Positions 1 through 64,000 of a stretch of 64,000 bases of DNA are shown here, in pieces. The stretch spans positions 4 to 64,003 of the forward strand of contig JAUWKI010000004.1 in the NCBI GenBank assembly GCA_030614255.1, in the 5' to 3' direction. The DNA comes from Actinomycetes bacterium. GTDB taxonomy: Bacteria; Actinomycetota; Aquicultoria; UBA3085; Oleimmundimicrobiaceae. A program made the translations under genes and the position numbers. Below the pieces are notes generated by a model that saw only the letters and a program-made list of their open reading frames with translations, made no database searches and had not been told where the DNA came from. Each line of letters begins with the position of its first letter. Positions within the stretch are counted from its first letter, which is position 1.

Positions 1-112
1 TCTGCCATCAGCCATCAGCCAAATAGTTTCTTAGTCGGGAGTTTGTTGGTTTTTTCCTTTACCCTCTCAACTTTCTATCAGCCATAAGCTATCTGCCATC
101 AGCCATCAGCCA
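1..112. repeat. Interspersed repeat copy: (CAGCCAT)n heptads plus a TAGTCGG...GTTTGTTGG module
   Basis: tctgccatcagccatcagcc at 1-20 and ctgccatcagccatcagccatcagcc at 85-110. Related to the copies listed below. Confidence 0.6.
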
Positions 113-1171
113 TCAGCCAAAATATTTCTTTCTCAAGACCGAAGAAAGCTCCGAAGTTAATCTGATGCTCTTTTTCGCCAATTCTTCCGGCATCGAACCG
201 GTACCACAATTTGGCGTGATTAAACTTGCCTCAAGGAGTTTTGTTTTATCTATCCCTTTGTCGACCAACAACCCAATTTTCTCTTCAAATCTGTCAAGAA
301 TACCGTCTAAGGTTTTGCTTGCTATCGCATCAGGACTTGGATAAGTAGATGGAACTATCCCCCACGCAAGAATTCCGTCTCTATTTAAAAATTCATTCAG
401 TTCCTTTGGGTAGAGCGCCACACTTTCGGTATGGTCATACGCATCAAAACTTATAATATCAACAGCAGTTTCCATTAAAATGCTCCAGTCGGTGCGACCG
501 CAACAATGAACACCACAAAGGCCTCCGACCGCATGGAAACACTCATTCAAATAGGATATGACTTCATCTTTATTCAATTTTATATAGGCTGAACCGTAAG
601 ACTGAAGATACGGCTCATCAAAGAAGATGACTGTTTTCACATCGGGGGACAACTTCTTAAATTGTCTCTCTTGCCATTTCGCCTTCATCGTGAGCGTCTT
701 TATGATAGCGTCTCTCAAGAAGTCATTGTAGAGAACCGCTTGTTTGTTTTGGTCGGTAACCGTTAAACCAAAGCTAATCGGACCAATTAGTTGACCTTTA
801 AGTAAAATCAAGTTGCTCGGCAGATTTTTTTCCAATATGCCAATCATGGTATGAAATCCTTGAGCATAATCCTTAGATATTCCGAAATAATTTAGATCTT
901 CAGCCAAGAACCTGTCATAGAATTTCTCAAGCTCCCAAGCCAAATTTTCTCTTGCTTCCACATGAATTTTCTTTTTCTCTTCATCTATTCTTACGCCAGG
1001 CATACCCTCCGAAACTTGAACGCACATGTTCTCCTTAAAAGAAAGGTTGGGAAGTTGTGGCCACGCCGGTATCTGTGGAGTATTCTTTAGAACAACTTCA
1101 CAAGCTTCGGTTGCATCTATCTGTGGCATGCTTCCGATTGTCATCGGGAGACAACGCGGTTTAAACTTCAT
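113..1171 (-). CDS. Core-MetE-like methyltransferase (Meth_synt_2 / cobalamin-independent methionine synthase C-terminal-domain family, ~350 aa short form)
   Basis: N-terminal LPMTIGSMPQ closely matches the MetE C-terminal-domain signature LPTTTIGSFPQT. A candidate His/Cys metal motif (GVHCCG) is present. Length fits short core-MetE proteins. The gene sits at the 3' end of the hdrCB operon. Confidence 0.55.
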   Translation of the reverse strand: MKFKPRCLPMTIGSMPQIDATEACEVVLKNTPQIPAWPQLPNLSFKENMCVQVSEGMPGVRIDEEKKKIHVEARENLAWELEKFYDRFLAEDLNYFGISKDYAQGFHTMIGILEKNLPSNLILLKGQLIGPISFGLTVTDQNKQAVLYNDFLRDAIIKTLTMKAKWQERQFKKLSPDVKTVIFFDEPYLQSYGSAYIKLNKDEVISYLNECFHAVGGLCGVHCCGRTDWSILMETAVDIISFDAYDHTESVALYPKELNEFLNRDGILAWGIVPSTYPSPDAIASKTLDGILDRFEEKIGLLVDKGIDKTKLLEASLITPNCGTGSMPEELAKKSIRLTSELSSVLRKKYFG

Positions 1172-2044
1172 CTACAAAATTCCCTTCTTTGTCAGGATTG
1201 GAAAAGGATCGACCATAAGACGCTTTAAGCCAACGTCTTCGGGACTCGCTCCCAAAGCAAGACCCATGAGCTGAGTAAAATATACCACCGGTATATCATA
1301 TTCGACGTTATATTTTTTCTCAATCTCTCCCTGTCTAGCATCAAGATTCGTTTGGCAAAGCGGGCAAGCCACCACAACCAAATCTACACCAAGCTTCTTT
1401 ATCTCCTCTAATAAATCATGACAAAGCTTGATGACAACATCCGTTCGACTAAGAGCAAAGCTTACACCACAACACTCGGTCTTATAGGGCCAATCGAGAC
1501 TTTCTGCACCTAGAGCTTTCACTATGTTGTCAAGACTCTCTGGGTCCTCAACCACATCAAAATCGGCAACTTTTGGTGGCCGAGTAAGCATGCAGCCGTA
1601 ATAACAAGCTATCTTCAGCCCTTTTAACGGCTTCTTTACAGCTTCCTTTATCCTTTTTAAACCAACTTCCTTCGTGAAAAATTCAACGATATTAAAGACT
1701 TCGACTTCACCATCATATTTCTTGCCGACAACACCTTCGGTCTTCGCTTTCAACTTCTCATCTTCCTCAATCTCCCTTATCGCGGTCTTTAGCCGCCAGG
1801 CACAAGCGATACACGGAGCCAGCAACCTCTTAAAACCAGCCTTATGAGTCGATATCAGTGTATGTAGGGGTAAAGCCGTCGCAAGTAGATGCGAGGTGTT
1901 GTGAGCCGACGAGGCACCACAACAAATCCAATCCTCAAGTTCTTCTATGTCAAGATTGAGGATATTGCAAACAGCGTCTATAGATTCTCCAAACTCTTTA
2001 GCTGTTCCGTCATATGAACATCCGGGATACAAACCATACTTCAT
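1172..2044 (-). CDS. hdrB: Heterodisulfide reductase subunit B-like (two CCG domains)
   Basis: Two CCG motifs (WICCGASSAH, TECCGVSF) plus ACPLCQ. Translationally abutted to hdrC. Confidence 0.8.
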   Translation of the reverse strand: MKYGLYPGCSYDGTAKEFGESIDAVCNILNLDIEELEDWICCGASSAHNTSHLLATALPLHTLISTHKAGFKRLLAPCIACAWRLKTAIREIEEDEKLKAKTEGVVGKKYDGEVEVFNIVEFFTKEVGLKRIKEAVKKPLKGLKIACYYGCMLTRPPKVADFDVVEDPESLDNIVKALGAESLDWPYKTECCGVSFALSRTDVVIKLCHDLLEEIKKLGVDLVVVACPLCQTNLDARQGEIEKKYNVEYDIPVVYFTQLMGLALGASPEDVGLKRLMVDPFPILTKKGIL

Positions 2045-2595
2045 TTTGACTCCAACTCTTTCACGTTGTTAAAAATTCTTCGCACCTCGTTTATGTTCTC
2101 CGCCTTGCGAGGCAAGAGACCGAACTTCCCCTTGAAGAACAGATGTAATCCCATCACCATATCCTTCGTGATTTGCTTGGTCTTAAGCTTAATTAGTGCC
2201 ACCAAACCAATTTCGTAGATACGTCCAAACCGTTCCACAAGGGAGAGAAAAGAACTGTTGAAAGCTGCTATTTCAGGCACGGGATTCTCATAACCTTCGC
2301 GCTCTGCAATTATTCGCGCGGCATCGGCTATCTTAACAAAGTCGAGACTCTGTGGGCAACGTGTCATGCATGTTTGGCATGAAAGACAAAGCCATATCGA
2401 CTGGTCTTTCAAGACCAAATCCTTCTGCCCCAACTGCATAGCTCTGATTAGTTGATGTGGCTTATACCTCATTGCGTATGCGGTAGGGCAACCAAGCGCA
2501 CACTTCTTGCATTGATAACACGAATAAACGTCCTCGCCACACTCTTTATTTATTTGTTCCGCGAAAATTGTATTCACTTTCAAAATCTCTCTCAT
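2041..2595 (-). CDS. hdrC: Heterodisulfide reductase subunit C-like, 2x[4Fe-4S]
   Basis: CYQCKKCALGCP and CLSCQTCMTRCP ferredoxin motifs. 4-nt overlap with hdrB. Confidence 0.8.
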   Translation of the reverse strand: MREILKVNTIFAEQINKECGEDVYSCYQCKKCALGCPTAYAMRYKPHQLIRAMQLGQKDLVLKDQSIWLCLSCQTCMTRCPQSLDFVKIADAARIIAEREGYENPVPEIAAFNSSFLSLVERFGRIYEIGLVALIKLKTKQITKDMVMGLHLFFKGKFGLLPRKAENINEVRRIFNNVKELESK

Positions 2596-2608
2596 TGAGA
2601 AACTCCTT

Positions 2609-2752
2609 TAGTCGGGTGTCTGTTAGTCGGTAGTGGAGAGTTTGTTAGTTTGTTGGATGGTTTGTTTGTTTTTCCGACTCTAAGCCCTCCACTCTAAGCT
2701 CTGTACACTCTTCACTTTTAACTATTAGCCATCTGCCATACGCCATCAGCCG
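2609..2752. repeat. Interspersed repeat copy (AGTCGG-TAG module + CCATCTGCCATACGCCATCAGCC module) in the metF-hdrC gap
   Basis: tagtcgggtgtctgttagtcggtag ... gccatctgccatacgccatcagcc. Confidence 0.6.
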
Positions 2753-3672
2753 ATTTTTGGCCTTGGCAAAAGTCCTGCTTTCTCAACTATCTCAGGCACA
2801 ACTTCCTCCCACTCGATAGCCATGACATGCACACCCGCTACACCTTTTATCTCTTTAACCTGGTTGATAACATCTACGCAGATATTTATACCTTCTTCCT
2901 TGGCTCTCTCTTTCCCGACAGCAGTCATCCTATTGATAACTTCGTCGGGAACATCCATGCCGGGCACATTGTTCTTCATATACCTGGCCATACCAACAGA
3001 TTTCAAAGGAGCAACCCCAGCAAGTATGTAAACTTTTTTATCTAAACCGAGCTCCCGAACCAGCTCCATCCATTTGGCAAACTTTTCAACGTTATAAACG
3101 ATTTGCGTCTGAACAAAGTCAATACCGGCGGTCACCTTCTTGGCAAGCATTAGCACCCTCAATTCAACCGGGTCAGCAAAGGGGCTTTCAGCTGCCCCTA
3201 TAAAGAAACGCGGCTCCACCTTTATCTCCTCGCCACATTGAAATACCTTTTCATCCCTCATATCTTTAACCATTTTGATAAGTTGAATCGAGTCAAGGTC
3301 AAAAACATTTTTCGACTGAGGATGGTTGCCAAATTTTTGGTGGTCCCCGGTAAGACAAAGAAGATTTTTTACCCCTAGAGCAGAGGCCCCCAAAAGATCA
3401 CTCTGTATCGCTATCCGATTTCTGTCTCGACAGGTCATCTGAGCTATTGGTTCAAGACCTTTTGAAATCAACATCGCCGCCGTGGCAATTGAAGACATCC
3501 TAACTATCGCCGTTTGGCAGTCGGTTATGTTTACAGCATCGGCACAGCCCTTTAAAATATCAGCTTTCTTGTAAACAACCTCGGCATCGGCACTCTTAGG
3601 GGGACCGAGTTCGGCAGTTACGGCAAATTTTCCGGCACTTAAAATTTTCTCAAGATTGCTTCCCGATTTCAC
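2746..3672 (-). CDS. metF: Methylenetetrahydrofolate reductase
   Basis: AVTAELGPPKS and other MTHFR signature regions. Coupled to metV. Confidence 0.85.
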   Translation of the reverse strand: MKSGSNLEKILSAGKFAVTAELGPPKSADAEVVYKKADILKGCADAVNITDCQTAIVRMSSIATAAMLISKGLEPIAQMTCRDRNRIAIQSDLLGASALGVKNLLCLTGDHQKFGNHPQSKNVFDLDSIQLIKMVKDMRDEKVFQCGEEIKVEPRFFIGAAESPFADPVELRVLMLAKKVTAGIDFVQTQIVYNVEKFAKWMELVRELGLDKKVYILAGVAPLKSVGMARYMKNNVPGMDVPDEVINRMTAVGKERAKEEGINICVDVINQVKEIKGVAGVHVMAIEWEEVVPEIVEKAGLLPRPKIG

Positions 3673-4337
3673 AGTTTCATGTCCTCCCTCACTATTTTTC
3701 TCGGACCACCATCTCGACCTGTTGACCAGTCTTTTGCGGGAGAAATCTTGGTTAAATTATCGAGCTTGCCGAGCACTTTTAATCTATCGTAGATGAGTTG
3801 CCAACCACAATCCACTTCGGGGTCAATTTCACACTTGCCATCTTGAGCGCCGCCGCAAGGACCGTTCAAAAGACTTTTTGAACATCTGACAATGGGACAA
3901 ATGCCACCGGTCTTATCGAGCACACAGTTTCCACACGCCCCACATCTTTCAGACCAAACTCCCTGCTCCTCAGGCAAACCCAAAAAAGTGGTGTTAACTG
4001 CAGGGTATACTACGGCCTCAGGATAACGCTCCACAAGCGTTTGAACGCCAATTCCGCAGGCCATCGAGAGAACTGTGTCAGAAACCTTAATCTTATCTTT
4101 TAACTCATCGACAAATTCCCATTCACACTGGCGAAGAGGCGTATGCTCTTGTATCTCAATCGGTTTTCCTTCTCTGTTCCGCGCCATCCTAATTGCGGAT
4201 GCAAGGATGCTTACTTCTTTATCTCCACCCGCCATACAGATGGCAACACAAGTGCCGCACCCAGCAATAAGAATTTTGTCATGTTCGCCAATCATGTCTA
4301 AAATCTCTTGTATCGGTTTTCTTTCTCCGATAATCAT
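3669..4337 (-). CDS. metV: MetV-like Fe-S / zinc-finger subunit of the MTHFR complex
   Basis: ~220 aa, Cys-rich (AGCGTCVAICMAGG; CGACGNC; CGWQ). Position between mvhD and metF, as in acetogen metFV-hdrABC-mvhD clusters. Confidence 0.65.
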   Translation of the reverse strand: MIIGERKPIQEILDMIGEHDKILIAGCGTCVAICMAGGDKEVSILASAIRMARNREGKPIEIQEHTPLRQCEWEFVDELKDKIKVSDTVLSMACGIGVQTLVERYPEAVVYPAVNTTFLGLPEEQGVWSERCGACGNCVLDKTGGICPIVRCSKSLLNGPCGGAQDGKCEIDPEVDCGWQLIYDRLKVLGKLDNLTKISPAKDWSTGRDGGPRKIVREDMKL

Positions 4338-4753
4338 AACTCTTTCCTCCCGGCGTTGGGTCCTAAATCTTTTAAGTTCTTGTAAAAAACGCGTAGGGTT
4401 CGTGCAAACTTAACCCCGTTAGAGGGTGCTAAAAAGTACATCTGGACTCTCTCTTTTTCGATGCCGATTTCCCTCAAAATTTTACTTATGTAAGTTACTT
4501 TTGCCTCTGTTCTTAAGTTTCCTCTCAAAAACTGGCAGGCTTCCTTGTGACAAGCAAAAATTGCGACACCATCGCCCTCTTCCAGCGCTCTCATTATGTG
4601 GATGGCTTCCACCTTGCCTGAACAAGGGATTTTTATTATGTTTACTCCTTCTGGATAAACAAATTCGGACTCGACCGCCATATCGGCTGATGGTAGCCCC
4701 GAGTGCTCGCAACAGAAAGCGGTTATTTTTGGCTCAAAATCCCTCTTCATCAA
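4334..4753 (-). CDS. mvhD: Methyl-viologen-reducing hydrogenase delta subunit (MvhD)-like electron-transfer protein
   Basis: 139 aa with FCCEHSG...PCSGKV...ACHKEAC cysteine pattern typical of MvhD. 4-nt overlaps on both sides. Confidence 0.75.
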   Translation of the reverse strand: MMKRDFEPKITAFCCEHSGLPSADMAVESEFVYPEGVNIIKIPCSGKVEAIHIMRALEEGDGVAIFACHKEACQFLRGNLRTEAKVTYISKILREIGIEKERVQMYFLAPSNGVKFARTLRVFYKNLKDLGPNAGRKEL

Positions 4754-6375
4754 CCCGCTTCACCTACCACATCATTTAATTGCCCGATGATTTGAGCATT
4801 GGTATAAAGCGGAAGTTCTATGGCCACAACCGGGCATTCGCTTACACATATCCCACATGACTGACAGGCCAGCGGTATCACCTTTGCCGTCTCTTCTTCT
4901 TGGTCAACAACTATTGCTCTATGAGGACATGTTCTAATACAAGTAAGACAAAGAATGCACTTATCCGAATCTATCTTTGCGGATGTTAAATCCAGTTCAA
5001 TTTCTTCCTTTGATAAAAACGAGAAAATCTCTGCTGCCGTTGCTCTCGCTTCCGAGAGTGTTTCATTTATATTTTGTGGTAGACGACAACCTCCAACAAA
5101 AAATATCCCTCGTCTGGATGAAAATGTGGGCAAAAGCTTCACGTTATCGCTCTGGAAAAAGCCCTTAGAATCGAGATCGACCGAGAGCGATTCGGCTAAA
5201 GCATTGGAACCTCTGCCAGGCATTATCTTCTCATTTACAACCAACAAATCGCTTTCAAAAACTAACTTTTCATGGGGGTAATCTTCATTTATCAAAGAAG
5301 TTTTAACAATTTCGTCAGAGAAGGCAATCTTTGGCTTCTTTGTATATTTAAAGAACAAAACACCGGCTTCTTGAGCTTTCTCATACAGCTTCTCTCCGCC
5401 ATCAAATGAAACCTTCAAATCTCTGCATAGACAGATTACGTCCGAGCCAAATTTTTCTTTAACGGCTAAAGCTTGCTTCAAAAGAACTTGTGTCGATATC
5501 TTTAAATCCTCATCAACCAAATCGATTAAAAAGCAGACACGCTGAGGCACATCTTTACTCAAAGATAGTCTGTTTTCCAAATCTTTCTGCCCTATGGCTA
5601 AAGAGCCGGAGCTTTCATCAAGTTCTTGAATAGGCAAAATTAGCTCATTGCCAGTTGCGACAACAACCGCTCCAACTTCAAATATCAATTTTTGTTCGCC
5701 TTCAACTCTAGCCGTAAACCTTCCCACGTGGCCATCCAAATCAACTAAATGCGAGGAATTAATAACCCTTACCTTTTTCTCGTTAACCAGAGCTTCAATT
5801 TTGCTCTTTACAAGACCTTTTAAATTTTCAACCGCAACAGCCCCGCCGCCAAGGTGAGAGGTTTCTTCTATTAAAATTACATCCAAACCACCCTCGGTAA
5901 GAGTAAGCGCTGTTTCGATTCCGGCGATGCCCCCTCCAAGAACGAGAACTTTTTGATTTAACAAAACTTTTTGAGTTCCAATGATCTCCTGCATTTCAAT
6001 CCATTTCGCTGCCTGAGTCACTAAATTAATGGCCTTTTCTGTAGCTTTCTTTTTCTCCTTATAACCAATTGCTTCATTAAGATTGACAAAGTTCACCCAG
6101 TAAGGGCTCAAGCCCACTTTTTTTAAAGAGTTTTTAAAAATTTGTTCTTTTGAGCGGGAATCGCAACCGGCAATCACCACCTTGAGCATCTCGTTATCCT
6201 TTAAATATTTTTCAAAATCGCTCATCGCTTCATTAAAGTGCGAGGCAGGGCTCTCAAAGCAAACGAATCCCAGGCCCTCGAGTTTTGAGCATACTTCACT
6301 GATACTTAAAACGTTCTTAAGCTTACTTTCACAGTCATAAATAAATATGCCTATTTTGGAAACTTCTCTTTTCAT
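4750..6375 (-). CDS. HdrA-like FAD/NAD(P)-binding oxidoreductase with C-terminal 2x[4Fe-4S] ferredoxin domain (second HdrA-like gene)
   Basis: GGGIAGIETA dinucleotide-binding motif. C-terminal CILCLTCIRTCP and CQSCGICVSECP. ATGA overlap with the upstream hdrA-like gene. Confidence 0.65.
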   Translation of the reverse strand: MKREVSKIGIFIYDCESKLKNVLSISEVCSKLEGLGFVCFESPASHFNEAMSDFEKYLKDNEMLKVVIAGCDSRSKEQIFKNSLKKVGLSPYWVNFVNLNEAIGYKEKKKATEKAINLVTQAAKWIEMQEIIGTQKVLLNQKVLVLGGGIAGIETALTLTEGGLDVILIEETSHLGGGAVAVENLKGLVKSKIEALVNEKKVRVINSSHLVDLDGHVGRFTARVEGEQKLIFEVGAVVVATGNELILPIQELDESSGSLAIGQKDLENRLSLSKDVPQRVCFLIDLVDEDLKISTQVLLKQALAVKEKFGSDVICLCRDLKVSFDGGEKLYEKAQEAGVLFFKYTKKPKIAFSDEIVKTSLINEDYPHEKLVFESDLLVVNEKIMPGRGSNALAESLSVDLDSKGFFQSDNVKLLPTFSSRRGIFFVGGCRLPQNINETLSEARATAAEIFSFLSKEEIELDLTSAKIDSDKCILCLTCIRTCPHRAIVVDQEEETAKVIPLACQSCGICVSECPVVAIELPLYTNAQIIGQLNDVVGEAG

Positions 6376-7442
6376 TGCTCCCTCAACATCTTTACAACTT
6401 CCGCCGCTGCCGCTCTTCCATGAGCCATAGACTCCTCAATGTCTTTCGGTCCCTGACAAGCTCCGGCAAGAAAAATACCGGGAGTGTTTGAAAGGTTTGT
6501 GCTTTGCTTTAGTCCTTTAAAAAAGTTGTGCTCATCGAGGTCAACTTTGAAAGTATTGGCTAAAAATTTCACATCATTCTGAGGAGACATCCCAACGGAC
6601 AGAACTATGAGGTCAAATTCGTCTTGAACGACCTCGCCCGTATTGTTATTTAAATTATTTACGCGCATAAAATCTGAATCGGCGTATCCATAAATCTTGG
6701 AGGGTAGATTTCTCACAAATTTTATTCCCATCTCTTCGCAGCTCTCGCGAAGTTTTAAAAAATCTTTTCCGGTGGGCTGAACGTCCATATAAAAAATTGT
6801 GATATCTGATTCAGGAATCTCCGATTTTACAAGCTTTGAAAGTTTTAGCGCATAAGAACAACAGACTTTGGAACAGTATCCCTTGCCAATACTTTCATCC
6901 CTACTCCCAACGCATTGAAAGAAAGTAATTTTTTCCGGAGCTGAACCATCCGTAGGTCGTGAAATTGCTCCGTTTGCGCGGATAGCCCTCTCAAAATCCG
7001 ATGCGGTAATAACGTTCTTGTACTTACCGTATCCATATTCCTTCTTCTCTTCCGCATTAAAAGGCATGAAGCCAGTCGCGATGACAATTGCTCCAATCTT
7101 TAACACCGACTCTTTAAAGAGCGACTCCTCTCCGCCAGCTTGAGAAATTCGCAGTTCAAAATCTCCAGGTTTACCCGAAAAAGACATCACCTCAGAGCCG
7201 GTTAAAACCCTTATCTTAGGATGTTGAGAAGCTTTTAAGACGAGCTCATCGGCAACACATACAAGGCACTTACTGCACTTGTCTGTAGCTTTGCAAGCGA
7301 AACTTGTTGCATGTCCACCCAGCTGAACATCTCTTTCAATTATGTGAACCATAAAACCTATATCGGTCAAAGCCACAGCCGCGCTTATGCCAGCAACACC
7401 ACCGCCGATGATGGCCACTTCTTTTGAGTTCATGTCGCCCAT
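6372..7442 (-). CDS. hdrA: HdrA-like FAD-dependent oxidoreductase (thioredoxin-reductase fold with Cys-rich inserts)
   Basis: IIGGGVAGISAA FAD motif. CKATDKCSKCLVC and CVGSRDESIGKGYCSKVCC cysteine clusters typical of HdrA. Confidence 0.7.
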   Translation of the reverse strand: MGDMNSKEVAIIGGGVAGISAAVALTDIGFMVHIIERDVQLGGHATSFACKATDKCSKCLVCVADELVLKASQHPKIRVLTGSEVMSFSGKPGDFELRISQAGGEESLFKESVLKIGAIVIATGFMPFNAEEKKEYGYGKYKNVITASDFERAIRANGAISRPTDGSAPEKITFFQCVGSRDESIGKGYCSKVCCSYALKLSKLVKSEIPESDITIFYMDVQPTGKDFLKLRESCEEMGIKFVRNLPSKIYGYADSDFMRVNNLNNNTGEVVQDEFDLIVLSVGMSPQNDVKFLANTFKVDLDEHNFFKGLKQSTNLSNTPGIFLAGACQGPKDIEESMAHGRAAAAEVVKMLREQ

Positions 7443-7462
7443 TCCTTTTAGATTTATTGGGA

Positions 7463-8806
7463 TTAAGCGCTCCAGTTTTTAAGATAAGATGGTATGTCCC
7501 CGGCTTCTCGCGGACCAACTTGTATTTCCCAATCGGGAAGTTCTTCTTCCAGCTCGCCACTTATCTGAGCCACATATCCCGGGATTACCATCTTGCGATG
7601 TTTAACTTTGTCGGTAATTCCACAACGCTTCATGAATGGGCCAATATTTTCAGGTATAAACTTACCAGCAGCCCAAGCAGTTAAAACTGATAGTCCCTCC
7701 ACATCCATTATGCAAATCCAGGACGGAATCTTACTCGCCTCCACTTCACCTGAAACGGTGAAGTAAGTTAAGGAAAAGTTTGTAGTAAGAAGCACGGGTG
7801 AATTTTCATCTGGCTCCCCGACGGGATAAATCCCTTCATCAACCTGCATTGGCTTCTGCGGATCGGTATAGATATTTTGGCGTAAAACATATAAGGGAAA
7901 CGCCTTCCATGGTTCAAGATCGCTTACGACAATAACTCCCGCATACTTCATTATGCCAACGCCAGCGGCCACCGCTTCCATGTAAGGATCGTCATACATC
8001 TCGCAAGGAAACGTGATGATTGGGTAACCGAGTGGTTTGTATTTTTTCTTAAGAGCCGCACGTCTTATGAAGGTTGCATCCCTTAAGCTATCCCTTATAT
8101 TCCTTGAGCCAGGGTCTAACACTATATCTTTAATCCCCTTGGCGGTTACTTTTTCCACTAAGTCCGAAAGCATGCTCAGATCTTTGGCAACAACCGCCAG
8201 CGGACAATTACTTTCTTTGGCAAAAGCAGTCATCTGCTCAAAATTGCTCTCATTGGCCGCATAAATAAGTGGCTTAGTTTGAGCACAAACAGAAAGAGCA
8301 GCTTTCATCATCTCAGGATTATCTGTGATTAGCACCAAAGGAAAACCGGTCTCCACGGCTCCCTTAACTAACTCGGTAAACTTAGTCGAATCATTTGAAG
8401 ATGACTTAACAGCCACCAAGTCGGCTCGAAGAAACTGGCCCACCCTTTCAAATTGGGAGTTCTTCAACTGGGCAAATTTTTCATCAATTTTCGCCTTATC
8501 CATTCCATCATCTACAAGAACAGCCAGACCCGGTTGGTGGTAGAAAGTCTTCTCGTGACGAAAGAGCACCGCCTCCTCACCAATTTTAAGAGCTTTATCC
8601 CCAACACCTATGGTCACAAGACGTATGGGTGGGGCCGAAGCCTCGGTTAGCTCAGTCTTTGCTTCCTCTGAAACGTAAGGGCATGCATCCAGCTGCGCTT
8701 GTCCTGCCACAAGTTTCATAGCAAAAGCAAGACAGGTAGGTATCCCGCATTCGCCACAATTTTTTTGAGGTAGTTTTTTGTAAATATCAAGTCCAGTTAA
8801 CGCCAT
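7463..8806 (-). CDS. acsC: Corrinoid iron-sulfur protein large subunit (CFeSP gamma, AcsC/CdhE)
   Basis: N-terminal CGECGIPTCLAFAMKL [4Fe-4S] motif. 447 aa. Adjacent to acsB. Confidence 0.9.
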   Translation of the reverse strand: MALTGLDIYKKLPQKNCGECGIPTCLAFAMKLVAGQAQLDACPYVSEEAKTELTEASAPPIRLVTIGVGDKALKIGEEAVLFRHEKTFYHQPGLAVLVDDGMDKAKIDEKFAQLKNSQFERVGQFLRADLVAVKSSSNDSTKFTELVKGAVETGFPLVLITDNPEMMKAALSVCAQTKPLIYAANESNFEQMTAFAKESNCPLAVVAKDLSMLSDLVEKVTAKGIKDIVLDPGSRNIRDSLRDATFIRRAALKKKYKPLGYPIITFPCEMYDDPYMEAVAAGVGIMKYAGVIVVSDLEPWKAFPLYVLRQNIYTDPQKPMQVDEGIYPVGEPDENSPVLLTTNFSLTYFTVSGEVEASKIPSWICIMDVEGLSVLTAWAAGKFIPENIGPFMKRCGITDKVKHRKMVIPGYVAQISGELEEELPDWEIQVGPREAGDIPSYLKNWSA

Positions 8807-8820
8807 ATAAAAAAATCTCC

Positions 8821-8912
8821 TTTCAGTCGATTTTAGCTACCAGCTATCAGTCGTCAGCTTCCAGGCGATACGCAATACTGCTGGCCCCTGGTGACTGGAT
8901 GCTGGGGGCTGA
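8821..8912. repeat. Interspersed repeat copy (CTACCAGCTATCAGTCGTCAGC variant) in the acsB-acsC gap
   Basis: Heptad-like CAGC-AT-CAG units matching the 1-112 and 2724-2752 modules. Confidence 0.5.
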
Positions 8913-11114
8913 TTAGAACATCGGTGGCATCTCCAAAGCTGGATGACTCACTTTCTGCATATGAGCTATAACCTCTTCTTCAGTAGTTGCCACGGTTTCA
9001 TCAGCTATCTTGTCAACAAAGTCAGAAACGCCCTCTTCTTCCGCACGTTTTTGAAGCTCTGAACGAAGAGTGTCTTTCAACTCTTTGGGCATCCAAACGA
9101 GTCTCTTTAAGCCACCATCGGCGGATATAAACTTCTTGCTGGTAATATACTGGCGACCTATACCGATGAATCCGGGTAGCTGAACACCGCCGCCGACCGT
9201 ACCGGCGAGGGTCGAAAATTTCATCCCGCAAGGAGTCATCTCGGGAAACTCCCTATTTACTATCATTACTCCGTTTGTCATCGGAAGAACCGCGACCACA
9301 CACTCAAAACAACCACACGAGGTCATCGGGTCTTCCATCATAGAATAGGCGTTAAAGCGCTCAAGAGACTGATTGGATTTTGCAAAGACAAACTCATTGA
9401 CATTTTTCCACTGGCCTTTGACCGCATCTATCGTATCGCCTTTTTTAACCGGCTGGTTAGGCCCCGTCGGATTGATTTCATAGGCTGCCTTGCCATCAAG
9501 CCAGTTATACGCCCCACAAAGACCCAGTCTCTCAGGCGTAATTATGCAGACGTGGTTCGGAGCAAAACTCTGACATAAGGTACAGGAATAAAAGGTATCA
9601 ACGTTTTCATCGGTCATACCGCGCACCCTTTCATCTCTGTGACGGTAGGTTTTTCTCGCTTCCTCCATCATCCGGTCAACCTTTTCAAGATCGGTGTAGA
9701 TTGTAACTTGAGCCTTATCCACAATTGCGGGGTAATCCGCGGCAAGTTTTGCGATAAGTATCTTTCCAAAGTGATGAAATTTAAAACCAGCATTCTTTGC
9801 CTTTTTGCTAACTCTTACCCATATGATGTTACGCTGACCCATATGAAATATTCCCTCAGCACCATTAATCATATGGTGAACTTGCCTCTCCAGAACCGAT
9901 TCAAAATCCTCTTGCATCTTTCTGCCAGCAACATCTATCACTACGCCGAGGGGAAGTCTTTCGCCTTCTTTGATATCATCTATATCTTTGCCAACTACCT
10001 CGATTTTGCCATTTTCCACCTCATCCATCTCTTTCATCCTCAAGAATTCGAAGGCGTGTGTCTTTGTTCCACCAAATTCTACGTAGGTATCTTCCCCTCT
10101 AATTCTCTCTCCTTCAAAAGCAGAGCCGTAGGCCACGGGTATATCAATCTTAGTAACCTGAACCTTAAGCCCTCTTACCTCAATTGCTCTTTCCACTAAT
10201 TTATCGTGGGGAATATTTGACACAACATGCTCGTAAGTACAGATTCCTGTTGGAAGAATCTGGGGAATATCAGTATCGGCAATGGTCGGAAAACCATAAT
10301 TTACAGCTCCCACCGCTTGAGCATATTTTTCATCTTCAACTTCGCCCAAAGCCAGAACGAAAGCAAAGATTCTGTTCTTGTTGTAGAGCAACACTTTCCT
10401 AAAATCTCCGGGCTTAACCCCACCGAAAGAAAGCGCAGCCCGAGTTGCAAAACCCGCGGAAAAAACGGTCGCGGTAATATCTTTGCCGAAGGGAACGAGG
10501 CGGGTTTCCCAACCCATCTGGATACCTTCTTCTTTGAGTTGCTCGGCCATGCTTTTTCCATCAGCCGAAGCCGACATGAAGACGTAAATATTTTTCTCCT
10601 GAAGCTCTCGAGCAATCTTTACCGCTATTTCATTTGTGGGAGCTGCTCCAACGCATGCGGCAAAACCGGGCGCTGAGCCATCAACAAATTCGATGCCTCT
10701 TTCTCTCATTATGACGTCATCGGCCGCACCCAACCAAAGATTATCATCAGTTGGTTCCGATGACATTGTATAAGGAGGGGACTCCACATACTTAATTGCC
10801 TCGATAATTTCATCCATAAAGAGCGTTGCCATACCGGCATCCAAAGCAGGAGCCAGATACGGCAGCCAGACTTTCTCCGATGGAACAGAAGGGAGCAAAC
10901 TCTTGGAATATGCCAAAACCTTCTCCATATCACCAAGAGTAGAAACTGCCATTCCGGTAATTCCATAAATTACAGGCAAATAATACCCCGTGTTTGGAAA
11001 CTCCACTTTTTTATCGGGTCCATGTTTCTTTAAAGCTTCTTTAAGATTTTCTTCCGCCCTCTTAGCTATCTTATGGGCGCCCCTTATGGCAGCCGAAGCG
11101 ATAATCTTAGACAA
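8913..11114 (-). CDS. acsB: Acetyl-CoA synthase (CODH/ACS A-cluster subunit)
   Basis: 733 aa. CGCFEC A-cluster motif, plus CTLCQSF and CGAYNW regions. Overlaps the cooS stop by 8 nt. Confidence 0.9.
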   Translation of the reverse strand: MSKIIASAAIRGAHKIAKRAEENLKEALKKHGPDKKVEFPNTGYYLPVIYGITGMAVSTLGDMEKVLAYSKSLLPSVPSEKVWLPYLAPALDAGMATLFMDEIIEAIKYVESPPYTMSSEPTDDNLWLGAADDVIMRERGIEFVDGSAPGFAACVGAAPTNEIAVKIARELQEKNIYVFMSASADGKSMAEQLKEEGIQMGWETRLVPFGKDITATVFSAGFATRAALSFGGVKPGDFRKVLLYNKNRIFAFVLALGEVEDEKYAQAVGAVNYGFPTIADTDIPQILPTGICTYEHVVSNIPHDKLVERAIEVRGLKVQVTKIDIPVAYGSAFEGERIRGEDTYVEFGGTKTHAFEFLRMKEMDEVENGKIEVVGKDIDDIKEGERLPLGVVIDVAGRKMQEDFESVLERQVHHMINGAEGIFHMGQRNIIWVRVSKKAKNAGFKFHHFGKILIAKLAADYPAIVDKAQVTIYTDLEKVDRMMEEARKTYRHRDERVRGMTDENVDTFYSCTLCQSFAPNHVCIITPERLGLCGAYNWLDGKAAYEINPTGPNQPVKKGDTIDAVKGQWKNVNEFVFAKSNQSLERFNAYSMMEDPMTSCGCFECVVAVLPMTNGVMIVNREFPEMTPCGMKFSTLAGTVGGGVQLPGFIGIGRQYITSKKFISADGGLKRLVWMPKELKDTLRSELQKRAEEEGVSDFVDKIADETVATTEEEVIAHMQKVSHPALEMPPMF

Positions 11115-13068
11115 TTTCCAAATCCCTCCTCATTTCCATATCGTAAAGCACTCTTTCTTTCTCGCGATCTATCCCTAAAGCTTTTCTCTTCTTATCTATA
11201 TTTTTAATTAATATCTTAGCCATCTCAACGGGATTGGGCTCGTAAAACCACTTGCCGCCCGTCGTCTCCTCAATCTCTTTAAAAAGATAATCGGACAACA
11301 CCTCGCTATTGGTTGTCGGAAAAGAGACACCAAAACCAACAGGAACTCCACTGGAAACAAAATACTGGCCAATGGCTACGGCTTTCTCGCTCATCCACTC
11401 GGGGGCGCAACCCGCGGCTGGAATTTCATCTAAGTCCTCACCAAGACCGCCCTCTTTAACTATCTCCGAAGCGGCCATGAGGATTCGGCTGTTGTCCACG
11501 CATGAACCGCAATGAAGCACGGGAGGAATACCTACTGCCTCGCAAACCTCTCGCAAACCGGCGCCCGCAAGCTCAGCGGCTTCGGGAATGAGCAATCCTT
11601 CTTTTGCGCAGCTTATCGCGGCGCACCCGGTCACCAGAACAAGCACGTTGTTTGCGATGAGCTCTTTAACCACCGTGGTATGCACGTAATCGTGTTTAAC
11701 CCGAGGGTTGTTACATCCCACAACACCAACAACACCCCTAATTCTGCCGTTAATTATATTATCGTTTAACGGCCTGTAAGAGGCGCGGAACCGTCCACCA
11801 AGCAAATACTTTATGGTCTCATGAGAAAAACCCGCAACAAGCTCGATTACTTCCTTGGGGATATCAACCTTGCCTCTCTTGGAATAATTTTTAATTGCTC
11901 GCCTGACAATGTCTTTTGCCACCTCCGGCGCCTTGTGATGATCAAATTCCATATGTGTGGCACCCAAAATTTTTCCCTTCGCCGAGGTAGTGATTACCTC
12001 AGTGTGATAACATTTAGCCACGGTGGGTAACGACTGCATGATGCATTGAACATCAACAACCATGGCATCGACCGCACCAGTACAGATAGCCAGCTCTTGT
12101 TGGAGAAAGTTACCGGCTACTGGAATACCTTTTCGCATCAAAAGCTCATTTGCCGTGCAACATATGCCGGCAATATTTATGCCCTTGGCGCCCGCCTTTT
12201 TAGCTTCTTTAATCAGCTCGGGGTCCCTCGCCGCCGCGACAATCATCTCAGAAAGTAACGGTTCATGACCGTGAACTATTAGATTAACTTGATTCTCCTT
12301 AAGAACTCCTAAGTTTACCTTTGACCTGACCGGAGTGGGAATACCAAAGAGGATATCCTGTAGTTCTGTCGCCATCATAGAACCGCCCCAACCATCGGCC
12401 AAAGAAGTTCGACAGCCATGAAGCAGGATGTTCTTATAATCCTGATCGACTCCCATGTGGGTTCGATGCATTGTTTCTACTATCTCGCGGTCCACCCCGC
12501 GAGGAGATATGCCTTCTCTTCTCCAGCGCTCCTGCCTCTTCTCCGGAGCTTGTTTTACAAGAGTTGTTTCACCTTGCTGCTTACCCATCTCGGCAAGAGC
12601 TTTCTCGCCCAGCTCCAGAGCTATCTGATTTTTATCCTTACCCTCTATATTGATATCAAAAACTTTAGCCAAAGCATGCAGCTTCGTCTCATTTTTTATC
12701 TCATAACCGGGTGCTTCACCCTTCGCCGTAGCGATAAAGGTAAATATAACCTCTCTTGCATGATCCGAATGCGCGGCCGCGCCGGCGGCTATCATTCGAG
12801 CAAAGTTTCTGGCCGCTACTGTAGAAGCGGTGGCACCGCAGACTCCCGTCCTCGTCTCGGTCACCCTACAAGGACCCATTGAACATATTTTGCAACACGT
12901 TCCGCCCGAGCCAAACGAACAGGACTTTAGAGAGGCAACTCTTTCAAAAGCAGTCTCTGCCCCATCCTTTTTGGCCTTATCTATCATTTTAGCACTTGCC
13001 GTACAGCTGGTTTGTGTGCTTGCCGCAGGGTAAAACTTGCTTTCTCCGTTTTTGCTTTGCTTTTTCAT
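11107..13068 (-). CDS. acsA: Ni-CO dehydrogenase catalytic subunit (CooS/AcsA)
   Basis: CCKICSMGPCR B/D-cluster motif, hybrid-cluster-like C-cluster ligands. 653 aa. Confidence 0.9.
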   Translation of the reverse strand: MKKQSKNGESKFYPAASTQTSCTASAKMIDKAKKDGAETAFERVASLKSCSFGSGGTCCKICSMGPCRVTETRTGVCGATASTVAARNFARMIAAGAAAHSDHAREVIFTFIATAKGEAPGYEIKNETKLHALAKVFDINIEGKDKNQIALELGEKALAEMGKQQGETTLVKQAPEKRQERWRREGISPRGVDREIVETMHRTHMGVDQDYKNILLHGCRTSLADGWGGSMMATELQDILFGIPTPVRSKVNLGVLKENQVNLIVHGHEPLLSEMIVAAARDPELIKEAKKAGAKGINIAGICCTANELLMRKGIPVAGNFLQQELAICTGAVDAMVVDVQCIMQSLPTVAKCYHTEVITTSAKGKILGATHMEFDHHKAPEVAKDIVRRAIKNYSKRGKVDIPKEVIELVAGFSHETIKYLLGGRFRASYRPLNDNIINGRIRGVVGVVGCNNPRVKHDYVHTTVVKELIANNVLVLVTGCAAISCAKEGLLIPEAAELAGAGLREVCEAVGIPPVLHCGSCVDNSRILMAASEIVKEGGLGEDLDEIPAAGCAPEWMSEKAVAIGQYFVSSGVPVGFGVSFPTTNSEVLSDYLFKEIEETTGGKWFYEPNPVEMAKILIKNIDKKRKALGIDREKERVLYDMEMRRDLEIV

Positions 13069-15614
13069 TTGTTGGCTCCTCCTTTTGAAATACTTACGGC
13101 AATGAGCCGGTGTTGCGGACTCTTTAATTTTGAATCTATGCTATCGCTTGCTAGAATACCCCGTTTATCGTGGCAACTGGGCATAAAAAACATCCCCTTG
13201 GGTAAGAAATCAAGTATCTTCGCCGAGGTTGTAACCTTGCCCCGTCTCGACTTAACCGTGACCTCGCAACCATCCTCGATTTTCAAAGACGTAGCATCCT
13301 CTGAGTTGAAAATGACATAATCTCCCGCATTCGGTTCAAGCCTGGATAGTTTGGAATTTTTTGTTCTAATCCCATCATAAAACCCAAATGTTGTTTCTCC
13401 AACAATTAAAGTATAAGGATATTTTTTATCGGGCTCTTCACCAGAAACCTTGGGTTCCACTAAGATAAAGCTATATGTATCTCTTTCGATTTTCTTTGGA
13501 ACGAAAACCAGAGACTTTATTTCCTTGGCAATCTCCTTTTCAGAAGAGTAGCCCATAGTATAATTCATTCTTTTAGACAAAGCGGTTACCGTCTTCCAAT
13601 CAGTTTCGGCCAAAGGTTCAATAACTGCCCTAACCTCTTTCGTTCGATATTCCATATTAACAATGGTTCCATTGCTCTCGGCTAAAGTTATCCCTGGCAA
13701 CACAACATCGGCCAACTTTGCGGTTTCCGTCAAAAAAGTATCTTGGGCCACCAGGAAGTCTAAGGATGAGAGCGACTTGGCCACACTGGAAGAGTTAGGA
13801 AATTGAGTAACCGGATCCGCTCCAACTATATACATCCCAAGAATAGATGAGCCCATTCCGTCCAACATTTCCTTAATAGAAAGTCCGGCCTTTTTAGGAA
13901 GTTTAACTCCCCAAGTCTTCTCAAAATCGTTCCTGGCTTCATCTATTTTTCTTACACCCGGATAAAATTCGGCCAAAGCTCCCATGTAAACCGTGCCCCG
14001 CAGATTAGAAGAGAGGAGGCACGGGAGAACGCTCGCTCTAGTTTTACCTGTTAAAAGAGAGATATTGGCAATCAATTCCATGGTTTGAGGGCTTACCGTC
14101 TCAGCCCCAAAGACTATAACCGTCTTTTTTCCTTCGCCATAGAGCTTTGCGGCTCTCTTTAAAACATCTTTAGAAATTCCCGACTCTTTTTCTACCATTT
14201 CCATCTTTAATTTACCAAGAGACTTCTTTAAATCCTCAAATTTCCCGCATTTCTTGGCAAATTCTTCATCGTAAACTTTACCGTCAAGTAACTCTTTCAA
14301 AAGCCCGCTTAAAATAAACTCGTCGGAGCCGGCCTTTGACTGAATATATATATCGGCTTTCTCGGAAATTTTTGTCCTTCCGGCATCTACAACTACCAGC
14401 TTTGCTCCGCTTGAAAGCGCTCTTTTTACGGCCACACCCACACGAGGATAGGCCACTGTAACATCCGCGTTCACGAGCAAGAGAGTATCGACTTCCTCAA
14501 TATCTTCCATTGAAACAACAGCTCCATCTCCCAGCGCTTCATATAAATCAATCAAAGCGGGGAAACCGAGAAGCCTGGCGGAGCTATCGATGTTGTTCGT
14601 CCCGATACCGGCCCTTAAAAACTTTTGGAATAAGTAAGCAACCTCGTTTGTATTCCCTGCGCCGATAAAGCCGCCAATGCTATTTGCCCCATGAGCTTTC
14701 TTTATATCAAGAAGACGCTCTGCCGCAAACTTAATGGCCTCTTCGTAAGTACTCTCAGTTAAAATTCCGTCCTTTTTAATCAAAGGTTTTATAATTCGCT
14801 TAGGGTTTTCCACAAAATCCCATCCAAATCTACCCTTTGCACAGAGAAAGTCTCCGGGGCTCTCGCCGGTTGTTCTCATAATCTGCCCATCCACGATGCC
14901 AAATACGAGGTCACAACCACAGCCACAATAGGAACAGACCGTTTTGGTCTCTTCCATCTCCCATTCTCGCCCACGAAAACGCCTGTCGACCTCGAGTAAC
15001 GCGCCAACGGGACAAACCGCAAGACAGCTTCCACAAAAATCACAGCCCGATTCCTGCAAGGGCTTATCCAACGGTGTTGCCACCTTGGTAATCATGCCTC
15101 GCTTTATAAAATCTATGATATCCGCCCCCTGCGTTTTGCAGATTCCCACACACCGTCCGCACAAAATACAGAGATTGTAATTCCTCTCTATAAAAGGATT
15201 GCTTTTATCTATCTCATAACCGGGATCTTTCATCGAGAAACTTGTTTTCTCAATGCCAAGCTCGTAAGCGTATTTCTGAAGCTCACAAGCACCGTTTTTA
15301 TCGCAACTCATACAATCGCCAGAGTGATTTGAAAGTATTAGCTCCAGAACAAAACGTCTCGCTTCCCGAACCTTTTCTGTATTGGTATTAATCACCATTC
15401 CATTCTTAACTTTTCGAGTACATGAGGCCACGAGCCCTTTTGCTCCCTCAACTTCGACTAAACAAACCCTACACGAGCCCGTGCTAGGCAGGCATTCACA
15501 GTAACAAAGATGGGGTATGTCAATCCCTGCCATCTTGGCCGCCTGAATAATAAGCGTTCCTTCGGAAACTTTTACTTCTTTTCCATTTATCGTTACGGTG
15601 ACTTGCTCACTCAA
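13065..15614 (-). CDS. NAD-dependent formate dehydrogenase alpha-like / NuoG-like molybdopterin-family protein with degenerate active site
   Basis: N-terminal 2Fe-2S domain. His-ligated [4Fe-4S] (HSGDCMSCDKNGAC). 2x[4Fe-4S] ferredoxin. MopB CSYCGCGC motif. Molybdopterin and dinucleotide-binding domains. The conserved VDCCARVUHGPS motif reads IDSSARLLGFPA, i.e. Sec/Cys to Leu and His to Gly. 4-nt overlap with cooS start. Confidence 0.75.
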   Translation of the reverse strand: MSEQVTVTINGKEVKVSEGTLIIQAAKMAGIDIPHLCYCECLPSTGSCRVCLVEVEGAKGLVASCTRKVKNGMVINTNTEKVREARRFVLELILSNHSGDCMSCDKNGACELQKYAYELGIEKTSFSMKDPGYEIDKSNPFIERNYNLCILCGRCVGICKTQGADIIDFIKRGMITKVATPLDKPLQESGCDFCGSCLAVCPVGALLEVDRRFRGREWEMEETKTVCSYCGCGCDLVFGIVDGQIMRTTGESPGDFLCAKGRFGWDFVENPKRIIKPLIKKDGILTESTYEEAIKFAAERLLDIKKAHGANSIGGFIGAGNTNEVAYLFQKFLRAGIGTNNIDSSARLLGFPALIDLYEALGDGAVVSMEDIEEVDTLLLVNADVTVAYPRVGVAVKRALSSGAKLVVVDAGRTKISEKADIYIQSKAGSDEFILSGLLKELLDGKVYDEEFAKKCGKFEDLKKSLGKLKMEMVEKESGISKDVLKRAAKLYGEGKKTVIVFGAETVSPQTMELIANISLLTGKTRASVLPCLLSSNLRGTVYMGALAEFYPGVRKIDEARNDFEKTWGVKLPKKAGLSIKEMLDGMGSSILGMYIVGADPVTQFPNSSSVAKSLSSLDFLVAQDTFLTETAKLADVVLPGITLAESNGTIVNMEYRTKEVRAVIEPLAETDWKTVTALSKRMNYTMGYSSEKEIAKEIKSLVFVPKKIERDTYSFILVEPKVSGEEPDKKYPYTLIVGETTFGFYDGIRTKNSKLSRLEPNAGDYVIFNSEDATSLKIEDGCEVTVKSRRGKVTTSAKILDFLPKGMFFMPSCHDKRGILASDSIDSKLKSPQHRLIAVSISKGGANK

Positions 15615-15631
15615 TTCCTCTCCTCCTTTGG

Positions 15632-16153
15632 CTATACAATTTCTATTGCACCAACTTCACAAACGGTTAAACATTGCCCGCACTTGGTGCATTTTTTATC
15701 TCTAACGTAATAGGGGTTATTGTCTGAAAGATAGGGAACCAGCTTCTCTCCCACAATTGCATCCTCGGGACAGACTTTTTTGCAAGCATCACACATCACA
15801 CATTTCTCCGGATCTATCCAGTAATTAATGAGAAGTTCACAGGAGTTATGAGAACAGTGACCATCTTTTATGTGCTCTTCATATTCATCTCTAGAAGAAG
15901 TCAAAGAGTCCTGTAAAAAATTTGCCGCGTCCTTGCCAAGCTTACATCGAGCGGTATCAATGATGTTGGAAGATGTTTTTTCTAGAACAACCATATCTCT
16001 CTCTTCACCCTCACTTTTTGTGATTCGTTCCAAGACATCGATTATCCGAGTTGTGCCAAGCATGCAAGGCAAACATTTGCCACACATCTTATCCTTGGCA
16101 AATCCCTTGAAAAATTCGAGCGTTATTAGAACGGAACAACCCTCGCTACTCAT
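15632..16153 (-). CDS. Small Fe-S protein: NuoF C-terminal-type [4Fe-4S] motif plus 2x[4Fe-4S] ferredoxin
   Basis: CGKCLPCMLGT (NADH_4Fe-4S-like) followed by CVMCDACKKVCP and CTKCGQCLTVCE. ATGA overlap with the nuoF-like gene. Confidence 0.55.
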   Translation of the reverse strand: MSSEGCSVLITLEFFKGFAKDKMCGKCLPCMLGTTRIIDVLERITKSEGEERDMVVLEKTSSNIIDTARCKLGKDAANFLQDSLTSSRDEYEEHIKDGHCSHNSCELLINYWIDPEKCVMCDACKKVCPEDAIVGEKLVPYLSDNNPYYVRDKKCTKCGQCLTVCEVGAIEIV

Positions 16154-18066
16154 GTGGCCACCCCCTGCTTGCCGGTAGGCAGGTTGGATGCAGTAGATGC
16201 GGTCTTTCGTTCAAATTCCCTGACGACACAACCGGTCGGGCACACACCAATACAAGCCCCGCATTTTTCGCAATATGACTCATCAATGTAGAATCTACTG
16301 CGCTCTTCCACAACTGCCTCATAAGAACACACTTCCTTACAAAGACCACAGAGAAGACATTCCTCCTCGATTATCCTATATCGACCGAGCGCGACGCACG
16401 CTCCGGCCGGACAATACTTATCCCTGATATGCGCCTCGTACTCATCTCTAAAATATCTGATGGTAGAGAGCACAGGGTTGGGCGCACTTTTGCCCAAACC
16501 ACAAAGGGCTGTTTCTTGAATATGTCTGCTAATACTTTCCAGGCGTTCAATATCTCCCTCTTCGCCCTTCCCCTCAACAATTCTCTCCAAAATCTTGAGC
16601 ATCTCATACGTCCCAATTCTGCAAGGCGGACACTTCCCGCAGGACTCCACCTGAGTGAAAGAGAGAAAATATCTGGAAATTTCTACCATGCAATCGGACT
16701 CATCCATCACGACAAGCCCTCCGGAACCCATCATGGCTCCAACCTCATTTAATGAATCAAAGTCAACGGGCAAATCCAGATATTCTTTTGGAATACAACC
16801 GCCACTAGGCCCTCCTATCTGAACAGCTTTAAACTCTTTGTCTCCTAAAATCCCACCGCCTATATCGTAGACAATTTCTCGAATGGTGATCCCCATCGGG
16901 ACTTCGATTAGCCCCGTGTTTTTAACCTTCCCGGTAAGAGCAAATATTTTTGTTCCCGGGGAGCTCTTCGTGCCAATGGAGGTATACCATTTAGCCCCCT
17001 TGACCAATATCGGAGGAATATTCGCAAGGGTCTCGACGTTATTTAAGACCGTCGGCTTACCCCAGAGACCCTTCTCCACCGAACGAGGAGGTGTCGTTCG
17101 AGGCATGCCCCTCTTGCCTTCAACAGAAAACATCAGCGCGGTGGATTCTCCACATATAAAAGCACCCGCTCCACGTTTTATTTCCAAATCGAAATCAAAA
17201 CCACTTCCGAGTATGTTCTCACCCAAAAGACCAAGTTCCCTTGCTTGGTTAATAGCTATCGTTAGATTCTTAACCGCCAAGGGATATTCTTGTCTTACAT
17301 ATATAAACCCCTCTTTGCAATTGCCCAGAGCATAGGCTCCTATTATCATGCCTTCGATGACAGAATGAGGGTCACCTTCCAAAACGCTTCTATCCATGAA
17401 AGCACCAGGGTCACCTTCGTCGCCGTTGCAAACGATGTACTTCACGTCGCTCTCTGTTTTTCGGCCTCCCTCCCACTTTCTTCCCGTCGGGAAACCCGCT
17501 CCACCTCGACCCCTCAGGTTGGATTTCTTAATCTTTTCTATAACTTCATCGGGAGCCATATCATTTAGCACCTTTGCCAGCGCTCCATAACCACCAACCG
17601 TGATATAATCATCCATACTGGTGGGATCAATATGGCCACAATTTCTTAAAACTATGCGCTGTTGTTTGCCGTAAAATAGAATTTCTTCCTCCTTAACAGC
17701 AAGTTCTCCGGTGATGGGGTCAACCACCTGTAGTCGGTCGATAACCTTGCCACGATTTACGGTGAGATCAATTATTTTTGCTGTATCGAACGGATCGACC
17801 TTTTGATAAAAGACATCCAACGGCTCTACGATTACAATGGGACCCTTCTCGCACAAACCCTGACAGCCCGTAGGCCTTATCTCAAAATCAATGCCTTGTT
17901 TTATAGCTTCCGCTTTAAAAGCTTCCACAACCTCTTGCGCACCGGAAGCGCGACACCCAGTCCCACTACAGACTCGAATTATTTTCTTTTTTTGTTTAGC
18001 CCGTTCACTACATATCTTCTCTCTTAAGACACCTAGCTCTTTAGTCTTTTTGAGTCTACTCATCAT
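16150..18066 (-). CDS. NuoF-like NAD(P)H-binding flavoprotein (HydB/HndC/FdhB type) with N-terminal thioredoxin-like 2Fe-2S domain and C-terminal ferredoxin domains
   Basis: GRGGAGFPTGRKWE FMN/NADH motif. ESCGKCPPCRIG [4Fe-4S]. Two C-terminal CxxCxxCxxxCP motifs. Confidence 0.85.
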   Translation of the reverse strand: MMSRLKKTKELGVLREKICSERAKQKKKIIRVCSGTGCRASGAQEVVEAFKAEAIKQGIDFEIRPTGCQGLCEKGPIVIVEPLDVFYQKVDPFDTAKIIDLTVNRGKVIDRLQVVDPITGELAVKEEEILFYGKQQRIVLRNCGHIDPTSMDDYITVGGYGALAKVLNDMAPDEVIEKIKKSNLRGRGGAGFPTGRKWEGGRKTESDVKYIVCNGDEGDPGAFMDRSVLEGDPHSVIEGMIIGAYALGNCKEGFIYVRQEYPLAVKNLTIAINQARELGLLGENILGSGFDFDLEIKRGAGAFICGESTALMFSVEGKRGMPRTTPPRSVEKGLWGKPTVLNNVETLANIPPILVKGAKWYTSIGTKSSPGTKIFALTGKVKNTGLIEVPMGITIREIVYDIGGGILGDKEFKAVQIGGPSGGCIPKEYLDLPVDFDSLNEVGAMMGSGGLVVMDESDCMVEISRYFLSFTQVESCGKCPPCRIGTYEMLKILERIVEGKGEEGDIERLESISRHIQETALCGLGKSAPNPVLSTIRYFRDEYEAHIRDKYCPAGACVALGRYRIIEEECLLCGLCKEVCSYEAVVEERSRFYIDESYCEKCGACIGVCPTGCVVREFERKTASTASNLPTGKQGVAT

Positions 18067-18571
18067 CCTCTTCCCCTTTATTTTTAAGGGTAGCGATTAT
18101 CTTTTTTGGATTTCTTTCCTTTGAAACATTCTCGTTTACCACCACAACGGGGGCAAGTGCGCAACACCCCACACAACTCACTGTTTCAAGCGTGAACTCA
18201 AAGTCATCGGTCGTTTCACCGGCTTCTATGCCAAGCTCTTCTTCCAGCCCATCAAGAATTACTTTTGAACCACGAACGTGACAGGCAGTACCCGTGCAAA
18301 CTTTAATTACGTTTTTGCCTCGAGGAGTGAAATAAAAGTGTGCATAAAATGAAGCGACTCCGTAAACATGGGCTAGGGGGAGATCAAGTTTCTCGGCAAT
18401 AATCCTGAATGCTTCTTCAGGCAAAAAACTAAATTCCTTTTGAATATCCTGAAGGGCGTGCACAAGCACTCCCCTTTTGCCCTCATGCTTTTCCAGCAAC
18501 TCAAAAATACGGTTGGCATCTATTTGAATCTTCGTCTCCTCTTTTTTTGTACCGCAAACGCAATTAGACAT
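18056..18571 (-). CDS. NuoE-like thioredoxin-fold [2Fe-2S] protein (HydC/HndA/FdhG type)
   Basis: CTGTACHVRGS ... SCVGCCALAP 2Fe-2S ligands. 171 aa. Confidence 0.85.
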   Translation of the reverse strand: MSNCVCGTKKEETKIQIDANRIFELLEKHEGKRGVLVHALQDIQKEFSFLPEEAFRIIAEKLDLPLAHVYGVASFYAHFYFTPRGKNVIKVCTGTACHVRGSKVILDGLEEELGIEAGETTDDFEFTLETVSCVGCCALAPVVVVNENVSKERNPKKIIATLKNKGEEDDE

Positions 18572-18586
18572 TACGCTTCCTCCAAA

Positions 18587-19525
18587 CTAGCCCATTAACT
18601 CATCAATGAACCTTTTTGTTAATTTAACAGCTTCAGGATGCCTCATAACTAAGATATCGCCCCCAGCTATTAACATGCTAACCGCGGTCATAAACTCCCA
18701 GAGAATCCCCCTCTTTTCGGGATCTCCCCAGTTTGAATCATCTTCTGTTTTCACTTCTTTGGTTTTCCAAACTTCTCTGCCAAAATCGCATAACGTCGGC
18801 ATTTGAGTCATCTCATCATTCTGTTGAAGAGCTGCGAGTCTTAATCTCTCGATGATTGAGTAGACATACTCCAATCCATAACCTAAGGCCGCACCGCTTG
18901 GGTCCATCACCAATCTATCAGCGTCCAAGCCTAGCTGAGTCATCAATATATTTAACTGCTTGGCCATATTTACATCAATTGGGGAAAGCCCTGAAACATT
19001 GTGTTTGTAACCAATGGCCGCAGCCGTTATTGATTTGTAGTTGTCTTCCTGAGATGGGCCCAATATAACTCTCTGCCCTTCTGCAACCTCGGCAACTTTC
19101 TTTAAAACCTCTCCGTCACTCTCAACGTTACCGCTTCCATAGACACATACCGGAACAGATACTACTTCCAGAATCGCCTTGGCCATCTCGGCAGCTTTTG
19201 CGGGATCCTTATTCTCGCCATTTGGATCGGTGCTAACAAGCCGCAATAAAATCATATCCGCCCCATACTCATCCTGGCACTTTTTGGCCCAAGCAACGGG
19301 GTCATTCAATACATCCTTGAATGGTTTAAGAACAGCACCTGGCCAATTATCTGGAGCTATATCATAAACCTCCATAGCTATAACCGGTCTTCTTGGCATC
19401 TCACCTTCAAAAAAGTGAAATGGAAGTGTGGCCTCTCCGCCGACCACAACCTGGTTGCTTTCTTTACCCACAGCAACCTCGCGAACCTTTCCTTGATATG
19501 TATCCACTGGTGCCTGAAATGCCAT
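18587..19525 (-). CDS. acsD: Corrinoid iron-sulfur protein small subunit (CFeSP delta, AcsD/CdhD)
   Basis: VVVGGEATLPFHFFEG region typical of AcsD TIM-barrel subunit. 312 aa. Confidence 0.85.
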   Translation of the reverse strand: MAFQAPVDTYQGKVREVAVGKESNQVVVGGEATLPFHFFEGEMPRRPVIAMEVYDIAPDNWPGAVLKPFKDVLNDPVAWAKKCQDEYGADMILLRLVSTDPNGENKDPAKAAEMAKAILEVVSVPVCVYGSGNVESDGEVLKKVAEVAEGQRVILGPSQEDNYKSITAAAIGYKHNVSGLSPIDVNMAKQLNILMTQLGLDADRLVMDPSGAALGYGLEYVYSIIERLRLAALQQNDEMTQMPTLCDFGREVWKTKEVKTEDDSNWGDPEKRGILWEFMTAVSMLIAGGDILVMRHPEAVKLTKRFIDELMG

Positions 19526-19575
19526 TTTGTATCTCCTTCCAAAACCAAATTTTTTCCTTATATCTCTCTACAACT

Positions 19576-20424
19576 TTATGCCTGCATTCTAGCTGCTTTA
19601 ATCGTATTTTTTAAGAGCATCGTTATGGTCATCGGGCCAACTCCACCGGGGACGGGAGTAATGGCCGAAGCCTTCACGCTCACGCTTTCAAAATCAACAT
19701 CTCCCGCAAGCTTCCCGTTCTCAAGCCGATTTACCCCGACATCGATTACAACAGCGCCTTCTTTTATCATCTCGCCTTTAATCATTTTCGGTTTGCCCAC
19801 TGCGGCCACCAGCACGTCTGCTCTTTTGGTGTGGAAACTTAAGTCTTTGGTCTTTGAATGGCAGATGGTAACTGTCGCGCTCTTCGATAACAACATGAGT
19901 GAAATCGGTTTTCCAACAATGTTGCTCCTTCCAACAACCACAGCTTCTTTCCCCTTCAAATCTATTCCCGCACGCTCAAGTAAGATCATTATTCCGTGCG
20001 GCGTACAAGGAAGAAATGTCTCTTCTCCTATAACTAGCTTTCCGATATTTTCCGGATGAAAACCATCCACATCTTTAGCAGGATTTATGGCATAAAGGAC
20101 CTTTTTTTCATTAATTTGCTTGGGCAAAGGGAGTTGCGCCAATATTCCATTTATCTTGTCGTCCACATTTAATTTATTGACCAAAACCAGCAATTCTTCC
20201 TCGGAAACATCCGCGGGCAAAACGTATTTCTCCGAGTAAATGCCAGTTTGAGCACAGCCTTTCTCTTTTTGCCCAACATAAACTTTAGAAGCAGGATCAT
20301 CTCCGACAATAACAACCGCCAACCCCGGCACGATACCTTCTTTCTTTAGCTGTGCTACCTCTTCTGTCATCTCTTGACGAAGCGAGGCAGCAATTGCCTT
20401 CCCATCAATAATCTTTGCTGACAT
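19576..20424 (-). CDS. folD: Bifunctional methylene-THF dehydrogenase / methenyl-THF cyclohydrolase
   Basis: KIIDGKAIA ... PGLAVVIVGDDPAS ... DVDGFHP motifs. 282 aa. Confidence 0.9.
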   Translation of the reverse strand: MSAKIIDGKAIAASLRQEMTEEVAQLKKEGIVPGLAVVIVGDDPASKVYVGQKEKGCAQTGIYSEKYVLPADVSEEELLVLVNKLNVDDKINGILAQLPLPKQINEKKVLYAINPAKDVDGFHPENIGKLVIGEETFLPCTPHGIMILLERAGIDLKGKEAVVVGRSNIVGKPISLMLLSKSATVTICHSKTKDLSFHTKRADVLVAAVGKPKMIKGEMIKEGAVVIDVGVNRLENGKLAGDVDFESVSVKASAITPVPGGVGPMTITMLLKNTIKAARMQA

Positions 20425-20443
20425 CTATTTACTCCTTTCGAGT

Positions 20444-21214
20444 TTAAAGATTAAGCTTCTCAATGAGCCCAGAAATTGCTCGAAAAGCACAAGAGTCACC
20501 GGGCAATTCCAAAATCGGTCTTTTCTTCAAATCCATCTCTAAAATCTGCTCGTCTAATGGAAGGGTCCCCAGAAGATTAAGGTTCAACTTATCTATCTCC
20601 TCCTTTAAAATGGGACTCAGCCCTTCTTTGGGAACACGATTTATTATCAAATATGTTTCTTCGACTTTAAGCTCAAGCTCTTTGACTAAATCTCTAATTC
20701 TGGCGGCTGCCCAAATGCCTCGAGGGCTTGTATCCGATATTAATAAAAGACGCTCCACCCCATAAGTCGTTCTCCTACTTAAATGTTCCATTCCGGCTTC
20801 ATTGTCCATAATCACATAACGATAATTTTTCGCCAGTATGTCCATATATCTCCGTAAAATATTATTTACATAACAGTAGCAACCGGGCCCTTCGGGCCTA
20901 CCCATGGTCAACAAATCAAATCCTGATGCCTCAACCAAAATTTCTTGGATTTTAAGCTCCAGATAAGCATCTTTGGACATCCCGGACGGGATTGAGCTAA
21001 CGTTCTTGGTTATCTCTTCTCTTACCCCACCGATGGAATCTACCACCTTAACACCTAAAACTTCATTCAAATTGGAGTTAGCATCAGCGTCCACCGCAAG
21101 AATCGGAGTCATTTTCTTTTCAAGTAAGTATTTAATTATCAAGGCACTTATGGTCGTCTTTCCTGTACCGCCCTTGCCCGCAACCGCTATCGTAAAAGCC
21201 ATCAAGTTCACCAC
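20444..21214 (-). CDS. cooC: CODH/ACS nickel-insertion ATPase (CooC/AcsF family)
   Basis: IAVAGKGGTGKTT deviant Walker A. 256 aa. Between RACo and folD. Confidence 0.85.
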   Translation of the reverse strand: MVNLMAFTIAVAGKGGTGKTTISALIIKYLLEKKMTPILAVDADANSNLNEVLGVKVVDSIGGVREEITKNVSSIPSGMSKDAYLELKIQEILVEASGFDLLTMGRPEGPGCYCYVNNILRRYMDILAKNYRYVIMDNEAGMEHLSRRTTYGVERLLLISDTSPRGIWAAARIRDLVKELELKVEETYLIINRVPKEGLSPILKEEIDKLNLNLLGTLPLDEQILEMDLKKRPILELPGDSCAFRAISGLIEKLNL

Positions 21215-21217
21215 TTG

Positions 21218-23137
21218 TTACTTATTTTTCAACTCTCTCATCACCGTCGGAAACAGCTCTACATTCGTGTGAGGCAAAAATAAAGCCGAAATATATTTAT
21301 CCATAAACTTAGCATCGGCGCTTAACTCCACATAAGCCATCTTCTCGGCCACCTCTTCCGCCTCCAATAAAATTTCTTTCGACAATGAACCGAGGCTTGC
21401 CCCTGCAAGAGAACCGTTGCCTACAAACTTCACCTTCTCAAACGGACATTCAGGCAAAAGACCTATTATTTGAACCCGTTCAATTTCAAGATAGTTGCCA
21501 AAGGCGCCGGCAATAAAAATCTCTTCAATATCTGATACATTTACGCTGGCGTTCTCTAATAAAACACTTATCCCGGCGAAAACAGCCGCTTTTGCTCTTA
21601 TTAAATTATCAATATCTACTTCTGTAACTACTATGTCCTTGCCATTAGCGGTTTCATTAGCCCATACTAAAACATACTCGGGACAATGCTTCCCTTTTCT
21701 AACTCTCGGACAATCAATGTTCATATTTATTTTGCCCCTCTGATCCACCACCTTGTTTAAGAACATCTCGGCTAAAACATCAATGAGACCGGACCCGCAA
21801 ATACCGGCGGGCTTTGTTTGCCCAATAGTTAAAATCATTGGTTCATAAGTATCCTTGTCAATACGAATCTGCTCGATAGCCCCCTTAGTCGCTCTCATGC
21901 CATGTTTGACACCGCCTCCCTCAAAAGCAGGGCCAGCCGAACAAGAGCAAGCAAGCAACCAATCAGCATTCCCCAAAACAATCTCCCCGTTAGTCCCAAC
22001 ATCTATAAATAACGTTAGCTTATTTGAACGAGACATCCCCGAGGCAATAACGCCAGCGACCACATCCCCACCAATATAACTGGCAACACAAGGGAAACAA
22101 TAAGCATAGACCTCTTCAAGAATATTCATCCCGAAGTCTTTCGTTTTAATCCAGGGAAAATTCGTCGCAGTAGGAACATAGGGAGCTTCTCTTATATATT
22201 TGGGGCTTAATCCAAAAAGCAGGTGAGTCATAATTGTATTGCCGGCTAGAATTAAACAAGAAATATCGGAAAGTTCAATTCCTGCTTTACTCACCAACTT
22301 CGCTATAAGCTCGCTTATCGTGTTTACAATCAACGATTGCAATTTAACAAGCCCGTCTTTTTTACAAGAAAAGATCATCCTTGAAATTACATCTGCTCCA
22401 CAGCTGGCTTGAGCGTTATAATCGGAACCCTGGGCCACAGCCACTCGCTCGCTTAAATTTATTAAACGGGCACCGACGGTGGTTGTCCCAATATCTACAG
22501 CTACAACATAGTTTTTCCCAGTGGTATCCCCGGCTTCAACTTTGACAATCTTAGCATGGGAATCAGACTCAACTAAAGTTACCGTGACTCGCCAACTTGC
22601 CTCCCTGAGAACCCGAGCCATATACTTTGAGACCGAGAGATCGATATCCATTTTCTCTTTTAAACCGTGAGTTTTGCTTAGAGTGCGCTTTATTCTTCGC
22701 AAATCGTCCGCATTATCATCTAAGGTAGGCGGAGACATCTCAATATAAAGTTTTTGAACTTGGGGGCGCTTCTTCCAACTCGAGAGATGCTCTTCCCAAC
22801 TCCGCGCAGATAACATGTGTGAGGTGGGAGCTTTTTCTCTTTCGATAAATTCCCCCAAGCGAGATTCAGGCGGAATCTTTACCTCCAAATCGCTCTTAAC
22901 TGTCGAGAGACAGGCAAGCACATAGCCCTGCTCAATTTCTTCAGTTGTCAATCTGCTAGTCGATCGCTGCTCAACGATACCCTTCTCTATAATCATCCGA
23001 CATTTTCCACAGGTTCCATCTCCACCACAGGAAGCGCTTATGCAAACCTCAGCAGCCATTGCGGCACGCAAGAGATTTTCTCCTTCTTCCACTTCAACTT
23101 GCCTATTATCCGGATAGAAGGTTACTTTACACTTCAT
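21218..23137 (-). CDS. Reductive activator of corrinoid iron-sulfur protein (RACo-like; 2Fe-2S ferredoxin + ASKHA ATPase)
   Basis: N-terminal plant-type 2Fe-2S (CISASCGGDGTCGKC). ~640 aa. Confidence 0.75.
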   Translation of the reverse strand: MKCKVTFYPDNRQVEVEEGENLLRAAMAAEVCISASCGGDGTCGKCRMIIEKGIVEQRSTSRLTTEEIEQGYVLACLSTVKSDLEVKIPPESRLGEFIEREKAPTSHMLSARSWEEHLSSWKKRPQVQKLYIEMSPPTLDDNADDLRRIKRTLSKTHGLKEKMDIDLSVSKYMARVLREASWRVTVTLVESDSHAKIVKVEAGDTTGKNYVVAVDIGTTTVGARLINLSERVAVAQGSDYNAQASCGADVISRMIFSCKKDGLVKLQSLIVNTISELIAKLVSKAGIELSDISCLILAGNTIMTHLLFGLSPKYIREAPYVPTATNFPWIKTKDFGMNILEEVYAYCFPCVASYIGGDVVAGVIASGMSRSNKLTLFIDVGTNGEIVLGNADWLLACSCSAGPAFEGGGVKHGMRATKGAIEQIRIDKDTYEPMILTIGQTKPAGICGSGLIDVLAEMFLNKVVDQRGKINMNIDCPRVRKGKHCPEYVLVWANETANGKDIVVTEVDIDNLIRAKAAVFAGISVLLENASVNVSDIEEIFIAGAFGNYLEIERVQIIGLLPECPFEKVKFVGNGSLAGASLGSLSKEILLEAEEVAEKMAYVELSADAKFMDKYISALFLPHTNVELFPTVMRELKNK

Positions 23138-23155
23138 TTAAACACCCTTTTCCTT

Positions 23156-24850
23156 CTAGAATAAACCAACTATTTTGCCGTTCTCATCGATATCAATTTT
23201 TGTTCCAGCGGGCACAGAAGGGAGCCCCGGCATCGTCCTCATATCACCACACAACGGATACAAGAAACCAGCACCAACCGATGGACGAATATCCCGGACA
23301 GGTAAACGAAAGTTGCGCGGCCTTCCTTTTAACATGGGATCATGAGATAGCGAAAGGTGTGTTTTAGCCATACAAATTGGGAACTTGTCCCATCCATATT
23401 CGGCATATAGTTTAATTTTCTTTTCTGCAACAGGAGAAAAATCGACTCCATCCGCACCATATATTTTAGTTGCAATAGTTTCAATCTTCTCTTTAATTGA
23501 GACATCGTCAGGATAAAGAAACTTAAAGTTCGATGGCTTTTCACAAGCTTTTGCAACCGCTCCCGCAAGCTCTTTTCCGCCCTCTCCACCTTTAGCCCAA
23601 ACTTCACTTTTAACAGCATCCTCGGCCCCGGCAGTTACCGCTCGCTCGCGTATCAAATTTATTTCTTTCTCAGTATCAGTTACAAATTTATTGACAGCGA
23701 CAACTATCGGCACCCCAAAATTCTTTAAATTCTCGATGTGTGCTTCTAAATTCTCAATACCCTTGGAGAGAGAGTCCAAATCTTCTCTGATTAGAGCCGG
23801 GTCAAGCGGCCTTCCGGCAACTACCGTAAATCTGCCGCTGTGCATTTTGAGCGCCCGAACTGTAGCAACAACTACCACGCAGTTCGGCTTTAAGCCACTT
23901 ATACGACACTTGATATTCATAAATTTTTCAGCTCCGCAATCAGCCCCAAAGCCGCTTTCTGTGACCACGTAATCTGCAAGTTTTAAAGCAATTTTATCAG
24001 CAATTATTGAGTTGTTGCCATGAGCAATGTTGGCAAAAGGTCCAGCATGCACAAGACACGGAGTATTTTCTGTCGTTTGAATAAGGGTTGGTTTTATTGC
24101 ATCTTTCATTAGAACGGCCATTGCACCGGCACACTTTAGCTCCTCGGCCGTCACGGGTTTGCCATCGTGAGTGAAGGCAACAACTATCCTGCCTAAGCGC
24201 TCCCGTAAATCCTTCAAGTCGCTCGCAAGAGCCAAAATCGCCATTACTTCAGAAGCAACGGAAATGTCGAAACCGGCCTCTCTTGGGATACCATTGACTT
24301 TACCGCCCAATCCGATAACTATGTTGCGCAAAGCTCTGTCGCTTATATCAACAACTCTGTTCCAACTAACGGTGTTCGGGTCGATATTTAGCTTGTTCCC
24401 CTTAAGAATATGATTATCAATAAAAGCAGCAAGCAAATTGTTGGCGAGACTTACAGCATGAACATCGCCCGTAAAATGCAAATTGAAATCTTCCATAGGC
24501 AAAACTTGAGAATAACCACCGCCAGCCGCTCCGCCTTTTATGCCAAAGACGGGACCCAGAGAGGGTTGCCTTATGCATGTCATTACTTTCTTGCCAATCG
24601 CATTTAACCCAAGAGAAAGCCCAATTGTTGTTACCGTCTTGCCTTCACCTAACGGGGTTGGTGTAATGGCAGTAACATCAATATATTTACCATTAGGCTT
24701 ATTTTTTAATCTGCTCAAAACACCCAGATCTATTTTAGCTTTATACTTACCATATAGCTCAATTTCGTCTTCTGTTAAACCAAGATTGTTGGCAATTTTC
24801 TCAATTGGCCAAAGTTTCGCTTCTTGTGCAATTTCCAAATCGCTCTTCAC
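23156..24850 (-). CDS. fhs: Formate--tetrahydrofolate ligase
   Basis: PTPLGEGKTVTTIGL motif. ORF track begins at 24874 with a weak TTG start; an in-frame GTG at 24848-24850 has a strong AAAGGGGGA RBS and is the more likely start. Confidence 0.9.
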   Translation of the reverse strand: MKSDLEIAQEAKLWPIEKIANNLGLTEDEIELYGKYKAKIDLGVLSRLKNKPNGKYIDVTAITPTPLGEGKTVTTIGLSLGLNAIGKKVMTCIRQPSLGPVFGIKGGAAGGGYSQVLPMEDFNLHFTGDVHAVSLANNLLAAFIDNHILKGNKLNIDPNTVSWNRVVDISDRALRNIVIGLGGKVNGIPREAGFDISVASEVMAILALASDLKDLRERLGRIVVAFTHDGKPVTAEELKCAGAMAVLMKDAIKPTLIQTTENTPCLVHAGPFANIAHGNNSIIADKIALKLADYVVTESGFGADCGAEKFMNIKCRISGLKPNCVVVVATVRALKMHSGRFTVVAGRPLDPALIREDLDSLSKGIENLEAHIENLKNFGVPIVVAVNKFVTDTEKEINLIRERAVTAGAEDAVKSEVWAKGGEGGKELAGAVAKACEKPSNFKFLYPDDVSIKEKIETIATKIYGADGVDFSPVAEKKIKLYAEYGWDKFPICMAKTHLSLSHDPMLKGRPRNFRLPVRDIRPSVGAGFLYPLCGDMRTMPGLPSVPAGTKIDIDENGKIVGLF

Positions 24851-25000
24851 AATAAATCCCCCTTTAATTGGCAAACAAAAGTAACTATAGATGAGATTAT
24901 TTTAGTTTGACCTCTTAAAAATAACAACCACTTTGCCCTCAACGATACAAATTTGAAGGTAAGTGGCCAAATAATGCATTCACTGGTATGGATTTTAAAC

Positions 25001-25744
25001 TTACATACCCAAAATTGATTTTAGCTCCGAAGCTTTTCTTCGACTGACCGGAACTTCAATTTCTCCCGAAAGACGCAAGATAAAACTTCCATGAAACATC
25101 GGTATAATTTCTTTAGCTTTATGTATATTGACAAGATAACTTCGGTGAGTTCTAAAGAAGCCCCTACTCAAGAGACGGGATTCCAATTCCTTCAAATTGG
25201 AAGAGGCAGGATAAACACCGCCCGTCGCGTGAACAAAAATTCGCTCATTCTGAGCATGTATATAAGCAATATCATTGATTGGCAGTAGAATCATTTTCCC
25301 TTTCTCTTGCACGGGCAAGAGATCCACTCCCGTCTTCTCCCCCTTGACCTTCTTCTTGTGCCCGAGTCTTTTGGGGTCCGCTTTATATCGAGAAACTTTC
25401 TCTATGGTTTGAACAAGACGCTTCTCCTCAAATGGTTTAACCAGATAATCGAGGGCATCGAGCTCAAATGCTTTTACCGCATATTCTCCATAAGCGGTAA
25501 CGAAGACAACCGCTGGCGATGAAGGAAGCTCCTTAATGATTTCGGCTACTTGCAGACCAGTTAACCCCTGCATCTGAATATCCAGGAAGACCACATCATA
25601 ACTTAATGCTTTTATGAGCTCGATTGCTTCATCCGCGTTTGTAGCTTCGCCAACCACCTCGACATTGCTTATCTCTTGCAGCATATATCTGAGCTCTGAG
25701 CGAGCAGGCACCTCATCGTCAACTATTAATGCTTTAATTTTCAT
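25001..25744 (-). CDS. LytTR-family two-component response regulator
   Basis: Receiver domain (LIVDDE..D) and C-terminal LytTR DNA-binding domain. Overlaps the kinase gene stop. Confidence 0.85.
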   Translation of the reverse strand: MKIKALIVDDEVPARSELRYMLQEISNVEVVGEATNADEAIELIKALSYDVVFLDIQMQGLTGLQVAEIIKELPSSPAVVFVTAYGEYAVKAFELDALDYLVKPFEEKRLVQTIEKVSRYKADPKRLGHKKKVKGEKTGVDLLPVQEKGKMILLPINDIAYIHAQNERIFVHATGGVYPASSNLKELESRLLSRGFFRTHRSYLVNIHKAKEIIPMFHGSFILRLSGEIEVPVSRRKASELKSILGM

Positions 25745-27059
25745 TTTTCCCTCCCATTATGGGAATGCGCATCGTAACCTTAGTACCTTTATTCTCTGCG
25801 CTGATTACTTCCAATGCATACTCTTCGCCGTAGAGATTTTTTAGCCTTTCATTTACATTACTTAAACCTATCCCCATCCCCTTACCAAACCCCGGAGATA
25901 GAACTCTACTCAAATCTTCCTCGCTAATACCTTTACCATTATCGCATACTTGAACCGTCATCTCTGAATTATGAATTTTCGCCACTACCCTTATTTTGAT
26001 ATGCCCCTCCGATGTTCCTCCGTGTTTAATCGCATTTTCAACTAGGGGCTGTATAATTAGGGCCGGCATCTTAATCCCCAGGGCTTCTTTGTCTACATCT
26101 TCCAACACCTGGAGATTCTTTCCAAACCTAGCCTTTTCGAAAAACAAATACGAGTCAACGTAATCGATCTCTTCCTCCAAGGTAACCAAGTCCGATTCCC
26201 GTTTAAGTGATTGTCTAAAAAAATCAGCAAATTGGATTATGAGCCGTCTGGCTTTTTTGGAGTCGGTTCTACATAAACTAGCAATAGTGTTTAGGGTGTT
26301 GAAAAGAAAATGCGGGTTTATTTGAGCCTGTAACGCCTTAAGTTCAGCATTACAAGCAAGTTTCTCTTGCCTGTCGATTTCCGAGAGCTCAAGCTGGGTA
26401 CTCAATAGTTTGGCCAATCCTTCAGCAAGTGTTATTCTGCTCTCGGTCAATTCTTCTTTATCAGGATAATAAAATTTTAAAGTGCCAACCGCCTTGCCGC
26501 TCACCTCCAAAGGAACGACTATGGCTGCTCTTAAGGGGCAATCGGAAACGGGGCAACCTATCTCTTCTTTGCTCTCCAAGATTCTTACTTCGTTGTGTTC
26601 CAGAGCTTCTTTGGTTGCCTCCGTTAAAATCGGCCCACCTGTCTTGTGGTGATCCTCCCCTACGCCGGAGAAAGCCAATACCACTGTCAGATCCGTAAGT
26701 GCCACGGCCATCGAGTCGGTTTTTCCCCTCAATATTGCCACAACTTCGCTTCCCGATTCTTCATTAAGACCTGTTCGAAGATACGGCAAAGTAGCATTTG
26801 CTATCTCAAAAACCTGATGTGAGTATATAGCTTTAAAATGCTCGGACTCGCCTTTCTCTACCCATGTCTTCAAAACCACGAATATCACAAGTGCCACAAA
26901 CGGCCCTAATAAAATCAAGCCCCATCCTTCAGAGATTGCTCCGAAACGAGACAGTATCCATCCAAAGACCATGGTGATAAATCCTACGAACATGCTCATC
27001 AGTATCATCTGACGTTTAAATTTATCCGCCCCAAGATGCTCTTTATGTTTAATAACCAT
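25734..27059 (-). CDS. Sensor histidine kinase (LytS/YehU-type His_kinase + HATPase, with TM segments and GAF-like domain)
   Basis: NPHFLFNTLN H-box of the LytS family. C-terminal ATPase G-boxes. Two N-terminal TM helices. Confidence 0.8.
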   Translation of the reverse strand: MVIKHKEHLGADKFKRQMILMSMFVGFITMVFGWILSRFGAISEGWGLILLGPFVALVIFVVLKTWVEKGESEHFKAIYSHQVFEIANATLPYLRTGLNEESGSEVVAILRGKTDSMAVALTDLTVVLAFSGVGEDHHKTGGPILTEATKEALEHNEVRILESKEEIGCPVSDCPLRAAIVVPLEVSGKAVGTLKFYYPDKEELTESRITLAEGLAKLLSTQLELSEIDRQEKLACNAELKALQAQINPHFLFNTLNTIASLCRTDSKKARRLIIQFADFFRQSLKRESDLVTLEEEIDYVDSYLFFEKARFGKNLQVLEDVDKEALGIKMPALIIQPLVENAIKHGGTSEGHIKIRVVAKIHNSEMTVQVCDNGKGISEEDLSRVLSPGFGKGMGIGLSNVNERLKNLYGEEYALEVISAENKGTKVTMRIPIMGGKNEN

Positions 27060-27134
27060 ATTTTATCCTCAAGTATTAAATACCATTATTATACAATATT
27101 TAATATCTACGTGCCGGGGGATACGTTTTGAAAA

Positions 27135-27344
27135 TTGCACTCTTTGCAAGCTTTTTTGGGAGGAGTGGTTGCATCGGTAATTGGGATGTTGGTGGCAATC
27201 ACGTTGAATTTTGGAAAGCTAAATTTGGTAGACCTTAAAACATATACACTTTTTGGTGGCTCACTCATAGCCCTCGTTTACTTCGACATAGAATCAGTAT
27301 ACGTCATCCTTATAAGCTGTATAATCTCGCTTATTATTTTCTAA
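27135..27344 (+). CDS. Hypothetical small two-TM membrane protein
   Basis: 69-aa hydrophobic ORF, the only plus-strand ORF in this region. Weak call. Confidence 0.25.
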   Translation: MHSLQAFLGGVVASVIGMLVAITLNFGKLNLVDLKTYTLFGGSLIALVYFDIESVYVILISCIISLIIF

Positions 27345-27350
27345 CAACTA

Positions 27351-29129
27351 TCAAATATCCTTCGCGATACACGTTCTGTTACGTCCGCCTTTTTTGGCTT
27401 GATACATAGCTTGATCCGCCATATCAAATAATAACAAGGGGTCATTCGTCTCCCGGGAAAAAGCAGCGACTCCGAGACTTAAAGTTATGGGAATACGTTT
27501 TTGCCCAAAAATGAATTTGAATTCTTCGGTCTTGTGACGCAACTTTTCCGCAACTGCAAAAGCTTCCGTCTTTCTAATCTGTGGCAAAATTATCGCAAAT
27601 TCATCTCCTCCTTGACGAGCAGAAATATCGGCTTCACGTAAATTATCACATAATATTTTTGCCACCAATTTTAGGACTTCGTCTCCTCTTACGTGTCCAT
27701 AGGTATCATTTATTAGCTTAAACCGGTCGACATCGAAGACTATAATGGATAACTCCGAGCTATAACGCTGGGCTCTCTTTATCTCTTTCTCAAGCGTGCG
27801 AGTAAACCCATAATGATTGAGCAACTCTGTAATTGCATCTATCATGGATATCTTTTCCGCTTTTTCTTTTACTTGAGCCATGAGCTTCTTCTGATGAGGA
27901 AAACATGCGCTCCAATTGGTCATTCCTCGGTGTATAGCACTTGCGTTTTCATCACATGTTCCGTACCCACAAACACCACAATTAAGCTCGTCCTCAAGCG
28001 TAAAAATATCCGCCTCCACCAACAACCCTTTTAGCTCCTCTTTTGTGGGAGAAGCCGTGGAAATTGCTTTGTTGGCGAAAGTTCTTCTCAGCTCTATTTT
28101 GGGTAAGTTAGGAAATATCTCGGAAGAGCTGGGCCACCCAATCTTCTTTCTCTCTTTTCTGTAGCTTCGCTGTATTTGATTCTTTAAGAGATATAAACTT
28201 CTCCCATCGGCCAAACCGTTTCTCATTGCAGGGCCATCGATGCAACCCTTACAGCTTAAAGCATCCACAAAATGCGCTCGAACCTCGTTTTTGCTTAAGG
28301 CTTCCGCTAGAGTTTGAGTTTCCCACGTACTTCTAGTTATCCTAAGTTTACGGTTAATGGTGCTCGTTTTCGCCATAAATTGCCGAGGCAATCCCCCTGG
28401 CAAAGAATCCGCGCGCAAAACACGCTCAACCGGCTCCATTCTTGCCTCGGATAATAATTTGAGGTCAATCTCGTTTTCCTCAAACATCTTTTTTAACTCA
28501 GAGAAGGTTATTACCGTATCGATAGCATCCATGATGGGTCCGTCCATCGCCTCGGCCTTCTGGGCAACACACGATGTCACATAGACAGTGTAAGCTCCTT
28601 CATATAGCGCTTTACAAAGGCGTCCCTGTGCAACCATTGGTGACACAACAGGCACGAGACAGGGGATAAGATCAGGAAAGTACTTTTCTACTAAGTTTGT
28701 GACGACGGGACAAGTGGAGCGAATTATCGGAAAATCTTCATCTTGGCTCAGAATTTTCATATATTCAGCAGCTACAAGTTCCTCCCCTAGAATAGTGCCT
28801 TCGATAGCATCAAACCCTAGCCTTATGAGACCAGCCGTAATTTCAGTGGAACCGAACGGATGAAAAGCTGCAAGGTATTCGGGAGACAAAATTGCAATGG
28901 CCTTCTTTTTTTTATTAACAAGACTGTACACCTTCTGAGTGTCGTCCTTATACGTCAACGCTCCTTGAGAACAAGCTATTATACATTCGCCGCAATATAC
29001 GCATGCTTCGTCCAAAACCTCGACACAATTACCGTTTAACTTTATGCTCTTAACAGGGCATGAACGGATACAACTATAGCATTCCTTGCATTTGTCGGGG
29101 TGGTTTTCTATGGCTTTTATGGGTTCCAT
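27351..29129 (-). CDS. Sensory [FeFe]-hydrogenase-like (H-cluster domain) protein fused to GGDEF diguanylate cyclase
   Basis: N-terminal 2x[4Fe-4S]. Fe_hyd_lg_C-like region retains H-cluster Cys ligands (STCP, SCVAQKAE, SCKGC-GP) but has TCP where catalytic enzymes have TSCCP. Extra Cys cluster CGVCGYGTC. C-terminal GGDEF with RxxD I-site. Confidence 0.7.
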   Translation of the reverse strand: MEPIKAIENHPDKCKECYSCIRSCPVKSIKLNGNCVEVLDEACVYCGECIIACSQGALTYKDDTQKVYSLVNKKKKAIAILSPEYLAAFHPFGSTEITAGLIRLGFDAIEGTILGEELVAAEYMKILSQDEDFPIIRSTCPVVTNLVEKYFPDLIPCLVPVVSPMVAQGRLCKALYEGAYTVYVTSCVAQKAEAMDGPIMDAIDTVITFSELKKMFEENEIDLKLLSEARMEPVERVLRADSLPGGLPRQFMAKTSTINRKLRITRSTWETQTLAEALSKNEVRAHFVDALSCKGCIDGPAMRNGLADGRSLYLLKNQIQRSYRKERKKIGWPSSSEIFPNLPKIELRRTFANKAISTASPTKEELKGLLVEADIFTLEDELNCGVCGYGTCDENASAIHRGMTNWSACFPHQKKLMAQVKEKAEKISMIDAITELLNHYGFTRTLEKEIKRAQRYSSELSIIVFDVDRFKLINDTYGHVRGDEVLKLVAKILCDNLREADISARQGGDEFAIILPQIRKTEAFAVAEKLRHKTEEFKFIFGQKRIPITLSLGVAAFSRETNDPLLLFDMADQAMYQAKKGGRNRTCIAKDI

Positions 29130-29231
29130 AATGTTTCCTTAATAATTTTCACCATCTCTACATAAACGAATTTCACAGCATTATGGTGAGTCCAAAAAAA
29201 ATATCAATGTTTCTAAAAAACTTCTGAAGTC

Positions 29232-29738
29232 CTAACCCTCCGTTAAGTTATAAGCCTCGGCGCATGCTGCTTCCTTCAAATCCGAAGCTCTCATTTTAAG
29301 AACAGTATTTAGCTCGCCCGCGCTAGTATAAATGACATTTTGCATATTTAACTCCTCATCCATAATCGTACGTATCGAGACTTTGTGAGCAACTGGCGGC
29401 GTTGCCCCGAGCATATAGCCCGTAATATCTACAAGTTCTTGAGGAGTTGCAAGTCTTAGACTTGAAGCCTCAACAGCTCTCTTTAGCTTCTTGTAACAAA
29501 CTCTCTTTTTAGCGGATAAGAGCACCAACAATGGCCCGCCATCAATTATAAAAAGAACGGACTTGATGACCGCAGAGGGAGAAAGATTCAGTATTTCCGA
29601 CATCCTCTCAGCAGATGATGTCGGGCATGAAAGAGGGATAACTTCATGAGGAATATTCTTCTCACCAAGAACATTGTGAACATCTACAACCGTCTTCATA
29701 TGTTCCCTTTCAACCGCAAAGACGCTCCTTGAAACCAA
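29232..29738 (-). CDS. YbaK/ProX-family aminoacyl-tRNA deacylase-like protein
   Basis: TGYMLGATPP matches the YbaK TGYxxGGxSP region. 168 aa. Confidence 0.5.
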   Translation of the reverse strand: MVSRSVFAVEREHMKTVVDVHNVLGEKNIPHEVIPLSCPTSSAERMSEILNLSPSAVIKSVLFIIDGGPLLVLLSAKKRVCYKKLKRAVEASSLRLATPQELVDITGYMLGATPPVAHKVSIRTIMDEELNMQNVIYTSAGELNTVLKMRASDLKEAACAEAYNLTEG

Positions 29739-29799
29739 TCTCAGTATACCATCGAAGAAATGGTCTGGAAATAACCCATGATAAAAATAGCTTCTGACC

Positions 29800-30118
29800 T
29801 CTAGCCATCAGCCAAATAGCTTGACCTTACGACCTCGATAGCCGATAGCTCAAACCATTTACCATCAGTCCAAAACTAGCTAATTATTCAAAGTTGGTTG
29901 GATAGTTTTTTCCATATGCCATAAGCTACCAGGAAAATTAAAAACTTTTTATTGATTTTGGTTTTCAAAACCCAAGTGGGTTGCTCATGAGGCGACTGTG
30001 CGGCCGACCGTTAAACCTGCCCGCCAATGCCTAACGGCATAATAGGCGTAGGCAGGCGGGTGAATGAGACTTGAATACCTGCGGCACCGTGCCTACCAGC
30101 AGGCAGACCGGTAGGCAG
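29800..30118. repeat. Interspersed repeat cluster: CAGCCATCAGCC module, hairpin module B (CCTGCCCGCCAATGCCTAACGGCATAATAGGCGTAGGCAGGCGGG), module C (CACCGTGCCTACCAGCAGGCAGACCGGTAGGCAG)
   Basis: Module B at 30016-30060 and module C at 30085-30118. Both recur elsewhere in the window. Confidence 0.65.
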
Positions 30119-30151
30119 ATTAGTTAAGCTGGCAATTTAAAACACTAATTC

Positions 30152-30616
30152 TCAGCGAGCAAAGCGAAGGGCTTCTTTGATTGCATCAGAGGGATCTCTT
30201 ACAAGAATAATTGACTCGATGGGCTTCCCTTTTTTGCTCAGTTCCCAGGTGTCTATCCCCACGACAGGCTTTTTCATCTTTAGGGCGAGCCCTATTTCCG
30301 AAAGAGTACCGAACTCTCCCCCAACAGCTATAACTACATCTGAAGTGCCAACCACAAGCGCATTGCGTGCCTCAGCCATCCCTGTTGGAATAGCGACATC
30401 AATGAAAGGATTCGCATATTTTCTGGTCTTAGAGGGTAAAATGCCAACCGTTAAACCCCCTGCATCTTTAGCCCCCTTGCAAGCAGCCTCCATTACCCCG
30501 CCTAGTCCTCCACAAACAAGAATTGCGCCGCTCTTAGCTATATTCCCCCCAACCTCATAGGCAATCTTAGCCACCTCGCCATCGCACTGCCCCGAACCGA
30601 TAACACCGATATACAT
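30152..30616 (-). CDS. TIGR00725/LOG-like Rossmann-fold protein
   Basis: GGxGxMEA and VGGEFGTLSE motifs of the LOG/DprA-like fold. 154 aa. Confidence 0.55.
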   Translation of the reverse strand: MYIGVIGSGQCDGEVAKIAYEVGGNIAKSGAILVCGGLGGVMEAACKGAKDAGGLTVGILPSKTRKYANPFIDVAIPTGMAEARNALVVGTSDVVIAVGGEFGTLSEIGLALKMKKPVVGIDTWELSKKGKPIESIILVRDPSDAIKEALRFAR

Positions 30617-30653
30617 TTCAAGCCTCCCATCACCTTCCGCGCTCTATAAATAA

Positions 30654-31562
30654 TTAATCGGTAGTCCCTGGATGATTATGTGGTAAATGTTCTCTATACG
30701 GGTTAACGTGTACCAATACATCGGCAACGTTGTTCATTCTTTTTATTATTCTTCGTCTTACTTCAACCGCTATATCATGCCCCTTAGCAACAGTAATTTT
30801 TGGGTCAGCTTCAATTTTTATGTCCACAAGTAAAAATTGGCCGGCGTAACGCGCTTTAACCTCGTGCACATGCTCAACCCCTTCAATCTCCTCGGCAATC
30901 AAAGTAATCTCTCTTAAAATTGGCTCCTCGGGTAAGGTATCCATAAGCTGATGAGAAGCATTTAGTAATATAAAATAACCAATTCTAATTATAAAAAAGG
31001 AGACAAGACCTGCAGCAATGGGGTCAAAAATAGGATAACCTAATCTTGCGGCAGTTACACCAACTATAACCGAAAAAGAGGCCAAAACATCTGAGCGATG
31101 GTCTCGCGCCTTTGCCATCACAGCGGGGCTGTTTGTCTCCCTGCCTACCTTGTAAACATAACGAAACATCCCCTCTTTAACTAAGACGGTTAAAAGGGCA
31201 GCAAACAGCGCTATTAATTCAGGTTTTACATACGAGCGGGTGAAAATCGAGCGGCTCGCTGAAAAAAAGATAAAAGCGCCGGTCCCCATGATAAACAGAC
31301 CAACGAGAAACGCGGAAATCGCCTCCGCTTTACCATGACCATAGGGATGATTTGTATCAATTGGTTTTTTGGCAATCCTCAAGCTAAATATGGTCACAAT
31401 ATCCGTAACAACATCCGCAAGCGAATTCACCGCATCCGCTACAACTGCTTGGCTTTTGCCAACGATTCCGGCAAATAACTTTATGAAAGCCAACCCCAAA
31501 TTACCACAGATACCTAGGCGAGCAGCTCGTTCAGCTATAAGGAATCTTTCGCTGTGTTCCAT
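30654..31562 (-). CDS. Cation diffusion facilitator family metal efflux transporter
   Basis: Six-TM CDF pattern and C-terminal cytoplasmic domain. 302 aa. Confidence 0.85.
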   Translation of the reverse strand: MEHSERFLIAERAARLGICGNLGLAFIKLFAGIVGKSQAVVADAVNSLADVVTDIVTIFSLRIAKKPIDTNHPYGHGKAEAISAFLVGLFIMGTGAFIFFSASRSIFTRSYVKPELIALFAALLTVLVKEGMFRYVYKVGRETNSPAVMAKARDHRSDVLASFSVIVGVTAARLGYPIFDPIAAGLVSFFIIRIGYFILLNASHQLMDTLPEEPILREITLIAEEIEGVEHVHEVKARYAGQFLLVDIKIEADPKITVAKGHDIAVEVRRRIIKRMNNVADVLVHVNPYREHLPHNHPGTTD

Positions 31563-31583
31563 ATAAATCAGGCCCCAAAGAGA

Positions 31584-32600
31584 CTAAAGGAGTTTACGTT
31601 CTATTAAAACTTCTGCAATCTGAACAGCATTCAGGGCAGCTCCCTTGCGCAGATTGTCTGACACAATCCAAAGGTTGAGTCCATTTTTAATCGATTCATC
31701 CTCACGGATACGCCCAACGTAACACGCATCCTTACCGGCAGCAAAAATTGGGGTTGGATAAGCATACTTTTCAGGTTCATCGATAACCTCAATACCCGGA
31801 GCATTTTTTAATATTTTTTTTGCCTCCGCAGAAGTAATTTTCTTTTCGGTCTCAATATTTACCGCCTCGGCATGGGATATTAAAATGGGGACTCTAACAC
31901 ACGTTGCCGATATGCCAATTTCCGAATCCCCCATAATCTTTCGAGTCTCGTTTACCATCTTCATCTCTTCTTTGGTGTAATCATTTTTCAAAAAAATATC
32001 GATATGGGGAAGCACATTGAAGGCTATCTGATGAGGATAAACATCTGCCTTTACTTTGTTCTCTCCCGAAAGTACCTTTTTTGACTGAGTCAAAAGCTCC
32101 TCGATAGCATTCTTGCCCGTACCCGATACAGCTTGATACGTTGAGACAACTATTCGCTTAATTCTGGACCTATTATAAAGGGGTTTAAGCACGACGACCA
32201 TCTGTATTGTAGAACAGTTCGGATTAGCAATGATTCCATTGTGAGCGCCCACATCATCCGGATTTACCTCCGGGACCACTAAAGGAACTTCTTTATCCAT
32301 TCGAAAAGCGCTACTGTTGTCTATAACAATCGCTCCTGCTTTTACAGCATGAGAAGCGAATTTCTTGCTTATGGCGCCTCCTGCCGAAAATAAAGCGATG
32401 TCAATCCCTTTGAAAGAATCCTCAGCTAACTCTTCAACCGTTACGCCCATTCTTTTAAAAGTTAGGCGACGTCCCGCAGACCTAGCTGAGGCAAGCAATT
32501 TAAGCTTTTTTACAGGGAACTTCCTCTGTTCAAGCACTCTGCGCATCTCCTCGCCCACTGCACCGGTCGCTCCAACTATCGCCACATTATATTCTTTCAC
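31584..32600 (-). CDS. asd: Aspartate-semialdehyde dehydrogenase
   Basis: VAIVGATGAVG NAD motif. Active-site Cys region. Confidence 0.9.
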   Translation of the reverse strand: MKEYNVAIVGATGAVGEEMRRVLEQRKFPVKKLKLLASARSAGRRLTFKRMGVTVEELAEDSFKGIDIALFSAGGAISKKFASHAVKAGAIVIDNSSAFRMDKEVPLVVPEVNPDDVGAHNGIIANPNCSTIQMVVVLKPLYNRSRIKRIVVSTYQAVSGTGKNAIEELLTQSKKVLSGENKVKADVYPHQIAFNVLPHIDIFLKNDYTKEEMKMVNETRKIMGDSEIGISATCVRVPILISHAEAVNIETEKKITSAEAKKILKNAPGIEVIDEPEKYAYPTPIFAAGKDACYVGRIREDESIKNGLNLWIVSDNLRKGAALNAVQIAEVLIERKLL

Positions 32601-32753
32601 TCTCTCTTGCCTCCGGTTTAGTTATTAGCCCTTTTTAAATTAAAAAGTTTTCAGATATTGGTATTATATAAATCTTTTAAGACATTTTTAATTTAAAATT
32701 CTAGTTTTTATTTTTTCATTCTCCATTTTTCATTTAATTATACTCTCTACTCA

Positions 32754-33977
32754 TTACCCTTTATTGCTGCCCAGGCCAAACTTCTCATGCAGAGCTTTTA
32801 CGGCCGACTCCACATCTTTCTCACTGATAACACACGATATCTTAATCGAAGATGTGCTTATCATCTCAATGTTTATATTGTTCTCGGCCAAAACCGAGAA
32901 CATATCAGCAGCAACTCCAGGGTGTGTTTTCATACCAGCCCCAATTAAGGAAATTTTCGCTATTCCTTCATCACATGTTGAGCCTCTCGCTTTAAGCTCG
33001 ACAGTTATTTTATCAACTACATCTTTCGCCCTGTCTAAATCATCTTTTACAACAGTAAAGGATATGTCCGCGCAACCCTTTTCGCTAACATTTTGAATAA
33101 TCATATCGACGTTTACATTGGCATCTGCTAAAGTCCTAAAAACTTTCGCAGCAATGCCCGGCCTGTCGGGAACGCCCAAAATTGTAATTTTAGCTTCATC
33201 AACATCGTGTGTAACTCCGCTTATTATGGCTTTCTCCATGATTTTACCTGCCTCCTCAATTAATGTGCCGGGCTCATCCGAAAAGCTCGAGCGGACATGT
33301 ATAGCTACACCGTGATTTCGACCAAACTCTACGGATCTTGCCTGCAAAACTTTTGCTCCGGTTGCCGCCATCTCCAGCATTTCATCAAAAGATATCTCGG
33401 CAATCTTGGAAGCACTCGGGGCAATGTGCGGATCAGCAGTATAGACTCCATCAACATCAGTATATATCTCACAGATATCCGCTTTAAGTTTTGCCGCAAG
33501 AGCAACAGCCGTAGTATCTGAACCACCCCGACCCAAAGTAGTTATATCATTATCTCCAGTTACTCCTTGAAAACCGGCAACGATAACTATTTTGCCCTCT
33601 TCAATTGCACTTAAAATGCGCTCAGAGTGAATGTCTAAGATTTTTGCCTTGGTGTGAACCGCATCGGTAACAATACCAACCTGCTGCCCGGTAAAAGAAA
33701 TAGCCTCGTGCCCCAAAGAGTGAATGGCCATACTTAGAAGCGCGACCGACACCTGCTCCCCCGTCGCCAAAAGCATATCAAGCTCCCTCTCGGGGGGCAA
33801 AGAGGTCATCTTGTAAGCCATTTCCAAAAGATTATCAGTAGTATCTCCCAAAGCAGATACGACAACAACCACGGAATTACCCTGGTTTTTGGTTTTAACT
33901 ATACGTTTGGCTACATCTTTTATCCGCTCGATATCAGCAACCGAGCTTCCACCATATTTCTGAACAATTATGCCCAA
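32754..33977 (-). CDS. lysC: Aspartate kinase (with C-terminal ACT domains)
   Basis: VQKYGGSSV kinase signature. Tandem ACT domains. Confidence 0.9.
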
Positions 33978-34184
33978 AGAACAACCTCACTTAAAGATTT
34001 ATCCTATTCTAACAACTTGTAAGGGGCAAAACAACTTTACTTAATTACTTAATCGGAAGATTAAAAAAGTGTGGCAATCGGCAACAAGCTTAAGCCTCTC
34101 GCTTAAATCGCCAAAGCTAACCAAGAGAAAATTATTTAAAAGAGATCCACTAGCCGATTGTCTGTAAACATTTTACGGTCAACC

Positions 34185-34212
34185 ATTATCGTATTAACGT
34201 TAATACGATAAT
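34185..34212. promoter_or_regulatory. 28-bp perfect palindrome ATTATCGTATTAACGTTAATACGATAAT between the por operon and lysC
   Basis: Verified base by base. ~210 bp upstream of the lysC start. Confidence 0.4.
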
Positions 34213-34332
34213 ATCCTGGTTAATTGGTATGTTTTAACAACGGTCAGCGTAAAAGTACTCTCTGGTAAGAATTCTTTCTCTTACAATTTAAACATAATTT
34301 AATTACTCAGCAAAATTTGTCTTTTGAATAAG

Positions 34333-34366
34333 AAAACCCCCGTCCTAAGGAACGAGGGTTTTGTTT
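34333..34366. terminator. Bidirectional rho-independent terminator hairpin (AAAACCC...GGGTTTT) downstream of porB
   Basis: GC stem with flanking A-run and T-run. Sits 25 bp after the porB stop (minus strand). Confidence 0.55.
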
Positions 34367-34388
34367 AATATTTTTATGTAACAATATC

Positions 34389-35309
34389 TTATGCTTCTCC
34401 GCAAAGCTTAAGAAGTCTTTCCCAGTCTTTATCTACTTTAGCCTGAAGTTCCTCGATAATATGCTCATTTTCCGGTTTAAAGAGATGCTTAAATCTCCCT
34501 TGGGTCTTGAGCCACTCGGCCAAAGGTTTTTTCTCCTTAGGTTTATAATTTAACTTCCACTCGCCATCCTCAACTTCGTAGAGAGGCCAGAAGCATGTTT
34601 CGACGGCAAGTTTTGCTATTCTAAGAGCCTGGTCAGAAGGATGCCGCCACCCACGTGGACAAGGAGCGATTACATTTAAGAAAGCCGGCCCTTTAATATC
34701 AAAAGCTTTTGTTGATTTCTTCACCAAGTCCTTCCAAGAAGAAGGAGAGGATTGGGCTACGTAAGGAATATCATGAGCAGCGATACAAGCGGTTAAATTC
34801 TTACGGTTTTGCTTCTTACCTGGTTCAGCTTTTCCCACTTGGGAAGTAGTGGTCCACGCGCCCCTTGGAGTCGAACTCGAACGCTGAATTCCGGTGTTCA
34901 TATAAGCCTCATTGTCATAACAGACATAAACCATATCGTGCCCGCGTTCCATCGCTCCCGAAAGAGACTGAAATCCGATATCATAAGTTCCTCCGTCGCC
35001 ACCAAAAGCAACGAACTTTATTTCCTTATCCAACTTTCCTTGACGCTTTAAAGATTGATAAGCCGCCTCTACCCCACTTATTGTCGCTCCAACATTCTCA
35101 AAAGCAGAATGTATGTATGGCGTATCCCATGCGGTTGAGGGATATATCGTAGTTGAGACCTCAAGACATCCTGTGGAGCAACCAACAACCACGGGTTTAT
35201 CTGTTCCCATAAGAATTTGTCTAACCACAATTGGTGCCCCGCAACCGGCACAGAGCCTATGCCCGGAGGTGAGTCTTTCTTTCTTTTCCGTCAAATCTTT
35301 TATCTTCAT
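34389..35309 (-). CDS. porB: Pyruvate/2-oxoacid:ferredoxin oxidoreductase beta subunit (TPP-binding)
   Basis: GHRLCAGCG and GGDGG TPP-binding motifs. Confidence 0.85.
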   Translation of the reverse strand: MKIKDLTEKKERLTSGHRLCAGCGAPIVVRQILMGTDKPVVVGCSTGCLEVSTTIYPSTAWDTPYIHSAFENVGATISGVEAAYQSLKRQGKLDKEIKFVAFGGDGGTYDIGFQSLSGAMERGHDMVYVCYDNEAYMNTGIQRSSSTPRGAWTTTSQVGKAEPGKKQNRKNLTACIAAHDIPYVAQSSPSSWKDLVKKSTKAFDIKGPAFLNVIAPCPRGWRHPSDQALRIAKLAVETCFWPLYEVEDGEWKLNYKPKEKKPLAEWLKTQGRFKHLFKPENEHIIEELQAKVDKDWERLLKLCGEA

Positions 35310-36517
35310 ACCAGCACCTCCACTTCTTTAAGCCCAAGATAACCTAAGGTTTTCTTAATTTTACCGGTTTTTGCAACAGTCATTAGCTCTTCAAATGCCT
35401 TTCGCGCTTCGTGCAAGGTATAGTCTCTACCTCCAAGACCATAAATAAAGTTAATCACCTTTGGTCTCGTCTCCAAATTAAAGAGAGCAGTTTGAACTTC
35501 GCTGAAGAGCGGTCCGACAAAACCAGAAGATAGCGCCCGGTCAAGAACGGCTACAGCTTTCAAATGTTTTAAAGCTTCAGCAAGTTCTTTGGCGGGGAAG
35601 GGTCTAAACACCCTGAGCTTAAGCAGCCCTACCGGAAGACCCTCGGCTCGAAGCTCATTTATCACATGCTTGGTGGTGCCAGCCGAAGAATTTAGAGTAA
35701 CGATAGCAATCTCCGCATCGTCTAACAGATACTCCTCGAAGAATCCGTATTTCCTGCCAGAAATTTTGGCAAAATCCTCAGCTGCTTCTAAGATGACATC
35801 CCGCGCTCTTTCCATTGCATCGGCCTGGTTTTTCTTATGCTCCATAAAATAGCCCCCAAGGCCATCAAATGGTCCATAGGTTACCGGATTATCTACATCT
35901 AGAAGCGGTAAAAAGGGTTTTCTTTCTCCCACAAAACTTTTGACTTTTCGGTCCTCAATAAACTCGGCTTTCTCGATTCCATGGCTGATGATAAAACCAT
36001 CAAGATTCACCATCACAGGAAGCAGCACTTTCTTGTTTTCGGCAATGCGTACCGCCTGAATGGTATTATCGTAGGCCTCCTGAGCATTCTCGGAATAAAG
36101 TTGTATCCATCCCGTATCTCTTGCACCCATACTGTCGCTGTGATCGCAGTGGATGTTAATGGGAGCGCTTAAAGCCCTGTTAACATTGGGCATAATAATT
36201 GGAAGACGTGAGCCTGCCGCGATATAGAGCATCTCATGCATCAGAGCCAACCCTTGAGAAGAAGTTGCCGTCATAACACGAGCTCCCGCAGCAGAGGCAC
36301 CAATGCAGGCACTCATGGAAGAATGTTCGCTCTCCACGGTCACATACTCAGAGTCAACCGCACCATCCGCAACAAACTGCGAAAAATCTTGAACAATAGC
36401 CGTTTGTGGGGTTATGGGATAAGCGACCAAAACATCGGGGTTTATCTGCTTCATAGCTTCAGCCACAGCACCATTTCCTGTTGTGGCCACAACTCTTTTT
36501 TTACTTATATTCTTCAT
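35306..36517 (-). CDS. porA: Pyruvate/2-oxoacid:ferredoxin oxidoreductase alpha subunit
   Basis: 403 aa POR alpha domain. Overlaps porB start. Confidence 0.85.
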   Translation of the reverse strand: MKNISKKRVVATTGNGAVAEAMKQINPDVLVAYPITPQTAIVQDFSQFVADGAVDSEYVTVESEHSSMSACIGASAAGARVMTATSSQGLALMHEMLYIAAGSRLPIIMPNVNRALSAPINIHCDHSDSMGARDTGWIQLYSENAQEAYDNTIQAVRIAENKKVLLPVMVNLDGFIISHGIEKAEFIEDRKVKSFVGERKPFLPLLDVDNPVTYGPFDGLGGYFMEHKKNQADAMERARDVILEAAEDFAKISGRKYGFFEEYLLDDAEIAIVTLNSSAGTTKHVINELRAEGLPVGLLKLRVFRPFPAKELAEALKHLKAVAVLDRALSSGFVGPLFSEVQTALFNLETRPKVINFIYGLGGRDYTLHEARKAFEELMTVAKTGKIKKTLGYLGLKEVEVLV

Positions 36518-36793
36518 CTAACCTCCCACCATCTCAATGACCTCAAAGGGACATTCGGCAACACAAATACCACATCCTTTGCAATAATCCATATCTATGC
36601 CCCTCACTTTACCGTCTTTTACCAAAACCGCACCCTCAGGGCACGATATCCAACAAATCAAACACTGCTTACACTTCTCTTCATCCCACTTGGGAGTAGC
36701 GGAGCGCCATCCACCTGTTTTGTACTCCCTCGCTGTGCCACCTTTGGGGATAATTGCGCCTGGCATAAGCTTATTCGCTCGCCAATCCTTCAT
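36518..36793 (-). CDS. porD: Pyruvate/2-oxoacid:ferredoxin oxidoreductase delta subunit (2x[4Fe-4S])
   Basis: CKQCLICWISCP and CKGCGICVAECP. Confidence 0.8.
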   Translation of the reverse strand: MKDWRANKLMPGAIIPKGGTAREYKTGGWRSATPKWDEEKCKQCLICWISCPEGAVLVKDGKVRGIDMDYCKGCGICVAECPFEVIEMVGG

Positions 36794-37362
36794 TCCCCCC
36801 TCACCTCCTTATAAGCACGCTTGATTGCTTCCACGTTTCCTTTAAGAATCTGTTGGCTAAACTTTTTGCTAAAAGACTCTGTAAAATAATCGGTGGTGTC
36901 ACCTAAAGACACTAAACCGGTAACTTTTACCAAGGCGCCGATCATGGGGGTGTTTGGGATTGGTTTACCCAATGTATCTAACGCTATCGAAGTTGCATCA
37001 ACAGTATAGACCTTCCCTTTTTTTGTACCCAATTTTTTTCGCACATCTGCAGGATCGTCGAGAGTATTTATTAAAATCACGCCATCTTTTGATAAACCCT
37101 TAGCGACTTCGACAATGTCTAATAAGGTCTCATCCAGAACTACGACTATGTTAGGATTTTCTACAGGACAATAAATGCTGATTGGTGCGGAAGATATTCT
37201 CGTAAATGCCTGGATAGGGGCTCCCATTCTCTCTGGACCATACTCCGGAAACGCCTGGATATTTTTCCCGCCAGCAAGCGCCGTCCCCGCCAAAAACTTG
37301 GCGGCCGTAACTGCTCCTTGGCCACCGCGGCCATGCCACCGAACCTCGATGCATTTCTCCAT
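36790..37362 (-). CDS. porG: Pyruvate/2-oxoacid:ferredoxin oxidoreductase gamma subunit
   Basis: GRGGQG motif. 190 aa. Confidence 0.8.
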   Translation of the reverse strand: MEKCIEVRWHGRGGQGAVTAAKFLAGTALAGGKNIQAFPEYGPERMGAPIQAFTRISSAPISIYCPVENPNIVVVLDETLLDIVEVAKGLSKDGVILINTLDDPADVRKKLGTKKGKVYTVDATSIALDTLGKPIPNTPMIGALVKVTGLVSLGDTTDYFTESFSKKFSQQILKGNVEAIKRAYKEVRGE

Positions 37363-37502
37363 TTCCTCACCCCTTCACTTTTCTACCTTTTGCTTTCCCA
37401 AATACAATAAAAAAATATACTCCAAATAAAGTGTAAAAACCGCTAATTTTCAATAAGCGGTCGATTTATTACGGCCAACGGTTAAATTTTAGCCACCTTG
37501 GT

Positions 37503-38099
37503 TCACATCTCTCTTCTCCCTTCCAATGCCTTGCCTAAAGTAACCTCATCCGCATACTCTAAGTCTCCCCCAACCGGCAAACCACTGGCTATTCTTGTAA
37601 CTTTCACCCCAAGAGGCTTAACCAGTTTAGCAAGGTACATGGCCGTGGCTTCACCCTCAATATTGGGATTTGTAGCAATTACTATCTCTTTAACTTTTTC
37701 ATCCTTCAAACGATCCAACAGCTCACGTATTTTTAAGTCATCGGGGCCAATGCCATCAATGGGTGAGATTGCTCCCCCTAAAACATGATAACGCCCCTTG
37801 AAACTACTTGTTTTCTCAATAGCAATAATGTCACGTGGCTCTTCAACCACGCAAATCAATGAATCATCCCGATCAAAATCGCAACACAGTTCGCACATAT
37901 CACCCTCGGTTATGTTGAAGCAAACGTTGCAAAACCCAATTTTATCTTTGACATTCATGATGGCATCGGCCAAATCTTTAGCATTCTCGGGAGAGATTTT
38001 TAAAAGATAAAAAGCCAACCTTTGAGCAGATTTTGGTCCAATGCCCGGAAGTTTTGTTAATTCATCAATCAAAATTGCAACTGGCGCCGCATAATACAC
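37503..38099 (-). CDS. recR: Recombination protein RecR
   Basis: [14 protein letters not shown] HhH motif, C4 zinc finger, Toprim. Confidence 0.9.
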
Positions 38100-38290
38100 A
38101 AAATCACTCCTTTGACCATTAACAATTTACATAAATCAGACTTCAGACACTAGGCTTCAGTTGCTTTGAAATTAATGGTCTTATTCTTAATCTCTACTTA
38201 ATTACTACCTAATCACAACTTAATCTCCTGTACATTTCCAACTTGCTTCTTAATCCTTACCGCTTAATCCTTTACCCTTTACCCTCTACT

Positions 38291-38449
38291 AATCAGTCGG
38301 TAGTCTCTTGGTGGGAAGTCGGTAGTTTGTCGGCCAGATTGCTGGTCTTATTACAACACTCCATACCCTGTTTGCCATCTGCCATAAGCCATCCGCCCCG
38401 CCACCTGCCCGCCAATGCCTAACGGCATCATAGGCGTAGGTAGGCGGGG
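38291..38449. repeat. Composite repeat element D-A-B (AGTCGGTAG module, GCCATCTGCCATAAGCC module, CCTGCCCGCC...GGCGGG hairpin module)
   Basis: Near-identical to the inverted copy at 60876-61018. Confidence 0.7.
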
Positions 38450-38478
38450 AGGCGAGCAAGCATCTGTCATTTACAATA

Positions 38479-38787
38479 TTATGTCAAGCCCGGTATACCC
38501 ATGCCACCCGCAACACTGTTAAGTCTTTGTGAAGCCAAGTCTCTGCTCTGCTCAAGAGCTTCATTGGCCGCGGCAAGAACCAAGTCTTGAAGCATTTCTA
38601 CATCGTCAGAATCTACAACGCTTGGATCGATTTTTACTTCAAGCAATTCTTGCTTTCCGTTCACTACAACCCTGACAACTCCCCCTCCGGCACTCGCTTC
38701 CACTTGCTTCTCGGCTAGCTCTTCCTGAATTTTGGCCATCTCTTGCTGCATTTTTTTGGCCTGCTTCATCAGCTTACCCATATCCAT
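38479..38787 (-). CDS. ybaB: YbaB/EbfC nucleoid-associated protein
   Basis: 102 aa. MQQEMAKIQEEL pattern. Confidence 0.85.
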   Translation of the reverse strand: MDMGKLMKQAKKMQQEMAKIQEELAEKQVEASAGGGVVRVVVNGKQELLEVKIDPSVVDSDDVEMLQDLVLAAANEALEQSRDLASQRLNSVAGGMGIPGLT

Positions 38788-38841
38788 AAATTCATCTCTC
38801 CTTTATCGATTAAAAACCTCTATTAACAAACTATCGTGTTC

Positions 38842-40632
38842 TCATTCTTTACCAAGATCGCTTTCCTCTGTGATTTCCGCATCGAAGTCTCTCTGCACAA
38901 GCTCGATGATATTTTCGCTATCGAGTACTTTATCGTCTTCTTTTTCTGCCTCCGCCTGAATTGGTTCCCCACCCGTATCCAAAACACAATTTATTCTAAT
39001 CTTAAATCCTAAAACCTCTTCTAAGGATTCCCTCACAAGTTCAAGGTTTTGGACTTTTTCAATCTCGCTTTTATGAAAACCTGCTTTCTGATTGAACTTG
39101 AGAGTCAATTTTGAGTCCTCAATCCCGACCGGTTGGCACTCAAGCAAGAGGGCGTAGGTGGATATCTTCTTCTTCTTAACTTTGTCTAAAATTATGGGCC
39201 AGGCACGTTTTACTCTGTCGGAATCCGTCGAACCACCAGCCGTATCTAATTTCTGACGCTTGATTTCTTTATCTTCTTTCTTCTCTTTTGCGTCCTTTGA
39301 TTTTAAATCAACATCGTCTGATTTTCCGCTCCTTTTCTTCTCCGCATCCTCTGATTTCTTATGTTCGTTCTGGCTTTTAATATGTGTATGCTCAATTTTT
39401 TTCTTTTCCTTAATTGAGACCGGCTCCACAGTTTTTTCTACATTTGAACTCTCTGTTCTCATCTTAACAGTTTTAATTTCTTGCCCTTCAACTAACCCTT
39501 CAATCTTCTCAACCCTGCGGGACAACCCCTCCATAGATAGGTCTGTTTCCGGCCTTGTAAGTTTTACTAAAGTCATCTCCAGCACAAGTCTTGCATCAGG
39601 ATTCCAGCGCATTTGACCGTGAGCTATGCTTAAGACATCTAGAAATCGCATAAGTTCAGTGTTCTGGAAACGAGTAGCTTGAGCTTCCATCTTGGCAAAA
39701 ACCTCTGGCGTTGCATTGATTATTTCGCTTGCCATTTCGGAGTTTTTGATTACAAAAAGAGCCCGAACATATTCGATTAAATCCTTAGCAAACTGCTTGG
39801 GGTCCCTGCCACTTACAACCAACTTCTCGATACACTCGAAAGCGGAGGCGACATCCTCTTTGCCTAAAATTTCCACAACATCGAAAAGAAGTTCCCTATC
39901 AGACATTCCCAATAGAGTAATTACATCTTGGGCTTTTATATTCTTTCCTGTAAAAGAGGCCAGTTGGTCCAGGGTACCTAGAGCATCCCGCAAACTGCCC
40001 TGAGCATGTCTAGCAATTAACGGCAGGGCCGTTTCCTCTACCTTGATGTCCTCAGTTTTAGCTACAAATAACAACCTTGTTACCATGTCGGATGTTAGAA
40101 TTCGCTTAAAATCAAATCGCTGACAGCGAGATAAAATGGTAGGCAAAACTTTGTGTGGCTCGGTTGTGGCTAAAACGAAGATTACGTGAGAAGGAGGCTC
40201 CTCCAGTGTTTTAAGAAGTGCGTTGAATGCTTCAGGAGTAAGCATATGCACTTCATCTATTATGTAGACCTTCATGTGCCCTTCGGTGGGCGAGAAATGA
40301 ACTTTTTCTCTAAGATCGCGAATCTCATCAATCCCGCGGTTAGAAGCAGCATCTATCTCGAGGACATCGAGAAAGCTTCCGTTATTAATCTGGTTACAAG
40401 CATCACATTTATTACAAGGGGTCGGGGTGGGAGCATCTTTGCAATTAACCACCTTCGCTAAAATCTTGGCCACACTAGTCTTTCCGGTTCCTCTCGGGCC
40501 ACAAAAAAGATAGGCATGAGATATTTTGCTCTGCTTAACTGCATTAGAAAGCGTGTGTGTGATGTGCTCCTGGCCAACCACTTCCTCAAGTGTTTGAGGT
40601 CGATATTTTCTATAAAGAGAGATATAAGCCAC
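38842..40632 (-). CDS. dnaX: DNA polymerase III subunits gamma/tau
   Basis: YRPQTLEEVVGQ, GPRGTGKTS Walker A, zinc module CNKCDAC. Confidence 0.9.
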   Translation of the reverse strand: MAYISLYRKYRPQTLEEVVGQEHITHTLSNAVKQSKISHAYLFCGPRGTGKTSVAKILAKVVNCKDAPTPTPCNKCDACNQINNGSFLDVLEIDAASNRGIDEIRDLREKVHFSPTEGHMKVYIIDEVHMLTPEAFNALLKTLEEPPSHVIFVLATTEPHKVLPTILSRCQRFDFKRILTSDMVTRLLFVAKTEDIKVEETALPLIARHAQGSLRDALGTLDQLASFTGKNIKAQDVITLLGMSDRELLFDVVEILGKEDVASAFECIEKLVVSGRDPKQFAKDLIEYVRALFVIKNSEMASEIINATPEVFAKMEAQATRFQNTELMRFLDVLSIAHGQMRWNPDARLVLEMTLVKLTRPETDLSMEGLSRRVEKIEGLVEGQEIKTVKMRTESSNVEKTVEPVSIKEKKKIEHTHIKSQNEHKKSEDAEKKRSGKSDDVDLKSKDAKEKKEDKEIKRQKLDTAGGSTDSDRVKRAWPIILDKVKKKKISTYALLLECQPVGIEDSKLTLKFNQKAGFHKSEIEKVQNLELVRESLEEVLGFKIRINCVLDTGGEPIQAEAEKEDDKVLDSENIIELVQRDFDAEITEESDLGKE

Positions 40633-40720
40633 CTAGATTTTTACACCACCTAAAAGAGGATACTTTAACAAAAGATAGCATAAACAAACCAAAAATTCAT
40701 CCACCACTCAAAGCAAAAAA

Positions 40721-41926
40721 TTACTTAGGCGGCATAAAAAGGATAAATAAAATTGCCGCCGATAAAGCCATCACACCACCGTAAATGAAAGGCGCCGACG
40801 GTCCGATGTATGTCCAAAGTAAGCCCGCAATCAAGCTGGCTGCAAATGTTACCAACCCAACCGCTGTATGATAAAGACCCAGTGCAGTGCCCCTTTTTTC
40901 CGGTTGCGCCATGTCAGTTACCAGGGCCCTGCTTACACCCTCTGTAGCTGCGATATACACACCATATACGGCAAAAAGCGGCCAGATATAGCTGGACTTA
41001 GATATAAAAGCGAGGGCAAAATAAACGCCGGAAAACACCAAAAAACCGCCGACCATAAGTCTCTTTCTTCCCACTCTGTCCGAAAGCACGCCTGCTGGAG
41101 TTGAAAAAGCTGCGTAAACCACATTGTAGAGGACATAGGCCAAAACAACCAAGGTAGCCGAAAGCCCCAGATTCTTTGCTCTAAGAATCAGAAAAGCGTC
41201 GCTGGAGTTGCCGAGCCCAAAAACAACTATGATTAAAAGGAGCGTTTTAAAATTCTTGTCAAAGCCGGCCAAGCTTAAACGCGGCGCTTCTTTCGAGCCA
41301 GAAACATGCTTTTTTTTCTCTTTCACAAAGAAAAAGAGAAGAGCAACACCTAAGACAGCCGGAAAGAAAGAAAGCAAAAAAATCAATCGATATTGTTCCT
41401 TTAAGACCACCATCAAAACCAAAGCAATTAGGGGGCCAATGACCGCACCAGTTGAATCCATCGCCCTGTGAAGACCAAACGCTTTCCCCCGATTGGCGGA
41501 GTCTGTCTCATCGGCAATTAGAGCATCCCTCGCCGAGGTTCTAACCCCTTTCCCCAAACGGTCTATAAAGCGAGCCATTAAAACCGTGGGCCAGACGAAG
41601 GCCACCCCTAAAAGAAGTTTTCCTAAGGCGGAAAGAGAATACCCTCCCAATACAAATGGTTTTCTTCTCTCAAGCTTATCCGAAAGCCAGCCGGAAAAAG
41701 TTTTTAAAATGCTCGCGGTGCTCTCCGCAAAGCCTTCAATTAAGCCGACAATTGCAACTGGCGCCCCCAAAACGCTGGTCAAGAAAATAGGAACAAGAGG
41801 ATATATCATCTCGCTGCTTATATCCGTAAAGAGGCTGACTAACCCTAGAACAAAGACATTCTTTTTTATGCCGGGAATTAAAAAATCTCTTTCTTTGTTC
41901 TCCACTTCAACTCCCCAATCACGCAT
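40721..41926 (-). CDS. MFS transporter
   Basis: 12-TM pattern. GKxxDRxGRK-like loop motifs. Confidence 0.8.
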   Translation of the reverse strand: MRDWGVEVENKERDFLIPGIKKNVFVLGLVSLFTDISSEMIYPLVPIFLTSVLGAPVAIVGLIEGFAESTASILKTFSGWLSDKLERRKPFVLGGYSLSALGKLLLGVAFVWPTVLMARFIDRLGKGVRTSARDALIADETDSANRGKAFGLHRAMDSTGAVIGPLIALVLMVVLKEQYRLIFLLSFFPAVLGVALLFFFVKEKKKHVSGSKEAPRLSLAGFDKNFKTLLLIIVVFGLGNSSDAFLILRAKNLGLSATLVVLAYVLYNVVYAAFSTPAGVLSDRVGRKRLMVGGFLVFSGVYFALAFISKSSYIWPLFAVYGVYIAATEGVSRALVTDMAQPEKRGTALGLYHTAVGLVTFAASLIAGLLWTYIGPSAPFIYGGVMALSAAILFILFMPPK

Positions 41927-42241
41927 TTAAAAAATTCTGACGAAGCAGTATCGTTGAATAAAACATTGTAATCTTTTTAAAATTATGCTATTAATTTGTC
42001 TAGCTTATTATAGAGCAACCCGAAGGTTGTAGCTTTGTAAATTAGAACTTTTTCCGAAATTAGGCCACGAAGGTCTTAACCAGCTCAAAAGCTGGATGAG
42101 ATTTTTGTGGTCTTTTTTATTTGGTAACAATTATCGAAAACTGTTTTGTTTACCAAGGAGGTGAAAATCAAAAAGCTAAATTCGGACTTAAGCTTGCAAT
42201 GTTGTTAATATAAATAAAAATCTGAAAGGAGCGCAATCTAC

Positions 42242-43942
42242 GTGAAATATAAAAAAAGATTGGTAAAAATAATCGGCATTATACTTTCTGTGGCTTTCAT
42301 CATGCCCCTTCTGAGCGGCTGTTCGGAAAAGAAGGATGTCGCAAAATTAGAATCGGTTCTATTTACCAGAACGGGAGCAGTTCTTGTTTTAAGCGAAGCG
42401 CGCGATGTCTCAGAAGTTAAAGTAGCCGACAAAAAGGTTGATTTCACTCAGCCAAACACAATGACCATACTGGCCTCCTTCGAATGGGAACCAAGTAAGA
42501 AATGCGCCATCACGATAAAATCAGAGGAAGGAGTAATAAATGAGGAGACCGTGTCCCCAAAGAAACCTTCCGCCTATAAGCTTGGGGAAGCAAAACTTGG
42601 CTCCTTAGAAAAATTTCCCCAGGTAGAAAGCTGGAAAGATGTTCCTTCCGAGGAAACAATCATTTCACCGGATGGAAAATATATCGCGATGGCAAGTTTC
42701 GACGGGAAGTTCTACGTCTTCGACAACGCCGGAAAGAAGCTCTGGAACTACCAGGTTCCCGACGGAGTCGGCAAAAAGGTTGCTTTCTCTGGCAACGGCG
42801 AGATACTTCTCGCTGGCGAAGCAAGCGCCGATGGTTATCTTTATGCTTTCAACACCAAAACCGGTGAAGAGATTTGGAAATATAAAGTATCAGATGACGT
42901 GGGAACGAGCACCGACAGCTACTGGTACTACCGCCCCATGATTTATAGTCTGACCGTTTCAGGAGATACGGCTTTCGCCGCGGGACAACTGAAACAAAAA
43001 GAAAAAAAGATGGTGGAAGACAAAGAAGTAACCGTTTACAAAACCAAGTGCTTCATCTACGCGTTTGATGTGGAATCCGGCAAAACAAAGTGGCGGTTCC
43101 CAGAAGACGAACCCATGGATACAGGCGTACCGAAGGTGGTAGCCACCCCGGATGGAAACAAGGTGATGTTCGTCAATCAGAGCTGGAACTACGGCGCTGT
43201 TCAGGAAAAATATCCTGATGGCACAATCCGTCTCTTAAACGGAGAAACCGGAAAGGAAATGGCCGCCTACAAGGTCGATGCCCTGGAGCCATACTTTAAA
43301 TTCGTGGGAATTTGGGATGGTATCTGCATCTCTCCAGACGGCAATCATTTCACGGCCATGGCAGGAGATGGAAGAGGATTTCTCTTCGACTTAACTAAAG
43401 CGAAAGAGACCAGCGAGCTCAGGCTCGTGTGGATGAAGGAAATTTCCAAGATTCAGGAGGTAAGCGGGGTTCCCATTTATGCCTATGGCAACGGCACCCA
43501 TGTGGACAATGAGGGCAACGCCGTCTTTGCCACCAGCGTCACTTACTCCGCGGATAAGACAAAATGTTCCGGTACACCGCCTGCGGTTCATCCGGACGCC
43601 ACAACCATATTTGCCTATTCCAATGAAGGGAAACTTCAGTGGAAATGGAAAGCCGAGGGGAAAATCGGTTGTCCGCTATTCTCTCAAGATAATCGATACA
43701 TGGTGGTTGGAGTGGCTCATGACTGGGTAAGTCAAAACAAAGACATGGCCGGCGTGCAGTGCTTCGACCTAACAAAAGAAGGCAACGCTAGCGACAAATT
43801 GTGCTGGTTCTATCCCGTGGAGGGCATCTGCGCCATTGCCACAATTTCAAACAACGGAGAGAGCATCGCCGCAATTGAAGCGCCAATTCAAATGGAAGAT
43901 AAGAGTATAAGTGGAAATCACAAAATCCATTTCGTTAGGTAG
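42242..43942 (+). CDS. PQQ-like beta-propeller repeat lipoprotein
   Basis: Lipobox LLSGC after signal peptide. Repeated G..Y.FD...G..LW motifs typical of PQQ/BamB-like propellers. GTG start with AAAGGAG RBS. Confidence 0.6.
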   Translation: MKYKKRLVKIIGIILSVAFIMPLLSGCSEKKDVAKLESVLFTRTGAVLVLSEARDVSEVKVADKKVDFTQPNTMTILASFEWEPSKKCAITIKSEEGVINEETVSPKKPSAYKLGEAKLGSLEKFPQVESWKDVPSEETIISPDGKYIAMASFDGKFYVFDNAGKKLWNYQVPDGVGKKVAFSGNGEILLAGEASADGYLYAFNTKTGEEIWKYKVSDDVGTSTDSYWYYRPMIYSLTVSGDTAFAAGQLKQKEKKMVEDKEVTVYKTKCFIYAFDVESGKTKWRFPEDEPMDTGVPKVVATPDGNKVMFVNQSWNYGAVQEKYPDGTIRLLNGETGKEMAAYKVDALEPYFKFVGIWDGICISPDGNHFTAMAGDGRGFLFDLTKAKETSELRLVWMKEISKIQEVSGVPIYAYGNGTHVDNEGNAVFATSVTYSADKTKCSGTPPAVHPDATTIFAYSNEGKLQWKWKAEGKIGCPLFSQDNRYMVVGVAHDWVSQNKDMAGVQCFDLTKEGNASDKLCWFYPVEGICAIATISNNGESIAAIEAPIQMEDKSISGNHKIHFVR

Positions 43943-43954
43943 TGCGACCCATTT

Positions 43955-44005
43955 TGAGAGAAGAGGAACCATCATATCCATTTCCTCTTCTCTCGATTTC
44001 TTTTA
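43955..44005 (+). terminator. Rho-independent terminator after the propeller lipoprotein gene
   Basis: 13-bp perfect stem GAGAGAAGAGGAA/TTCCTCTTCTCTC followed by a T-rich tract. Confidence 0.6.
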
Positions 44006-44026
44006 ATGTGAAAAGGTTGGAGGCTT

Positions 44027-45943
44027 GTGAGAAAACTCAAAATAATTCTCATTTTAGTTCTGGTTGTCTTTTTATTTTCGGGTTGCCAGGGTAAAGGGGA
44101 GAAAGATTTAAAAATAAAAACTGTTGAGTTTGGACACCATAGGGCCGTAATTGAGCTTTCAAGAGAAACCCCAATATCCTCGGTGAGCGTTTTTGACCAG
44201 GATGGATCGCTCATAACCACAGTCACCATTGGTTCAGAAGTTTCAAAACAAGCCATCCTCTTTTTTGATTGGGAGGAGGCTCGGCCTTACTTATTCCAAA
44301 TCAATCTCAAGAACGGAAATATGATAGAAAAAGAGGTAAAATCTCCGGCCAAGCCGACCTCCGTTGCTAAATTCTGTATTCAGGCCCCCTACGGAATGAG
44401 AGAAAGCGACGAGAGGAGCCTTGTTGCCAAAGGAAGCAAAGTCACGGCCACCGTTTTTTTAGAAAGTTACTCCGGCAATCCTCTGCAAGCAAGCGTAAAA
44501 CTGACTTTGCCAAAAGAGTTCAAGCTGGTTCGAACACCTTCAATTTTTAAGGCAAAAGAGACGAGAGAAGGTCACATCCTTACGGCCGAATGCAAACTGG
44601 TAACAGAATTTGACAATTTCAACGAATTGCTGGAATTTGAGGTGCTGTCCACTCTCGCCGAAGACATCTACAAAATCGAGGGAGAAGCCACCGTTGAAGA
44701 AATAATAAACGGCGAGCGCAAGGTCACGCAGTTCCAAAAAGAAAAAGAACTGCGCGTAATCTCTTTAAAAGAGGCGAAGAACCTGGCTCATATAGCTGGA
44801 ATCAAAGTACCCACCAATGACGAGGGAGATTTTGATTCTCGTAAGAAAGAAAATACCCTGGCCCTAAGCGTAGATGGTAACAATTTCTTAAAAAGAATCC
44901 TTGGAACCGGCAACAAAGAGATTGATTACCTCGAGCACCCCCTTGCCTTTGCCACCACCACGGTCAGGAATGAAAATCAAGATAACGTGGTCTTTCTTGT
45001 AACATCCAAAGTGCTGGACCCCAAGACAAAAAAGATAGCCCAGGCCTTTCGGGTTCCTCCCAACAAAAGCGGTGGCACAGGAGTGAGTTACGCCGTAGTT
45101 TCGGTGCCCGGGAAATCGGAAGCAAAAGCAACCCTTCCTATTTATGTCAATGAAGCTGAGGTCTTGGGGGGTAAATATATTTTGGAGAGCGAAATTAAAA
45201 TATTCGGGACAGACAAAGCCATCTCTAAAAAACAAAAAGAGATCGATGTCATCACCAGAAACCCAGTCCCCGGGCTCATCACCCTCGCCGCTTTTTTAAT
45301 CACGGTGATAGGGCTTGGATATCTTGCAATTTGTCAAAAGGCATTTTTTAAAGGATTTAAGACCAAATGGCTGGTAATAATAGCTCTTTTTGGCACGGCC
45401 ACTTTCATTACGGTCAATGTGCCCGGCACCCTCCTTTGGGACTTCCTCCATGTCATCCTGGGCCCCTTTAGCTTCTTAATCACGGGAATCTTTTATGAAA
45501 TTATTCTTTACGCTCTCATCATGTCTCTTGTGGTCCTCATTCCCAGGCCGGGAGTGGTGACCCTCGCTTTGGGTGTAAGTTTTCTTTTAGGAGGAGTGGT
45601 GCTCGGCAATTTTAGCCCCGTCACCCTCATGTGGAAAGCATCTCTGATTTTTTTGCTCGAGACCACCCTATATCTCTTTGGCGTGACCAGGAAAAACGGC
45701 ATTCTGACGGATATCGGCGCGGAAAAGAGATGGCGCGTTCTCGCCACGGCGGGAATTGCCTGCGCGTTGGCTGATACCCTTTCCGTTTACATAAATTTCG
45801 GCACCACGATATTTTTATACAGACTTTACTACGCGACCTGGTACATTCATACTTATGCGGTAATCGATGGCTTCTTATACACCCTGGTGGGCGCCTTGGT
45901 GGGAACAAGATTAGGATTCAGTTTAAGAAAAATTATAGAATAG
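44027..45943 (+). CDS. Lipoprotein with ~400-aa extracytoplasmic domain fused to a C-terminal ~6-TM domain (candidate substrate-capture S-component of the downstream ECF transporter)
   Basis: Lipobox FSGC. C-terminal ~230 aa strongly hydrophobic with about 6 helices. Immediately upstream of the EcfA/EcfT genes. Confidence 0.45.
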   Translation: MRKLKIILILVLVVFLFSGCQGKGEKDLKIKTVEFGHHRAVIELSRETPISSVSVFDQDGSLITTVTIGSEVSKQAILFFDWEEARPYLFQINLKNGNMIEKEVKSPAKPTSVAKFCIQAPYGMRESDERSLVAKGSKVTATVFLESYSGNPLQASVKLTLPKEFKLVRTPSIFKAKETREGHILTAECKLVTEFDNFNELLEFEVLSTLAEDIYKIEGEATVEEIINGERKVTQFQKEKELRVISLKEAKNLAHIAGIKVPTNDEGDFDSRKKENTLALSVDGNNFLKRILGTGNKEIDYLEHPLAFATTTVRNENQDNVVFLVTSKVLDPKTKKIAQAFRVPPNKSGGTGVSYAVVSVPGKSEAKATLPIYVNEAEVLGGKYILESEIKIFGTDKAISKKQKEIDVITRNPVPGLITLAAFLITVIGLGYLAICQKAFFKGFKTKWLVIIALFGTATFITVNVPGTLLWDFLHVILGPFSFLITGIFYEIILYALIMSLVVLIPRPGVVTLALGVSFLLGGVVLGNFSPVTLMWKASLIFLLETTLYLFGVTRKNGILTDIGAEKRWRVLATAGIACALADTLSVYINFGTTIFLYRLYYATWYIHTYAVIDGFLYTLVGALVGTRLGFSLRKIIE

Positions 45944-45952
45944 GTGTTTTAA

Positions 45953-47647
45953 ATGAGAGGTTCTTTATCCATTGACAATTTAAAATTCACATACACAGGC
46001 AGAGAAAAACCGACCATCAAAGGAATTAACTTGAGCGTTCAGCCAGGGGAGTTCGTGCTGCTTACAGGCCCCACAGGTTGTGGCAAGAGTACTTTGCTTA
46101 AAACCTTAAACGGCATCATCCCTCATCAATCAGGAGGGAAGATGGAGGGAACCGTTAAAGTAAACGGCTTGGATACCAATACCGCCGAGATGCAAGACAT
46201 TTGTAAACAAGTGGGCATGGTCTTCCAAAGCCCGGACGACCAGCTCTTTTCAACCGTCATCGAGGACGAAGTGGCCTTCGGCCTGGAAAATCTGTGCCTT
46301 GGTAAAAACGAAATAGATAGAGGCATCGACTTGGCTCTTCGGAAAGTGGGTATGAAAAACCTGCGTCAAGCTCAGATAGGCACTCTTTCGGGAGGACAAA
46401 AGCAAAGGGTGGCCATAGCATCGGTTCTGGCCATGGAGCCCCGCATCCTCGCTTTAGATGAACCCCTAAGCCAATTGGACCCCGTGGGAGCCAAAGAAGT
46501 TTTAGATGTCATAAAGCGGCTCAATGTAGAGCAAAACATCACGGTGATTTTAGTCGAGCACAGGATTCACGAGATAGCGCATATGGCCTCTCGCATCCTC
46601 GTGATGGATGAAGGGAAATTGGTTCTCGATAAGCCCACAGGAAAAGCCTTTGCCAAGCTCGAGATATTCGAAAAACTGGGCCTGAGGGTCCCTGAGCCCA
46701 TTAAACTCTTCTGCGCTCTCGGTTTCTCGGAAAGACCGTTGACAAACAAGCAAGCGATAGAGACGGTGCAAGATAGGATTGAAAACGGCTTCCTCAAAAA
46801 AATAACGAGCGTTAACCGCGATAGACTTCCCCGGAGGCTGGGAAATGAGGTCGTCTCAGCAAAAGATGTTTCTTTCTCTTATTCGAAGAAGGGAGAGTGT
46901 GTTCTTAAAAATATCGACCTAAGCATCAGGGAAGGTGAAGTAGTGGCCCTCATGGGAAGCAACGGCTCCGGCAAAACCACCCTTCTTCTTCACTTGGCGG
47001 CCATACTTAAACCGTCTTCGGGAAGGATTGAGGTATTTAACGCGGATACTTGCAAAATTAGCCCCTACTCTTTAGCAAGCCAAGTAGGGGTGGTATTCCA
47101 AAATCCGGACCTTATGCTTCTTTCTGATACCGTTTGGGGTGAAGCGATGTTTGGTCCCCAGAATCTCCACCTGGAAAAGGCGGATGAGCTAGCCAGGCAA
47201 TCTTTGGAGGCAATGTCCATCGGGAAGTTAATGACCGACTCCCCCCTTGCTTTAAGCCGGGGCCAAAGGCTTCGGACTGCCGTGGCCTCCATCATTTCGA
47301 TGCAACCGAAGTTAATTCTCTTAGACGAACCCACCACAGGACAAGACAGGATCCACATTGAAGAGATGATGGCCTACTTGATCCCAAAGGACGGGGGAAA
47401 GACCGTCGTCTTTTGCACCCACGATGTCCAAACGGCGATACGATACGCCGATACCATCTTGGTTATGGATAAGGGAGTTATAGCTCAGGGTTCGCCGGAA
47501 AGTGTCTTTGAACAGGAAGACATCTTACGCCGAGCAAACTTAAGCGCCCCCGACTCTTACCACATCGCCAAAAAACTGGGCCTTGAGTCAATCTTTATGG
47601 TAGAAGAACTGGAGGATACGCTCAAATGTTTAATACTGCCTCACTGA
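45953..47647 (+). CDS. ECF-type (CbiO-like) transporter ATPase, duplicated A1-A2 fusion
   Basis: Two Walker A motifs (GPTGCGKST, GSNGSGKTT) and two ABC signatures (LSGGQKQR, LSRGQRLR). Confidence 0.85.
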   Translation: MRGSLSIDNLKFTYTGREKPTIKGINLSVQPGEFVLLTGPTGCGKSTLLKTLNGIIPHQSGGKMEGTVKVNGLDTNTAEMQDICKQVGMVFQSPDDQLFSTVIEDEVAFGLENLCLGKNEIDRGIDLALRKVGMKNLRQAQIGTLSGGQKQRVAIASVLAMEPRILALDEPLSQLDPVGAKEVLDVIKRLNVEQNITVILVEHRIHEIAHMASRILVMDEGKLVLDKPTGKAFAKLEIFEKLGLRVPEPIKLFCALGFSERPLTNKQAIETVQDRIENGFLKKITSVNRDRLPRRLGNEVVSAKDVSFSYSKKGECVLKNIDLSIREGEVVALMGSNGSGKTTLLLHLAAILKPSSGRIEVFNADTCKISPYSLASQVGVVFQNPDLMLLSDTVWGEAMFGPQNLHLEKADELARQSLEAMSIGKLMTDSPLALSRGQRLRTAVASIISMQPKLILLDEPTTGQDRIHIEEMMAYLIPKDGGKTVVFCTHDVQTAIRYADTILVMDKGVIAQGSPESVFEQEDILRRANLSAPDSYHIAKKLGLESIFMVEELEDTLKCLILPH

Positions 47648-48519
47648 TCCAACCATCCATAAAAAAAACGTTCATCCATCGAATCGACCCCCGGGCAAAG
47701 ATAACTTTCTTGCTCTGCGCGTCGATTCTTGCGGTTAGTCTCGACAAACCGAAATCGCTCTTTATCCTATTTATGGTCGCCATTTCATCTTGCATATTCG
47801 CCAAACTGCCTTGGGACAAGGTAGGGTTGCTGGCTATCTTCGTGATTTTGGGAATGTGGGGGACGATGTTCAGTCAAGCCCTGTTCTACGCGGGACACCC
47901 CCGAACAATAATTTTCGTCCTCATCTCCTCAAAGACACCTATTTTGGGAGCCATAACCGATGGACTTTACGTCTACCGGGAGGGCTTCATCCACGGCGCC
48001 GTTCAAGCGCTGCGTTTCTCTTCGATGATTTGCCTGGGATTGCTCACATGCTGGACCACCGAGCCCCGTGATTTGCTTACAGGGTTGGTGAAGTTAAAAA
48101 TCCCTTACAATTTCGCTTTCATGACGATAACCGCTTTAAGGTTCATACCTACGGTGCTTACCGAGACCAAGACGGTGATTGCTGTGGAAAGACTGAAAGG
48201 TTTTAAACCCACCAAGGTGGGAATATTCTCTTCGCTTAAAACGGCGGTCTCCACCTTGCGCCCCATCTTGGCAAACTCCGTCCGCCGGGCAAGCACCCTG
48301 GCACTATCCATAGAGAGTAGAGCGTTTAACCCAACGGCTCCCCGAAGCCACTTGAGAGACCTCCGATATAAATTCAGCGATTTTCTAATTACGGGAGGGG
48401 CAATCTCGGGAAGTTTGGCGGTAGCCACGATTAAAATAATGTATTTGCTTTATATAAACGAGATATTTTATTCATCTTCTTTAAGACATATATATCAGTT
48501 GGCGGGAAAGGTCCTGTAA
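47626..48519 (+). CDS. ECF transporter transmembrane T component (EcfT/CbiQ family)
   Basis: Multi-TM protein overlapping the ATPase stop. CbiQ-like length and topology. Confidence 0.7.
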   Translation: MFNTASLIQPSIKKTFIHRIDPRAKITFLLCASILAVSLDKPKSLFILFMVAISSCIFAKLPWDKVGLLAIFVILGMWGTMFSQALFYAGHPRTIIFVLISSKTPILGAITDGLYVYREGFIHGAVQALRFSSMICLGLLTCWTTEPRDLLTGLVKLKIPYNFAFMTITALRFIPTVLTETKTVIAVERLKGFKPTKVGIFSSLKTAVSTLRPILANSVRRASTLALSIESRAFNPTAPRSHLRDLRYKFSDFLITGGAISGSLAVATIKIMYLLYINEIFYSSSLRHIYQLAGKVL

Positions 48520-48546
48520 AAAATAATTTGAAAGGAGAATGAGAAA

Positions 48547-50907
48547 ATGATAAAAGTGGGCTCCATCATGTGGGGAAGCCACGTTTCCACACTCGTTCAA
48601 GCAAGCAAGGAGCTCGATTTCGTACAGCTTGAGCTCCGTTCCATGCGCGACTTAGAGGATGAGCTGGTACAAGAGAAGTTTCTGGAGTATCTGCGACAAG
48701 AGGCGGATGTCCTTCTTCTCTATCCGTCCGCAAACGAAGTCTGGAGCGAGATGCTCCCCGAAATTGAAAAAATTAGAAAGGCCGTACCCACCGTCTCCTT
48801 CGGTCACGACCCCTCTTTCTGGAGTCTCTCTACCGTAGATCCCGAGACGGTGGCCACGGCCTATAAATATCTGGTAACCGACGGCTTGGAAAACATGAAA
48901 AGCCTGCTATCCTATATTGCCCGCGAGGTTCTCGATATCGAGATGGAGGTCGAGCCGCTTAAGGAAACGCCATGGCAGGGAATATATCATCCCAACGCCT
49001 CATCGCACTTTGACAACCCTGAAGATTACCTCAAATGGCACAAAAAATTCGACCCCTCCTGCCCCACCGCGGGTATCCTCTTTTATCGCTCTTACTGGAT
49101 AAACGGAAACCTCGAAGTAGAAAACGCTCTTATCCGCGCATTTGAGGATAGGAAAATTAACGTTGTGCCGGTCTTCTCCCACGGCTTTAAAGAAAATGAG
49201 CTGGGGGCCAAAGGAAATGACGTGGCGATCCCCGCTCTACTAACAAGGGATGGCGAGCCAATCGTCGACATCCTGCTCAATTTGCAATCTTTCTTTCTGG
49301 TAACCCTGCCGGAAGGCTCCGATGTCGGCTGCGCTGAGGCGGGTGTAGAACTACTTAAAAAACTGGATGTCCCGGTCATCGACCCCTTGGTTTCCTACCG
49401 CAAAACCGAAGAGGAGTGGAGAGCCGATGTTCAAGGTCTTGCCGAAAACATAGTCTGGTCGGTGGCCATGCCGGAATTTGATGGAATAATTGAGCCGCTG
49501 GTAATCGGGGTTCAAACAAGAGCAAGCGACGAGGAAACCGGGGTTACCCTCGAACGATACATGCCCATCCCGGAGCGGGTCAATCACATCGTTGAGCGGG
49601 CCAAGAAATGGATTCGCCTCCGAAGGAAACCGCCTCAAGAACGAAAGGTCGTCTTCGTTCTGCACAATAATCCATGCGCTGGTGTGGAGGCCACTGTGGG
49701 CAGCGGAGCAAACTTAGATACCTTGGAAAGCGTAGCTAAAACCATGCAAAAGATGAAGGAGCAAGGATACAAGGTCGAAAAAAACCCGTCTGAGGGGAAG
49801 AAGTTAATCGAGACCATCATGGAAAGAAAAGCCATCTCCGAATTCAGATGGACCCCTGTGGAAGAGATTGTAGCAAAAGGCGGGGCACACACCCTCCTTC
49901 CCTTGGAAAAATATCTGGTGTGGTGGAACAAGTTGCCGGAAAATGTGAGAGAGAAGATGGTCTCCACCTGGGGGGAACCGCCCGGCGAAGGGATGGTCCA
50001 CGAAGGAAAAATTGTGCTCACGGGGGTAGAATATGGAAATGTCATGGTTTGTGTCCAACCCAAACGGGGATGCTATGGGGCACGCTGCGACGGACAGGTC
50101 TGCAAGATACTCCACGATCCCGACTGTCCCCCCACTCACCAATACCTGGCCACTTACAGATATCTGGAGGATATCTGGGGAGCCGATGCCGTAGTGCACG
50201 TGGGAACCCACGGCAATTTGGAGTTTTTGCCCGGAAAGGCAGTGGGGCTTTCCGATTCTTGCTATCCCGACATAGGAATCGGCACCCTCCCCCATCTCTA
50301 CATATACAACGCCGACAATCCACCGGAGGGGACCATCGCCAAGCGAAGAAGTTACGCCACGCTGATCGACCACATGCAGACGGTGATGACCGAAAGCGGT
50401 CTCTATGAAAGTTTAAAGGAGTTGGAGGGATATCTGGCCGAATATAACCAGGCTAAAATCTCCAATCCGGCCCATGCTCACGCCCTGGAGCATCTCATCG
50501 TGGACAAAATAAAGGAGTCCAAATTAGAGAAAGAGATAGGGATCGAGGAAAAAGATATTCATGGAGAAGAATCCCTCGACAAAACCGTCAAACGGGCCCA
50601 CGAAGTTTTAACTCGCCTGAGAGAGACCCAAATTCAAGACGGCATGCACATCTTCGGGGAGCTCCCTCAAAGCGACGCCCGAGTAGAGTTCATAAACTCC
50701 ATTCTTCGTTACGACTCGGATGAAGAATTCTCTTTCCGGAAGACAATCTTTGAGCTCATGGACTTAAACTACAATTACGCCTTGAACAACCCCGCCGAAT
50801 ATTACGATGACTTCGGTAAAACCTATGGGGAGCTGCTCGAAGAGGCCCAAGGATACTCAAAGGAGTTCATTAGGGAGTTTCTCGCACACGAAGAGGAGGT
50901 AAATTAA
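48547..50907 (+). CDS. cobN: CobN-like chelatase, N-terminal portion (786 aa)
   Basis: CobN/Mg-chelatase H family motifs (HVGTHGNLEFLPGK, YIYNADNPPEG). Ends at an in-frame TAA. Confidence 0.8.
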   Translation: MIKVGSIMWGSHVSTLVQASKELDFVQLELRSMRDLEDELVQEKFLEYLRQEADVLLLYPSANEVWSEMLPEIEKIRKAVPTVSFGHDPSFWSLSTVDPETVATAYKYLVTDGLENMKSLLSYIAREVLDIEMEVEPLKETPWQGIYHPNASSHFDNPEDYLKWHKKFDPSCPTAGILFYRSYWINGNLEVENALIRAFEDRKINVVPVFSHGFKENELGAKGNDVAIPALLTRDGEPIVDILLNLQSFFLVTLPEGSDVGCAEAGVELLKKLDVPVIDPLVSYRKTEEEWRADVQGLAENIVWSVAMPEFDGIIEPLVIGVQTRASDEETGVTLERYMPIPERVNHIVERAKKWIRLRRKPPQERKVVFVLHNNPCAGVEATVGSGANLDTLESVAKTMQKMKEQGYKVEKNPSEGKKLIETIMERKAISEFRWTPVEEIVAKGGAHTLLPLEKYLVWWNKLPENVREKMVSTWGEPPGEGMVHEGKIVLTGVEYGNVMVCVQPKRGCYGARCDGQVCKILHDPDCPPTHQYLATYRYLEDIWGADAVVHVGTHGNLEFLPGKAVGLSDSCYPDIGIGTLPHLYIYNADNPPEGTIAKRRSYATLIDHMQTVMTESGLYESLKELEGYLAEYNQAKISNPAHAHALEHLIVDKIKESKLEKEIGIEEKDIHGEESLDKTVKRAHEVLTRLRETQIQDGMHIFGELPQSDARVEFINSILRYDSDEEFSFRKTIFELMDLNYNYALNNPAEYYDDFGKTYGELLEEAQGYSKEFIREFLAHEEEVN

Positions 50908-52458
50908 GTGGAAATAAAATTGGATCAGCGGTTAAAGGAGTTTGAAAACCTCGCCACAAACATCATGGGCGACAGATTCATAAATCCCGAAGCACTCGAA
51001 AAACTCTCGGTTCTAAAGTCGAAAGTTTTGGACATCTCCGCCAGGATTGAGGCCTCAAAGGAAATCGAAAGCCTGCTTCACGGACTCTCCGGCGGCTACA
51101 TCGAAAGCGGGCCCTCGGGACTTATCACCCGAGGGAGGGCAGACATCCTTCCCACCGGAAGAAATTTTTACTCTCTCGACCCTTATAAGGTTCCCACCAA
51201 GGCCGCTTGGAGGGTGGGAAGAAGCCTTGCAAACGGTTTAATTGAAAAATATGTGGCAGACACGGAAGAGATGCCCGAGAACTGCGGCATGGTGCTCTTC
51301 TGCACCGATATTATGTGGTCAGATGGCGAGGAAGTATCGCAGATTCTCTATCTTTTGGGCGTGGAGCCGAAATGGTTGAGCAACGGCCGGGTGAAGGGTT
51401 TTCGGATAATCCCTTTGGAAGAGCTCGGCCGGCCCAGAATAGACGTGACCATCCGTATCGGGGGCATAACACGAGATTGCTTCCCCAATATCATGGAGTA
51501 TCTGGACGAGGCAATAACGGCGGTTGCCTCCCTGGATGAACCCTTGGAGCTCAACTTCGTCCGCAAACACGCCCTCGAGCAACTCGACGGCTCTTTGGAC
51601 CCGCAAGCGTGGAGAGAGGCCACTTCCCGCATCTTCGGCAGTCGCCCGGGAACCTACGGCTCCGGCGTAAATCTTGCCGTCTACGCCAGCGCGTGGAAAG
51701 AGGAAGAGGACCTGGCAGATGTCTTTACTTATTGGAGCGGCTACGCCTACGGCAAGGAGATGTTTGGTAAAGAATCCCATGAAACCTTCTTCAAACAGCT
51801 CAAGTCGGTTGATTTGACTTATAATAAGACGGTAACCGACGAATATGATTTATTCGGCTGTTGCTGCTATTTCTCCTATCAAGGAGGACTGACGGCAGCG
51901 GCTAAAAATGCCTCGGGGAAAGAGGTAAAAACCTACTATGGCGACACAAGAAACCCGGCCAAGATCGAAGTAAGGGATTTGGCCGATGAAATTAGGCGCG
52001 TAGTGCGGACAAAGCTTCTCAACCCAAAATGGATCGAGGGAATGAAGCGTCACGGCTACAAAGGAGCCGGTGATATCTCCAAAAGAATAGGTAGGGTCTA
52101 CGGATGGGAAGCGACCACCGAACAGGTCGACGATTGGATATTCGACGAAATCGCCGAAACATTCGTATTAAATGAAGAGAACCGAAAGTTCTTCGAGGAA
52201 AATAACCCCTGGGCCCTGGAAGAAGTGGGTCGAAGGCTTTTGGAGGCCGAACAAAGGGACCTATGGGATGCCAATCCAGAGGTCTTGCAACAATTAAAAC
52301 AAGCTTATCTCGAAATAGAGGGTTGGATGGAAGAAAAAACCGGTGACGTCCAAGGCGAATTTCAAGGAGGAGCGGTGGATGTAATTACGATGGATGAGGT
52401 CGAAGACTGGGGAGAAAAGATGAAGAAGTTAAAGAAAAAATTGCATGGTGGAGGATAA
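50908..52458 (+). CDS. cobN: CobN-like chelatase, C-terminal portion (516 aa), same frame as the upstream ORF
   Basis: CobN C-terminal motifs (ADILPTGRNFYSLDP). GTG start 8 nt after a GGAGG RBS, directly after the TAA. Confidence 0.8.
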   Translation: MEIKLDQRLKEFENLATNIMGDRFINPEALEKLSVLKSKVLDISARIEASKEIESLLHGLSGGYIESGPSGLITRGRADILPTGRNFYSLDPYKVPTKAAWRVGRSLANGLIEKYVADTEEMPENCGMVLFCTDIMWSDGEEVSQILYLLGVEPKWLSNGRVKGFRIIPLEELGRPRIDVTIRIGGITRDCFPNIMEYLDEAITAVASLDEPLELNFVRKHALEQLDGSLDPQAWREATSRIFGSRPGTYGSGVNLAVYASAWKEEEDLADVFTYWSGYAYGKEMFGKESHETFFKQLKSVDLTYNKTVTDEYDLFGCCCYFSYQGGLTAAAKNASGKEVKTYYGDTRNPAKIEVRDLADEIRRVVRTKLLNPKWIEGMKRHGYKGAGDISKRIGRVYGWEATTEQVDDWIFDEIAETFVLNEENRKFFEENNPWALEEVGRRLLEAEQRDLWDANPEVLQQLKQAYLEIEGWMEEKTGDVQGEFQGGAVDVITMDEVEDWGEKMKKLKKKLHGGG

Positions 52459-52464
52459 GCTCAA

Positions 52465-53463
52465 TTGGATAAAATAATTGAAGCAAGAGAACTAACAAAA
52501 TACTATGATGGCAATCTGGCGGTAGATGATATCAACCTCGAAATCCCAAGAGGTGAAGCTTTTGGTTTACTCGGGCCCAACGGCGCGGGAAAGACCACCA
52601 CGGTGCTCATGCTCACCACCCTGCTCAAACAAAGCGGGGGGAAAGCATCAGTCTGTGGATTCGATATAGCAAAAGAGGCTCGCGGAGTAAGAAAACATAT
52701 AAGTTACGTGCCTCAAGGATTGGCCGTAGATGATGCTCTCACGGCGCGGGAAAGCCTGGAGCTCTTCGGCTCCCTTTACGGCATACCCCCCGCCAAACGA
52801 AAACAAAGGATGGATTACTTCCTCGAGTTCTTCGAACTTTCCATGGTTGCAGATAATCCCGCTGCCACTTACTCTGGCGGAATGAAGAGGAAGCTGGAGT
52901 TAGCTCAAGCCCTCATCCATCAACCGGAAGTCGTCTTCCTGGACGAGCCCACCATCGGTCTAGACGTCACCGCCCGCCATAAGATATGGGAATTCATCCT
53001 CAGACTAAAAGAAGAAAAGAAGGTTACCTTCTTTATCACCACCCATTACATGGACGAAGCGGCGGTGCTTTGCGACAGGGTGGCCATAATCACCAAGGGA
53101 AAAATCGTTTGCTCGGGCTCCCCAAGCACGTTATCCAGTCAAATTGGAGGAGATGTAATTAGAATACGTATAGAGAAAGAGGACGTGGAGAAAGCTTCTG
53201 AAGCGCTGGAAGGAATGGAGAAAATTAAAAGTAAAAAATGCATTAAAACGGAATTGGAACTAATAGTGGAAGAGGGCGACAAGTTCTTGCCTGAGGTCAT
53301 GCAAGTTTTAACTTCAAAGGAAATCACCATCAACTCGGTTTTGATGAAGCAAGCCGGCTTGGACGAGGTGTTCATTAAATACACGGATGATACCGAAGAG
53401 AGCCCAAGCCCCAAAGAGGCCAGAAAACACAAAAAAATTATAAGAAAGCTAATGAGAGGGTGA
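52465..53463 (+). CDS. ABC transporter ATP-binding protein (ABC-2/DrrA-like)
   Basis: GPNGAGKTT, YSGGMKRKL, Walker B VVFLDEPT. Confidence 0.85.
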   Translation: MDKIIEARELTKYYDGNLAVDDINLEIPRGEAFGLLGPNGAGKTTTVLMLTTLLKQSGGKASVCGFDIAKEARGVRKHISYVPQGLAVDDALTARESLELFGSLYGIPPAKRKQRMDYFLEFFELSMVADNPAATYSGGMKRKLELAQALIHQPEVVFLDEPTIGLDVTARHKIWEFILRLKEEKKVTFFITTHYMDEAAVLCDRVAIITKGKIVCSGSPSTLSSQIGGDVIRIRIEKEDVEKASEALEGMEKIKSKKCIKTELELIVEEGDKFLPEVMQVLTSKEITINSVLMKQAGLDEVFIKYTDDTEESPSPKEARKHKKIIRKLMRG

Positions 53464-54209
53464 TGTTGTTGTTTAATGCCTTCATAAAAATCTGTAAACG
53501 CGATATCAAGATATTATTTAGACTCAAAATAAACTTAATTGCCTCAATAGTCGGCCCCGTCGCCTGGTTGGCGGTGCTCGGCTCTTTGCCCATGTCAACA
53601 AATTCAGGAAGGTATTTGGATTATGTAACTCCCGGCATAATGGTGATGTCCGTCATGATGCCCTCACTTCAAAGCGGCTTGCTCACCTCGGCCGACAAAA
53701 TCTATGGTTATTTAAAGAAGATATTCGCAACCCCCACTCCGCGGCCGGTGATAGTCATGGGCAAAATTACGGCGGCCATGAGCAAGGGAATGATTCATCT
53801 CTCGGCCGTCCTTGCCACCGCGTGGATTCTCGGCGCGAGAATGGAAGGTGGTCTTGCTGGTCTTCTACTGGTATTTGGATGCGCCCTCTTCTTTGCCATG
53901 GGCCTCTCGGCCCTTTCAATATTTATCGCCTTCAAGGTGGCCGATTTGCACGGTTTCGGTGCAATTATAAGCTTAGTTAGCTTGCCGCTTTTCTTGGCCA
54001 GTTCGGCCCTGATGCCTTTGGACAAGATGCCGGCATGGTTGCGATGTGTGGCATCAATAAATCCGGTCACTTACATCATCGACATCTCAAGAAAAATAAT
54101 GCTCACCGGGAACATATCGGGCTGCGGTTTGATCTTATTGATTCTGATATCATTGGCCTTGAGTATGATAATCTTATGTATGCGCACCTTTGAAAAAGGT
54201 TTTGAGTAA
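53460..54209 (+). CDS. ABC-2 family transporter permease
   Basis: Six-TM hydrophobic protein overlapping the ATPase stop. Confidence 0.7.
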   Translation: MMLLFNAFIKICKRDIKILFRLKINLIASIVGPVAWLAVLGSLPMSTNSGRYLDYVTPGIMVMSVMMPSLQSGLLTSADKIYGYLKKIFATPTPRPVIVMGKITAAMSKGMIHLSAVLATAWILGARMEGGLAGLLLVFGCALFFAMGLSALSIFIAFKVADLHGFGAIISLVSLPLFLASSALMPLDKMPAWLRCVASINPVTYIIDISRKIMLTGNISGCGLILLILISLALSMIILCMRTFEKGFE

Positions 54210-54229
54210 ATAAACGAGGAGGACAATAA

Positions 54230-56245
54230 ATGAGTTGTTTAGCTGGTAAAGTATATTCCTTCACCGCAATTGTGGGACAGGACAAGATGAAAAAGGCCCT
54301 GATTTTAAATGTCATCAACCCCAAGCTCGGCGGGGTACTCATCAAGGGCCAAAAAGGAACTGCCAAATCAACCGCCGTTCGCGCTCTTGCCGACCTTTTG
54401 CCCGAAATAGAAGTGGTCGAGGGCTGCCCCTTTGGCTGTAATCCTCACACTGAAGCAGAAATGTGTCCCCACTGTCTTGAAAAAAAGCTAATTGAAGACA
54501 AACTGCCCCTCTCCCACCGGAAAATGAAGGTGGTTACCCTCCCCATCAATGCCACGGAGGATAGAGTAGTAGGAACGTTGGACATAGAGCGCGCGATAAA
54601 ACATGGCGAAAAACGTTTTGAGCCGGGGATTCTGGCGGATTCCCACCGCGGCTTCCTTTATGTTGACGAGGTGAACTTGCTCGATGACCACATAGTTGAC
54701 ATTCTGCTGGACTCCGCCGCGATGGGAGTCAACACCGTCGAGAGAGAGGGGATCTCCTTCTCACACCCCGCCCACTTTATACTGGTGGGAACGATGAACC
54801 CCGAAGAAGGAGATTTAAGGCCACAACTTTTGGACAGGTTCGCACTCTGTGTCGAAGTCGAGGGCATAAGCGATACAAAAGAAAGGGTGGAGATAATTAA
54901 GAGGCGAATGAGCTATGAAAACGACCCTCATTCCTTCGGCCATCGCTGGGAAGACACTCAAGAAAATTTGCGCCGTCAAGTCCTGGCCGCCGAAGCACTC
55001 CTGCCTAAGACAGAGATATCCGACGATATGCTGCACTTAATAGCCGAAATCTGCGTGGGGATGGACGTGCACGGACACAGAGCCGACATCGTGATGATGA
55101 AGACGGCTAAAACTATCGCCGCCTTTCATCAAAGAAGGGAAGTAACCGAGAAAGATGTGAAAGAAGCTGCTGAGCTCGCCCTGCCTCACAGGATGAAGAG
55201 AAAGCCGTTCGAGGAGCAAAAACTGGACCAAGAAAAGTTGGAGCAAACCATCGAAAAACATAAGAAAAATCGGAGCGAACCCGAGCAAGCCGAGCAAGAA
55301 CAGAAAGAACCTCAAGAATCATCACACCGTGCCTACCGACAGGCAGGAAATCAGGATGACCAAAAGGAGGCTCCGGATAATTCGTCTTCAAAAACCTTTG
55401 ATGTCGGAACCCCCTTTAAAACAAGGGATATCAAGATGCCAAAAGACAAGCTTCCTCGCACGGGTGGCGGAAGGAGGGCAAAGAGCGTTACGGGCTCGAA
55501 GTCCGGCAAATATGTTCGGAGCACCATCCCCAAAGACAAGACAACGGACATCGCCCTCGACGCAACCATAAGAGCCGCCGCCATCAGACCGTGCCTACCG
55601 GCAGGCAGGAACGGAAAAAATGAGACCGGAAAGACTGGTTTAAAAATTGAAAAACCCGATTTACGCCAGAAGGTAAGAGAAAAGAAGGTCGGCGCATCCA
55701 TCCTCTTTGTGGTCGACGCCAGCGGCTCCATGGGCGCGAAAGAGAGGATGGTGGTGGCCAAAGGAGCTGTGCTTTCGCTCCTAATCGACGCCTATCAAAG
55801 ACGGGATAAGGTCGGGCTCATAGCTTTCAGGAGAAAGAGCGCGGAGCTCTTGCTTCCATTAACAGACAGCGCTGAAACCGCCCAAAGTTATCTCAGAGAG
55901 CTTCCAACGGGAGGAAAAACCCCTTTGTCCCATGGGCTAACCCTCACGCTTGAGACATTCAATAAAGAAAGGGCCAAAAACAAAAAGGTCCTTCCTCTTA
56001 TGGTTTTAATAACCGACGGGAAAGCCAACGTTTCTTTGAGCGAGAAAAATGCAGTTGAAGAAGCCGGGGAAATCGCGGAAAAATTTGCCGAAGCAAAAAT
56101 AAAAAGCTTGATTATCGACACAGAAAACGACTTCTTGAACCTGGGGCTCGCCAAAGAAATAGCGAACGCCTGTGATGGCGAATATATAAAGCTGGAGGAG
56201 CTTGAAGCGGAGAAATTGGCTCATATGGTTAAGGAAATAAACTAG
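54230..56245 (+). CDS. ChlI/ChlD-like chelatase subunit (AAA+ ATPase fused to vWA/MIDAS domain)
   Basis: N-terminal AAA+ (GQKGTAKST). Acidic/Pro-rich linker. C-terminal vWA with DASGSM MIDAS. Confidence 0.8.
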
Positions 56246-56273
56246 CTAAAAATCAACGAGTGGGCAATGGGGG

Positions 56274-57143
56274 TCAGGTCTTGTTTTTTGACATTTCTTC
56301 TTCTTTTGTGATTCTGCTTATCGTCGAATAGTGCATCTTGAGATGATTGGCAATTTCTTTCTGGCTGTAGCCATATTGCTCTGTTGCCTCCACTATCTTC
56401 TTATTTCTCATCTGTTTATTCTCCAATATTCTTTTCTTAAACAAACTTTCAAGACTTGGTCTGCCAACATATCTTTGGTGCTTAGGAATATCCTTTATTT
56501 TTTCCTGTCCTTTTAAATAACTTTTAAATTCCTCAACAAAATCATTATCGCCAAGCAGGATTTGTCCTTTTGCCTTTATCCAAATTGATTCTTCTTCTAT
56601 TCCTGCCTTAACAAACTCTCTGTATCTTTTCCTTGCCGGTTTTATCTTTGGGCCAAATTGAGCTAAAACCCAGTTTGTTGTGAGGCAGGGATGAGGTTTT
56701 TCCAAGCCGGCAGTAGCACGATAACTGCCATATCTCCATTCTTCGGGGTCTTTAACCAGCTTTGCTCTTATGGGGTTTAAGACCACGTATCTGCAGACCT
56801 CAAGAAGATGGCTTTCTTTCTGGATGAGTATGGCTTTGTATCTTCCTTGAAAGATGTGACCCACCCTGTGATGCTTTTTATTGAAGGTCTGTGTGTATAC
56901 CCCGTTTAGTTGTCTCATGCCCTTGGAGAGATTTCCATCGGGAGTTTCGATAATTAGATGGTAGTGGTTATTCATCAGACAATAAGCGTGGCAGATAAAA
57001 TTGTATTTCTTGTTTACACTTTTGAGAACGTTTAGAAAGATTTCTTGGTCTTTTTCATCATAAAATATGGGCTTCTTTTCATTGCCTCTTGATGTTATGT
57101 GATATATAGCTCCGCTGTATTCTATCCTTAAAGGTCTTGCCAT
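56274..57143 (-). mobile_element. RAYT/IS200-like Y1 transposase (HuH) with C-terminal HTH domain, flanked by imperfect inverted repeats
   Basis: NHYHLII HuH motif and RYVVLNP Tyr region. Inverted repeats GGGGTCAGGTCTT...GACAT at 56270-56294 and 57173-57197. Confidence 0.7.
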
Positions 57144-57228
57144 GAAATACTTGTAACATATCTAATGATTTAATGTCAAGATTAAAGACCTGACCCCTTT
57201 TGCTTTTGTGCTTTTGCAAACTCTGATA

Positions 57229-58434
57229 TTACTCATACCTTAAGGCTTCAATCGGGTCTAGCTTTGAGGCCTTAAAGGCAGGATAGACTCCAAAAAATAT
57301 GCCAACGGCAAATGAAAAAAAGAAAGCCAGAACGATAGACCAGAAAGTGATGCTGCTTGGCAAGAACTGCCCAAGCACCACTGAGCCGACGGCCCCGAAA
57401 ATGATTCCGAGCGCGCCACCCACAACACTTAATGTTATGGCCTCAATAACAAATTGAGACAGGATATCAAACGTCCTGGCACCAACGGCCTTACGAATGC
57501 CAATCTCCCTTGTCCGCTCCGTCACCGAAACAAGCATTATGTTCATAATCCCTATGCCGCCAACGAGAAGAGAAATGCCCGCGATACCTCCCAACATCAG
57601 AGTGAGCGTTCCCATCATCGACTGAAAAGTTGCCAAAAGCTCATCTTGCGCAAGAATAGTAAAGTCGTTCTCCTCAAGCTTTTTTAATAGCACCCGTTCT
57701 GTCTCTTTTACGGCCAAATCCATATCTTCTTGTCTCTCAGCTTGAACCAAAATTAAACTAACGTTTTTCGTACCTAAAATCCTTTGGGCAACGGTTACGG
57801 GAATAAAAACTTGATTATCCATGTCTATTCCCATGCCTCCCGCACCTTTTTTGCTCATGACTCCGATTACAGTAAACTTCTGCCCGCTGATGGTAATCTT
57901 CTCCCCAATGGGATCACGAAAGCCAAAGAAGTCTTCCGCAACAGTTTGACCTATCGTGCAGACCCTCTTTAAACCTTCGACATCGGTTTCGGCAAAAAAT
58001 CTTCCCTTTTCCACAGGAGAGTTTCTTGCAATAGGATATTCTGGCGTCGTGCCCATCAAATCGGCCGTCCTCGAAAGGTTACCGAATTTAACGGAGACCA
58101 CCCCACTTATAGTCGGAAGCACATCTTTAACGTGTTGAGCCCCGTTTTTAATATCTTCAACATGCTCAAGCTCAAGTTTGTTGGTCGTCCCCATTGGACC
58201 GCCCGAGTGCCCACTACCGGGCTCCATTTCAATTTTTCCCGGCATGACCATAGCTATATTTGAACCAAGCCCCATAATTTGGCTGGAGATATCCGCCTGA
58301 ACACCGCTTCCAATTGAAACTAAAAGTATGACAGCCGAGACACCTATAATCATACCCAACATTGTTAACGCTGAGCGCATCTTGTTGGCCAATAAGCTAT
58401 TTATTGCGACTCTAAAACTCTCAAGAATGTTCAT
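57229..58434 (-). CDS. MacB/FtsX-family ABC transporter permease
   Basis: MacB periplasmic core plus FtsX C-terminal TMs. The ORF track extends to 58509 but overlaps the ATPase gene by 89 nt; internal Met (MNILESF) is the likelier start. Confidence 0.75.
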
Positions 58435-59167
58435 TATTCTCTTCCTTCTCGGCAATTTCAGCCAGAATCTCTTTGGCTTTTTTTCTGTTGGAAACCGCTC
58501 TATCGGCAACTATCTTTCCGTCCAAAATCTGAATGATTCTTTGAGCATGTTCAGCAACATAGAGCTCGTGAGTAACCAAAATTACCGTTCTTCCTTCGTC
58601 ATGTAATTTTTGCAAAATCGCCATTACCTCAGCTCCAGATTTTGAATCGAGGTTCCCTGTGGGCTCATCAGCTAAAATGATTGAGGGATCATTTACCAAC
58701 GCGCGAGCAATTGCAACCCTCTGTTGTTGCCCGCCGGAAAGCTGCGTTGGTCTATGGTAAAGCCGATCACCGAGCCCAACCGCCTCCAATACCTCTTTGG
58801 CTTTCTTTGTGCGCTCCTTCAAACCGATGCCCGCATATACCATAGGAAGCTCAACGTTGGCAATCGCTGTAGCCCTGGGAAGTAAGTTGAAAAACTGAAA
58901 CACGAAGCCAATCTTTTTGTTTCTAAGCACAGCAAGCTCATTTTCGCTTAAATCAATCGTATCCTGACCTTCAATTTTAACGTCACCGGTGGTAGGTTTG
59001 TCGAGACAACCAATTAAATGCATGAGCGTGGACTTTCCCGAACCCGACGGGCCCATTATAGACACAGATTCCCCTGCTTTTATAGAGAATGAAATTCCCC
59101 TAAGCGCAGGAACTTCCACATCCTCAATTTTGTAGATTTTTTTCAAATCTTTAGTTTCTATCAACAT
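58421..59167 (-). CDS. ABC transporter ATP-binding protein (MacB/LolD type)
   Basis: [35 protein letters not shown]. Confidence 0.85.
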
Positions 59168-59212
59168 CTTGGGCCACTACCTTTACCTACAAAATCTTAC
59201 AAATGGTCCGCA

Positions 59213-60292
59213 TCAGTTCGTATCTTTATCCGTCTTTACCTTGTCACCATCTTTTAATTTTTCGGTTCCCGAGATGATAACCTCATCACCGATTTTTATA
59301 TCTCTTCTTATCTCAACATGCGTATCGTCGGAAAGACCCACTTCAACTTCCCGCTCCTCGACAACGTTATCCTTTAAAACAAAAACTACATCTTTCCCGT
59401 CTCTTTCCAACACCGCCTCTATCGGCACCGTGACAACATTATCTTTTGTGGTCTCTATAACATCTGCACTACCATTCATGCCAATTTTTAAATCGAGAGG
59501 CGTCGATTCAAGCTCAATCTCAACGGGGAAAACTGTAGCACCCGTGGCCGTAACTGAGGATATGGAGCCAATCTTAACTACCTTCCCTCCAACAAGTTCG
59601 TTTGGATACGCGTCTATTACAACCTCGGCCTCTTGCCCCATTTCTATCCTTCCGACATCGGTTTCATCCACATTTGCAACAAAATTCATCTTGCTTAAAT
59701 CAGCTACGGTAAAAAGGACTTGCCCTTGTTGGACAGCACTTCCAATAATCAATTCGCCACCCTGTCCCATCGTTCCCGAAGTCGATGTCGAGTAGATAAG
59801 AATTCCATCTATTGGAGCTGTTATTTTTACATTCGCAAGGTTCTTTTTGGCAATCTCATAAGCCATCTCGGCTTGCTCAACCTGAGCTTCGGCCGCATCT
59901 AACTCCTCGTCAGAGGTTCGTGGAATCGAATCCAGTTTTTCCAAATTTGCCTTGGCGGAAAGATGCGCTGCATATGCCTGCTTCTCCGCAAAATTTAATT
60001 GCTCCTCATCTAATTCGAGAATCATATCATCCTTTTTTACTTTGGAGCCATCCTTGGCAAGAAGTGCTTTAATTGTGCCACTTACATTCGCCGTCACTTC
60101 TTCTTGATTTCTCGCTTCGAGTTCCCCTGATGCGGAAACAACAATAGAGATGGTGCCCTTCGTTGCTTTTGCCACCTCTACCTCAGTCACACCATTTCTA
60201 AGGAAGAAAAATCCAACCAGTCCAATTAAAATTAAAGCAATCAAAACAGAAATAATCACCCAAGTCTTTTTCTTCATATTAATCCTCCCCAT
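59213..60292 (-). CDS. Efflux periplasmic adaptor protein (HlyD/MacA family)
   Basis: N-terminal TM anchor, coiled-coil and beta-barrel/lipoyl-like segments. Overlaps the marR stop. Confidence 0.8.
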   Translation of the reverse strand: MGRINMKKKTWVIISVLIALILIGLVGFFFLRNGVTEVEVAKATKGTISIVVSASGELEARNQEEVTANVSGTIKALLAKDGSKVKKDDMILELDEEQLNFAEKQAYAAHLSAKANLEKLDSIPRTSDEELDAAEAQVEQAEMAYEIAKKNLANVKITAPIDGILIYSTSTSGTMGQGGELIIGSAVQQGQVLFTVADLSKMNFVANVDETDVGRIEMGQEAEVVIDAYPNELVGGKVVKIGSISSVTATGATVFPVEIELESTPLDLKIGMNGSADVIETTKDNVVTVPIEAVLERDGKDVVFVLKDNVVEEREVEVGLSDDTHVEIRRDIKIGDEVIISGTEKLKDGDKVKTDKDTN

Positions 60293-60743
60293 GATTTCTT
60301 AAACCGGCTACAATAGCAGGCGATATCCTCTGACAAATTGCAAATAAATCCTCAAAATCTTCATCATTAATTTTTTCAAGCAAAGACACAAGTCTTTCTC
60401 GCCGCTTCTCCTGCACCTTTACAATGACACTCTTCCCTTTGTCGGTTAGATAAACGCGGACAACTCTTCTGTCTTTTTCATCCCGCTGGCGTTTAAGATA
60501 GCCGTCGCGAACGAGTCGGTCGACTATGCCCGTTGCCGTTCCAAAGTTTAAAGAGAGCAGCTCCGCAAGCTCGCTCATCTTACGGCTACCTTTTGCATCA
60601 ATCATCATCATGACAAAAAACTGAGGCATGGTTAGCCCCACCTCAGTAGCCAAGATTTTTTCTTTTCCCCTAAAATCGTGAAAGAAATTCGTTAAAAAAG
60701 TGTCTAGTTTTTCTGCATAAATTTCAGCTCTTTTTCTATCCAT
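60279..60743 (-). CDS. MarR-family transcriptional regulator
   Basis: 154-aa winged-helix MarR pattern. First gene of the efflux operon. Confidence 0.85.
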   Translation of the reverse strand: MDRKRAEIYAEKLDTFLTNFFHDFRGKEKILATEVGLTMPQFFVMMMIDAKGSRKMSELAELLSLNFGTATGIVDRLVRDGYLKRQRDEKDRRVVRVYLTDKGKSVIVKVQEKRRERLVSLLEKINDEDFEDLFAICQRISPAIVAGLRNHGED

Positions 60744-60875
60744 TTTCCCTCATTTATTTGAATTGCAAATATTTTGTATTCCAAAGTATATCTCTTCGAA
60801 GAGGTAGCGTCAAGGGGAAGTGTCCAGCCTCCAGAGAACCAGTTGAAGTAAAGTTTTAATAGAAGATTGCTTGTG

Positions 60876-61153
60876 CCTGCCCGCCTCTGGCGGGGCTGAT
60901 AGCGTATGGCAGATAGCAGATGGTGAATGGAATACAGAGTATAGAATGTGGAATATAGTAAAATCAGTAATTTGGCCGGCAAACTACCGACTTCCCACTA
61001 AGAGACTACCGACTGATTGGTAATGGGTATAGTTAAATGAAAAATGGAGAATGAAAAAATAAAAATGTCTTTAAGGATTTTTGTAAGACCAGCAATCTAG
61101 AAAACTTTTTCATTTTTCTATGTAGTTCTACCTGCCCACTGATAGGCACGGTG
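60876..61153. repeat. Composite repeat element B-A-D in inverted orientation, plus module C (inverted) at 61131-61153
   Basis: Reverse complement of 60974-61018 is CCAATCAGTCGGTAGTCTCTTAGTGGGAAGTCGGTAGTTTGCCGGCC, matching 38291-38336. Confidence 0.7.
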
Positions 61154-61205
61154 TTTTTAGTTTTTATTTTATGCCGGCAACTGGAAGCTGGTGGCTGAGA
61201 GATAG

Positions 61206-61475
61206 ATGACCGTGCACCCGCCTTCGACATTAAACTACAAGCGAAATCCCGACAGTTAACTCCAGTCAGGTGAACCTGCGGCACCCGGTAGTTCTTGCTT
61301 ACCGCTGCTTCCTTCCGGACCTGACGGGGTTCACAAGCTGCCGTCGCACAGGACCCAACCTTCAATGCCACTTATCAAAATTCCGTTCTCATAGCCAATG
61401 CCTCCGGAGGGAATTCAGTCCCGCTATAGCGGATTGCGGGTACAGGGCACCGCTAACTCCCCACTTAGCACGGTC
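61206..61475 (-). ncRNA. ffs: Signal recognition particle RNA, long (Bacillus/archaeal type with Alu domain)
   Basis: Minus-strand sequence contains CAGGTCCGGAAGGAAGCAGC (domain IV). The 5' region GGTGCCCTGTACCCGCAATCCGC aligns with the B. subtilis scRNA Alu domain. Ends GACCGTGC/GCACGGTC pair. Confidence 0.75.
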
Positions 61476-61508
61476 AAAGAAATTATAACATCTTTTGTTT
61501 TTATAATT

Positions 61509-61602
<94 letters not shown>

Positions 61603-61758
61603 CGACCCCTCCCAAAAACAGCTAATAGTTTATAGTTTCCAGTCATAAATTTCGAGTATCCACAGGATTAGAAGTGAATGGTAAAAACTGCTTTTATTTC
61701 TTGCTTTTCACTCTTTGCTCTCATCTACCGACTGTCGACTCCTCACTACCAACTAAAT

Positions 61759-61852
61759 TGGCGGAGAGGGAGGGATTCGAACCCTCGTCCCGCCGTAAGG
61801 CAGGAAACGGTTTTCGAGACCGCCGCACTCGGCCAGACTATGCGACCTCTCC
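61759..61852 (-). tRNA. tRNA-Ser (anticodon CGA), CCA encoded, long variable arm
   Basis: 94 nt. Acceptor GGAGAGG/CCTCTCC. Anticodon loop CTCGAAA. T-loop GGTTCGAATCC. Confidence 0.85.
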
Positions 61853-61862
61853 AAGGGCTATT

Positions 61863-62309
61863 TTAGCGTCTTTTCCTGAAAAAGTCTTGCAAGAGTTTGC
61901 GGCATTCTTCTTCGCAAACTCCAGAGATTACGGTGGTTTGATGATTCAATCGCGCGTCATTTGTAATGTTGTAAAGAGTGCCTGCCGCGCCGGCTTTTAT
62001 GTCAGGCGCTCCATAAATCAACTCATCCACCCGTGCCTGAAAAATAGCTCCCGCGCACATTGGGCAAGGTTCTTTGGTAACAAAGAGCTTACAATCCGAA
62101 AGCCGCCAACTTCCTAAATGCTTTGCCGCCCGCTGGATAGCTAAAATTTCGGCATGGGCCGTGGGATCTTGTCTCTTTTCGCATTCGTTGCGCGCTTTCG
62201 CAATAATATCGCCCTTAAAAACAACAATGGCGCTTACCGGCACCTCATCTTCAGAAGCTGCTTTTTTCGCTTCTCCTATGGCAATTTCCATGTATTCTTC
62301 ATCCGTCAT
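61863..62309 (-). CDS. tadA: tRNA-specific adenosine deaminase
   Basis: HAE...PCPMCAGA CDA zinc motifs. 148 aa. Confidence 0.9.
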   Translation of the reverse strand: MTDEEYMEIAIGEAKKAASEDEVPVSAIVVFKGDIIAKARNECEKRQDPTAHAEILAIQRAAKHLGSWRLSDCKLFVTKEPCPMCAGAIFQARVDELIYGAPDIKAGAAGTLYNITNDARLNHQTTVISGVCEEECRKLLQDFFRKRR

Positions 62310-62448
62310 ATTTCAACCCAACTAAATTTTGCCAGCCCTAAAAAACTCGCGAATTTCCCTAACACTTCCGCATTCGATAAATCTGTTTTTTGCTCCCGAC
62401 TCCTCACTGCTAACTATCAACTATTTGCTTTGCAAATTTATTGGTGCG

Positions 62449-62500
62449 CCTGACAGGAGTCGAACCTGCAACCTTTGGATCCGTAGTCCGTTCAGATAGC
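62449..62500 (-). other. tRNA-like 3' fragment (T-arm + acceptor 3' strand + ACCA) without a matching 5' half
   Basis: Minus-strand GCAGGTTCGACTCCTGTCAGGCGCACCA. No complementary GCGCCTG 5' acceptor or D/anticodon arms could be found upstream. Confidence 0.4.
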
Positions 62501-63212
62501 TCACGGTTAAATCAGTTAGAGCCAACCACCCGTTTTAAGTGCGAAAATTAAAACAAGCTTCCCGAACAAATGTTTGGAAAATGGCTAAATCTGAAAATTT
62601 TGTTACTTTTTTGGTGCTATCAGATATCAATTTCCAAAGTTCAAACGCGCTAAAATATAGTAGCAGAATTCGAGCATAAAAAAAAGAAGCTCTGGGGAGA
62701 CTGAAGAAAATCCTTACTTAGAGATTTTGTTACTATGATGTTACCCCTAACGCCTGCCATCACCAGTGGGCGGGGCTAACTGGACTATCTTCGAACTTTT
62801 AAGCGAGCATATTTCCAATAATCCGATAGATGAGAAGGTGCTGGATTTTTTGCTTGAGGTGGCGTAAAAATAAGGATTTACAGGATTTTGAAGTATCAGT
62901 TTCCTTTACAAAATACTCCCCGAGAGCTTCTTCCTTATTTAAAGACTGAACATAAAACTCCAGCTAAACGGATTAATGAGAGCACTTTAAAGCAGTCTTT
63001 AGAGGCGGATTAATGGTTTAGTATGGGGAAATTAAAGAAAAAAACGAACTACTGTGCTTTAATTCTTTTCTTACTCATTCTCTGTGGTTGTTTATTCGAA
63101 AAAACAGCGTTTGGATCTTTGTATCCAAGTGCTGTTCATTTCAAAAAGTGTGCTATGCTCTGTTTGAAAAACTGTGAATAGACACAAATATTTTAACATT
63201 CTTCTCGTTCCT

Positions 63213-63536
63213 TTAAGACAAATCAAGATGAGTTTTAATTGCCTCACCTATTTTTAGCATATCTTCAGACGAAAGAACTCCAAATCGACCGGTCAAGCGC
63301 TTTTTACTTACAGTCGCCAACTGATCCGCCATTGCTTTGCTTTTTGTCTTATTCACGATAACGTAAGCTTCACTGGGATAGCAACGCTCAATATTGCTGG
63401 TTACCGGAACAACCTGGACACGATTGAGAAATTTATTTGCTGCGTTATTACTCACTATAACGGCTGGGCGTTTCTTTTGAATCTCTCCCCCTATTGATGG
63501 CTCAAAATTGACCCACCAGACTTCACCACGCTTCAT
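63213..63536 (-). CDS. mazF: MazF/PemK-family endoribonuclease toxin
   Basis: 107 aa. GEVWWVNF...KRPAVIVS...VPVTS signature. Confidence 0.8.
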   Translation of the reverse strand: MKRGEVWWVNFEPSIGGEIQKKRPAVIVSNNAANKFLNRVQVVPVTSNIERCYPSEAYVIVNKTKSKAMADQLATVSKKRLTGRFGVLSSEDMLKIGEAIKTHLDLS

Positions 63537-63753
63537 TGTAACTATCTCCGAAAGTGGCTTCCGCCCATCCTAATGCCTCTTTTTCTCGCCCTACATCTTT
63601 TGACATTTGCTTGTAAGCTAATCCAAGATTTTCTTTTATTACGTATGGACGAACTAAGCCCTCAATAAATTTACCGATTTTCCCTCGCCCTATCCGTGCG
63701 TGGAGACCTTCATAAACTTTTTCATCAATTGTAATTGTAAGCTTCTTTTGCAT
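63523..63753 (-). CDS. Putative cognate antitoxin (RHH-like N-terminus)
   Basis: 76 aa. Overlaps toxin start by 14 nt. N-terminal LTITIDEKVYEGL beta-strand/helix pattern. Confidence 0.45.
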   Translation of the reverse strand: MQKKLTITIDEKVYEGLHARIGRGKIGKFIEGLVRPYVIKENLGLAYKQMSKDVGREKEALGWAEATFGDSYNEAW

Positions 63754-63816
63754 GACCTTAAGACTCCTTTCATTTTTATACGTACATTATACGTATAATC
63801 TTAGTTGATGTCAAGA
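63753..63816 (-). promoter_or_regulatory. Sigma70-type promoter and palindromic operator of the toxin-antitoxin operon
   Basis: On the minus strand: TTGACA (63809-63814), 17-nt spacer, TATAAT (63786-63791). Overlapping inverted repeat TATACGTA-CAT-TACGTATA. AAAGGAG RBS before the ATG. Confidence 0.5.
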
Positions 63817-64000
63817 TTTACAACAGCTGAAAAGAGGGGAAATAAATTTGAAAAAATTTTAGAGTAAAGATATTGTGAAATTAAATGGTCTATCTTCTTT
63901 CAACTTTAGAGGGAAATTGATAAAAGTTGTTGAAAATTAACAACGATCTGTTTGTAAAAGAAGCTTGATAGCTTAGTTTGTGTTAAGGATATAGTTTACA

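What the first reader, a model, noticed from the sequence alone, without database searches (positions are those of the whole stretch)
13065..15614. Formate-dehydrogenase-like alpha subunit with the catalytic Sec/Cys-His dyad replaced by Leu-Gly
All cofactor-binding modules of an NAD-linked FdhA are present. These are the N-terminal 2Fe-2S domain, the His-ligated cluster, two ferredoxin domains, the MopB [4Fe-4S] motif CSYCGCGC, and the molybdopterin and dinucleotide domains. The universally conserved active-site segment (FdhH: NNVDCCARVUHGPS) reads NNIDSSARLLGFPA, at codons CTT CTC GGT (14566-14574 region). Neither Leu codon is one change away from TGA or TGY, so a Sec/Cys sequencing artefact is unlikely. 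The protein is therefore probably not a formate dehydrogenase but a NuoG-like electron-transfer or scaffold pseudo-enzyme. Consequently no functional FDH is encoded in this Wood-Ljungdahl cluster.
Basis: partly seen in the sequence, partly recalled or inferred. Interest (0 to 1): 0.7.

Follow-up and report, generated by a model that had tools for sequence, protein, structure and literature searches.

The report
Dead formate dehydrogenase wired to CODH/ACS
The gene encodes a formate-dehydrogenase look-alike that has lost its three catalytic residues but kept every iron-sulfur site, and it belongs to a conserved family that always sits between NADH/ferredoxin "bifurcating" subunits and the CO dehydrogenase of the Wood-Ljungdahl pathway, so it most likely acts as an electron wire or scaffold.

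Summary
ORF 13065-15614 (-) encodes an 849-aa FdsA/FdhA-type protein. The Mo-ligand Cys/Sec is Leu349 and the adjacent His is Gly350 (codons at 14565-14573, one base off the stated range).

This is not a one-off decay. In a 121-sequence alignment, 52 sequences lack all three catalytic residues, keep all 20 Fe-S ligands and separate from 69 genuine FDHs by a single tree split. Constraint is inverted relative to real FDHs: the Fe-S module is the best conserved part, the pterin-binding motifs are degenerate, and some members have lost domain IV.

In all 16 independent loci with enough sequence, the gene order is BfuC(NuoE)-BfuB(HydB-type NuoF)-173-aa Fe-S protein-FdhA*-AcsA. These loci come from MAGs labelled Actinomycetota, Bacillota, Chloroflexota, Desulfonatronaceae and Acetothermia. 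None of 59 Cys/Sec-type FdhA loci has AcsA downstream.

Best reading: an inactive, FDH-derived BfuA subunit of an NAD(H)/ferredoxin Bfu-type module that serves the CODH of CODH/ACS. The closest published idea is the uncharacterised "Codh-Bfu". The window holds no FDH, but the rest of the genome could not be examined. I rate it a new variant of a known kind, of moderate to high interest.

The parts
13065..15614 (-). FdhA* : 849-aa FDH-alpha-like protein lacking the catalytic Cys/Sec, His and Arg; inferred BfuA-type Fe-S subunit
14565..14573 (-). Codons ctt ctc ggt = Leu348-Leu349-Gly350. Leu349 replaces the Mo-ligand Cys/Sec and Gly350 replaces the catalytic His.
13995..14024 (-). PCLLSSNLRG (residues 531-540) in place of the FDH motif PLRGQNNVQG. 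The catalytic Arg is replaced by Leu533.
14913..14936 (-). CSYCGCGC (C227, C230, C234; fourth ligand C258): MopB [4Fe-4S] site, Cys 100% conserved in the family
15632..16153 (-). X173: 173-aa Fe-S protein. It is a free-standing copy of the BfuB/HydB C-terminus (N3-like [4Fe-4S], CPxxxC, 2x[4Fe-4S]). As a separate gene it was found only in this family.
16150..18066 (-). BfuB/HydB-type NuoF homologue (638 aa) with an N-terminal [2Fe-2S] domain, an FMN/NADH domain and a C-terminal 2x[4Fe-4S] domain
18056..18571 (-). BfuC/HydC-type NuoE homologue (171 aa, thioredoxin-like [2Fe-2S])
11107..13068 (-). acsA (Ni-CODH catalytic subunit, 653 aa). Its ATG overlaps the FdhA* stop codon (ATGA).
8913..11114 (-). 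acsB (acetyl-CoA synthase subunit)
1172..24874 (-). Wood-Ljungdahl operon: fhs, RACo, cooC, folD, acsD, bfuC, bfuB, X173, fdhA*, acsA, acsB, acsC, pyr_redox, hdrA, mvhD, metV, metF, hdrC, hdrB

Best explanation
FdhA* descends from an NAD-linked formate dehydrogenase alpha subunit. It no longer oxidises formate and most likely no longer binds Mo/W-bis-pyranopterin. It has been kept as the Fe-S 'A' subunit (BfuA-like) of a HydABC/Bfu-type flavoprotein module made of BfuC, BfuB and FdhA*, plus the extra three-cluster protein X173.

Shown:
- The three catalytic residues are lost and the pterin motifs have decayed.
- All five Fe-S sites are strictly retained.
- BfuB has the full set of extra cluster domains found in bifurcating HydB.
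- Gene order with acsA is invariant and translationally coupled across phyla.

Inferred:
- The module docks on the CODH subunit (AcsA) of CODH/ACS and links its C-cluster to NAD(H) at the BfuB flavin and to ferredoxin, through the clusters of X173 and FdhA*.
- By analogy with HydABC, the reaction would be 2 CO + NAD+ + 2 Fd(ox) <-> 2 CO2 + NADH + 2 Fd(red).
- In the CO2-fixing direction, half the electrons for the carbonyl branch would then come from NADH, which is feasible only because ACS keeps free CO very low.

My rough probabilities:
- Not a formate dehydrogenase: 0.9.
- Subunit of a Bfu-type module: 0.8.
- Module serves CODH: 0.6.
- True bifurcation/confurcation with CO/CO2 as the third couple: 0.35.
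For: Catalytic losses:
- Cys386/His387/Arg587 of R. capsulatus FdsA align with Leu349/Gly350/Leu533.
- In a 121-sequence alignment, all 52 family members lack the three residues, while all 69 genuine FDHs have HCAR-LCH and PLRGQNNVQG.

Conservation pattern:
- All 20 Fe-S ligands are 100% conserved in the family.
- Only 50 of 132 FDH-invariant columns in MopB domains I-III are kept, and 4 of 33 in domain IV. The GSNTxExHP, MGxTQH, TNxERR and TGR..H motifs are lost or deleted.
- Five members have a truncated domain IV.
- Mean identity within the family is 0.61-0.67 for the Fe-S module and 0.34-0.47 for the MopB part. In real FDHs the values are 0.57-0.58 and 0.61-0.70.
- Positions conserved specifically in the family lie in the Fe-S module: F88, G99, L148, Q162, G190, S196.
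- A single split separates the family from the real FDHs in an NJ tree.

Fold and partners:
- The fold is still a complete FDH alpha: pLDDT 92, TM 0.94 to 7vw6_A and 6tg9_A, against 0.79 for NuoG.
- The NuoF homologue matches bifurcating HydB chains over its full length (7t2r_B 1e-238, 8a6t_B 1e-237), including the N- and C-terminal cluster domains. Non-bifurcating FdsB matches only residues 33-543.
- The Cys ligands of X173 are conserved in 12 loci.

Synteny:
- 16 of 16 independent loci with room downstream, the window included, have acsA directly downstream. They come from MAGs or genomes labelled Actinomycetota, Chloroflexota, Desulfonatronaceae, Acetothermia, Ammonifex, Desulfotomaculum and Thermoanaerobacteraceae.
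- None of the other FdhA loci has acsA downstream (0 of 59). Conservative Fisher p = 2e-12.
- The insertion point differs between lineages (after cooC in Bacillota, after acsD in Actinomycetota), but the block is always immediately 5' of acsA.
- ATGA overlaps join fdhA*/acsA and bfuB/X173.
- L065 carries a Cys-type BfuCB-FdhA and the dead module with acsA on one contig, so the two are not redundant.

Precedent:
- Incomplete pterin sites are reported in the Fdh-like domain of NfnA (PMC11829005).
- An uncharacterised Codh-Bfu has been predicted (PMC9304861).
Against: - There is no biochemical, proteomic or structural evidence for a complex with AcsA. Gene order alone supports the link.
- At standard potentials CO (-520 mV) can reduce both ferredoxin and NAD+ without bifurcation, a point Schut et al. 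themselves raise. The energetic rationale therefore depends on an assumed low CO activity.
- The full four-domain FDH fold and the MopB [4Fe-4S] site are retained and still under constraint, which a pure wire might not need.
- Absence of the pterin is inferred from sequence, not shown.
- The same operon also carries metFV-hdr-mvhD genes, which could be the real redox partner.
Confidence: 0.55

Rival explanations
1. FdhA* is the scaffold (HylA-like BfuA) of a 'Type 3' bifurcating formate dehydrogenase whose pterin-containing catalytic subunit (FdhF-type) is encoded elsewhere. The complex would still reduce CO2 to formate for the methyl branch.
For: Type 3 Fdh-Bfu enzymes, with a cofactor-less BfuA plus a separate Fdh subunit, are known from G. 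acidurici (PMC9304861). L001 has a 684-aa MopB gene at the head of its WL cluster. fhs in this operon needs a source of formate.
Against: No FdhF-type gene is adjacent to FdhA* in any of the 16 loci, and none occurs in the 64-kb window. The invariant neighbour is acsA, with overlapping stop and start codons. L088 keeps the link to CODH even without acsB alongside.
Confidence: 0.12
2. The BfuCB-X173-FdhA* module is an NADH/ferredoxin entry point for another step of the operon. Candidates are the MetFV-HdrABC-MvhD methylene-THF reductase or reductive activation of the corrinoid protein. Its position next to acsA would then be an accident of operon history.
For: metF, metV, mvhD and hdrA/B/C lie in the same operon here and in L001, L006 and L008. 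As I recall, the electron partners of the Hdr-linked MetFV complexes are still unresolved.
Against: The insertion point varies between phyla yet is always directly upstream of acsA. Several loci (L003, L004, L014, L087) place acsB, acsC, RACo, cooC and acsD between the module and any met/hdr genes.
Confidence: 0.15
3. FdhA* still binds a Mo/W-pterin without a protein ligand (as in arsenite oxidase, from memory) and catalyses formate/CO2 or some other conversion by a non-canonical mechanism.
For: The complete four-domain FDH fold is predicted with high confidence (TM 0.94 to real FDHs). The MopB [4Fe-4S] site is strictly conserved.
Against: The residue at the ligand position varies within the family (L, Y, H, F, S, T, A, G). 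His and Arg are lost, most pterin-contact motifs are lost or deleted, and domain IV is truncated in several members. Constraint on the MopB part is relaxed relative to the Fe-S part.
Confidence: 0.06
4. The gene is a decaying pseudogene, or the substitution is a sequencing or assembly artefact.
For: None beyond the loss of the catalytic residues.
Against: The 849-codon frame is intact. The identical protein occurs on three contigs. Homologues at 92% to 39% identity in several phyla carry the same losses and conserved Fe-S ligands. Each Leu codon is at least two substitutions from Cys or Sec codons.
Confidence: 0.02

Closest known systems
NAD-dependent formate dehydrogenase alpha subunit (FdsA of Rhodobacter capsulatus 6TG9; FDH1 of Methylorubrum extorquens 7VW6) and Type 1 Fdh-Bfu
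   Same: Same domain order and fold (phmmer 1e-116 to 1e-117; Foldseek TM 0.94). Same five Fe-S sites. The partners are NuoE- and NuoF-type subunits.
   Different: The Cys/Sec ligand, His and Arg are all replaced and the pterin motifs are degenerate. The protein scores below the NCBIfam Fdh-alpha cut-off. The partner NuoF is the bifurcating HydB type. An extra X173 subunit is present and acsA lies downstream.
NuoG/Nqo3 of respiratory complex I
   Same: An FDH-derived subunit that kept the N-terminal Fe-S clusters and lost Mo catalysis, and that works with NuoE and NuoF.
   Different: No nuoA-N context. Sequence and fold are closer to real FDHs than to NuoG (TM 0.94 versus 0.79; 361 bits against the 470-bit NuoG cut-off). 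The MopB [4Fe-4S] site is fully retained and the partner is HydB-type.
BfuA subunits with a cofactor-less Fdh/NuoG-like domain: HydA of NiFe-HydABCSL (Acetomicrobium mobile 7T2R), NfnA/StnA (9BOV, 8OH5)
   Same: A Bfu-type module in which the A subunit carries a pterin-free Fdh-like domain and passes electrons to a separate catalytic unit. BfuB here is most similar to 7t2r_B.
   Different: Those A subunits are shorter (HydA) or fused to an NfnL-like domain (NfnA/StnA) and are much more diverged from FDHs (TMq 0.63-0.67). Their partners are a NiFe hydrogenase or NADP(H), not CODH. None has X173.
Predicted, uncharacterised 'Codh-Bfu' (Schut et al. 2022, PMC9304861)
   Same: The same idea: CODH genes embedded in a BfuABC cluster, with CO/CO2 as the proposed third couple.
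   Different: It is described from 4 sequences in Firmicutes (Acetohalobium, C. cellulovorans), with the CODH genes and extra Fe-S subunits lying between bfuB and bfuA. Here the order is bfuC-bfuB-X173-fdhA*-acsA. The CODH is the AcsA of bifunctional CODH/ACS inside a WL operon, BfuA is a full-length dead FDH, and the family spans at least five phylum-level labels.
FDH-like subunit of the Dehalococcoides organohalide-respiration complex
   Same: A MopB 'formate dehydrogenase' in which the Cys/Sec position is substituted (Ser) and which serves as a non-FDH module in a larger redox complex (PMC5736913).
   Different: That protein is a membrane-associated FdnG-type protein without the NuoG-like N-terminus, in a different complex and lineage.

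Membership tests
Mo/W-bis-PGD formate dehydrogenase (FdhF/FdsA/FdhA) | MopB four-domain fold with an N-terminal [4Fe-4S] (FS0) site | tested here: met
   Pfam domains; AF2 model TM 0.94 to 7vw6_A and 6tg9_A; C227/C230/C234/C258 invariant
Mo/W-bis-PGD formate dehydrogenase (FdhF/FdsA/FdhA) | Cys or Sec ligand to Mo/W followed by the catalytic His | tested here: not met
   Leu349-Gly350 opposite Cys386-His387 of 6tg9_A; absent in all 52 family members
Mo/W-bis-PGD formate dehydrogenase (FdhF/FdsA/FdhA) | Catalytic Arg (R587 in RcFdsA, R333 in FdhH) within PLRGQNNVQG | tested here: not met
   PCLLSSNLRG, with Leu533 at the Arg position
Mo/W-bis-PGD formate dehydrogenase (FdhF/FdsA/FdhA) | Conserved pterin/MGD-contact motifs and an intact domain IV | tested here: not met
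   40 of 132 FDH-invariant columns lost in domains I-III; 4 of 33 kept in domain IV; QH and WPC..PGT..LH segments deleted; domain IV truncated in 5 members. Actual cofactor content was not measured.
Mo/W-bis-PGD formate dehydrogenase (FdhF/FdsA/FdhA) | Score above the curated equivalog cut-off (TIGR01591) | tested here: not met
   453 bits versus a cut-off of 666
NuoG (complex I 75-kDa subunit) | Score above the TIGR01973 cut-off and a nuoA-N operon context | tested here: not met
   361 bits versus 470; neighbours are WL genes and no nuo membrane subunits
Bfu (HydABC-type) electron-bifurcating family, A subunit | Adjacent BfuB with FMN/NADH domain plus the extra N-terminal [2Fe-2S] and C-terminal 2x[4Fe-4S] domains, and BfuC | tested here: met
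   Full-length match to 7t2r_B, 8a6t_B and 7p5h_B with the Cys motifs aligned; BfuC = 2Fe-2S_thioredx
Bfu (HydABC-type) electron-bifurcating family, A subunit | BfuA N-terminal cluster set ([2Fe-2S], His-ligated [4Fe-4S], two [4Fe-4S]) | tested here: met
   C37/48/51/65, H97/C101/104/110 and C149-C201 are invariant
Bfu (HydABC-type) electron-bifurcating family, A subunit | Demonstrated coupled reduction of NAD+ and ferredoxin by a third substrate | not testable with these tools
   Requires enzyme assays
Codh-Bfu (predicted class of Schut et al. 2022) | CODH catalytic gene inside the bfu gene cluster | tested here: met
   acsA overlaps the fdhA* stop codon; 16 of 16 loci
Codh-Bfu (predicted class of Schut et al. 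2022) | Gene order as published (CODH genes and extra Fe-S subunits between bfuB and bfuA; Firmicutes only) | tested here: not met
   Order is bfuC-bfuB-X173-fdhA*-acsA-acsB, and the family is found in several phyla

The most novel reading that the evidence does not exclude
The CODH/ACS of many uncultured and some cultured anaerobes is part of a supercomplex with a Bfu-type flavoprotein module (BfuC-BfuB-X173-FdhA*). Examples include the Actinomycetota class Aquicultoria, Chloroflexota, Acetothermia, Desulfonatronaceae, Ammonifex and Desulfotomaculum. The supercomplex would couple CO2/CO conversion at the C-cluster simultaneously to NAD(H) and ferredoxin. That would be a fourth bifurcating or confurcating step in the Wood-Ljungdahl pathway. 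It would halve the demand of the carbonyl branch for low-potential ferredoxin, or, in the oxidative direction, recover NADH from acetyl-CoA cleavage.
Probability: 0.35. Interest if true: 0.8.

Novelty: new variant of a known kind. Interest (0 to 1): 0.55.

Why it matters
Genome-based metabolic models routinely count this gene as the formate dehydrogenase of the Wood-Ljungdahl pathway. JGI names several family members 'formate dehydrogenase alpha subunit'. That reading is almost certainly wrong, so these organisms either have another FDH or depend on external formate.

The strict coupling of a bifurcating-type NADH/ferredoxin module to acsA across phyla also gives a concrete, testable hypothesis: NAD(H) may take part in the carbonyl branch. 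If true, that changes the ATP and ferredoxin budgets assumed for acetogenesis, syntrophic acetate oxidation and autotrophy in energy-limited subsurface bacteria. Cultured carriers such as Ammonifex make the experiment feasible.

Tried and rejected
- **Sec or Cys artefact.** Rejected. The Leu codons are at least two changes away, the same protein occurs on three contigs, and the losses are family-wide.
- **Second MopB/FDH, tRNA-Sec, sel or Moco genes in the window.** None found.
- **Rosetta-stone fusion of FdhA* to AcsA.** The 1405-aa hit P0121 turned out to be two tandem FdhA-like copies from a different degenerate lineage, so it is not a fusion with CODH.
- **X173 upstream of live FDHs.** An automatic count suggested this, but it is an artefact. 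X173 matches the homologous C-terminus of BfuB. In the non-overlapping assignment, a separate X173 gene appears only in the dead family, or at contig edges where BfuB is cut.
- **Literature.** They found the Bfu family paper and its predicted Codh-Bfu, but no description of this FdhA*-X173-AcsA arrangement. The Actinobacteria WL paper (doi 10.1038/s41396-021-00935-9) is not held, and the paper's organism list (Supplementary Table 1) is not held as text. Prior mention elsewhere therefore cannot be excluded.
- **Pterin pocket in the model.** Direct inspection was not possible because coordinates are not exposed. Motif conservation was used instead.
- **Family size.** The exhaustive profile search showed that FDH/NuoG-like proteins lacking the ligand and Arg are common in general (94 of 146 new top representatives). 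Loss of catalysis in itself is therefore not unusual.

Full report
**1. The observation**

ORF 13065-15614 on the minus strand encodes an 849-aa protein. Its start is a TTG preceded by AGGAGG. Pfam finds the full domain series of an NAD-linked FDH alpha subunit: Fer2_4, NADH-G_4Fe-4S_3, a two-cluster ferredoxin domain, Molybdop_Fe4S4 (CSYCGCGC), Molybdopterin, and a weak, partial Molydop_binding domain.

The segment GTNNIDSSARLLGFPA is residues 338-353.

The best PDB sequence matches are genuine FDH alpha subunits: 9wxb_B at 1e-117 and R. capsulatus FdsA 6tg9_A at 1.6e-116. Counting along the printed alignment gives these correspondences:

| R. capsulatus FdsA | This protein |
|---|---|
| Cys386 | Leu349 |
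| His387 | Gly350 |
| Arg587 (PLRGQNNVQG) | Leu533 (PCLLSSNLRG) |

Both Leu codons need at least two substitutions to become TGY or TGA.

**2. It is a family, not an accident**

The word-indexed protein search returned 120 relatives. In a MAFFT alignment with the query, 69 carry HCAR-LCH and PLRGQNNVQG. The other 52, the query included, lack Cys/Sec, His and Arg without exception.

An NJ tree separates the two groups by a single split. The nearest named relative (92% identity) is annotated Candidatus Oleimmundimicrobium sp., in Actinomycetota, Candidatus Aquicultoria. The window itself matches ENA metagenome contig ERZ4220937 NODE_81.

Within the family, all 20 ligands of the five Fe-S sites are 100% conserved. 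Columns that are invariant in real FDHs fare as follows:

| Region | FDH-invariant columns | Kept in the family |
|---|---|---|
| MopB domains I-III | 132 | 50 (40 essentially lost) |
| Domain IV | 33 | 4 |

The classic pterin-contact stretches (GSNTxExHP, MGxTQH, TNxERR, TGR..H) are replaced or deleted. Five members have a truncated domain IV.

Mean pairwise identity shows that constraint has moved:

| Group | Fe-S module | MopB part |
|---|---|---|
| This family | 0.61-0.67 | 0.34-0.47 |
| Real FDHs | 0.57-0.58 | 0.61-0.70 |

The few positions conserved specifically in the family lie in the Fe-S module: F88, G99, L148, Q162, G190 and S196. No new Cys appears.

NCBIfam places the protein below the curated cut-offs of both Fdh-alpha (453 versus 666 bits) and NuoG (361 versus 470 bits). 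The AlphaFold2 model is confident (pLDDT 92.2, pTM 0.91). It still superposes on complete FDH alpha subunits at TM 0.94, against 0.79 for mycobacterial NuoG and 0.63 for the A subunit of NiFe-HydABCSL. The shell of an FDH is kept, but its catalytic furniture is not.

**3. The neighbours**

The gene lies in a long minus-strand Wood-Ljungdahl operon: fhs, RACo, cooC, folD, acsD, nuoE-like, nuoF-like, a 173-aa Fe-S protein, fdhA*, acsA, acsB, acsC, a pyr_redox gene, hdrA, mvhD, metV, metF, hdrC and hdrB.

- **NuoF homologue (638 aa).** It is not the short FdsB/NuoF type. It matches the B subunits of structurally characterised bifurcating enzymes end to end (7t2r_B 1e-238, 8a6t_B 1e-237, 7p5h_B 1e-202). 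The match includes the N-terminal [2Fe-2S] and C-terminal 2x[4Fe-4S] domains, with their Cys motifs aligned. FdsB of R. capsulatus covers only residues 33-543. These extra sites are the ones the Bfu literature says non-bifurcating homologues lack (PMC11829005).
- **173-aa protein (X173).** It is a free-standing copy of the HydB C-terminus, with an N3-like [4Fe-4S], a CPxxxC motif and two ferredoxin clusters. Its Cys ligands are conserved in 12 loci.
- **Translational coupling.** fdhA*/acsA and bfuB/X173 overlap as ATGA.

**4. Synteny across phyla**

Contexts came from look-ups of individual proteins and from a scan of one genome per species. I classified them by tblastn with the window's proteins and by active-site motif.

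All 16 independent loci of the dead family that have room downstream, the window included, read (BfuC-BfuB-)X173-FdhA*-AcsA. One further locus ends just after FdhA*. The record titles name these sources:

- Actinomycetota
- Chloroflexota
- Desulfonatronaceae
- Candidatus Acetothermia JdFR-47
- Ammonifex thiophilus
- Desulfotomaculum sp.
- Thermoanaerobacteraceae
- 'Eubacteriales'

None of 59 other FdhA loci with room has acsA downstream. In the non-overlapping assignment, a separate X173 gene appears only in the dead family. The conservative Fisher test gives p = 2e-12.

Three further points bear on the link to CODH:

- The block is inserted after cooC in Bacillota and after acsD in Actinomycetota and Desulfonatronaceae, yet always directly 5' of acsA.
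- In L088 the CODH gene follows FdhA* and no acsB follows it on that short contig.
- L065 carries a Cys-type BfuC-BfuB-FdhA and the dead module with acsA on the same contig. The dead copy is therefore not a substitute for an FDH.

**5. Mechanism**

Shown:

- loss of the catalytic triad and decay of the pterin site;
- strict retention of the five clusters;
- a bifurcating-type B/C pair;
- an added three-cluster protein;
- invariant, translationally coupled linkage to the Ni-CODH gene (TIGR01702 659 bits).

Inferred:

- FdhA* is the A subunit of a Bfu-type module.
- Its third redox partner is the CODH of CODH/ACS.
- Electrons pass between the AcsA clusters and the BfuB flavin through X173 and the FdhA* clusters.
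- NAD(H) binds at BfuB and ferredoxin at the B/C cluster domains, as in HydABC.

By analogy the stoichiometry would be 2 CO + NAD+ + 2 Fd(ox) <-> 2 CO2 + NADH + 2 Fd(red). At standard potentials this coupling is unnecessary (CO/CO2 is -520 mV). Schut et al. raise the same problem for their predicted Codh-Bfu and suggest it matters at very low CO (PMC9304861). Inside CODH/ACS, where CO is consumed by ACS, the effective potential could approach the mean of NADH and ferredoxin. This last step is my inference, and I give it about 0.35.

**6. Rivals**

- **Scaffold for a separately encoded FdhF (Type 3 Fdh-Bfu).** Possible, since L001 has a MopB gene at the head of its cluster. But no such gene is adjacent in any locus and none is in the window.
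- **Module for MetFV-Hdr or another WL step.** Possible because the genes share the operon. The variable insertion site that is always next to acsA argues against it.
- **Non-canonical pterin enzyme.** Unlikely, given the motif decay, the variable residue at the ligand position and the loss of domain IV in some members.
- **Pseudogene or artefact.** Excluded by conservation.

**7. Comparison with what is known**

FDH-derived subunits without Mo are well known: NuoG, the A subunit of NiFe-HydABCSL, and the Fdh-like domain of NfnA/StnA with its incomplete pterin site. A profile search of 1.84 billion representatives shows that many FDH/NuoG-like proteins lack the ligand and Arg (94 of 146 new top hits). 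Loss of catalysis is therefore a known kind of event.

What I did not find described is this particular family: a full-length, FDH-proximal dead alpha subunit plus X173, tied to acsA inside WL operons of several phyla. I used ten full-text searches and read the Bfu family paper. The nearest published concept is the uncharacterised Codh-Bfu, described from four Firmicutes sequences with a different gene order and a different BfuA.

The search has limits. One relevant paper and the paper's organism list (Supplementary Table 1) are not held.

**8. Verdict**

- 'No FDH in this cluster' holds for the 64 kb only.
- Novelty: a new variant of a known kind.
- Interest 0.55. The annotation correction is solid and broadly relevant to WL pathway reconstructions. 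The CODH-Bfu coupling is an attractive, directly testable hypothesis, but it rests on gene order alone.

Noticed in passing
window 27351-29129 (-): A 592-aa protein combines an [FeFe]-hydrogenase large-subunit C-domain, a putative Fe-S motif and a GGDEF diguanylate cyclase domain. This looks like a sensory hydrogenase fused to c-di-GMP synthesis. It lies just upstream of a GAF-histidine kinase/LytTR pair (25001-27059) and the WL operon.
   Followed up: no
window 15632-16153 (-) and loci L001, L003, L004, L006-L010, L012, L014, L020, L086-L088: X173 is a free-standing duplicate of the HydB/BfuB C-terminus (three [4Fe-4S] motifs plus CPxxxC). As a separate gene it was found only next to the dead FdhA family. 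L020 has two copies in tandem.
   Followed up: partly
L054, L058, L060, L062, L067, L076, L079 (genome scan): Some FdhA genes of the Cys/Sec lineage in Dehalococcoidales and Nitrospirota MAGs keep the Cys but have the His and/or Arg replaced (for example LCQ+PLSG, LCY+PLGG, LCA+PLFG). This is partial active-site decay independent of the family studied here.
   Followed up: no
L065 (Candidatus Acetothermia JdFR-47, MTNI01000211.1): One contig carries both a Cys-type BfuC-BfuB-FdhA cluster (2921-7902, +) and the dead BfuC-BfuB-X173-FdhA*-AcsA cluster (17259-10641, -), arranged convergently.
   Followed up: partly
L022 (Peptococcaceae MAG), about 6287-10600 (-): A CODH-like gene is followed by BfuC and BfuB on the strand opposite a Cys-type FdhA. 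This may be an example of the published Codh-Bfu arrangement.
   Followed up: no
window 48547-50907 and 50908-52458 (+): CobN/Mg-chelatase is encoded as two abutting ORFs (profile positions 1-657 and 661-1089) joined by TAA-GTG. The surrounding genes include a ChlI/VWA-type chelatase, a double ABC ATPase next to a CbiQ permease, and ABC-2 transporter genes.
   Followed up: no
window 4750-7442 (-) and 113-1171 (-): The HdrA-like function is split into a 356-aa pyr_redox protein and a 541-aa HdrA. The methyltransferase acsE (Pterin_bind) is absent from the whole 64 kb although the other acs genes are present (tblastn). The last ORF of the cluster (352 aa) has no Pfam match.
   Followed up: partly
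P0121 (1405 aa, representative library): This is a tandem fusion of two FdhA-like units in one polypeptide. The first has RIEH instead of R-x-C-H but keeps PLR.
   Followed up: no
window 56274-57143 (-): An IS200-like (Y1 transposase) gene lies at the border between the + strand chelatase/transporter block and the following - strand efflux genes.
   Followed up: no

Follow-up and report, generated by a model that had tools for sequence, protein, structure and literature searches.

Five known or predicted systems resemble parts of the locus considered here. In the HydABCSL NiFe-hydrogenase of Acetomicrobium mobile, a Type 3 member of the Bfu family (7t2r/7t30; PMC9304861), HydB is the best solved match of the BfuB flavoprotein described below. 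The A. mobile HydA, a non-catalytic subunit with a NuoG/FdhA-like fold, matches residues 3–540 of the FdhA-like protein (7t2r_A; E = 1e-62, TMt 0.73); it has been described as lacking the H cluster, which provides a precedent for a non-catalytic BfuA (Schut et al., PMC9304861). Catalysis in the A. mobile enzyme resides in separately encoded subunits that feed BfuA, as is proposed here, but the catalytic partner is a small/large pair of NiFe hydrogenase subunits, a place that the CooS of CODH/ACS would take here. The A. mobile BfuA is also shorter (692 aa) and does not have the full four-domain FdhA fold, and HydABCSL has no stand-alone copy of the BfuB C-terminus, which is present here.

The idea of a CO-linked Bfu enzyme is not wholly new, since a different and uncharacterized "Codh-Bfu" (A–F) has already been predicted in Acetohalobium arabaticum and Clostridium cellulovorans (Schut et al. 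2022, PMC9304861). As at the present locus, bfuABC-type genes are clustered with cooS, and a CO-linked bifurcating reaction was proposed, with a suggested role in CO oxidation or detoxification (PMC9304861). Codh-Bfu is classed as Type 2; its BfuA lacks A3 and A5, it has three extra subunits that include CooF-like Fe-S proteins, its cooS lies between bfuB and bfuA, and only four sequences are known, all from Firmicutes (PMC9304861). The locus described here likewise has cooS within a bfuABC cluster, with neither a BfuA devoid of A3 and A5 nor extra CooF-like subunits. Its BfuA is long, with all five clusters and a dead pterin domain, CooF is absent, a copy of the BfuB C-terminus is present, and in five phyla the arrangement forms part of the acs operon. 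One other locus (L017), encoding a Crp/CooA-like regulator, a CooF-like protein, CooS, BfuC, BfuB and a 284-aa BfuA, looks like the same type as the predicted Codh-Bfu.

NAD-dependent or bifurcating formate dehydrogenases (FDHs) with NuoEF-like subunits, such as FdsABG of Rhodobacter capsulatus (6tg9) and the Type 1 "Fdh-Bfu" of Carboxydothermus hydrogenoformans (PMC9304861), share the gene order NuoE-NuoF-FdhA, and the large subunit finds its closest matches among them, both in sequence (1e-117) and in fold (TM 0.89–0.90). An enzyme of this type is the evident ancestor of the module. Canonical members, however, keep the Sec/Cys-His pair, catalytic arginine and MGD motifs that the FdhA-like protein lacks. 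They also come without a separately assigned small subunit, and cooS follows none of them (0/57). NuoG (Nqo3) of complex I is likewise FdhA-derived and has lost the pterin, acting as an Fe-S wire and scaffold beside NuoE and NuoF, but the FdhA-like protein falls under the NuoG family cut-off, and its partner flavoprotein is of the HydB and not the NuoF type. The CooF-type ferredoxin partners of CooS, multi-[4Fe-4S] proteins encoded beside cooS that carry electrons to or from the CODH dimer, are presumed to be analogous in function to the small protein of this module, although the latter is homologous to the HydB C-terminus and not to CooF.

NuoEFG-like COGs have been reported in the gene context of Wood-Ljungdahl-linked CODHs (Inoue et al. 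2019, PMC6344411), and nuoEF or nuoEFG genes near CODH/ACS have been noted in passing (PMC6344411, PMC6305446, PMC7325909, PMC8671834). No prior description of the module architecture was found in the literature searched (a 2021 paper on the Wood-Ljungdahl pathway in Actinobacteria lay outside the search results), and "Oleimmundimicrobium" gave no literature match.

Organization of the locus

The module lies on the minus strand of the 64-kb window (the whole stretch of DNA analysed), within a Wood-Ljungdahl operon ordered fhs, RACo, cooC, folD, acsD, four-gene module, cooS, acsB, acsC (Table 1). The upstream string fhs-RACo-cooC-folD (19576..24874) has intergenic gaps of 3–50 nt, and 15 nt separate acsD from the module. 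The NuoE-like gene overlaps the BfuB gene by 11 nt, which in turn overlaps the small gene by 4 nt; a 17-nt gap with a AAAGGAGGAG ribosome-binding site then precedes the TTG start of the FdhA-like gene. At the next junction, stop and start codons overlap as ATGA and a AAAGGAGGAG site lies inside the 3' end of the FdhA-like gene, while the end of cooS overlaps acsB by 8 nt. Stop/start overlaps together with a ribosome-binding site within the upstream gene fit co-translation. Promoter and terminator scans of positions 6000–25500 gave matches not clearly above shuffle expectation, with none at the module junctions, and neither prove nor disprove a single transcript. Farther downstream in the same operon are metFV and hdr-like genes.

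Table 1. Genes of the Wood-Ljungdahl operon, with positions in the window.
Feature	Position	Strand	Product or domains
acsC, corrinoid Fe-S protein large subunit	7463..8806	-	Pfam FeS, CdhD
acsB, acetyl-CoA synthase subunit	8913..11114	-	Pfam CODH_A_N, CdhC, ACS_CODH_B_C
cooS (CooS/AcsA, Ni-CODH catalytic subunit)	11107..13068	-	653 aa
FdhA-like / BfuA-like gene	13065..15614	-	849 aa, TTG start
Small protein, stand-alone paralogue of BfuB C-terminus	15632..16153	-	173 aa
HydB/BfuB-type flavoprotein gene	16150..18066	-	638 aa
NuoE/BfuC-like gene	18056..18571	-	171 aa, thioredoxin-like [2Fe-2S] protein
acsD, corrinoid Fe-S protein small subunit	18587..19525	-	Pfam CdhD
folD	19576..20424	-	Pfam THF_DHG_CYH
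cooC	20444..21214	-	Pfam CbiA
RACo	21218..23137	-	RACo domains (Pfam)
fhs	23156..24874	-	Pfam FTHFS

An ORF check returned the coordinates and the overlapping junctions up to cooS, within the acs operon, just as the original prediction had given them. Pfam domains also agree with its description of a NuoE/NuoF-type module with extra ferredoxin domains and a small NuoF-C-terminus/ferredoxin protein.

The flavoprotein and the small protein

The BfuC-like protein carries Pfam 2Fe-2S_thioredx (PF01257; E = 4.8e-48) and scores above the cut-off of the NCBIfam NuoE model NF005722 (147.1 vs 141); it corresponds to the NuoE-like thioredoxin-fold [2Fe-2S] protein encoded alongside the other subunits in the Bfu family. 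BfuB has the Pfam domains Complex1_51K, NADH_4Fe-4S, 2Fe-2S_thioredx and Fer4, with [2Fe-2S] at the N-terminus and a 2x[4Fe-4S] ferredoxin domain at the C-terminus, along with the FMN/NAD(H) domain, an N3-type [4Fe-4S] site and a His/Cys/Cys motif. Its residues 30–614 align to the HydB of solved bifurcating enzymes (E = 1e-238 to 1e-198), with 7t2r_B first (1e-238), followed by 8a6t_B, 7q4v_B, 7p5h_B and the NfnB 9n5u_B; plain NuoF aligns only to residues 149–547. The cysteine ligands are conserved in the alignment, including those of the N-terminal [2Fe-2S] and C-terminal 2x[4Fe-4S] sites, the extra features that mark BfuB in the Bfu family (Schut et al. 2022), and the protein is about 62% identical to the proven bifurcating HydB of A. 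mobile (7t2r). Judged by its sequence, BfuB belongs over its full length to the HydB/BfuB type for which bifurcation has been shown by experiment, and this HydB-type architecture is a strong marker of bifurcation, short of proof. No NADP-binding GltD-like domain was found among the module proteins in a Pfam scan.

The 173-aa protein is 39% identical to residues 454–612 of the adjoining BfuB (E = 4e-37), and its best solved matches are HydB C-termini, such as residues 475–627 of 8a6t_B. It contains the N3-type [4Fe-4S], His/Cys/Cys and 2x[4Fe-4S] motifs, with the cysteine and histidine ligands kept across 18–20 related loci. A Pfam scan of the operon proteins found no CooF (Fer4_11-type) gene.

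The FdhA-like subunit

In the FdhA-like protein (Pfam Fer2_4, NADH-G_4Fe-4S_3, Fer4, Molybdop_Fe4S4, Molybdopterin, Molydop_binding), a molybdopterin-oxidoreductase (MopB) fold comes after one [2Fe-2S] and four [4Fe-4S] sites. The cluster motifs comprise one [2Fe-2S] set, one His/3Cys set and three 4Cys sets, including the MopB FS0; all of the 20 Fe-S ligands are kept and are invariant in 40 group members. These sites correspond to clusters A1–A5 of the NuoG/HydA-like Fe-S subunit of the Bfu family, and the protein matches the HydA chains 7t2r_A, 8a6t_A and 7p5h_A. In some NuoG proteins the N7 cluster, the equivalent of FS0/A5, is off-path, and retention of FS0/A5 does not prove a place on the electron path. 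An AF2 model (pLDDT 83, and >90 over most of the MopB domain) has the four-domain MopB fold with an N-terminal NuoG-like Fe-S region, and its best Foldseek matches are the FdsA-type FDH alpha subunits 7vw6_A, 9ktl_A and 6tg9_A (TMq 0.89–0.90).

The catalytic site, by contrast with the clusters, is gone. The active-site segment reads SSARL-LG-FPA, compared with HCARL-CH-AST in 69 canonical homologues, with Leu-Gly in place of the Sec/Cys-His pair; this pair is present in none of the 52 Cys/Sec-less homologues and in 69/69 canonical ones. The catalytic arginine (PLRGQNNVQG) is kept in 0% of the Cys/Sec-less group, the MGD motifs GSAMTN, GSNTxExHP, GTDVA, MGxTG, TxERR and TGR..H are retained in 0–8% of its 52 members, and the QHTT and GLQWPCPDRSHPGT segments are deleted. 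The earlier suggestion of a degenerate FdhA-like subunit that has lost formate chemistry is thus borne out by the loss of the Cys/Sec-His pair, the arginine and the MGD motifs. Conservation of the MopB part is lower in the Cys/Sec-less group (mean identity 0.42) than in canonical FdhA (0.64), which is not the case for the Fe-S part (0.64 and 0.58, respectively); the MopB fold is nonetheless predicted with confidence. The protein scores under the cut-offs of both Fdh-alpha (TIGR01591; 453.1 vs 666.25 bits) and NuoG (TIGR01973; 360.9 vs 470.05 bits), nearer to FdhA (453 bits) than to NuoG (361 bits).

The nearest neighbour is always of the same class, Cys/Sec-less or canonical, for 121/121 sequences, a statement about nearest neighbours and not about strict monophyly, because UPGMA does not cleanly separate the two classes. 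A search for new conserved motifs in the dead MopB domain, such as a ligand site or interface, returned only two group-specific positions, and thus gives no hint of a new active site. Absence of the Cys-His pair is shared by many other NuoG-like proteins (profile search, 50%-identity representatives), so that pterin-site loss in this fold is not unusual by itself. The only over-long relative of the FdhA-like protein (P0121; 1405 aa) was considered as an FdhA-like/CooS fusion and rejected, as it consists of two tandem FdhA-like units and no CooS.

Linkage to cooS across phyla

The cooS product has the Pfam Prismane domain (E = 1.7e-176), scores above the TIGR01702 cut-off (658.6 vs 478 bits) and gives full-length alignments with solved CODHs that take in the Cys-rich stretch at the N-terminus (6t7j_B; E = 6e-206, residues 20–632). 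A comparison of the gene neighbourhoods of FdhA-like and canonical FdhA genes found cooS directly downstream in 17/17 loci that have the Cys/Sec-less FdhA-like gene and sequence extending far enough downstream to be scored, against 0/57 canonical FdhA loci. Even the conservative table (17/19 vs 0/57) gives p = 4e-15 by Fisher test, and the arrangement is far beyond chance. Canonical members include 46 with an in-frame TGA (Sec) and 25 with Cys.

The string BfuC-BfuB-small-FdhA-like-CooS is invariant in all 17 loci, often with overlapping stop and start codons between module and cooS, while the other acs genes reorder around it and fhs, folD, cooC, RACo, acsD and metF are moved or absent. It occurs in at least five phyla (Actinomycetota, Bacillota, Chloroflexota, Desulfobacterota and Acetothermia), with Ammonifex thiophilus (Bacillota; L081) as a cultured carrier. 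In one Acetothermia locus (L060), the module and cooS have no adjacent acsB, and a separate canonical NuoE-NuoF-FdhA set with FdhD and MobA adjoins the module.

Proposed function and alternative readings

The reading we prefer, which on the sequence evidence stands at about an even chance, is that the four genes encode a Bfu-type (HydABC-like) flavoprotein/Fe-S module that is the built-in redox partner of CooS in CODH/ACS. BfuB would bind FMN and NAD(H) and BfuC one [2Fe-2S] cluster, while the FdhA-derived BfuA, without a pterin site or formate chemistry, would be only a five-cluster electron wire and docking scaffold, comparable to NuoG in complex I and to HydA, devoid of the H cluster, in the NiFe-HydABCSL hydrogenase. 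Three further [4Fe-4S] clusters would come from the 173-aa protein, which probably bridges to the CooS dimer and replaces CooF in that job. The original prediction of a complex linking the NAD(P)H pool to CODH/ACS is strengthened by the HydB-type BfuB and the invariant gene string. What the analysis shows is the gene content, which cofactor sites are kept or lost, and the conserved cooS linkage; its physical association and bifurcation, like the stoichiometry and the role of the small subunit, are still what we infer.

The reaction would be 2 CO2 + NADH + reduced ferredoxin (2 e-) + 3 H+ <-> 2 CO + NAD+ + oxidised ferredoxin + 2 H2O. The CO2/CO couple, at -520 mV, lies below both NADH and ferredoxin, and it is unclear why such low-potential reactions use a Bfu enzyme (Schut et al., PMC9304861). 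Working toward acetogenesis, the module would confurcate NADH and ferredoxin, which is thermodynamically possible only because acetyl-CoA synthase holds CO very low, and would halve the ferredoxin cost of the carbonyl branch; the argument rests on an assumed low steady-state CO. Working toward acetate oxidation, it would pass electrons from CO to both NAD+ and ferredoxin. A tentative extension, to which we give about a one-in-three standing, is that CODH/ACS of these lineages does not depend on ferredoxin alone but belongs to a CODH/ACS-Bfu supercomplex, in which NADH supplies half of the carbonyl electrons by confurcation with ferredoxin and acetyl-CoA synthesis provides the pull. A dead formate dehydrogenase would have been recruited as its scaffold and a duplicated HydB C-terminus as its connector; in acetate oxidisers the coupling would be able to run in reverse.

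The FMN/NAD(H)-binding NuoF core, the NuoE and the conserved cooS link are also consistent with a simple non-bifurcating NAD(P)H:CODH oxidoreductase (CO + NAD+ -> CO2 + NADH), for which ferredoxin is not obligatory; CO oxidation with NAD+ is strongly exergonic (from the potentials in PMC9304861), and therefore needs no coupling. The HydB-type extra domains of BfuB and its identity of about 62% to a proven bifurcating HydB make this reading unlikely, however, and NADH alone is far too weak a donor for CO2 reduction. It is rather improbable that the module is a free-standing NADH:ferredoxin (or Nfn/Stn-like) balancer, co-expressed with but not bound to CooS and with another third partner or none. 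Operon adjacency also fits co-regulation, the folD, fhs, metFV and hdr-like genes of the operon all need NAD(P)H or ferredoxin, and Stn/NfnABC, a related Bfu enzyme whose HydA-like part is non-catalytic, works as a transhydrogenase (9n5u, 8oh5, 9bov; PMC9304861). Yet cooS is always the next gene (17/17) while fhs, folD, cooC, RACo, acsD and metF vary, the module travels with cooS alone in L060, and the NADP-binding GltD-like domain is absent.

A pterin-less FdhA-like fold is also the state of NuoG (TM 0.76 to mycobacterial NuoG), other Cys-less NuoG-like proteins are numerous, and orphan nuoEFG sets have been noted in related organisms (PMC8671834, PMC6295475). The four proteins could thus be the NuoEFG NADH-input module of a complex I-like membrane enzyme encoded elsewhere, with the cooS adjacency a matter of operon history, but this is very improbable: the FdhA-like protein is under the NuoG cut-off (361 vs 470) and closer to FdhA (453 bits), NuoF does not have the HydB-type extra domains of the flavoprotein, and the strict cooS linkage is left unexplained. 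No membrane nuo subunit was found among the proteins scanned in the window (larger ORFs). It is scarcely credible that the protein acts as a formate dehydrogenase of unusual active site and supplies formate to the methyl branch, or that it is a decaying relic of such an enzyme, even though the gene lies in a Wood-Ljungdahl operon beside fhs, the protein shares its fold with NAD-dependent FDH alpha subunits, and databases often name homologues accordingly. The Sec/Cys, the histidine, the catalytic arginine and essentially all conserved pterin-binding motifs are lost in all 52 Cys/Sec-less homologues, the Fdh-alpha cut-off is not reached, and a canonical FdhA with FdhD and MobA coexists alongside in L060. 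Intact ORFs in at least 18 loci from five phyla, with Fe-S ligands conserved at 100%, speak against a relic.

Significance

Database entries for homologues of the group carry the names "formate dehydrogenase alpha subunit" or "molybdopterin-dependent oxidoreductase", and counting the Cys/Sec-less type as the pathway formate dehydrogenase or as a bifurcating FdhA-NuoEF would be a wrong annotation. The gene string, found in at least five phyla, suggests a so far uncharacterised route of electrons to CO2 fixation. Which donor supplies electrons to CODH/ACS determines how much ferredoxin, and hence how much ATP, is at the disposal of acetogenesis and syntrophic acetate oxidation, two processes that operate at the thermodynamic limit; if CODH/ACS is hard-wired to an NADH/ferredoxin module, the energy balances of many uncultured subsurface lineages would change. 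The hypothesis is directly testable in the cultured carrier Ammonifex thiophilus (L081). If the supercomplex reading is true, the Wood-Ljungdahl pathway would have in this module an energy-saving coupling site that has so far gone unrecognised, widespread among deep-subsurface Actinomycetota, Chloroflexota, Acetothermia, Bacillota and Desulfobacterota.

A Wood-Ljungdahl operon with a four-gene module before cooS

The genes discussed here are all encoded on the minus strand, where they form a single compact Wood-Ljungdahl cluster (see table). The original prediction, that a NuoE-NuoF-ferredoxin-FdhA-like module directly precedes cooS, was confirmed in its gene order, its junctions, and the lack of an active site in the FdhA-like protein. 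Within the module two junctions overlap, by 11 nt and by 4 nt, and the stop codon of the FdhA-like gene shares an ATGA with the start codon of cooS. The ribosome-binding site of cooS, AAAGGAGGAG, is located within the 3' end of the FdhA-like gene, which itself begins with TTG, is preceded by the same ribosome-binding sequence, and encodes an N-terminus that lines up with those of its homologues. A scan of positions 6000-25500 returned 33 promoter-like matches (29.7 +/- 5.2 in shuffled sequence) and 26 terminator-like matches (18.0 +/- 4.6), neither clearly above expectation, and none of either kind at the module junctions. Among the Pfam domains of the operon proteins there was no CooF-type gene.

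Genes of the Wood-Ljungdahl cluster in order of transcription
Gene	Position	Strand	Place
fhs	23156-24874	-	first in transcription order
RACo	21218-23137	-	after fhs
cooC	20444-21214	-	after RACo
folD	19576-20424	-	after cooC
acsD	18587-19525	-	after folD, before module
NuoE-like	18056-18571	-	first gene of module
NuoF-like	16150-18066	-	second gene of module
173-aa protein	15632-16153	-	third gene of module
FdhA-like	13065-15614	-	fourth gene of module, before cooS
cooS	11107-13068	-	after FdhA-like gene
acsB	8913-11114	-	after cooS
acsC	7463-8806	-	after acsB
two flavoprotein genes	6372-7442 and 4750-6375	-	after acsC
metV, metF, hdrC/hdrB-like	1172-4337	-	end of cluster

The two flavoproteins after acsC (356 aa, and 541 aa with a 2x[4Fe-4S] domain) are of the pyridine-nucleotide-disulfide-oxidoreductase type and are followed by metV, metF, and hdrC- and hdrB-like genes (113-4337 region); the arrangement resembles a methylene-THF reductase of the MetFV-Hdr type whose HdrA-like partner is split. 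Two related loci (L086 and L087) carry one large fused protein in place of the two flavoproteins. A 352-aa ORF at 113-1171 (-) had no Pfam match, and the cluster of the window showed no acsE (Pterin_bind) gene, while another locus (L083) carries one after acsC. A GAF histidine kinase and LytTR response-regulator pair (25001-27059, -) precedes the operon, and just before this pair lies a gene for a 592-aa protein (27351-29129, -). The protein carries an N-terminal 4Fe-4S domain, Fe_hyd_lg_C ([FeFe]-hydrogenase large subunit), a PF04060 Fe-S motif, and, at the C-terminus, a GGDEF diguanylate cyclase domain, and it resembles a hydrogenase-like sensor that signals through c-di-GMP. Elsewhere in the window, a CobN/Mg-chelatase homologue occupies two abutting ORFs (48547-50907 and 50908-52458, +; profile positions 1-657 and 661-1089), flanked by ABC/CbiQ transporter genes and a ChlI/VWA-type gene, and represents either a natural split or a frameshift.

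An FdhA-like subunit with a lost catalytic site and a retained Fe-S wire

NuoG is the classic case of pterin-site loss in the fold of formate dehydrogenase, and many other Cys-less NuoG-like representatives show that such loss is not rare in itself. The Sec/Cys-His position reads HCARL-CH-AST in 69 of 120 homologues and SSARL-LG-FPA in the window protein; the other 51 homologues (about 750-890 aa) also lack the Cys/Sec-His pair and have L, Y, H, T, A or S followed by G or S. In this Cys/Sec-less group the catalytic Arg (PLRGQNNVQG) and the pterin-binding GSAMTN, GSNTxExHP, GTDVA, MGxTG, TxERR and TGR..H signatures are retained at 0-8%, and several FdhA signature segments are deleted. Retention is 90% for the canonical invariant residues of the N-terminal Fe-S region and 100% for the Fe-S ligands. 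The protein is thus predicted to be a formate dehydrogenase without an active site, with bit scores under the curated cut-offs for both Fdh-alpha (453 vs 666) and NuoG (361 vs 470). Cys/Sec-less sequences share a mean pairwise identity of 0.42 in the MopB part (canonical FdhA, 0.64) and of 0.64 in the Fe-S part (canonical FdhA, 0.58), so that the alignments indicate relaxed constraint on the former catalytic domain and full constraint on the electron wire. In the AlphaFold2 model, pLDDT exceeds 90 over most of residues 220-849, and the model superposes best on the alpha subunits of NAD-dependent FDH (TM 0.89-0.90), followed by mycobacterial NuoG (0.76) and by A. mobile HydA (TMt 0.73); judged by this predicted fold, the MopB domain is not decaying. 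The closest relative, at 92% identity, comes from Candidatus Oleimmundimicrobium sp., of a genus in Actinomycetota, class Aquicultoria. One homologous protein (P0121, 1405 aa) contains an FdhA-like unit lacking the Cys-His pair (residues 1-820) and then a second, partial unit that restarts with a 2Fe-2S domain at residue 835; it is either a genuine fusion or two tandem copies annotated as a single gene.

A HydB-type flavoprotein and a copy of its C-terminus

The NuoF-like protein (638 aa) carries, by Pfam, an N-terminal thioredoxin-like [2Fe-2S] domain, an FMN/NAD(H) domain, an N3-type [4Fe-4S] domain, and a C-terminal two-cluster ferredoxin domain. Over residues 30-614 it aligns to B subunits of solved enzymes for which bifurcation has been shown experimentally, foremost the A. 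mobile NiFe-HydABCSL hydrogenase (7t2r_B, E 1e-238), with further matches to the bifurcating HydABC hydrogenases (8a6t_B, 7q4v_B, 7p5h_B) and NfnB (9n5u_B), and all cysteine motifs are conserved in the alignments with solved HydB chains. Complex I NuoF and the FdsB of NAD-dependent FDH match the core only (E about 1e-105 to 1e-120), the NuoF match being confined to residues 149-547, and the protein scores under the NCBIfam NuoF cut-off (494 vs 559). The flavoprotein is accordingly assigned, from its sequence, to the bifurcating HydB type (BfuB).

The 173-aa protein is a copy of the HydB C-terminus: it shares 39% identity (E 4e-37) with residues 454-612 of the adjoining BfuB, and among solved structures it matches HydB chains best, over their C-terminal 150-160 residues. 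The N3-type cluster motif CxxCxxC...C, a His/Cys/Cys set, and two CxxCxxCxxxC motifs are all present, with ligands conserved in the 18-20 related loci examined. A stand-alone subunit of this kind occurs in no solved structure.

Conserved linkage to cooS across phyla

Comparison of gene neighbourhoods drew on 80 loci from a pattern scan, at one genome per species, and eight more from seven exact-protein look-ups. When the window proteins were mapped on them, every Cys/Sec-less locus showed, as far as its contig reaches, the order NuoE-like, HydB-like, small protein, FdhA-like, cooS, usually with acsB and acsC next. By their record titles, such loci belong to Actinomycetota (L001, L003, L032), Desulfonatronaceae (L002), Bacillota (L004, L005, L007, L009, and L081 from the cultured Ammonifex thiophilus), Chloroflexota (L082), and Candidatus Acetothermia (L060). 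In a scripted count, cooS lay directly downstream in 17/17 Cys/Sec-less loci with enough downstream sequence, as against 0/57 canonical FdhA loci (Fisher p = 4e-15, with four Cys-retaining variants counted against the hypothesis); canonical FdhA genes have an in-frame TGA in 46 cases and a Cys codon in 25. These five genes stay fixed, while fhs, folD, cooC, RACo, acsD and acsE are placed differently around them from phylum to phylum. The Acetothermia locus (JdFR-47) has the module and cooS without an adjacent acsB, back to back and on opposite strands with a canonical NuoE-NuoF-FdhA set (2888-8424, +, and 7677-17750, -), with FdhD and MobA-like cofactor-maturation genes between them; dead and live versions therefore coexist as separate systems. 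Two Dehalococcoidia loci (L046, 81-12700; L076, 371-12700) carry acsC, NuoE, NuoF, two cooC-like genes, a second NuoE-NuoF pair, and canonical FdhA, so that there is more than one kind of linkage between acs genes and Nuo-like flavoprotein genes.

Relation to known systems and proposed function

The Bfu family was defined by Schut et al., who also used four Firmicutes sequences to predict a 'Codh-Bfu' with cooS and CooF-like genes between bfuB and a short bfuA lacking the A3 and A5 clusters (Schut et al., 2022; PMC9304861). A Peptococcaceae MAG (L017, 5503-12145, -) has in a row a Crp/CooA-like regulator, a CooF-like 4Fe-4S protein, CooS, NuoE-like and HydB-like proteins, and a 284-aa BfuA-like protein (2Fe-2S plus 2x4Fe-4S), a few kb from a canonical FdhA, and appears to be of this predicted type. 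The module described here differs in having a full FdhA-derived BfuA with all five clusters, in the presence of a BfuB C-terminal paralogue and the absence of CooF, and in being embedded in an acs operon, across five phyla. NuoEFG-like COGs were reported in the gene-context network of Wood-Ljungdahl-linked CODHs (Inoue et al., 2019; PMC6344411), a nuoEF set was noted near CODH/ACS (Suzuki et al., 2018), and the abbreviations of one gene-neighbourhood figure include nuo and fdh (Merino et al., 2020). In a partial coverage of the literature, none of Schut, Inoue, Suzuki, Merino, or Smith et al. remarks on the dead FdhA-like gene, the HydB-type flavoprotein, or the small gene as a copy of the HydB C-terminus.

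The predicted set of cofactors matches a Bfu (HydABC-type) enzyme: a BfuA subunit that has kept five Fe-S clusters and lost its own catalytic site, with three [4Fe-4S] sites added by the small subunit. Among characterised enzymes, the A. mobile NiFe-HydABCSL hydrogenase comes closest; its HydA lacks the H cluster and its chemistry is carried out by separate subunits (PMC9304861). By this analogy, and because of the invariant, overlapping adjacency, CooS would be the catalytic partner, and the small subunit or the retained FS0/A5 cluster (FS0 being the MopB [4Fe-4S] site) would provide the link to the CooS dimer that a CooF-type ferredoxin makes elsewhere. We infer the whole scheme, from partner and connection to reaction and energetics, from anatomy and context. 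The reaction would be 2 CO + 2 H2O + NAD+ + oxidised ferredoxin <-> 2 CO2 + NADH + reduced ferredoxin + 3 H+. With potentials of -520 mV for CO2/CO, about -280 mV for NADH, and about -500 mV for ferredoxin (PMC9304861), the calculated mean donor potential is about -390 mV, so that confurcation toward CO is uphill by about 130 mV at standard CO and needs a CO level roughly four orders of magnitude lower than that of CO2 to become feasible; such a level is assumed here, plausibly, for CO that is channelled to acetyl-CoA synthase. The saving would be half of the carbonyl-branch ferredoxin demand, and acetate oxidisers, running the reaction in reverse, would use it to pull the cleavage of acetyl-CoA.

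Other readings of the module can be weighed against the same evidence. A non-bifurcating NAD(P)H:CODH oxidoreductase is possible, yet it leaves the retention of HydB-specific domains unexplained. A free-standing redox balancer, merely co-regulated with its neighbours, was also considered; it is compatible with the operon but at odds with the strict cooS adjacency maintained while other genes shuffle. That the module serves as a complex I input module is contradicted by the type of its flavoprotein (HydB), the scores against family models, and the linkage to cooS, and the scanned window proteins included no membrane nuo subunit. The absence of all catalytic and pterin-binding signatures contradicts a working formate dehydrogenase, and conservation across five phyla contradicts a relic.

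The module is classified as a Bfu-type enzyme with a logic close to that of NiFe-HydABCSL and the predicted Codh-Bfu, and the original proposal that it links NAD(P)H to CODH/ACS has the support that sequence and comparative data can give. Such a module is relevant to the bioenergetics of acetogenesis and acetate oxidation, and a cultured organism is available for testing.

Follow-up and report, generated by a model that had tools for sequence, protein, structure and literature searches.

A sensory [FeFe]-hydrogenase-like iron-sulfur module fused to a predicted diguanylate cyclase in uncultured Actinomycetota

A low-turnover hydrogenase can serve as an H2 sensor that controls a signaling enzyme, as the regulatory [NiFe] hydrogenases HoxBC and HupUV do with the HoxJ kinase; unlike the protein described here, these belong to an unrelated metalloenzyme family, work as multi-protein complexes and direct a kinase output at hydrogenase genes. 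Among [FeFe] hydrogenases, two sensory enzymes have been characterized, TmHydS of Thermotoga maritima (group C, M2f), which has a PAS domain at its end and passes its signal to separate partners, and TamHydS of Thermoanaerobacter mathranii (group D, M2e), which has no output domain. Both carry a C-terminal cluster domain with the motif Cx2Cx4Cx16C, which is common to group C and D sensory hydrogenases, and the genes of these groups often share an operon with group A hydrogenases (PMC8163306). A proton relay, Glu252, has been proposed for group D. So far, nobody has demonstrated H2 sensing by the “sensory” [FeFe] hydrogenases or their signaling route, and recent work on TamHydS, in which H2 left the C-terminal cluster unreduced (PMC13104023), speaks against the obvious model of a redox change at that cluster. 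Other H-domain proteins are linked to kinases or sigma54 activators (HydDB group C1-type), and canonical P1-P3 motifs are hard to find in the kinase-type group C1 proteins (PMC11406978). In recent reviews, PAS and kinase-type outputs are the only ones named.

In the window (the whole 64,000-nucleotide stretch of DNA analyzed), a single minus-strand open reading frame encodes a protein of 592 amino acids, with an ATG start and an AAGGA ribosome-binding site 6-7 nt upstream (Table 1). Judged from its sequence, the product is a soluble signaling enzyme in which a sensory [FeFe]-hydrogenase-type (HydS-like) Fe-S module is predicted to control a product-inhibited diguanylate cyclase. The domain architecture and the two N-terminal [4Fe-4S] motifs (C14xxC17xxC20xxxC24P and C43xxC46xxC49xxxC53) had been proposed in a sequence-only reading of this DNA, and both were borne out by Pfam, by reading of the sequence and by an AlphaFold2 model. 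Pfam places a Fer4 dicluster at residues 7-57, Fe_hyd_lg_C (PF02906) at residues 75-300 (E 3e-40; 138.7 bits against a cut-off of 22.1; profile positions 1-245 of 245), FeS (PF04060) at residues 382-411, and GGDEF (PF00990) at residues 429-585 (E 3.5e-44; 150.9 bits; profile positions 2-161 of 161), where TIGR00254 also scores 160 bits. The model is confident (mean pLDDT 90.7), and a Foldseek comparison with solved structures aligned about 440 residues with [FeFe] hydrogenases, among them DdH, CpI and HydABC (E about 1e-18), and the C-terminus with GGDEF cyclases. The protein has room for four [4Fe-4S] clusters: the N-terminal ferredoxin-like domain provides two sites, and the H-domain and the C-terminal Cx2Cx4Cx16C motif provide one each. 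Site counts from a promoter and terminator scan of the region were at shuffle expectation and do not decide operon structure.

Table 1. Positions in the window of the fusion gene, its parts and its neighboring regulatory pair.
Feature	Position	Strand	Basis
Whole ORF: HydS-type Fe-S sensor module and GGDEF diguanylate cyclase fusion	27351..29129	-	ORF, Pfam/NCBIfam profiles, AlphaFold2 model
Promoter-like site TTGATA-16-CATAAT, 10/12 consensus matches, inside the 102-bp gap 5' of the start codon	29180..29207	-	consensus match only
N-terminal ferredoxin-like domain, two CxxCxxCxxxC [4Fe-4S] motifs (Cys 14, 17, 20, 24, 43, 46, 49, 53)	28959..29111	-	Pfam Fer4_10/Fer4
[FeFe]-hydrogenase H-domain, residues 75-300	28230..28907	-	PF02906; profile alignment to solved HydA chains; Foldseek
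L1 motif R137-S-T139-C140-P: C140 = CpI C300; T139 for proton-relay C299; R137 for T297	28707..28721	-	profile alignment
L2 motif T185-S-C187-V-A-Q190-K191-A-E193: C187 = C355; T185 for M353; Q190 at K358 position	28551..28577	-	profile alignment
L3 motif S-C293-K-G-C296-I-D-G-P: C293 = C499, C296 = C503; L291 just upstream for M497	28230..28256	-	profile alignment
C-terminal [4Fe-4S] motif C384-x2-C387-x4-C392-x16-C409 (PF04060)	27903..27980	-	Pfam, sequence reading
Linker helix, residues 410-430, from last cluster Cys to D-x-L-T start of GGDEF	27840..27902	-	helix 410-428 in AlphaFold2 model
GGDEF domain, residues 429-585	27375..27845	-	PF00990, TIGR00254
I-site R498-E-A-D501 (RxxD), five residues before GGDEF	27627..27638	-	sequence reading
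Active-site motif G507-G-D-E-F511	27597..27611	-	sequence reading
Context, 291 bp downstream: membrane-anchored GAF/LytS-type histidine kinase (25734-27059) and LytTR response regulator (25001-25744)	25001..27059	-	

From end to end, the GGDEF domain can be aligned with 5llw, 3ign and 4zve, all of them active cyclases. D466/D468, N474, D483, K579 and R583 are conserved in the family and align with the same residues of these three structures; we take them to be the metal- and substrate-binding equivalents of D327, N335, D344, K442 and R446 in PleD numbering. In the family alignment, the GGDEF motif is intact in 49/52 members and R498 and D501 of the I-site are invariant. An intact GGDEF motif and an RxxD I-site had been claimed beforehand, and on alignment the catalytic residues are conserved, not degenerate, so that the domain with its I-site is apparently catalytically competent. 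The linker that precedes it is exactly 21 residues long in 49/49 main-type members, its helix begins one residue past the last cluster cysteine, and in the alignment it falls on the coiled-coil linker of IsPadC (5llw). This constant length suggests rigid coupling between sensor and cyclase. The arrangement of a cofactor-bearing sensor, a helical linker and a dimeric GGDEF domain is shared with phytochrome-linked IsPadC and with the globin-coupled O2 sensor DosC (4zve), but their sensors hold bilin or haem, whereas the protein here has a multi-cluster Fe-S module of hydrogenase type, and no cyclase with such a sensor was found in the published literature searched.

The additional cysteine cluster reported ahead of the GGDEF domain in the sequence-only reading was confirmed as the Cx2Cx4Cx16C motif of groups C and D (PMC8163306), and it is found in 52/52 GGDEF-linked members. 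The PAS domain that follows this cluster in group C gave no match in the window protein, where the GGDEF domain stands instead. The earlier view that such an output is unusual agrees with the literature, as full-text searches on the fusion and on the lineage returned no description of a GGDEF-linked hydrogenase-like protein. As far as those searches show, we found no paper in which the fusion of a hydrogenase-like sensor with a GGDEF domain has previously been described.

Clustering of the family gives about 50 groups at 90% identity and about 20-25 at 50%; its members come almost only from uncultured Actinomycetota. The host of the window is an uncultured acetogen-like actinobacterium. When 112 sequences, none of them a HydDB reference, were placed in a neighbor-joining tree with two group A fragments as the root, 42/43 GGDEF-linked H-domains formed one clade (84/100 bootstraps), which is sister to, and not nested in, the clade of sensory proteins with kinase, sigma54, PAS or no output. 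The nearest proteins outside the clade are those linked to kinases and sigma54 activators, with 31-37% identity over the first ~415 residues; they resemble the window protein in their N- and C-terminal clusters, a short C-x-G-C L3 and an enzymatic output right after the C-terminal cluster, but HisKA/HATPase or an AAA+ sigma54 activator serves as their output, and S232 and K358 (CpI numbering) are kept almost always. Three further GGDEF fusions (P0032, P0128 and P0134) carry the canonical S232 and K358 and are independent of the main clade, thus the coupling of HydS-type sensors to c-di-GMP seems to have been selected more than once. All 16 cluster cysteines are conserved across members of 35-45% identity, and those of the N-terminal clusters are at least 90% conserved both in the GGDEF-linked family and in its relatives.

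Within the H-domain, the four H-cluster cysteines (C140, C187, C293 and C296, corresponding to CpI C300, C355, C499 and C503) are each present in 39/39 clade members. The catalytic apparatus is a different matter. The canonical L1 sequence TSCCPxW with Cys299 is absent and reads RSTCP here (in the clade, R137 39/39, T139 38/39, C140 39/39), as the sequence-only reading had observed in calling the protein HydS-type, and the group A proton pathway has gone as well (E279 to V119, S319 to V159, R286 to I126), with E282 alone kept as E122. Curated hydrogenase subfamily models score far under their cut-offs (group A, 93.2 bits against 406; B1, 152.7 against 450; NCBIfam). The match to the hydrogenase profile and the intact GGDEF motif would accommodate a catalytic hydrogenase with GGDEF as a regulatory appendage, or a constitutive cyclase carrying an inert Fe-S relic. 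Both versions are highly improbable: the first is opposed by the missing proton pathway and the subfamily scores, and the fixed 21-residue linker together with the 16 conserved cluster cysteines at 35-45% identity argues against an inert module.

The residues that distinguish sensory from catalytic enzymes follow the sensory pattern. P324 is conserved in the clade, the M353 position is occupied by T, G or S, and the M497 position by L; T139, T185 and L291 fit the frequencies compiled for sensory enzymes at the C299, M353 and M497 positions (PMC10055695). TmHydS likewise has two N-terminal [4Fe-4S] motifs, a four-cysteine H-domain and Cx2Cx4Cx16C before its output, with no Cys at 299, a small residue (Gly) at M353, no Met at M497 and no group A pathway. 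It differs in its PAS output toward separate partners, where the window protein is fused directly to its cyclase, and in that it is a demonstrated H-cluster binder. TamHydS shows nearly the same residue pattern as the window protein at close numbering: Ala137 and Thr139, respectively, at the C299 position, Phe119 and Val119 at E279, Ser191 and Thr185 (both hydroxyl) at M353, Glu122 at E282 in both, Leu291 at M497 in both, and a C-terminal cluster of identical spacing. With Ser at M353 and Leu at M497, TamHydS still binds the cofactor. Unlike the window protein, which has a GGDEF domain, falls in a separate clade and has no hydrogenase neighbor, TamHydS often has its gene alongside that of a group A hydrogenase.

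The pocket around the di-iron site departs from this conservation. The distal CN ligand or its cavity is contacted by K358, S232, I268 and F417, with Lys358 touching the distal CN (PMC10147833). In the GGDEF-linked clade, the S232 position is Glu (E84) in 39/39 members, the T297 position is an invariant Arg (R137), and the K358 position (Cys+3) varies (R14, A11, K6, Q5, V2, H1), with Gln190 in the window protein and Lys, Arg or His in 21/39. Among the 70 relatives with kinase, sigma54, PAS or no output, K358 is kept in 68/69 and S232 in 67/69. The canonical H-cluster-binder pattern (MPCxxKxxE with Lys358 at Cys+3; Ser/Ala232 next to the proximal CN) is therefore absent from the window protein. 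The L3 loop, C-x-G-C, falls one residue short of the C-x-G-G-C of catalytic (group A) enzymes; S232, K358 and C-x-G-G-C in the PAS-linked relatives stand against E84, a K358 position that varies, and C-x-G-C in the window clade. The claim of a retained H-cluster site thus holds for the four cysteines but not for K358 (Gln), S232 (Glu) and T297 (Arg). Likewise, the proposed L2 motif SCVAQKAE has its cysteine, but its Lys lies at Cys+4 and not at the canonical Cys+3, and the proposed L3 motif SCKGCIDGP has the cysteine pair in a loop one residue under the catalytic length.

A one-residue helix shift that would let Lys191 (Cys+4) stand in for Lys358 was considered and rejected as improbable, since relatives with other outputs carry Lys at both positions; Lys191 would then be the Lys359 equivalent, and Lys358 itself has probably been lost. 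Six residues only are invariant in the clade yet rare among its relatives (E84, E110, R137, T139, S242 and P248), and, by our mapping onto CpI numbering, we take all six to lie on segments lining the [2Fe] site. In the alignments, the pocket-lining residues are replaced in concert and then strictly conserved. Deep-branching members without the H-cluster cysteines retain E84, R137 and T139 along with the C-terminal cluster and the GGDEF domain, so that neither these residues nor the fusion depend on an H-cluster.

Maturation genes bear on the same question. No hydEFG or catalytic hydrogenase genes were found in the 64-kb contig, the full extent of the record, nor within 10 kb of the family gene at 11 related loci, where the sole hydrogenase-related genes seen were the [NiFe] maturation genes hypCDE, ~8 kb away in L008. 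In a published survey of three Wood-Ljungdahl-carrying actinobacterial class-level clades, a recognized [FeFe] hydrogenase with HydEFG was reported in one genome only (PMC7325909); that statement covers hydrogenases in older, incomplete MAGs, not the present genome, and the supplements of the survey hold no per-genome hydEFG table. The loss of Lys358, the presence of E84, E110 and R137 in the pocket, and the lack of nearby maturase or hydrogenase genes together make it most likely, on the reading we prefer, that a canonical [2Fe] subcluster is no longer part of the module.

These observations bear directly on whether the protein could be a true H2 sensor, with HydEFG from elsewhere in the genome installing [2Fe] in the remodeled pocket so that H2 availability sets c-di-GMP. 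That all four cysteines are kept in 39/39, that P324 and the M353 and M497 positions are as in characterized sensory enzymes, that the C-terminal cluster domain is common to TmHydS and TamHydS, and that C299 and the proton pathway are missing, as they typically are in sensors, would all be expected of such a protein, as would the strict conservation of the pocket residues, including a hydroxyl at the C299 position. The independent GGDEF fusions with canonical S232 and K358 and the position of the gene beside the Wood-Ljungdahl cluster in the window, L001, L003, L007 and L091 point the same way. However, Gln190 replaces K358, E84 and E110 bring negative charge to the place that a dianionic cofactor and its two CN ligands have to occupy, the L3 of group A and of PAS-linked relatives is longer by one residue, hydEFG and hydA are absent from the window and the 11 loci, genome surveys in print record little [FeFe] hydrogenase for these lineages, and relatives in which the H-cluster cysteines have been lost keep the same clade-specific residues. 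We therefore regard a true H2 sensor as possible but doubtful. The same doubt attaches to the route it would imply, in which binding or slow oxidation of H2 alters the H-cluster and the conformational change reaches the GGDEF dimer by way of the C-terminal cluster domain and then the 21-residue helix. Of the two inputs named in the sequence-only reading, H2 or redox state, the remodeled pocket and the lack of hydEFG and hydrogenase genes in the contig and at the 11 loci leave H2 sensing possible but not the best-supported input, and redox sensing fits better.

Our preference, a tentative one, is for a hydrogenase-derived Fe-S redox sensor that drives c-di-GMP synthesis. The remodeled pocket, the variable K358 position, the change of S232 to Glu in 39/39 and the lack of maturation or hydrogenase genes in the contig and at the 11 loci favor it over a true H2 sensor. 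In such a protein, low-potential electrons from reduced ferredoxin would enter through the N-terminal clusters, an input that would indirectly report the supply of H2, CO or formate to the Wood-Ljungdahl pathway. The module would act as a reversible redox sensor whose redox state reshapes the assembly of H-domain and C-terminal cluster; the 21-residue helix would pass this change to the GGDEF homodimer as a shift in register or orientation, switching the condensation of GTP to c-di-GMP on or off, and product inhibition at the RxxD I-site would set a ceiling on the output. The vacated cavity may be filled by pairing of Arg and Glu, a proposal made from the sequence. A precedent is offered by Nar1/NARF (IOP1), eukaryotic cytosolic Fe-S assembly factors that keep the H-domain cysteines but have no di-iron subcluster, and by analogy the window protein may work like Nar1 in lacking a di-iron site. 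Membership in the Nar1/NARF family itself was rejected, because the window protein branches with bacterial sensors and has the Cx2Cx4Cx16C and output domains that Nar1/NARF proteins do not have.

Several points weigh against the redox sensor. The ancestors and the sister clade are H-cluster-type sensors; the four cysteines, P324, the small residue at M353 and Leu at M497 fit characterized sensory enzymes; a basic residue occupies the K358 position in 21/39; and the strictly conserved, remodeled pocket could still bind something. Maturases could sit elsewhere in the genome, given that the contig is only 64 kb. In addition, a simple redox switch at the C-terminal cluster has been established for no member of the wider family.

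The cluster sites could also report on their own integrity, in the manner of FNR, NsrR or WhiB, with O2, NO or reactive species degrading or nitrosylating a [4Fe-4S] cluster. The placement of four cluster sites in one soluble protein of a strict-anaerobe-type genome, the position of the last C-terminal cluster ligand directly at the start of the signaling helix, and the retention of N- and C-terminal clusters in far members without the H-site are all compatible with oxidant or gas sensing of this kind. However, no sequence feature indicates oxidants specifically, there are no oxidative-stress genes nearby, and the conserved, remodeled pocket of the H-domain would be left without a role. We consider such sensing unlikely, and equally unlikely its consequence, that the lost structure switches the cyclase and a strict anaerobe changes its behavior on meeting oxidants.

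A role for the pocket would be supplied if the space beside the H-site [4Fe-4S] bound another ligand or cofactor, such as a C1 metabolite or the product of a downstream radical SAM enzyme. The six invariant residues specific to the clade (two Glu and one each of Arg, Thr, Ser and Pro) all map to the pocket, and in L005, L008, L009 and L092 an orthologous radical SAM gene comes 12-27 bp after the family gene. However, this gene is absent from the window and its closest relatives, and it is of the TIGR04337 type (297 bits against a cut-off of 220), a family normally part of the AmmeMemoRadiSam system; the copy in L005 was rejected on that ground as a candidate HydE or HydG. The whole block is syntenic in these lineages, so the adjacency may be inherited rather than functional, and no ligand can be named. 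Another ligand is thus quite improbable; if true, the protein would represent a new class of ligand or cofactor sensor writing c-di-GMP, not a hydrogen sensor.

Whichever signal is sensed, a sensor that a 21-residue helix joins to an enzyme whose product is easy to measure offers a one-protein assay, in which c-di-GMP formation could be compared between N2, H2, reduced ferredoxin and air. Relatives fused to kinases or sigma54 activators are usable likewise, and the GGDEF fusion is not the sole route. The clade is also a natural experiment on the H-cluster pocket, with the cysteines kept and the cyanide-contacting residues exchanged. In uncultured Actinomycetota with the Wood-Ljungdahl pathway, the fusion would place second-messenger control under the influence of the cell's redox or H2 economy.

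The neighborhood described in the sequence-only reading, a LytTR/LytS-type pair adjacent to the gene with acetogenesis genes close by, was found as stated in the window, where the pair is followed by FTHFS, RACo and the rest of the Wood-Ljungdahl cluster. Orthologs of the pair lie no more than ~8 kb from the family gene, both in the window and at 9/10 actinobacterial loci on other contigs, but the adjacency is not tight: in relatives, NUDIX, chromate-transporter, TauE and acetyltransferase genes separate the pair from the family gene, some of them on the opposite strand, and the pair is inverted in L008. Co-transcription as a general feature was rejected on account of these unrelated insertions and the inversion, and a functional tie of the pair to the fusion protein would be hypothetical. 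Finally, species genomes were scanned for relatives. With the single protein as query, the scan returned none; with the family alignment, 79/80 loci were generic cyclases, as the search patterns fell on GGDEF motifs, and the sole full-length relative among the 80 was L011, from a Gemmatimonadales MAG, at 30% identity.

Both halves of the protein proposed from the sequence, an H-cluster-type hydrogenase domain and a GGDEF diguanylate cyclase, were recovered by Pfam and concordantly by NCBIfam within a single ORF (see table). The exact protein was also found on the ENA contig NODE_81_length_64170, thus the window covers nearly all of that record. The hydrogenase part lies far under the cut-off of every curated catalytic subfamily in NCBIfam (153 bits vs. 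450 for B1, 93 vs. 406 for group A). The AlphaFold2 model, for which 38 family sequences were aligned, has high confidence (mean pLDDT 90.7), and in it one long helix (residues 410-428) joins the last Fe-S cysteine to the GGDEF domain. By Foldseek, solved [FeFe] hydrogenases match over approximately 440 residues and diguanylate cyclases match the C-terminus; the whole architecture is absent from solved structures in the structure searches, Foldseek included.

Features of the window, the window protein and related loci (L003, L005, L008, L009, L010 and L092, loci carrying family genes); CpI equivalents as we take them to be
Feature	Position	Strand	Details
HydS-type module + GGDEF, single ORF	27351..29129	-	592 aa, ATG start, AAGGA ribosome-binding site
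4Fe-4S dicluster domain	residues 7-57		Pfam
[FeFe]-hydrogenase large-subunit domain	residues 75-300		Pfam, E 3e-40
PF04060 small Fe-S domain	residues 382-411		Pfam
GGDEF domain, complete	residues 429-585		Pfam, E 3.5e-44
L1 motif	R137-S-T139-C140-P		C140 = C300; T139 in place of proton-relay C299
L2 motif	T185-S-C187-V-A-Q190-K191-A-E193		C187 = C355; T185 in place of M353; E193 = E361
L3 motif	D-A-L291-S-C293-K-G-C296-I-D-G-P		C293 = C499; C296 = C503; L291 in place of M497
Complete Wood-Ljungdahl cluster	113-24874	-	HdrBC-like, MetF/MetV, HdrA-like, AcsC, AcsB, CODH, formate dehydrogenase (NuoG-like N-terminus), NuoF/NuoE-like, AcsD, FolD, CooC, RACo, FTHFS
LytS-type kinase	25001-27059 with its LytTR regulator (kinase 25734-27059, LytTR 25001-25744)	-	two N-terminal transmembrane segments + GAF, not the usual 5TM Lyt sensor
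CobN/Mg-chelatase, split in two adjacent ORFs	48547-50907 + 50908-52458	+	profile positions 1-657 and 661-1089
IS200-like Y1 transposase	56274-57143	-	at end of higher-G+C block
Long ORF	44027-45943	+	638 aa; no Pfam family at E <= 1e-5
Long ORF	113-1171	-	352 aa; no Pfam family at E <= 1e-5
Radical SAM gene	L005:11855-12874		matches TIGR04337 (AmmeMemoRadiSam type), 297 bits vs. cut-off 220
Radical SAM gene	L008:11875-12939
Radical SAM gene	L009:11833-12852
Radical SAM gene	L092:11799-12812
HD-GYP-type genes	L003:3006-5291; L005:1975-3070; L009:1-2491 + 7216-9342; L092:4990-6789; L010:6630-8066

For motif mapping, a six-member family profile was aligned to solved HydA chains, and a second alignment combined 112 H-domain sequences with two group A fragments. 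Positions follow the reference hydrogenase CpI, with numbers that we take from these alignments and the CpI sequence. The four H-cluster cysteines claimed earlier are all present (C140, C187, C293, C296), and the proton-relay cysteine is indeed missing, as in sensors. The group A proton pathway is otherwise lost (E279 to V119, S319 to V159, R286 to I126), E282 being the sole residue of it retained, as E122. The C-terminal cysteines, rightly singled out as an additional cluster, fit Cx2Cx4Cx16C exactly, a mark common to putative sensory enzymes of group C (M2f) and group D (M2e) (PMC8163306). Sensory enzymes have Cys at position 299 in only 17% of sequences, and Gly, Ser or Thr at position 353 (PMC10055695). 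The residue pattern is close to that of the group D enzyme TamHydS (A137, F119, E122, L157, S191, L291; PMC11803613), and so is the numbering. A catalytic enzyme or an inert module is the least credible of the readings considered here.

The claim of a retained H-cluster site did not hold beyond the cysteines. The canonical L2 motif is MPCxxKxxE, with Lys358 at Cys+3, whereas the window protein has Gln190 there and Lys one residue later; in place of Ser232, which adjoins the proximal CN ligand, it has Glu84. Lys191 was considered as a stand-in for Lys358 and judged unlikely to be one: both L2 positions are Lys in relatives that have a kinase, sigma54 or PAS output or lack an output, thus Lys191 is the equivalent of Lys359 and Lys358 is truly lost. 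Among 39 members of the GGDEF-linked clade the Lys358 position is occupied by R (14), A (11), K (6), Q (5), V (2) or H (1), and Glu84 is present in all 39; the same positions are Lys in 68 and Ser in 67 of the 69 relatives with other or no outputs. When clade-specific residues were defined by conservation of 90% or more in the clade and 15% or less in relatives, only six were found in the H-domain (E84, E110, R137, T139, S242, P248), and all six map to segments lining the di-iron site. By this numbering we take E84, R137 and T139 to be the equivalents of S232, T297 and C299; E110 presumably lies two residues before pocket residue I268, with S242 and P248 in the F417-V423 loop. The distal CN is contacted by K358, P324 and Q325, and S232, I268, F417 and V423 are cavity residues (PMC10147833). 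Since all six clade-specific residues fall in di-iron segments, the pocket appears to have been rebuilt in concert and then frozen. One positive charge has been lost and two acidic residues and one Arg gained, and such a pocket would be an unfavourable setting for the dianionic Fe2(CO)3(CN)2(adt) unit. A pocket rebuilt to bind something new would be in keeping with this concerted change, and we consider it very unlikely.

Deep-branching members (P0083, P0094, P0113; representatives P0140, P0159, P0175) lack L2, and some also the cysteines of L1 or L3. Their GGDEF motif is nevertheless intact, and the C-terminal cluster is retained together with E84, R137 and T139. Thus, the clade-specific residues and the GGDEF fusion do not depend on an H-cluster. 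The deep branch with decaying H-cluster cysteines includes P0083, P0140, P0159, P0175 and a Gemmatimonadales locus (L011).

Over its full length, the GGDEF domain can be aligned with the active, structurally characterised cyclases IsPadC (5llw), Maqu_2607 with c-di-GMP (3ign) and DosC (4zve), and its catalytic residues, for which degeneracy had been a concern, are intact in this alignment. The GGDEF motif and the KxGRN segment are present, as are the acidic and Asn/Asp residues of FDVDxFKxINDxxGHxxGD; all of these vary little or not at all across the family, and an RxxD five residues ahead of GGDEF occupies the inhibitory I-site position. The motif is intact in 49 of the 52 GGDEF-linked proteins of the family alignment, the exceptions being P0010 (GEDNF) and P0045 and P0048 (TGDRF). 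By every sequence criterion, the window protein is a bona fide member of the GGDEF family. The linker between the fourth cysteine of the C-terminal cluster and the D-x-L-T of GGDEF is exactly 21 residues (three heptads) in all 49 main-type members, including P0032, whose GGDEF came independently, and 17 residues in three far members. It is predicted to be helical and aligns with the coiled-coil linker of IsPadC; a helix of fixed length is what would be expected of a rigid signalling helix controlling the GGDEF dimer.

The family is genuine, though small. Among 5.8 billion proteins searched, approximately 50 clusters (90% identity) shared the architecture, and phmmer against 1.84 billion 50%-identity representatives gave approximately 20-25 full-length representatives among the best 150. 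The best match is 79% identical and labelled only "diguanylate cyclase [Candidatus Oleimmundimicrobium sp.]", a genus of the class Candidatus Aquicultoria; the named members are Actinomycetota MAGs, including some labelled Rubrobacteridae and Coriobacteriia. A neighbor-joining tree was built from the first ~415 residues, with two group A fragments as the root. One clade in it (84 of 100 bootstraps) took in 42 of 43 GGDEF-linked sequences and was sister to a clade of all kinase-, sigma54-, PAS- and no-output proteins. P0032, with a GGDEF output, nests among the kinase-linked proteins, and four other GGDEF-linked proteins (P0128, P0134, P0188, P0194) keep canonical S232 and K358; therefore GGDEF was attached to HydS-type modules more than once. 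Nine proteins (P0055, P0058, P0060, P0078, P0104, P0110, P0116, P0118, P0120) carry a HydS-type module fused to a sigma54 AAA+ activator with an HTH_8 DNA-binding domain, an output unnamed in the hydrogenase papers examined.

The window gene is flanked on one side by a YbaK-type editing gene and on the other by the LytS-type kinase (2-TM/GAF) and its LytTR regulator, with the Wood-Ljungdahl cluster directly after; the sequence-only reading had already described the two-component pair and the nearby acetogenesis genes. The same gene block occurs in relatives down to approximately 40% identity (L001, L003, L007, L091), and the kinase-regulator orthologues lie within approximately 8 kb in nine of ten actinobacterial loci from other contigs (all but L006). 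However, conservation is just as strong for the plainly unrelated upstream genes (Asp kinase, Asd, SLOG, YbaK), insertions of unrelated genes often separate the family gene from the kinase, and L008 carries the pair inverted; the context is thus a stable syntenic region and at most a weak sign of functional link. In relatives, the kinase and LytTR genes stand beside FTHFS/Wood-Ljungdahl genes, a DUF485/SSF (ActP-like) pair or acetyl-CoA synthetase, which hints at a role of these neighbours in C1 or acetate metabolism.

Genes of groups C and D frequently share an operon with group A hydrogenases (PMC8163306). The Wood-Ljungdahl cluster of the window has no hydrogenase gene, and neither hydA nor the hydEFG maturases, for which a search had been proposed, were found at any locus examined around the family gene. 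In a survey of three actinobacterial class-level clades that carry the Wood-Ljungdahl pathway, only one genome was reported to have a recognised [FeFe] hydrogenase, together with HydEFG, the others having [NiFe] enzymes (PMC7325909); this is an indirect hint, as it concerns older, incomplete MAGs of other genomes. A sensor in which a matured H-cluster detects H2, as first suggested, keeps the four cysteines in its favor and faces the remodelled pocket and these maturase-free loci; we regard it as rather doubtful. The sensory part of the window protein fits better with redox sensing that dispenses with the canonical di-iron subcluster, a reading we prefer tentatively.

The analysis demonstrates a four-cluster HydS-type module with no catalytic proton path and a remodelled pocket, tied by a fixed helical connector to a cyclase that is competent by its sequence and has an I-site. 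Under the preferred redox reading, the module would signal to the cyclase what state the low-potential electron pool is in: reduced ferredoxin would pass electrons to the N-terminal clusters, the helix would relay a conformational change, and product inhibition would cap c-di-GMP output. A caution for every reading considered here comes from TamHydS, in work on which the C-terminal cluster need not change its redox state in signalling (PMC13104023). The four clusters could instead sense an oxidant through their integrity, which seems to us quite improbable. With the fusion, a long-standing question about sensory hydrogenases could be addressed by assaying a single protein, and its kinase- and sigma54-fused relatives lend themselves to similar assays. 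The remodelled pocket is a real oddity.

The window protein appears to work in the manner of putative sensory [FeFe] hydrogenases and has the accessory clusters that define them. It is nevertheless not filed in group C or D, because it lacks the PAS domain of group C, lies outside the sampled C/D-like clade in the tree and differs at cyanide-contacting residues. Recent reviews and research papers on hydrogenases mention only PAS and kinase-type outputs, and no paper describing a hydrogenase-type sensor fused to GGDEF was found in full-text searches, which leave out most subscription journals. Since public databases also already carry family sequences under generic names, the fusion is undescribed only as far as searched.

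Relatives repeatedly have candidate c-di-GMP phosphodiesterases (HAMP/GAF/HD_5 genes of HD-GYP type) within a few genes of the family gene; the equivalent place in the window holds only a 410-bp gap (33978-34388) between the PFOR and Asp kinase genes. Furthermore, an orthologous radical SAM gene, which is in neither the window nor its closest relatives, lies 12-27 bp behind the family gene in four relatives of different subclades; three copies compared by tblastn are 48-65% identical. Considered as HydE or HydG, it proved to be neither. The split CobN/Mg-chelatase of the window belongs to a plus-strand block of higher G+C (0.49-0.51) that also contains cobalt ABC transport and ChlI/VWA chelatase genes.
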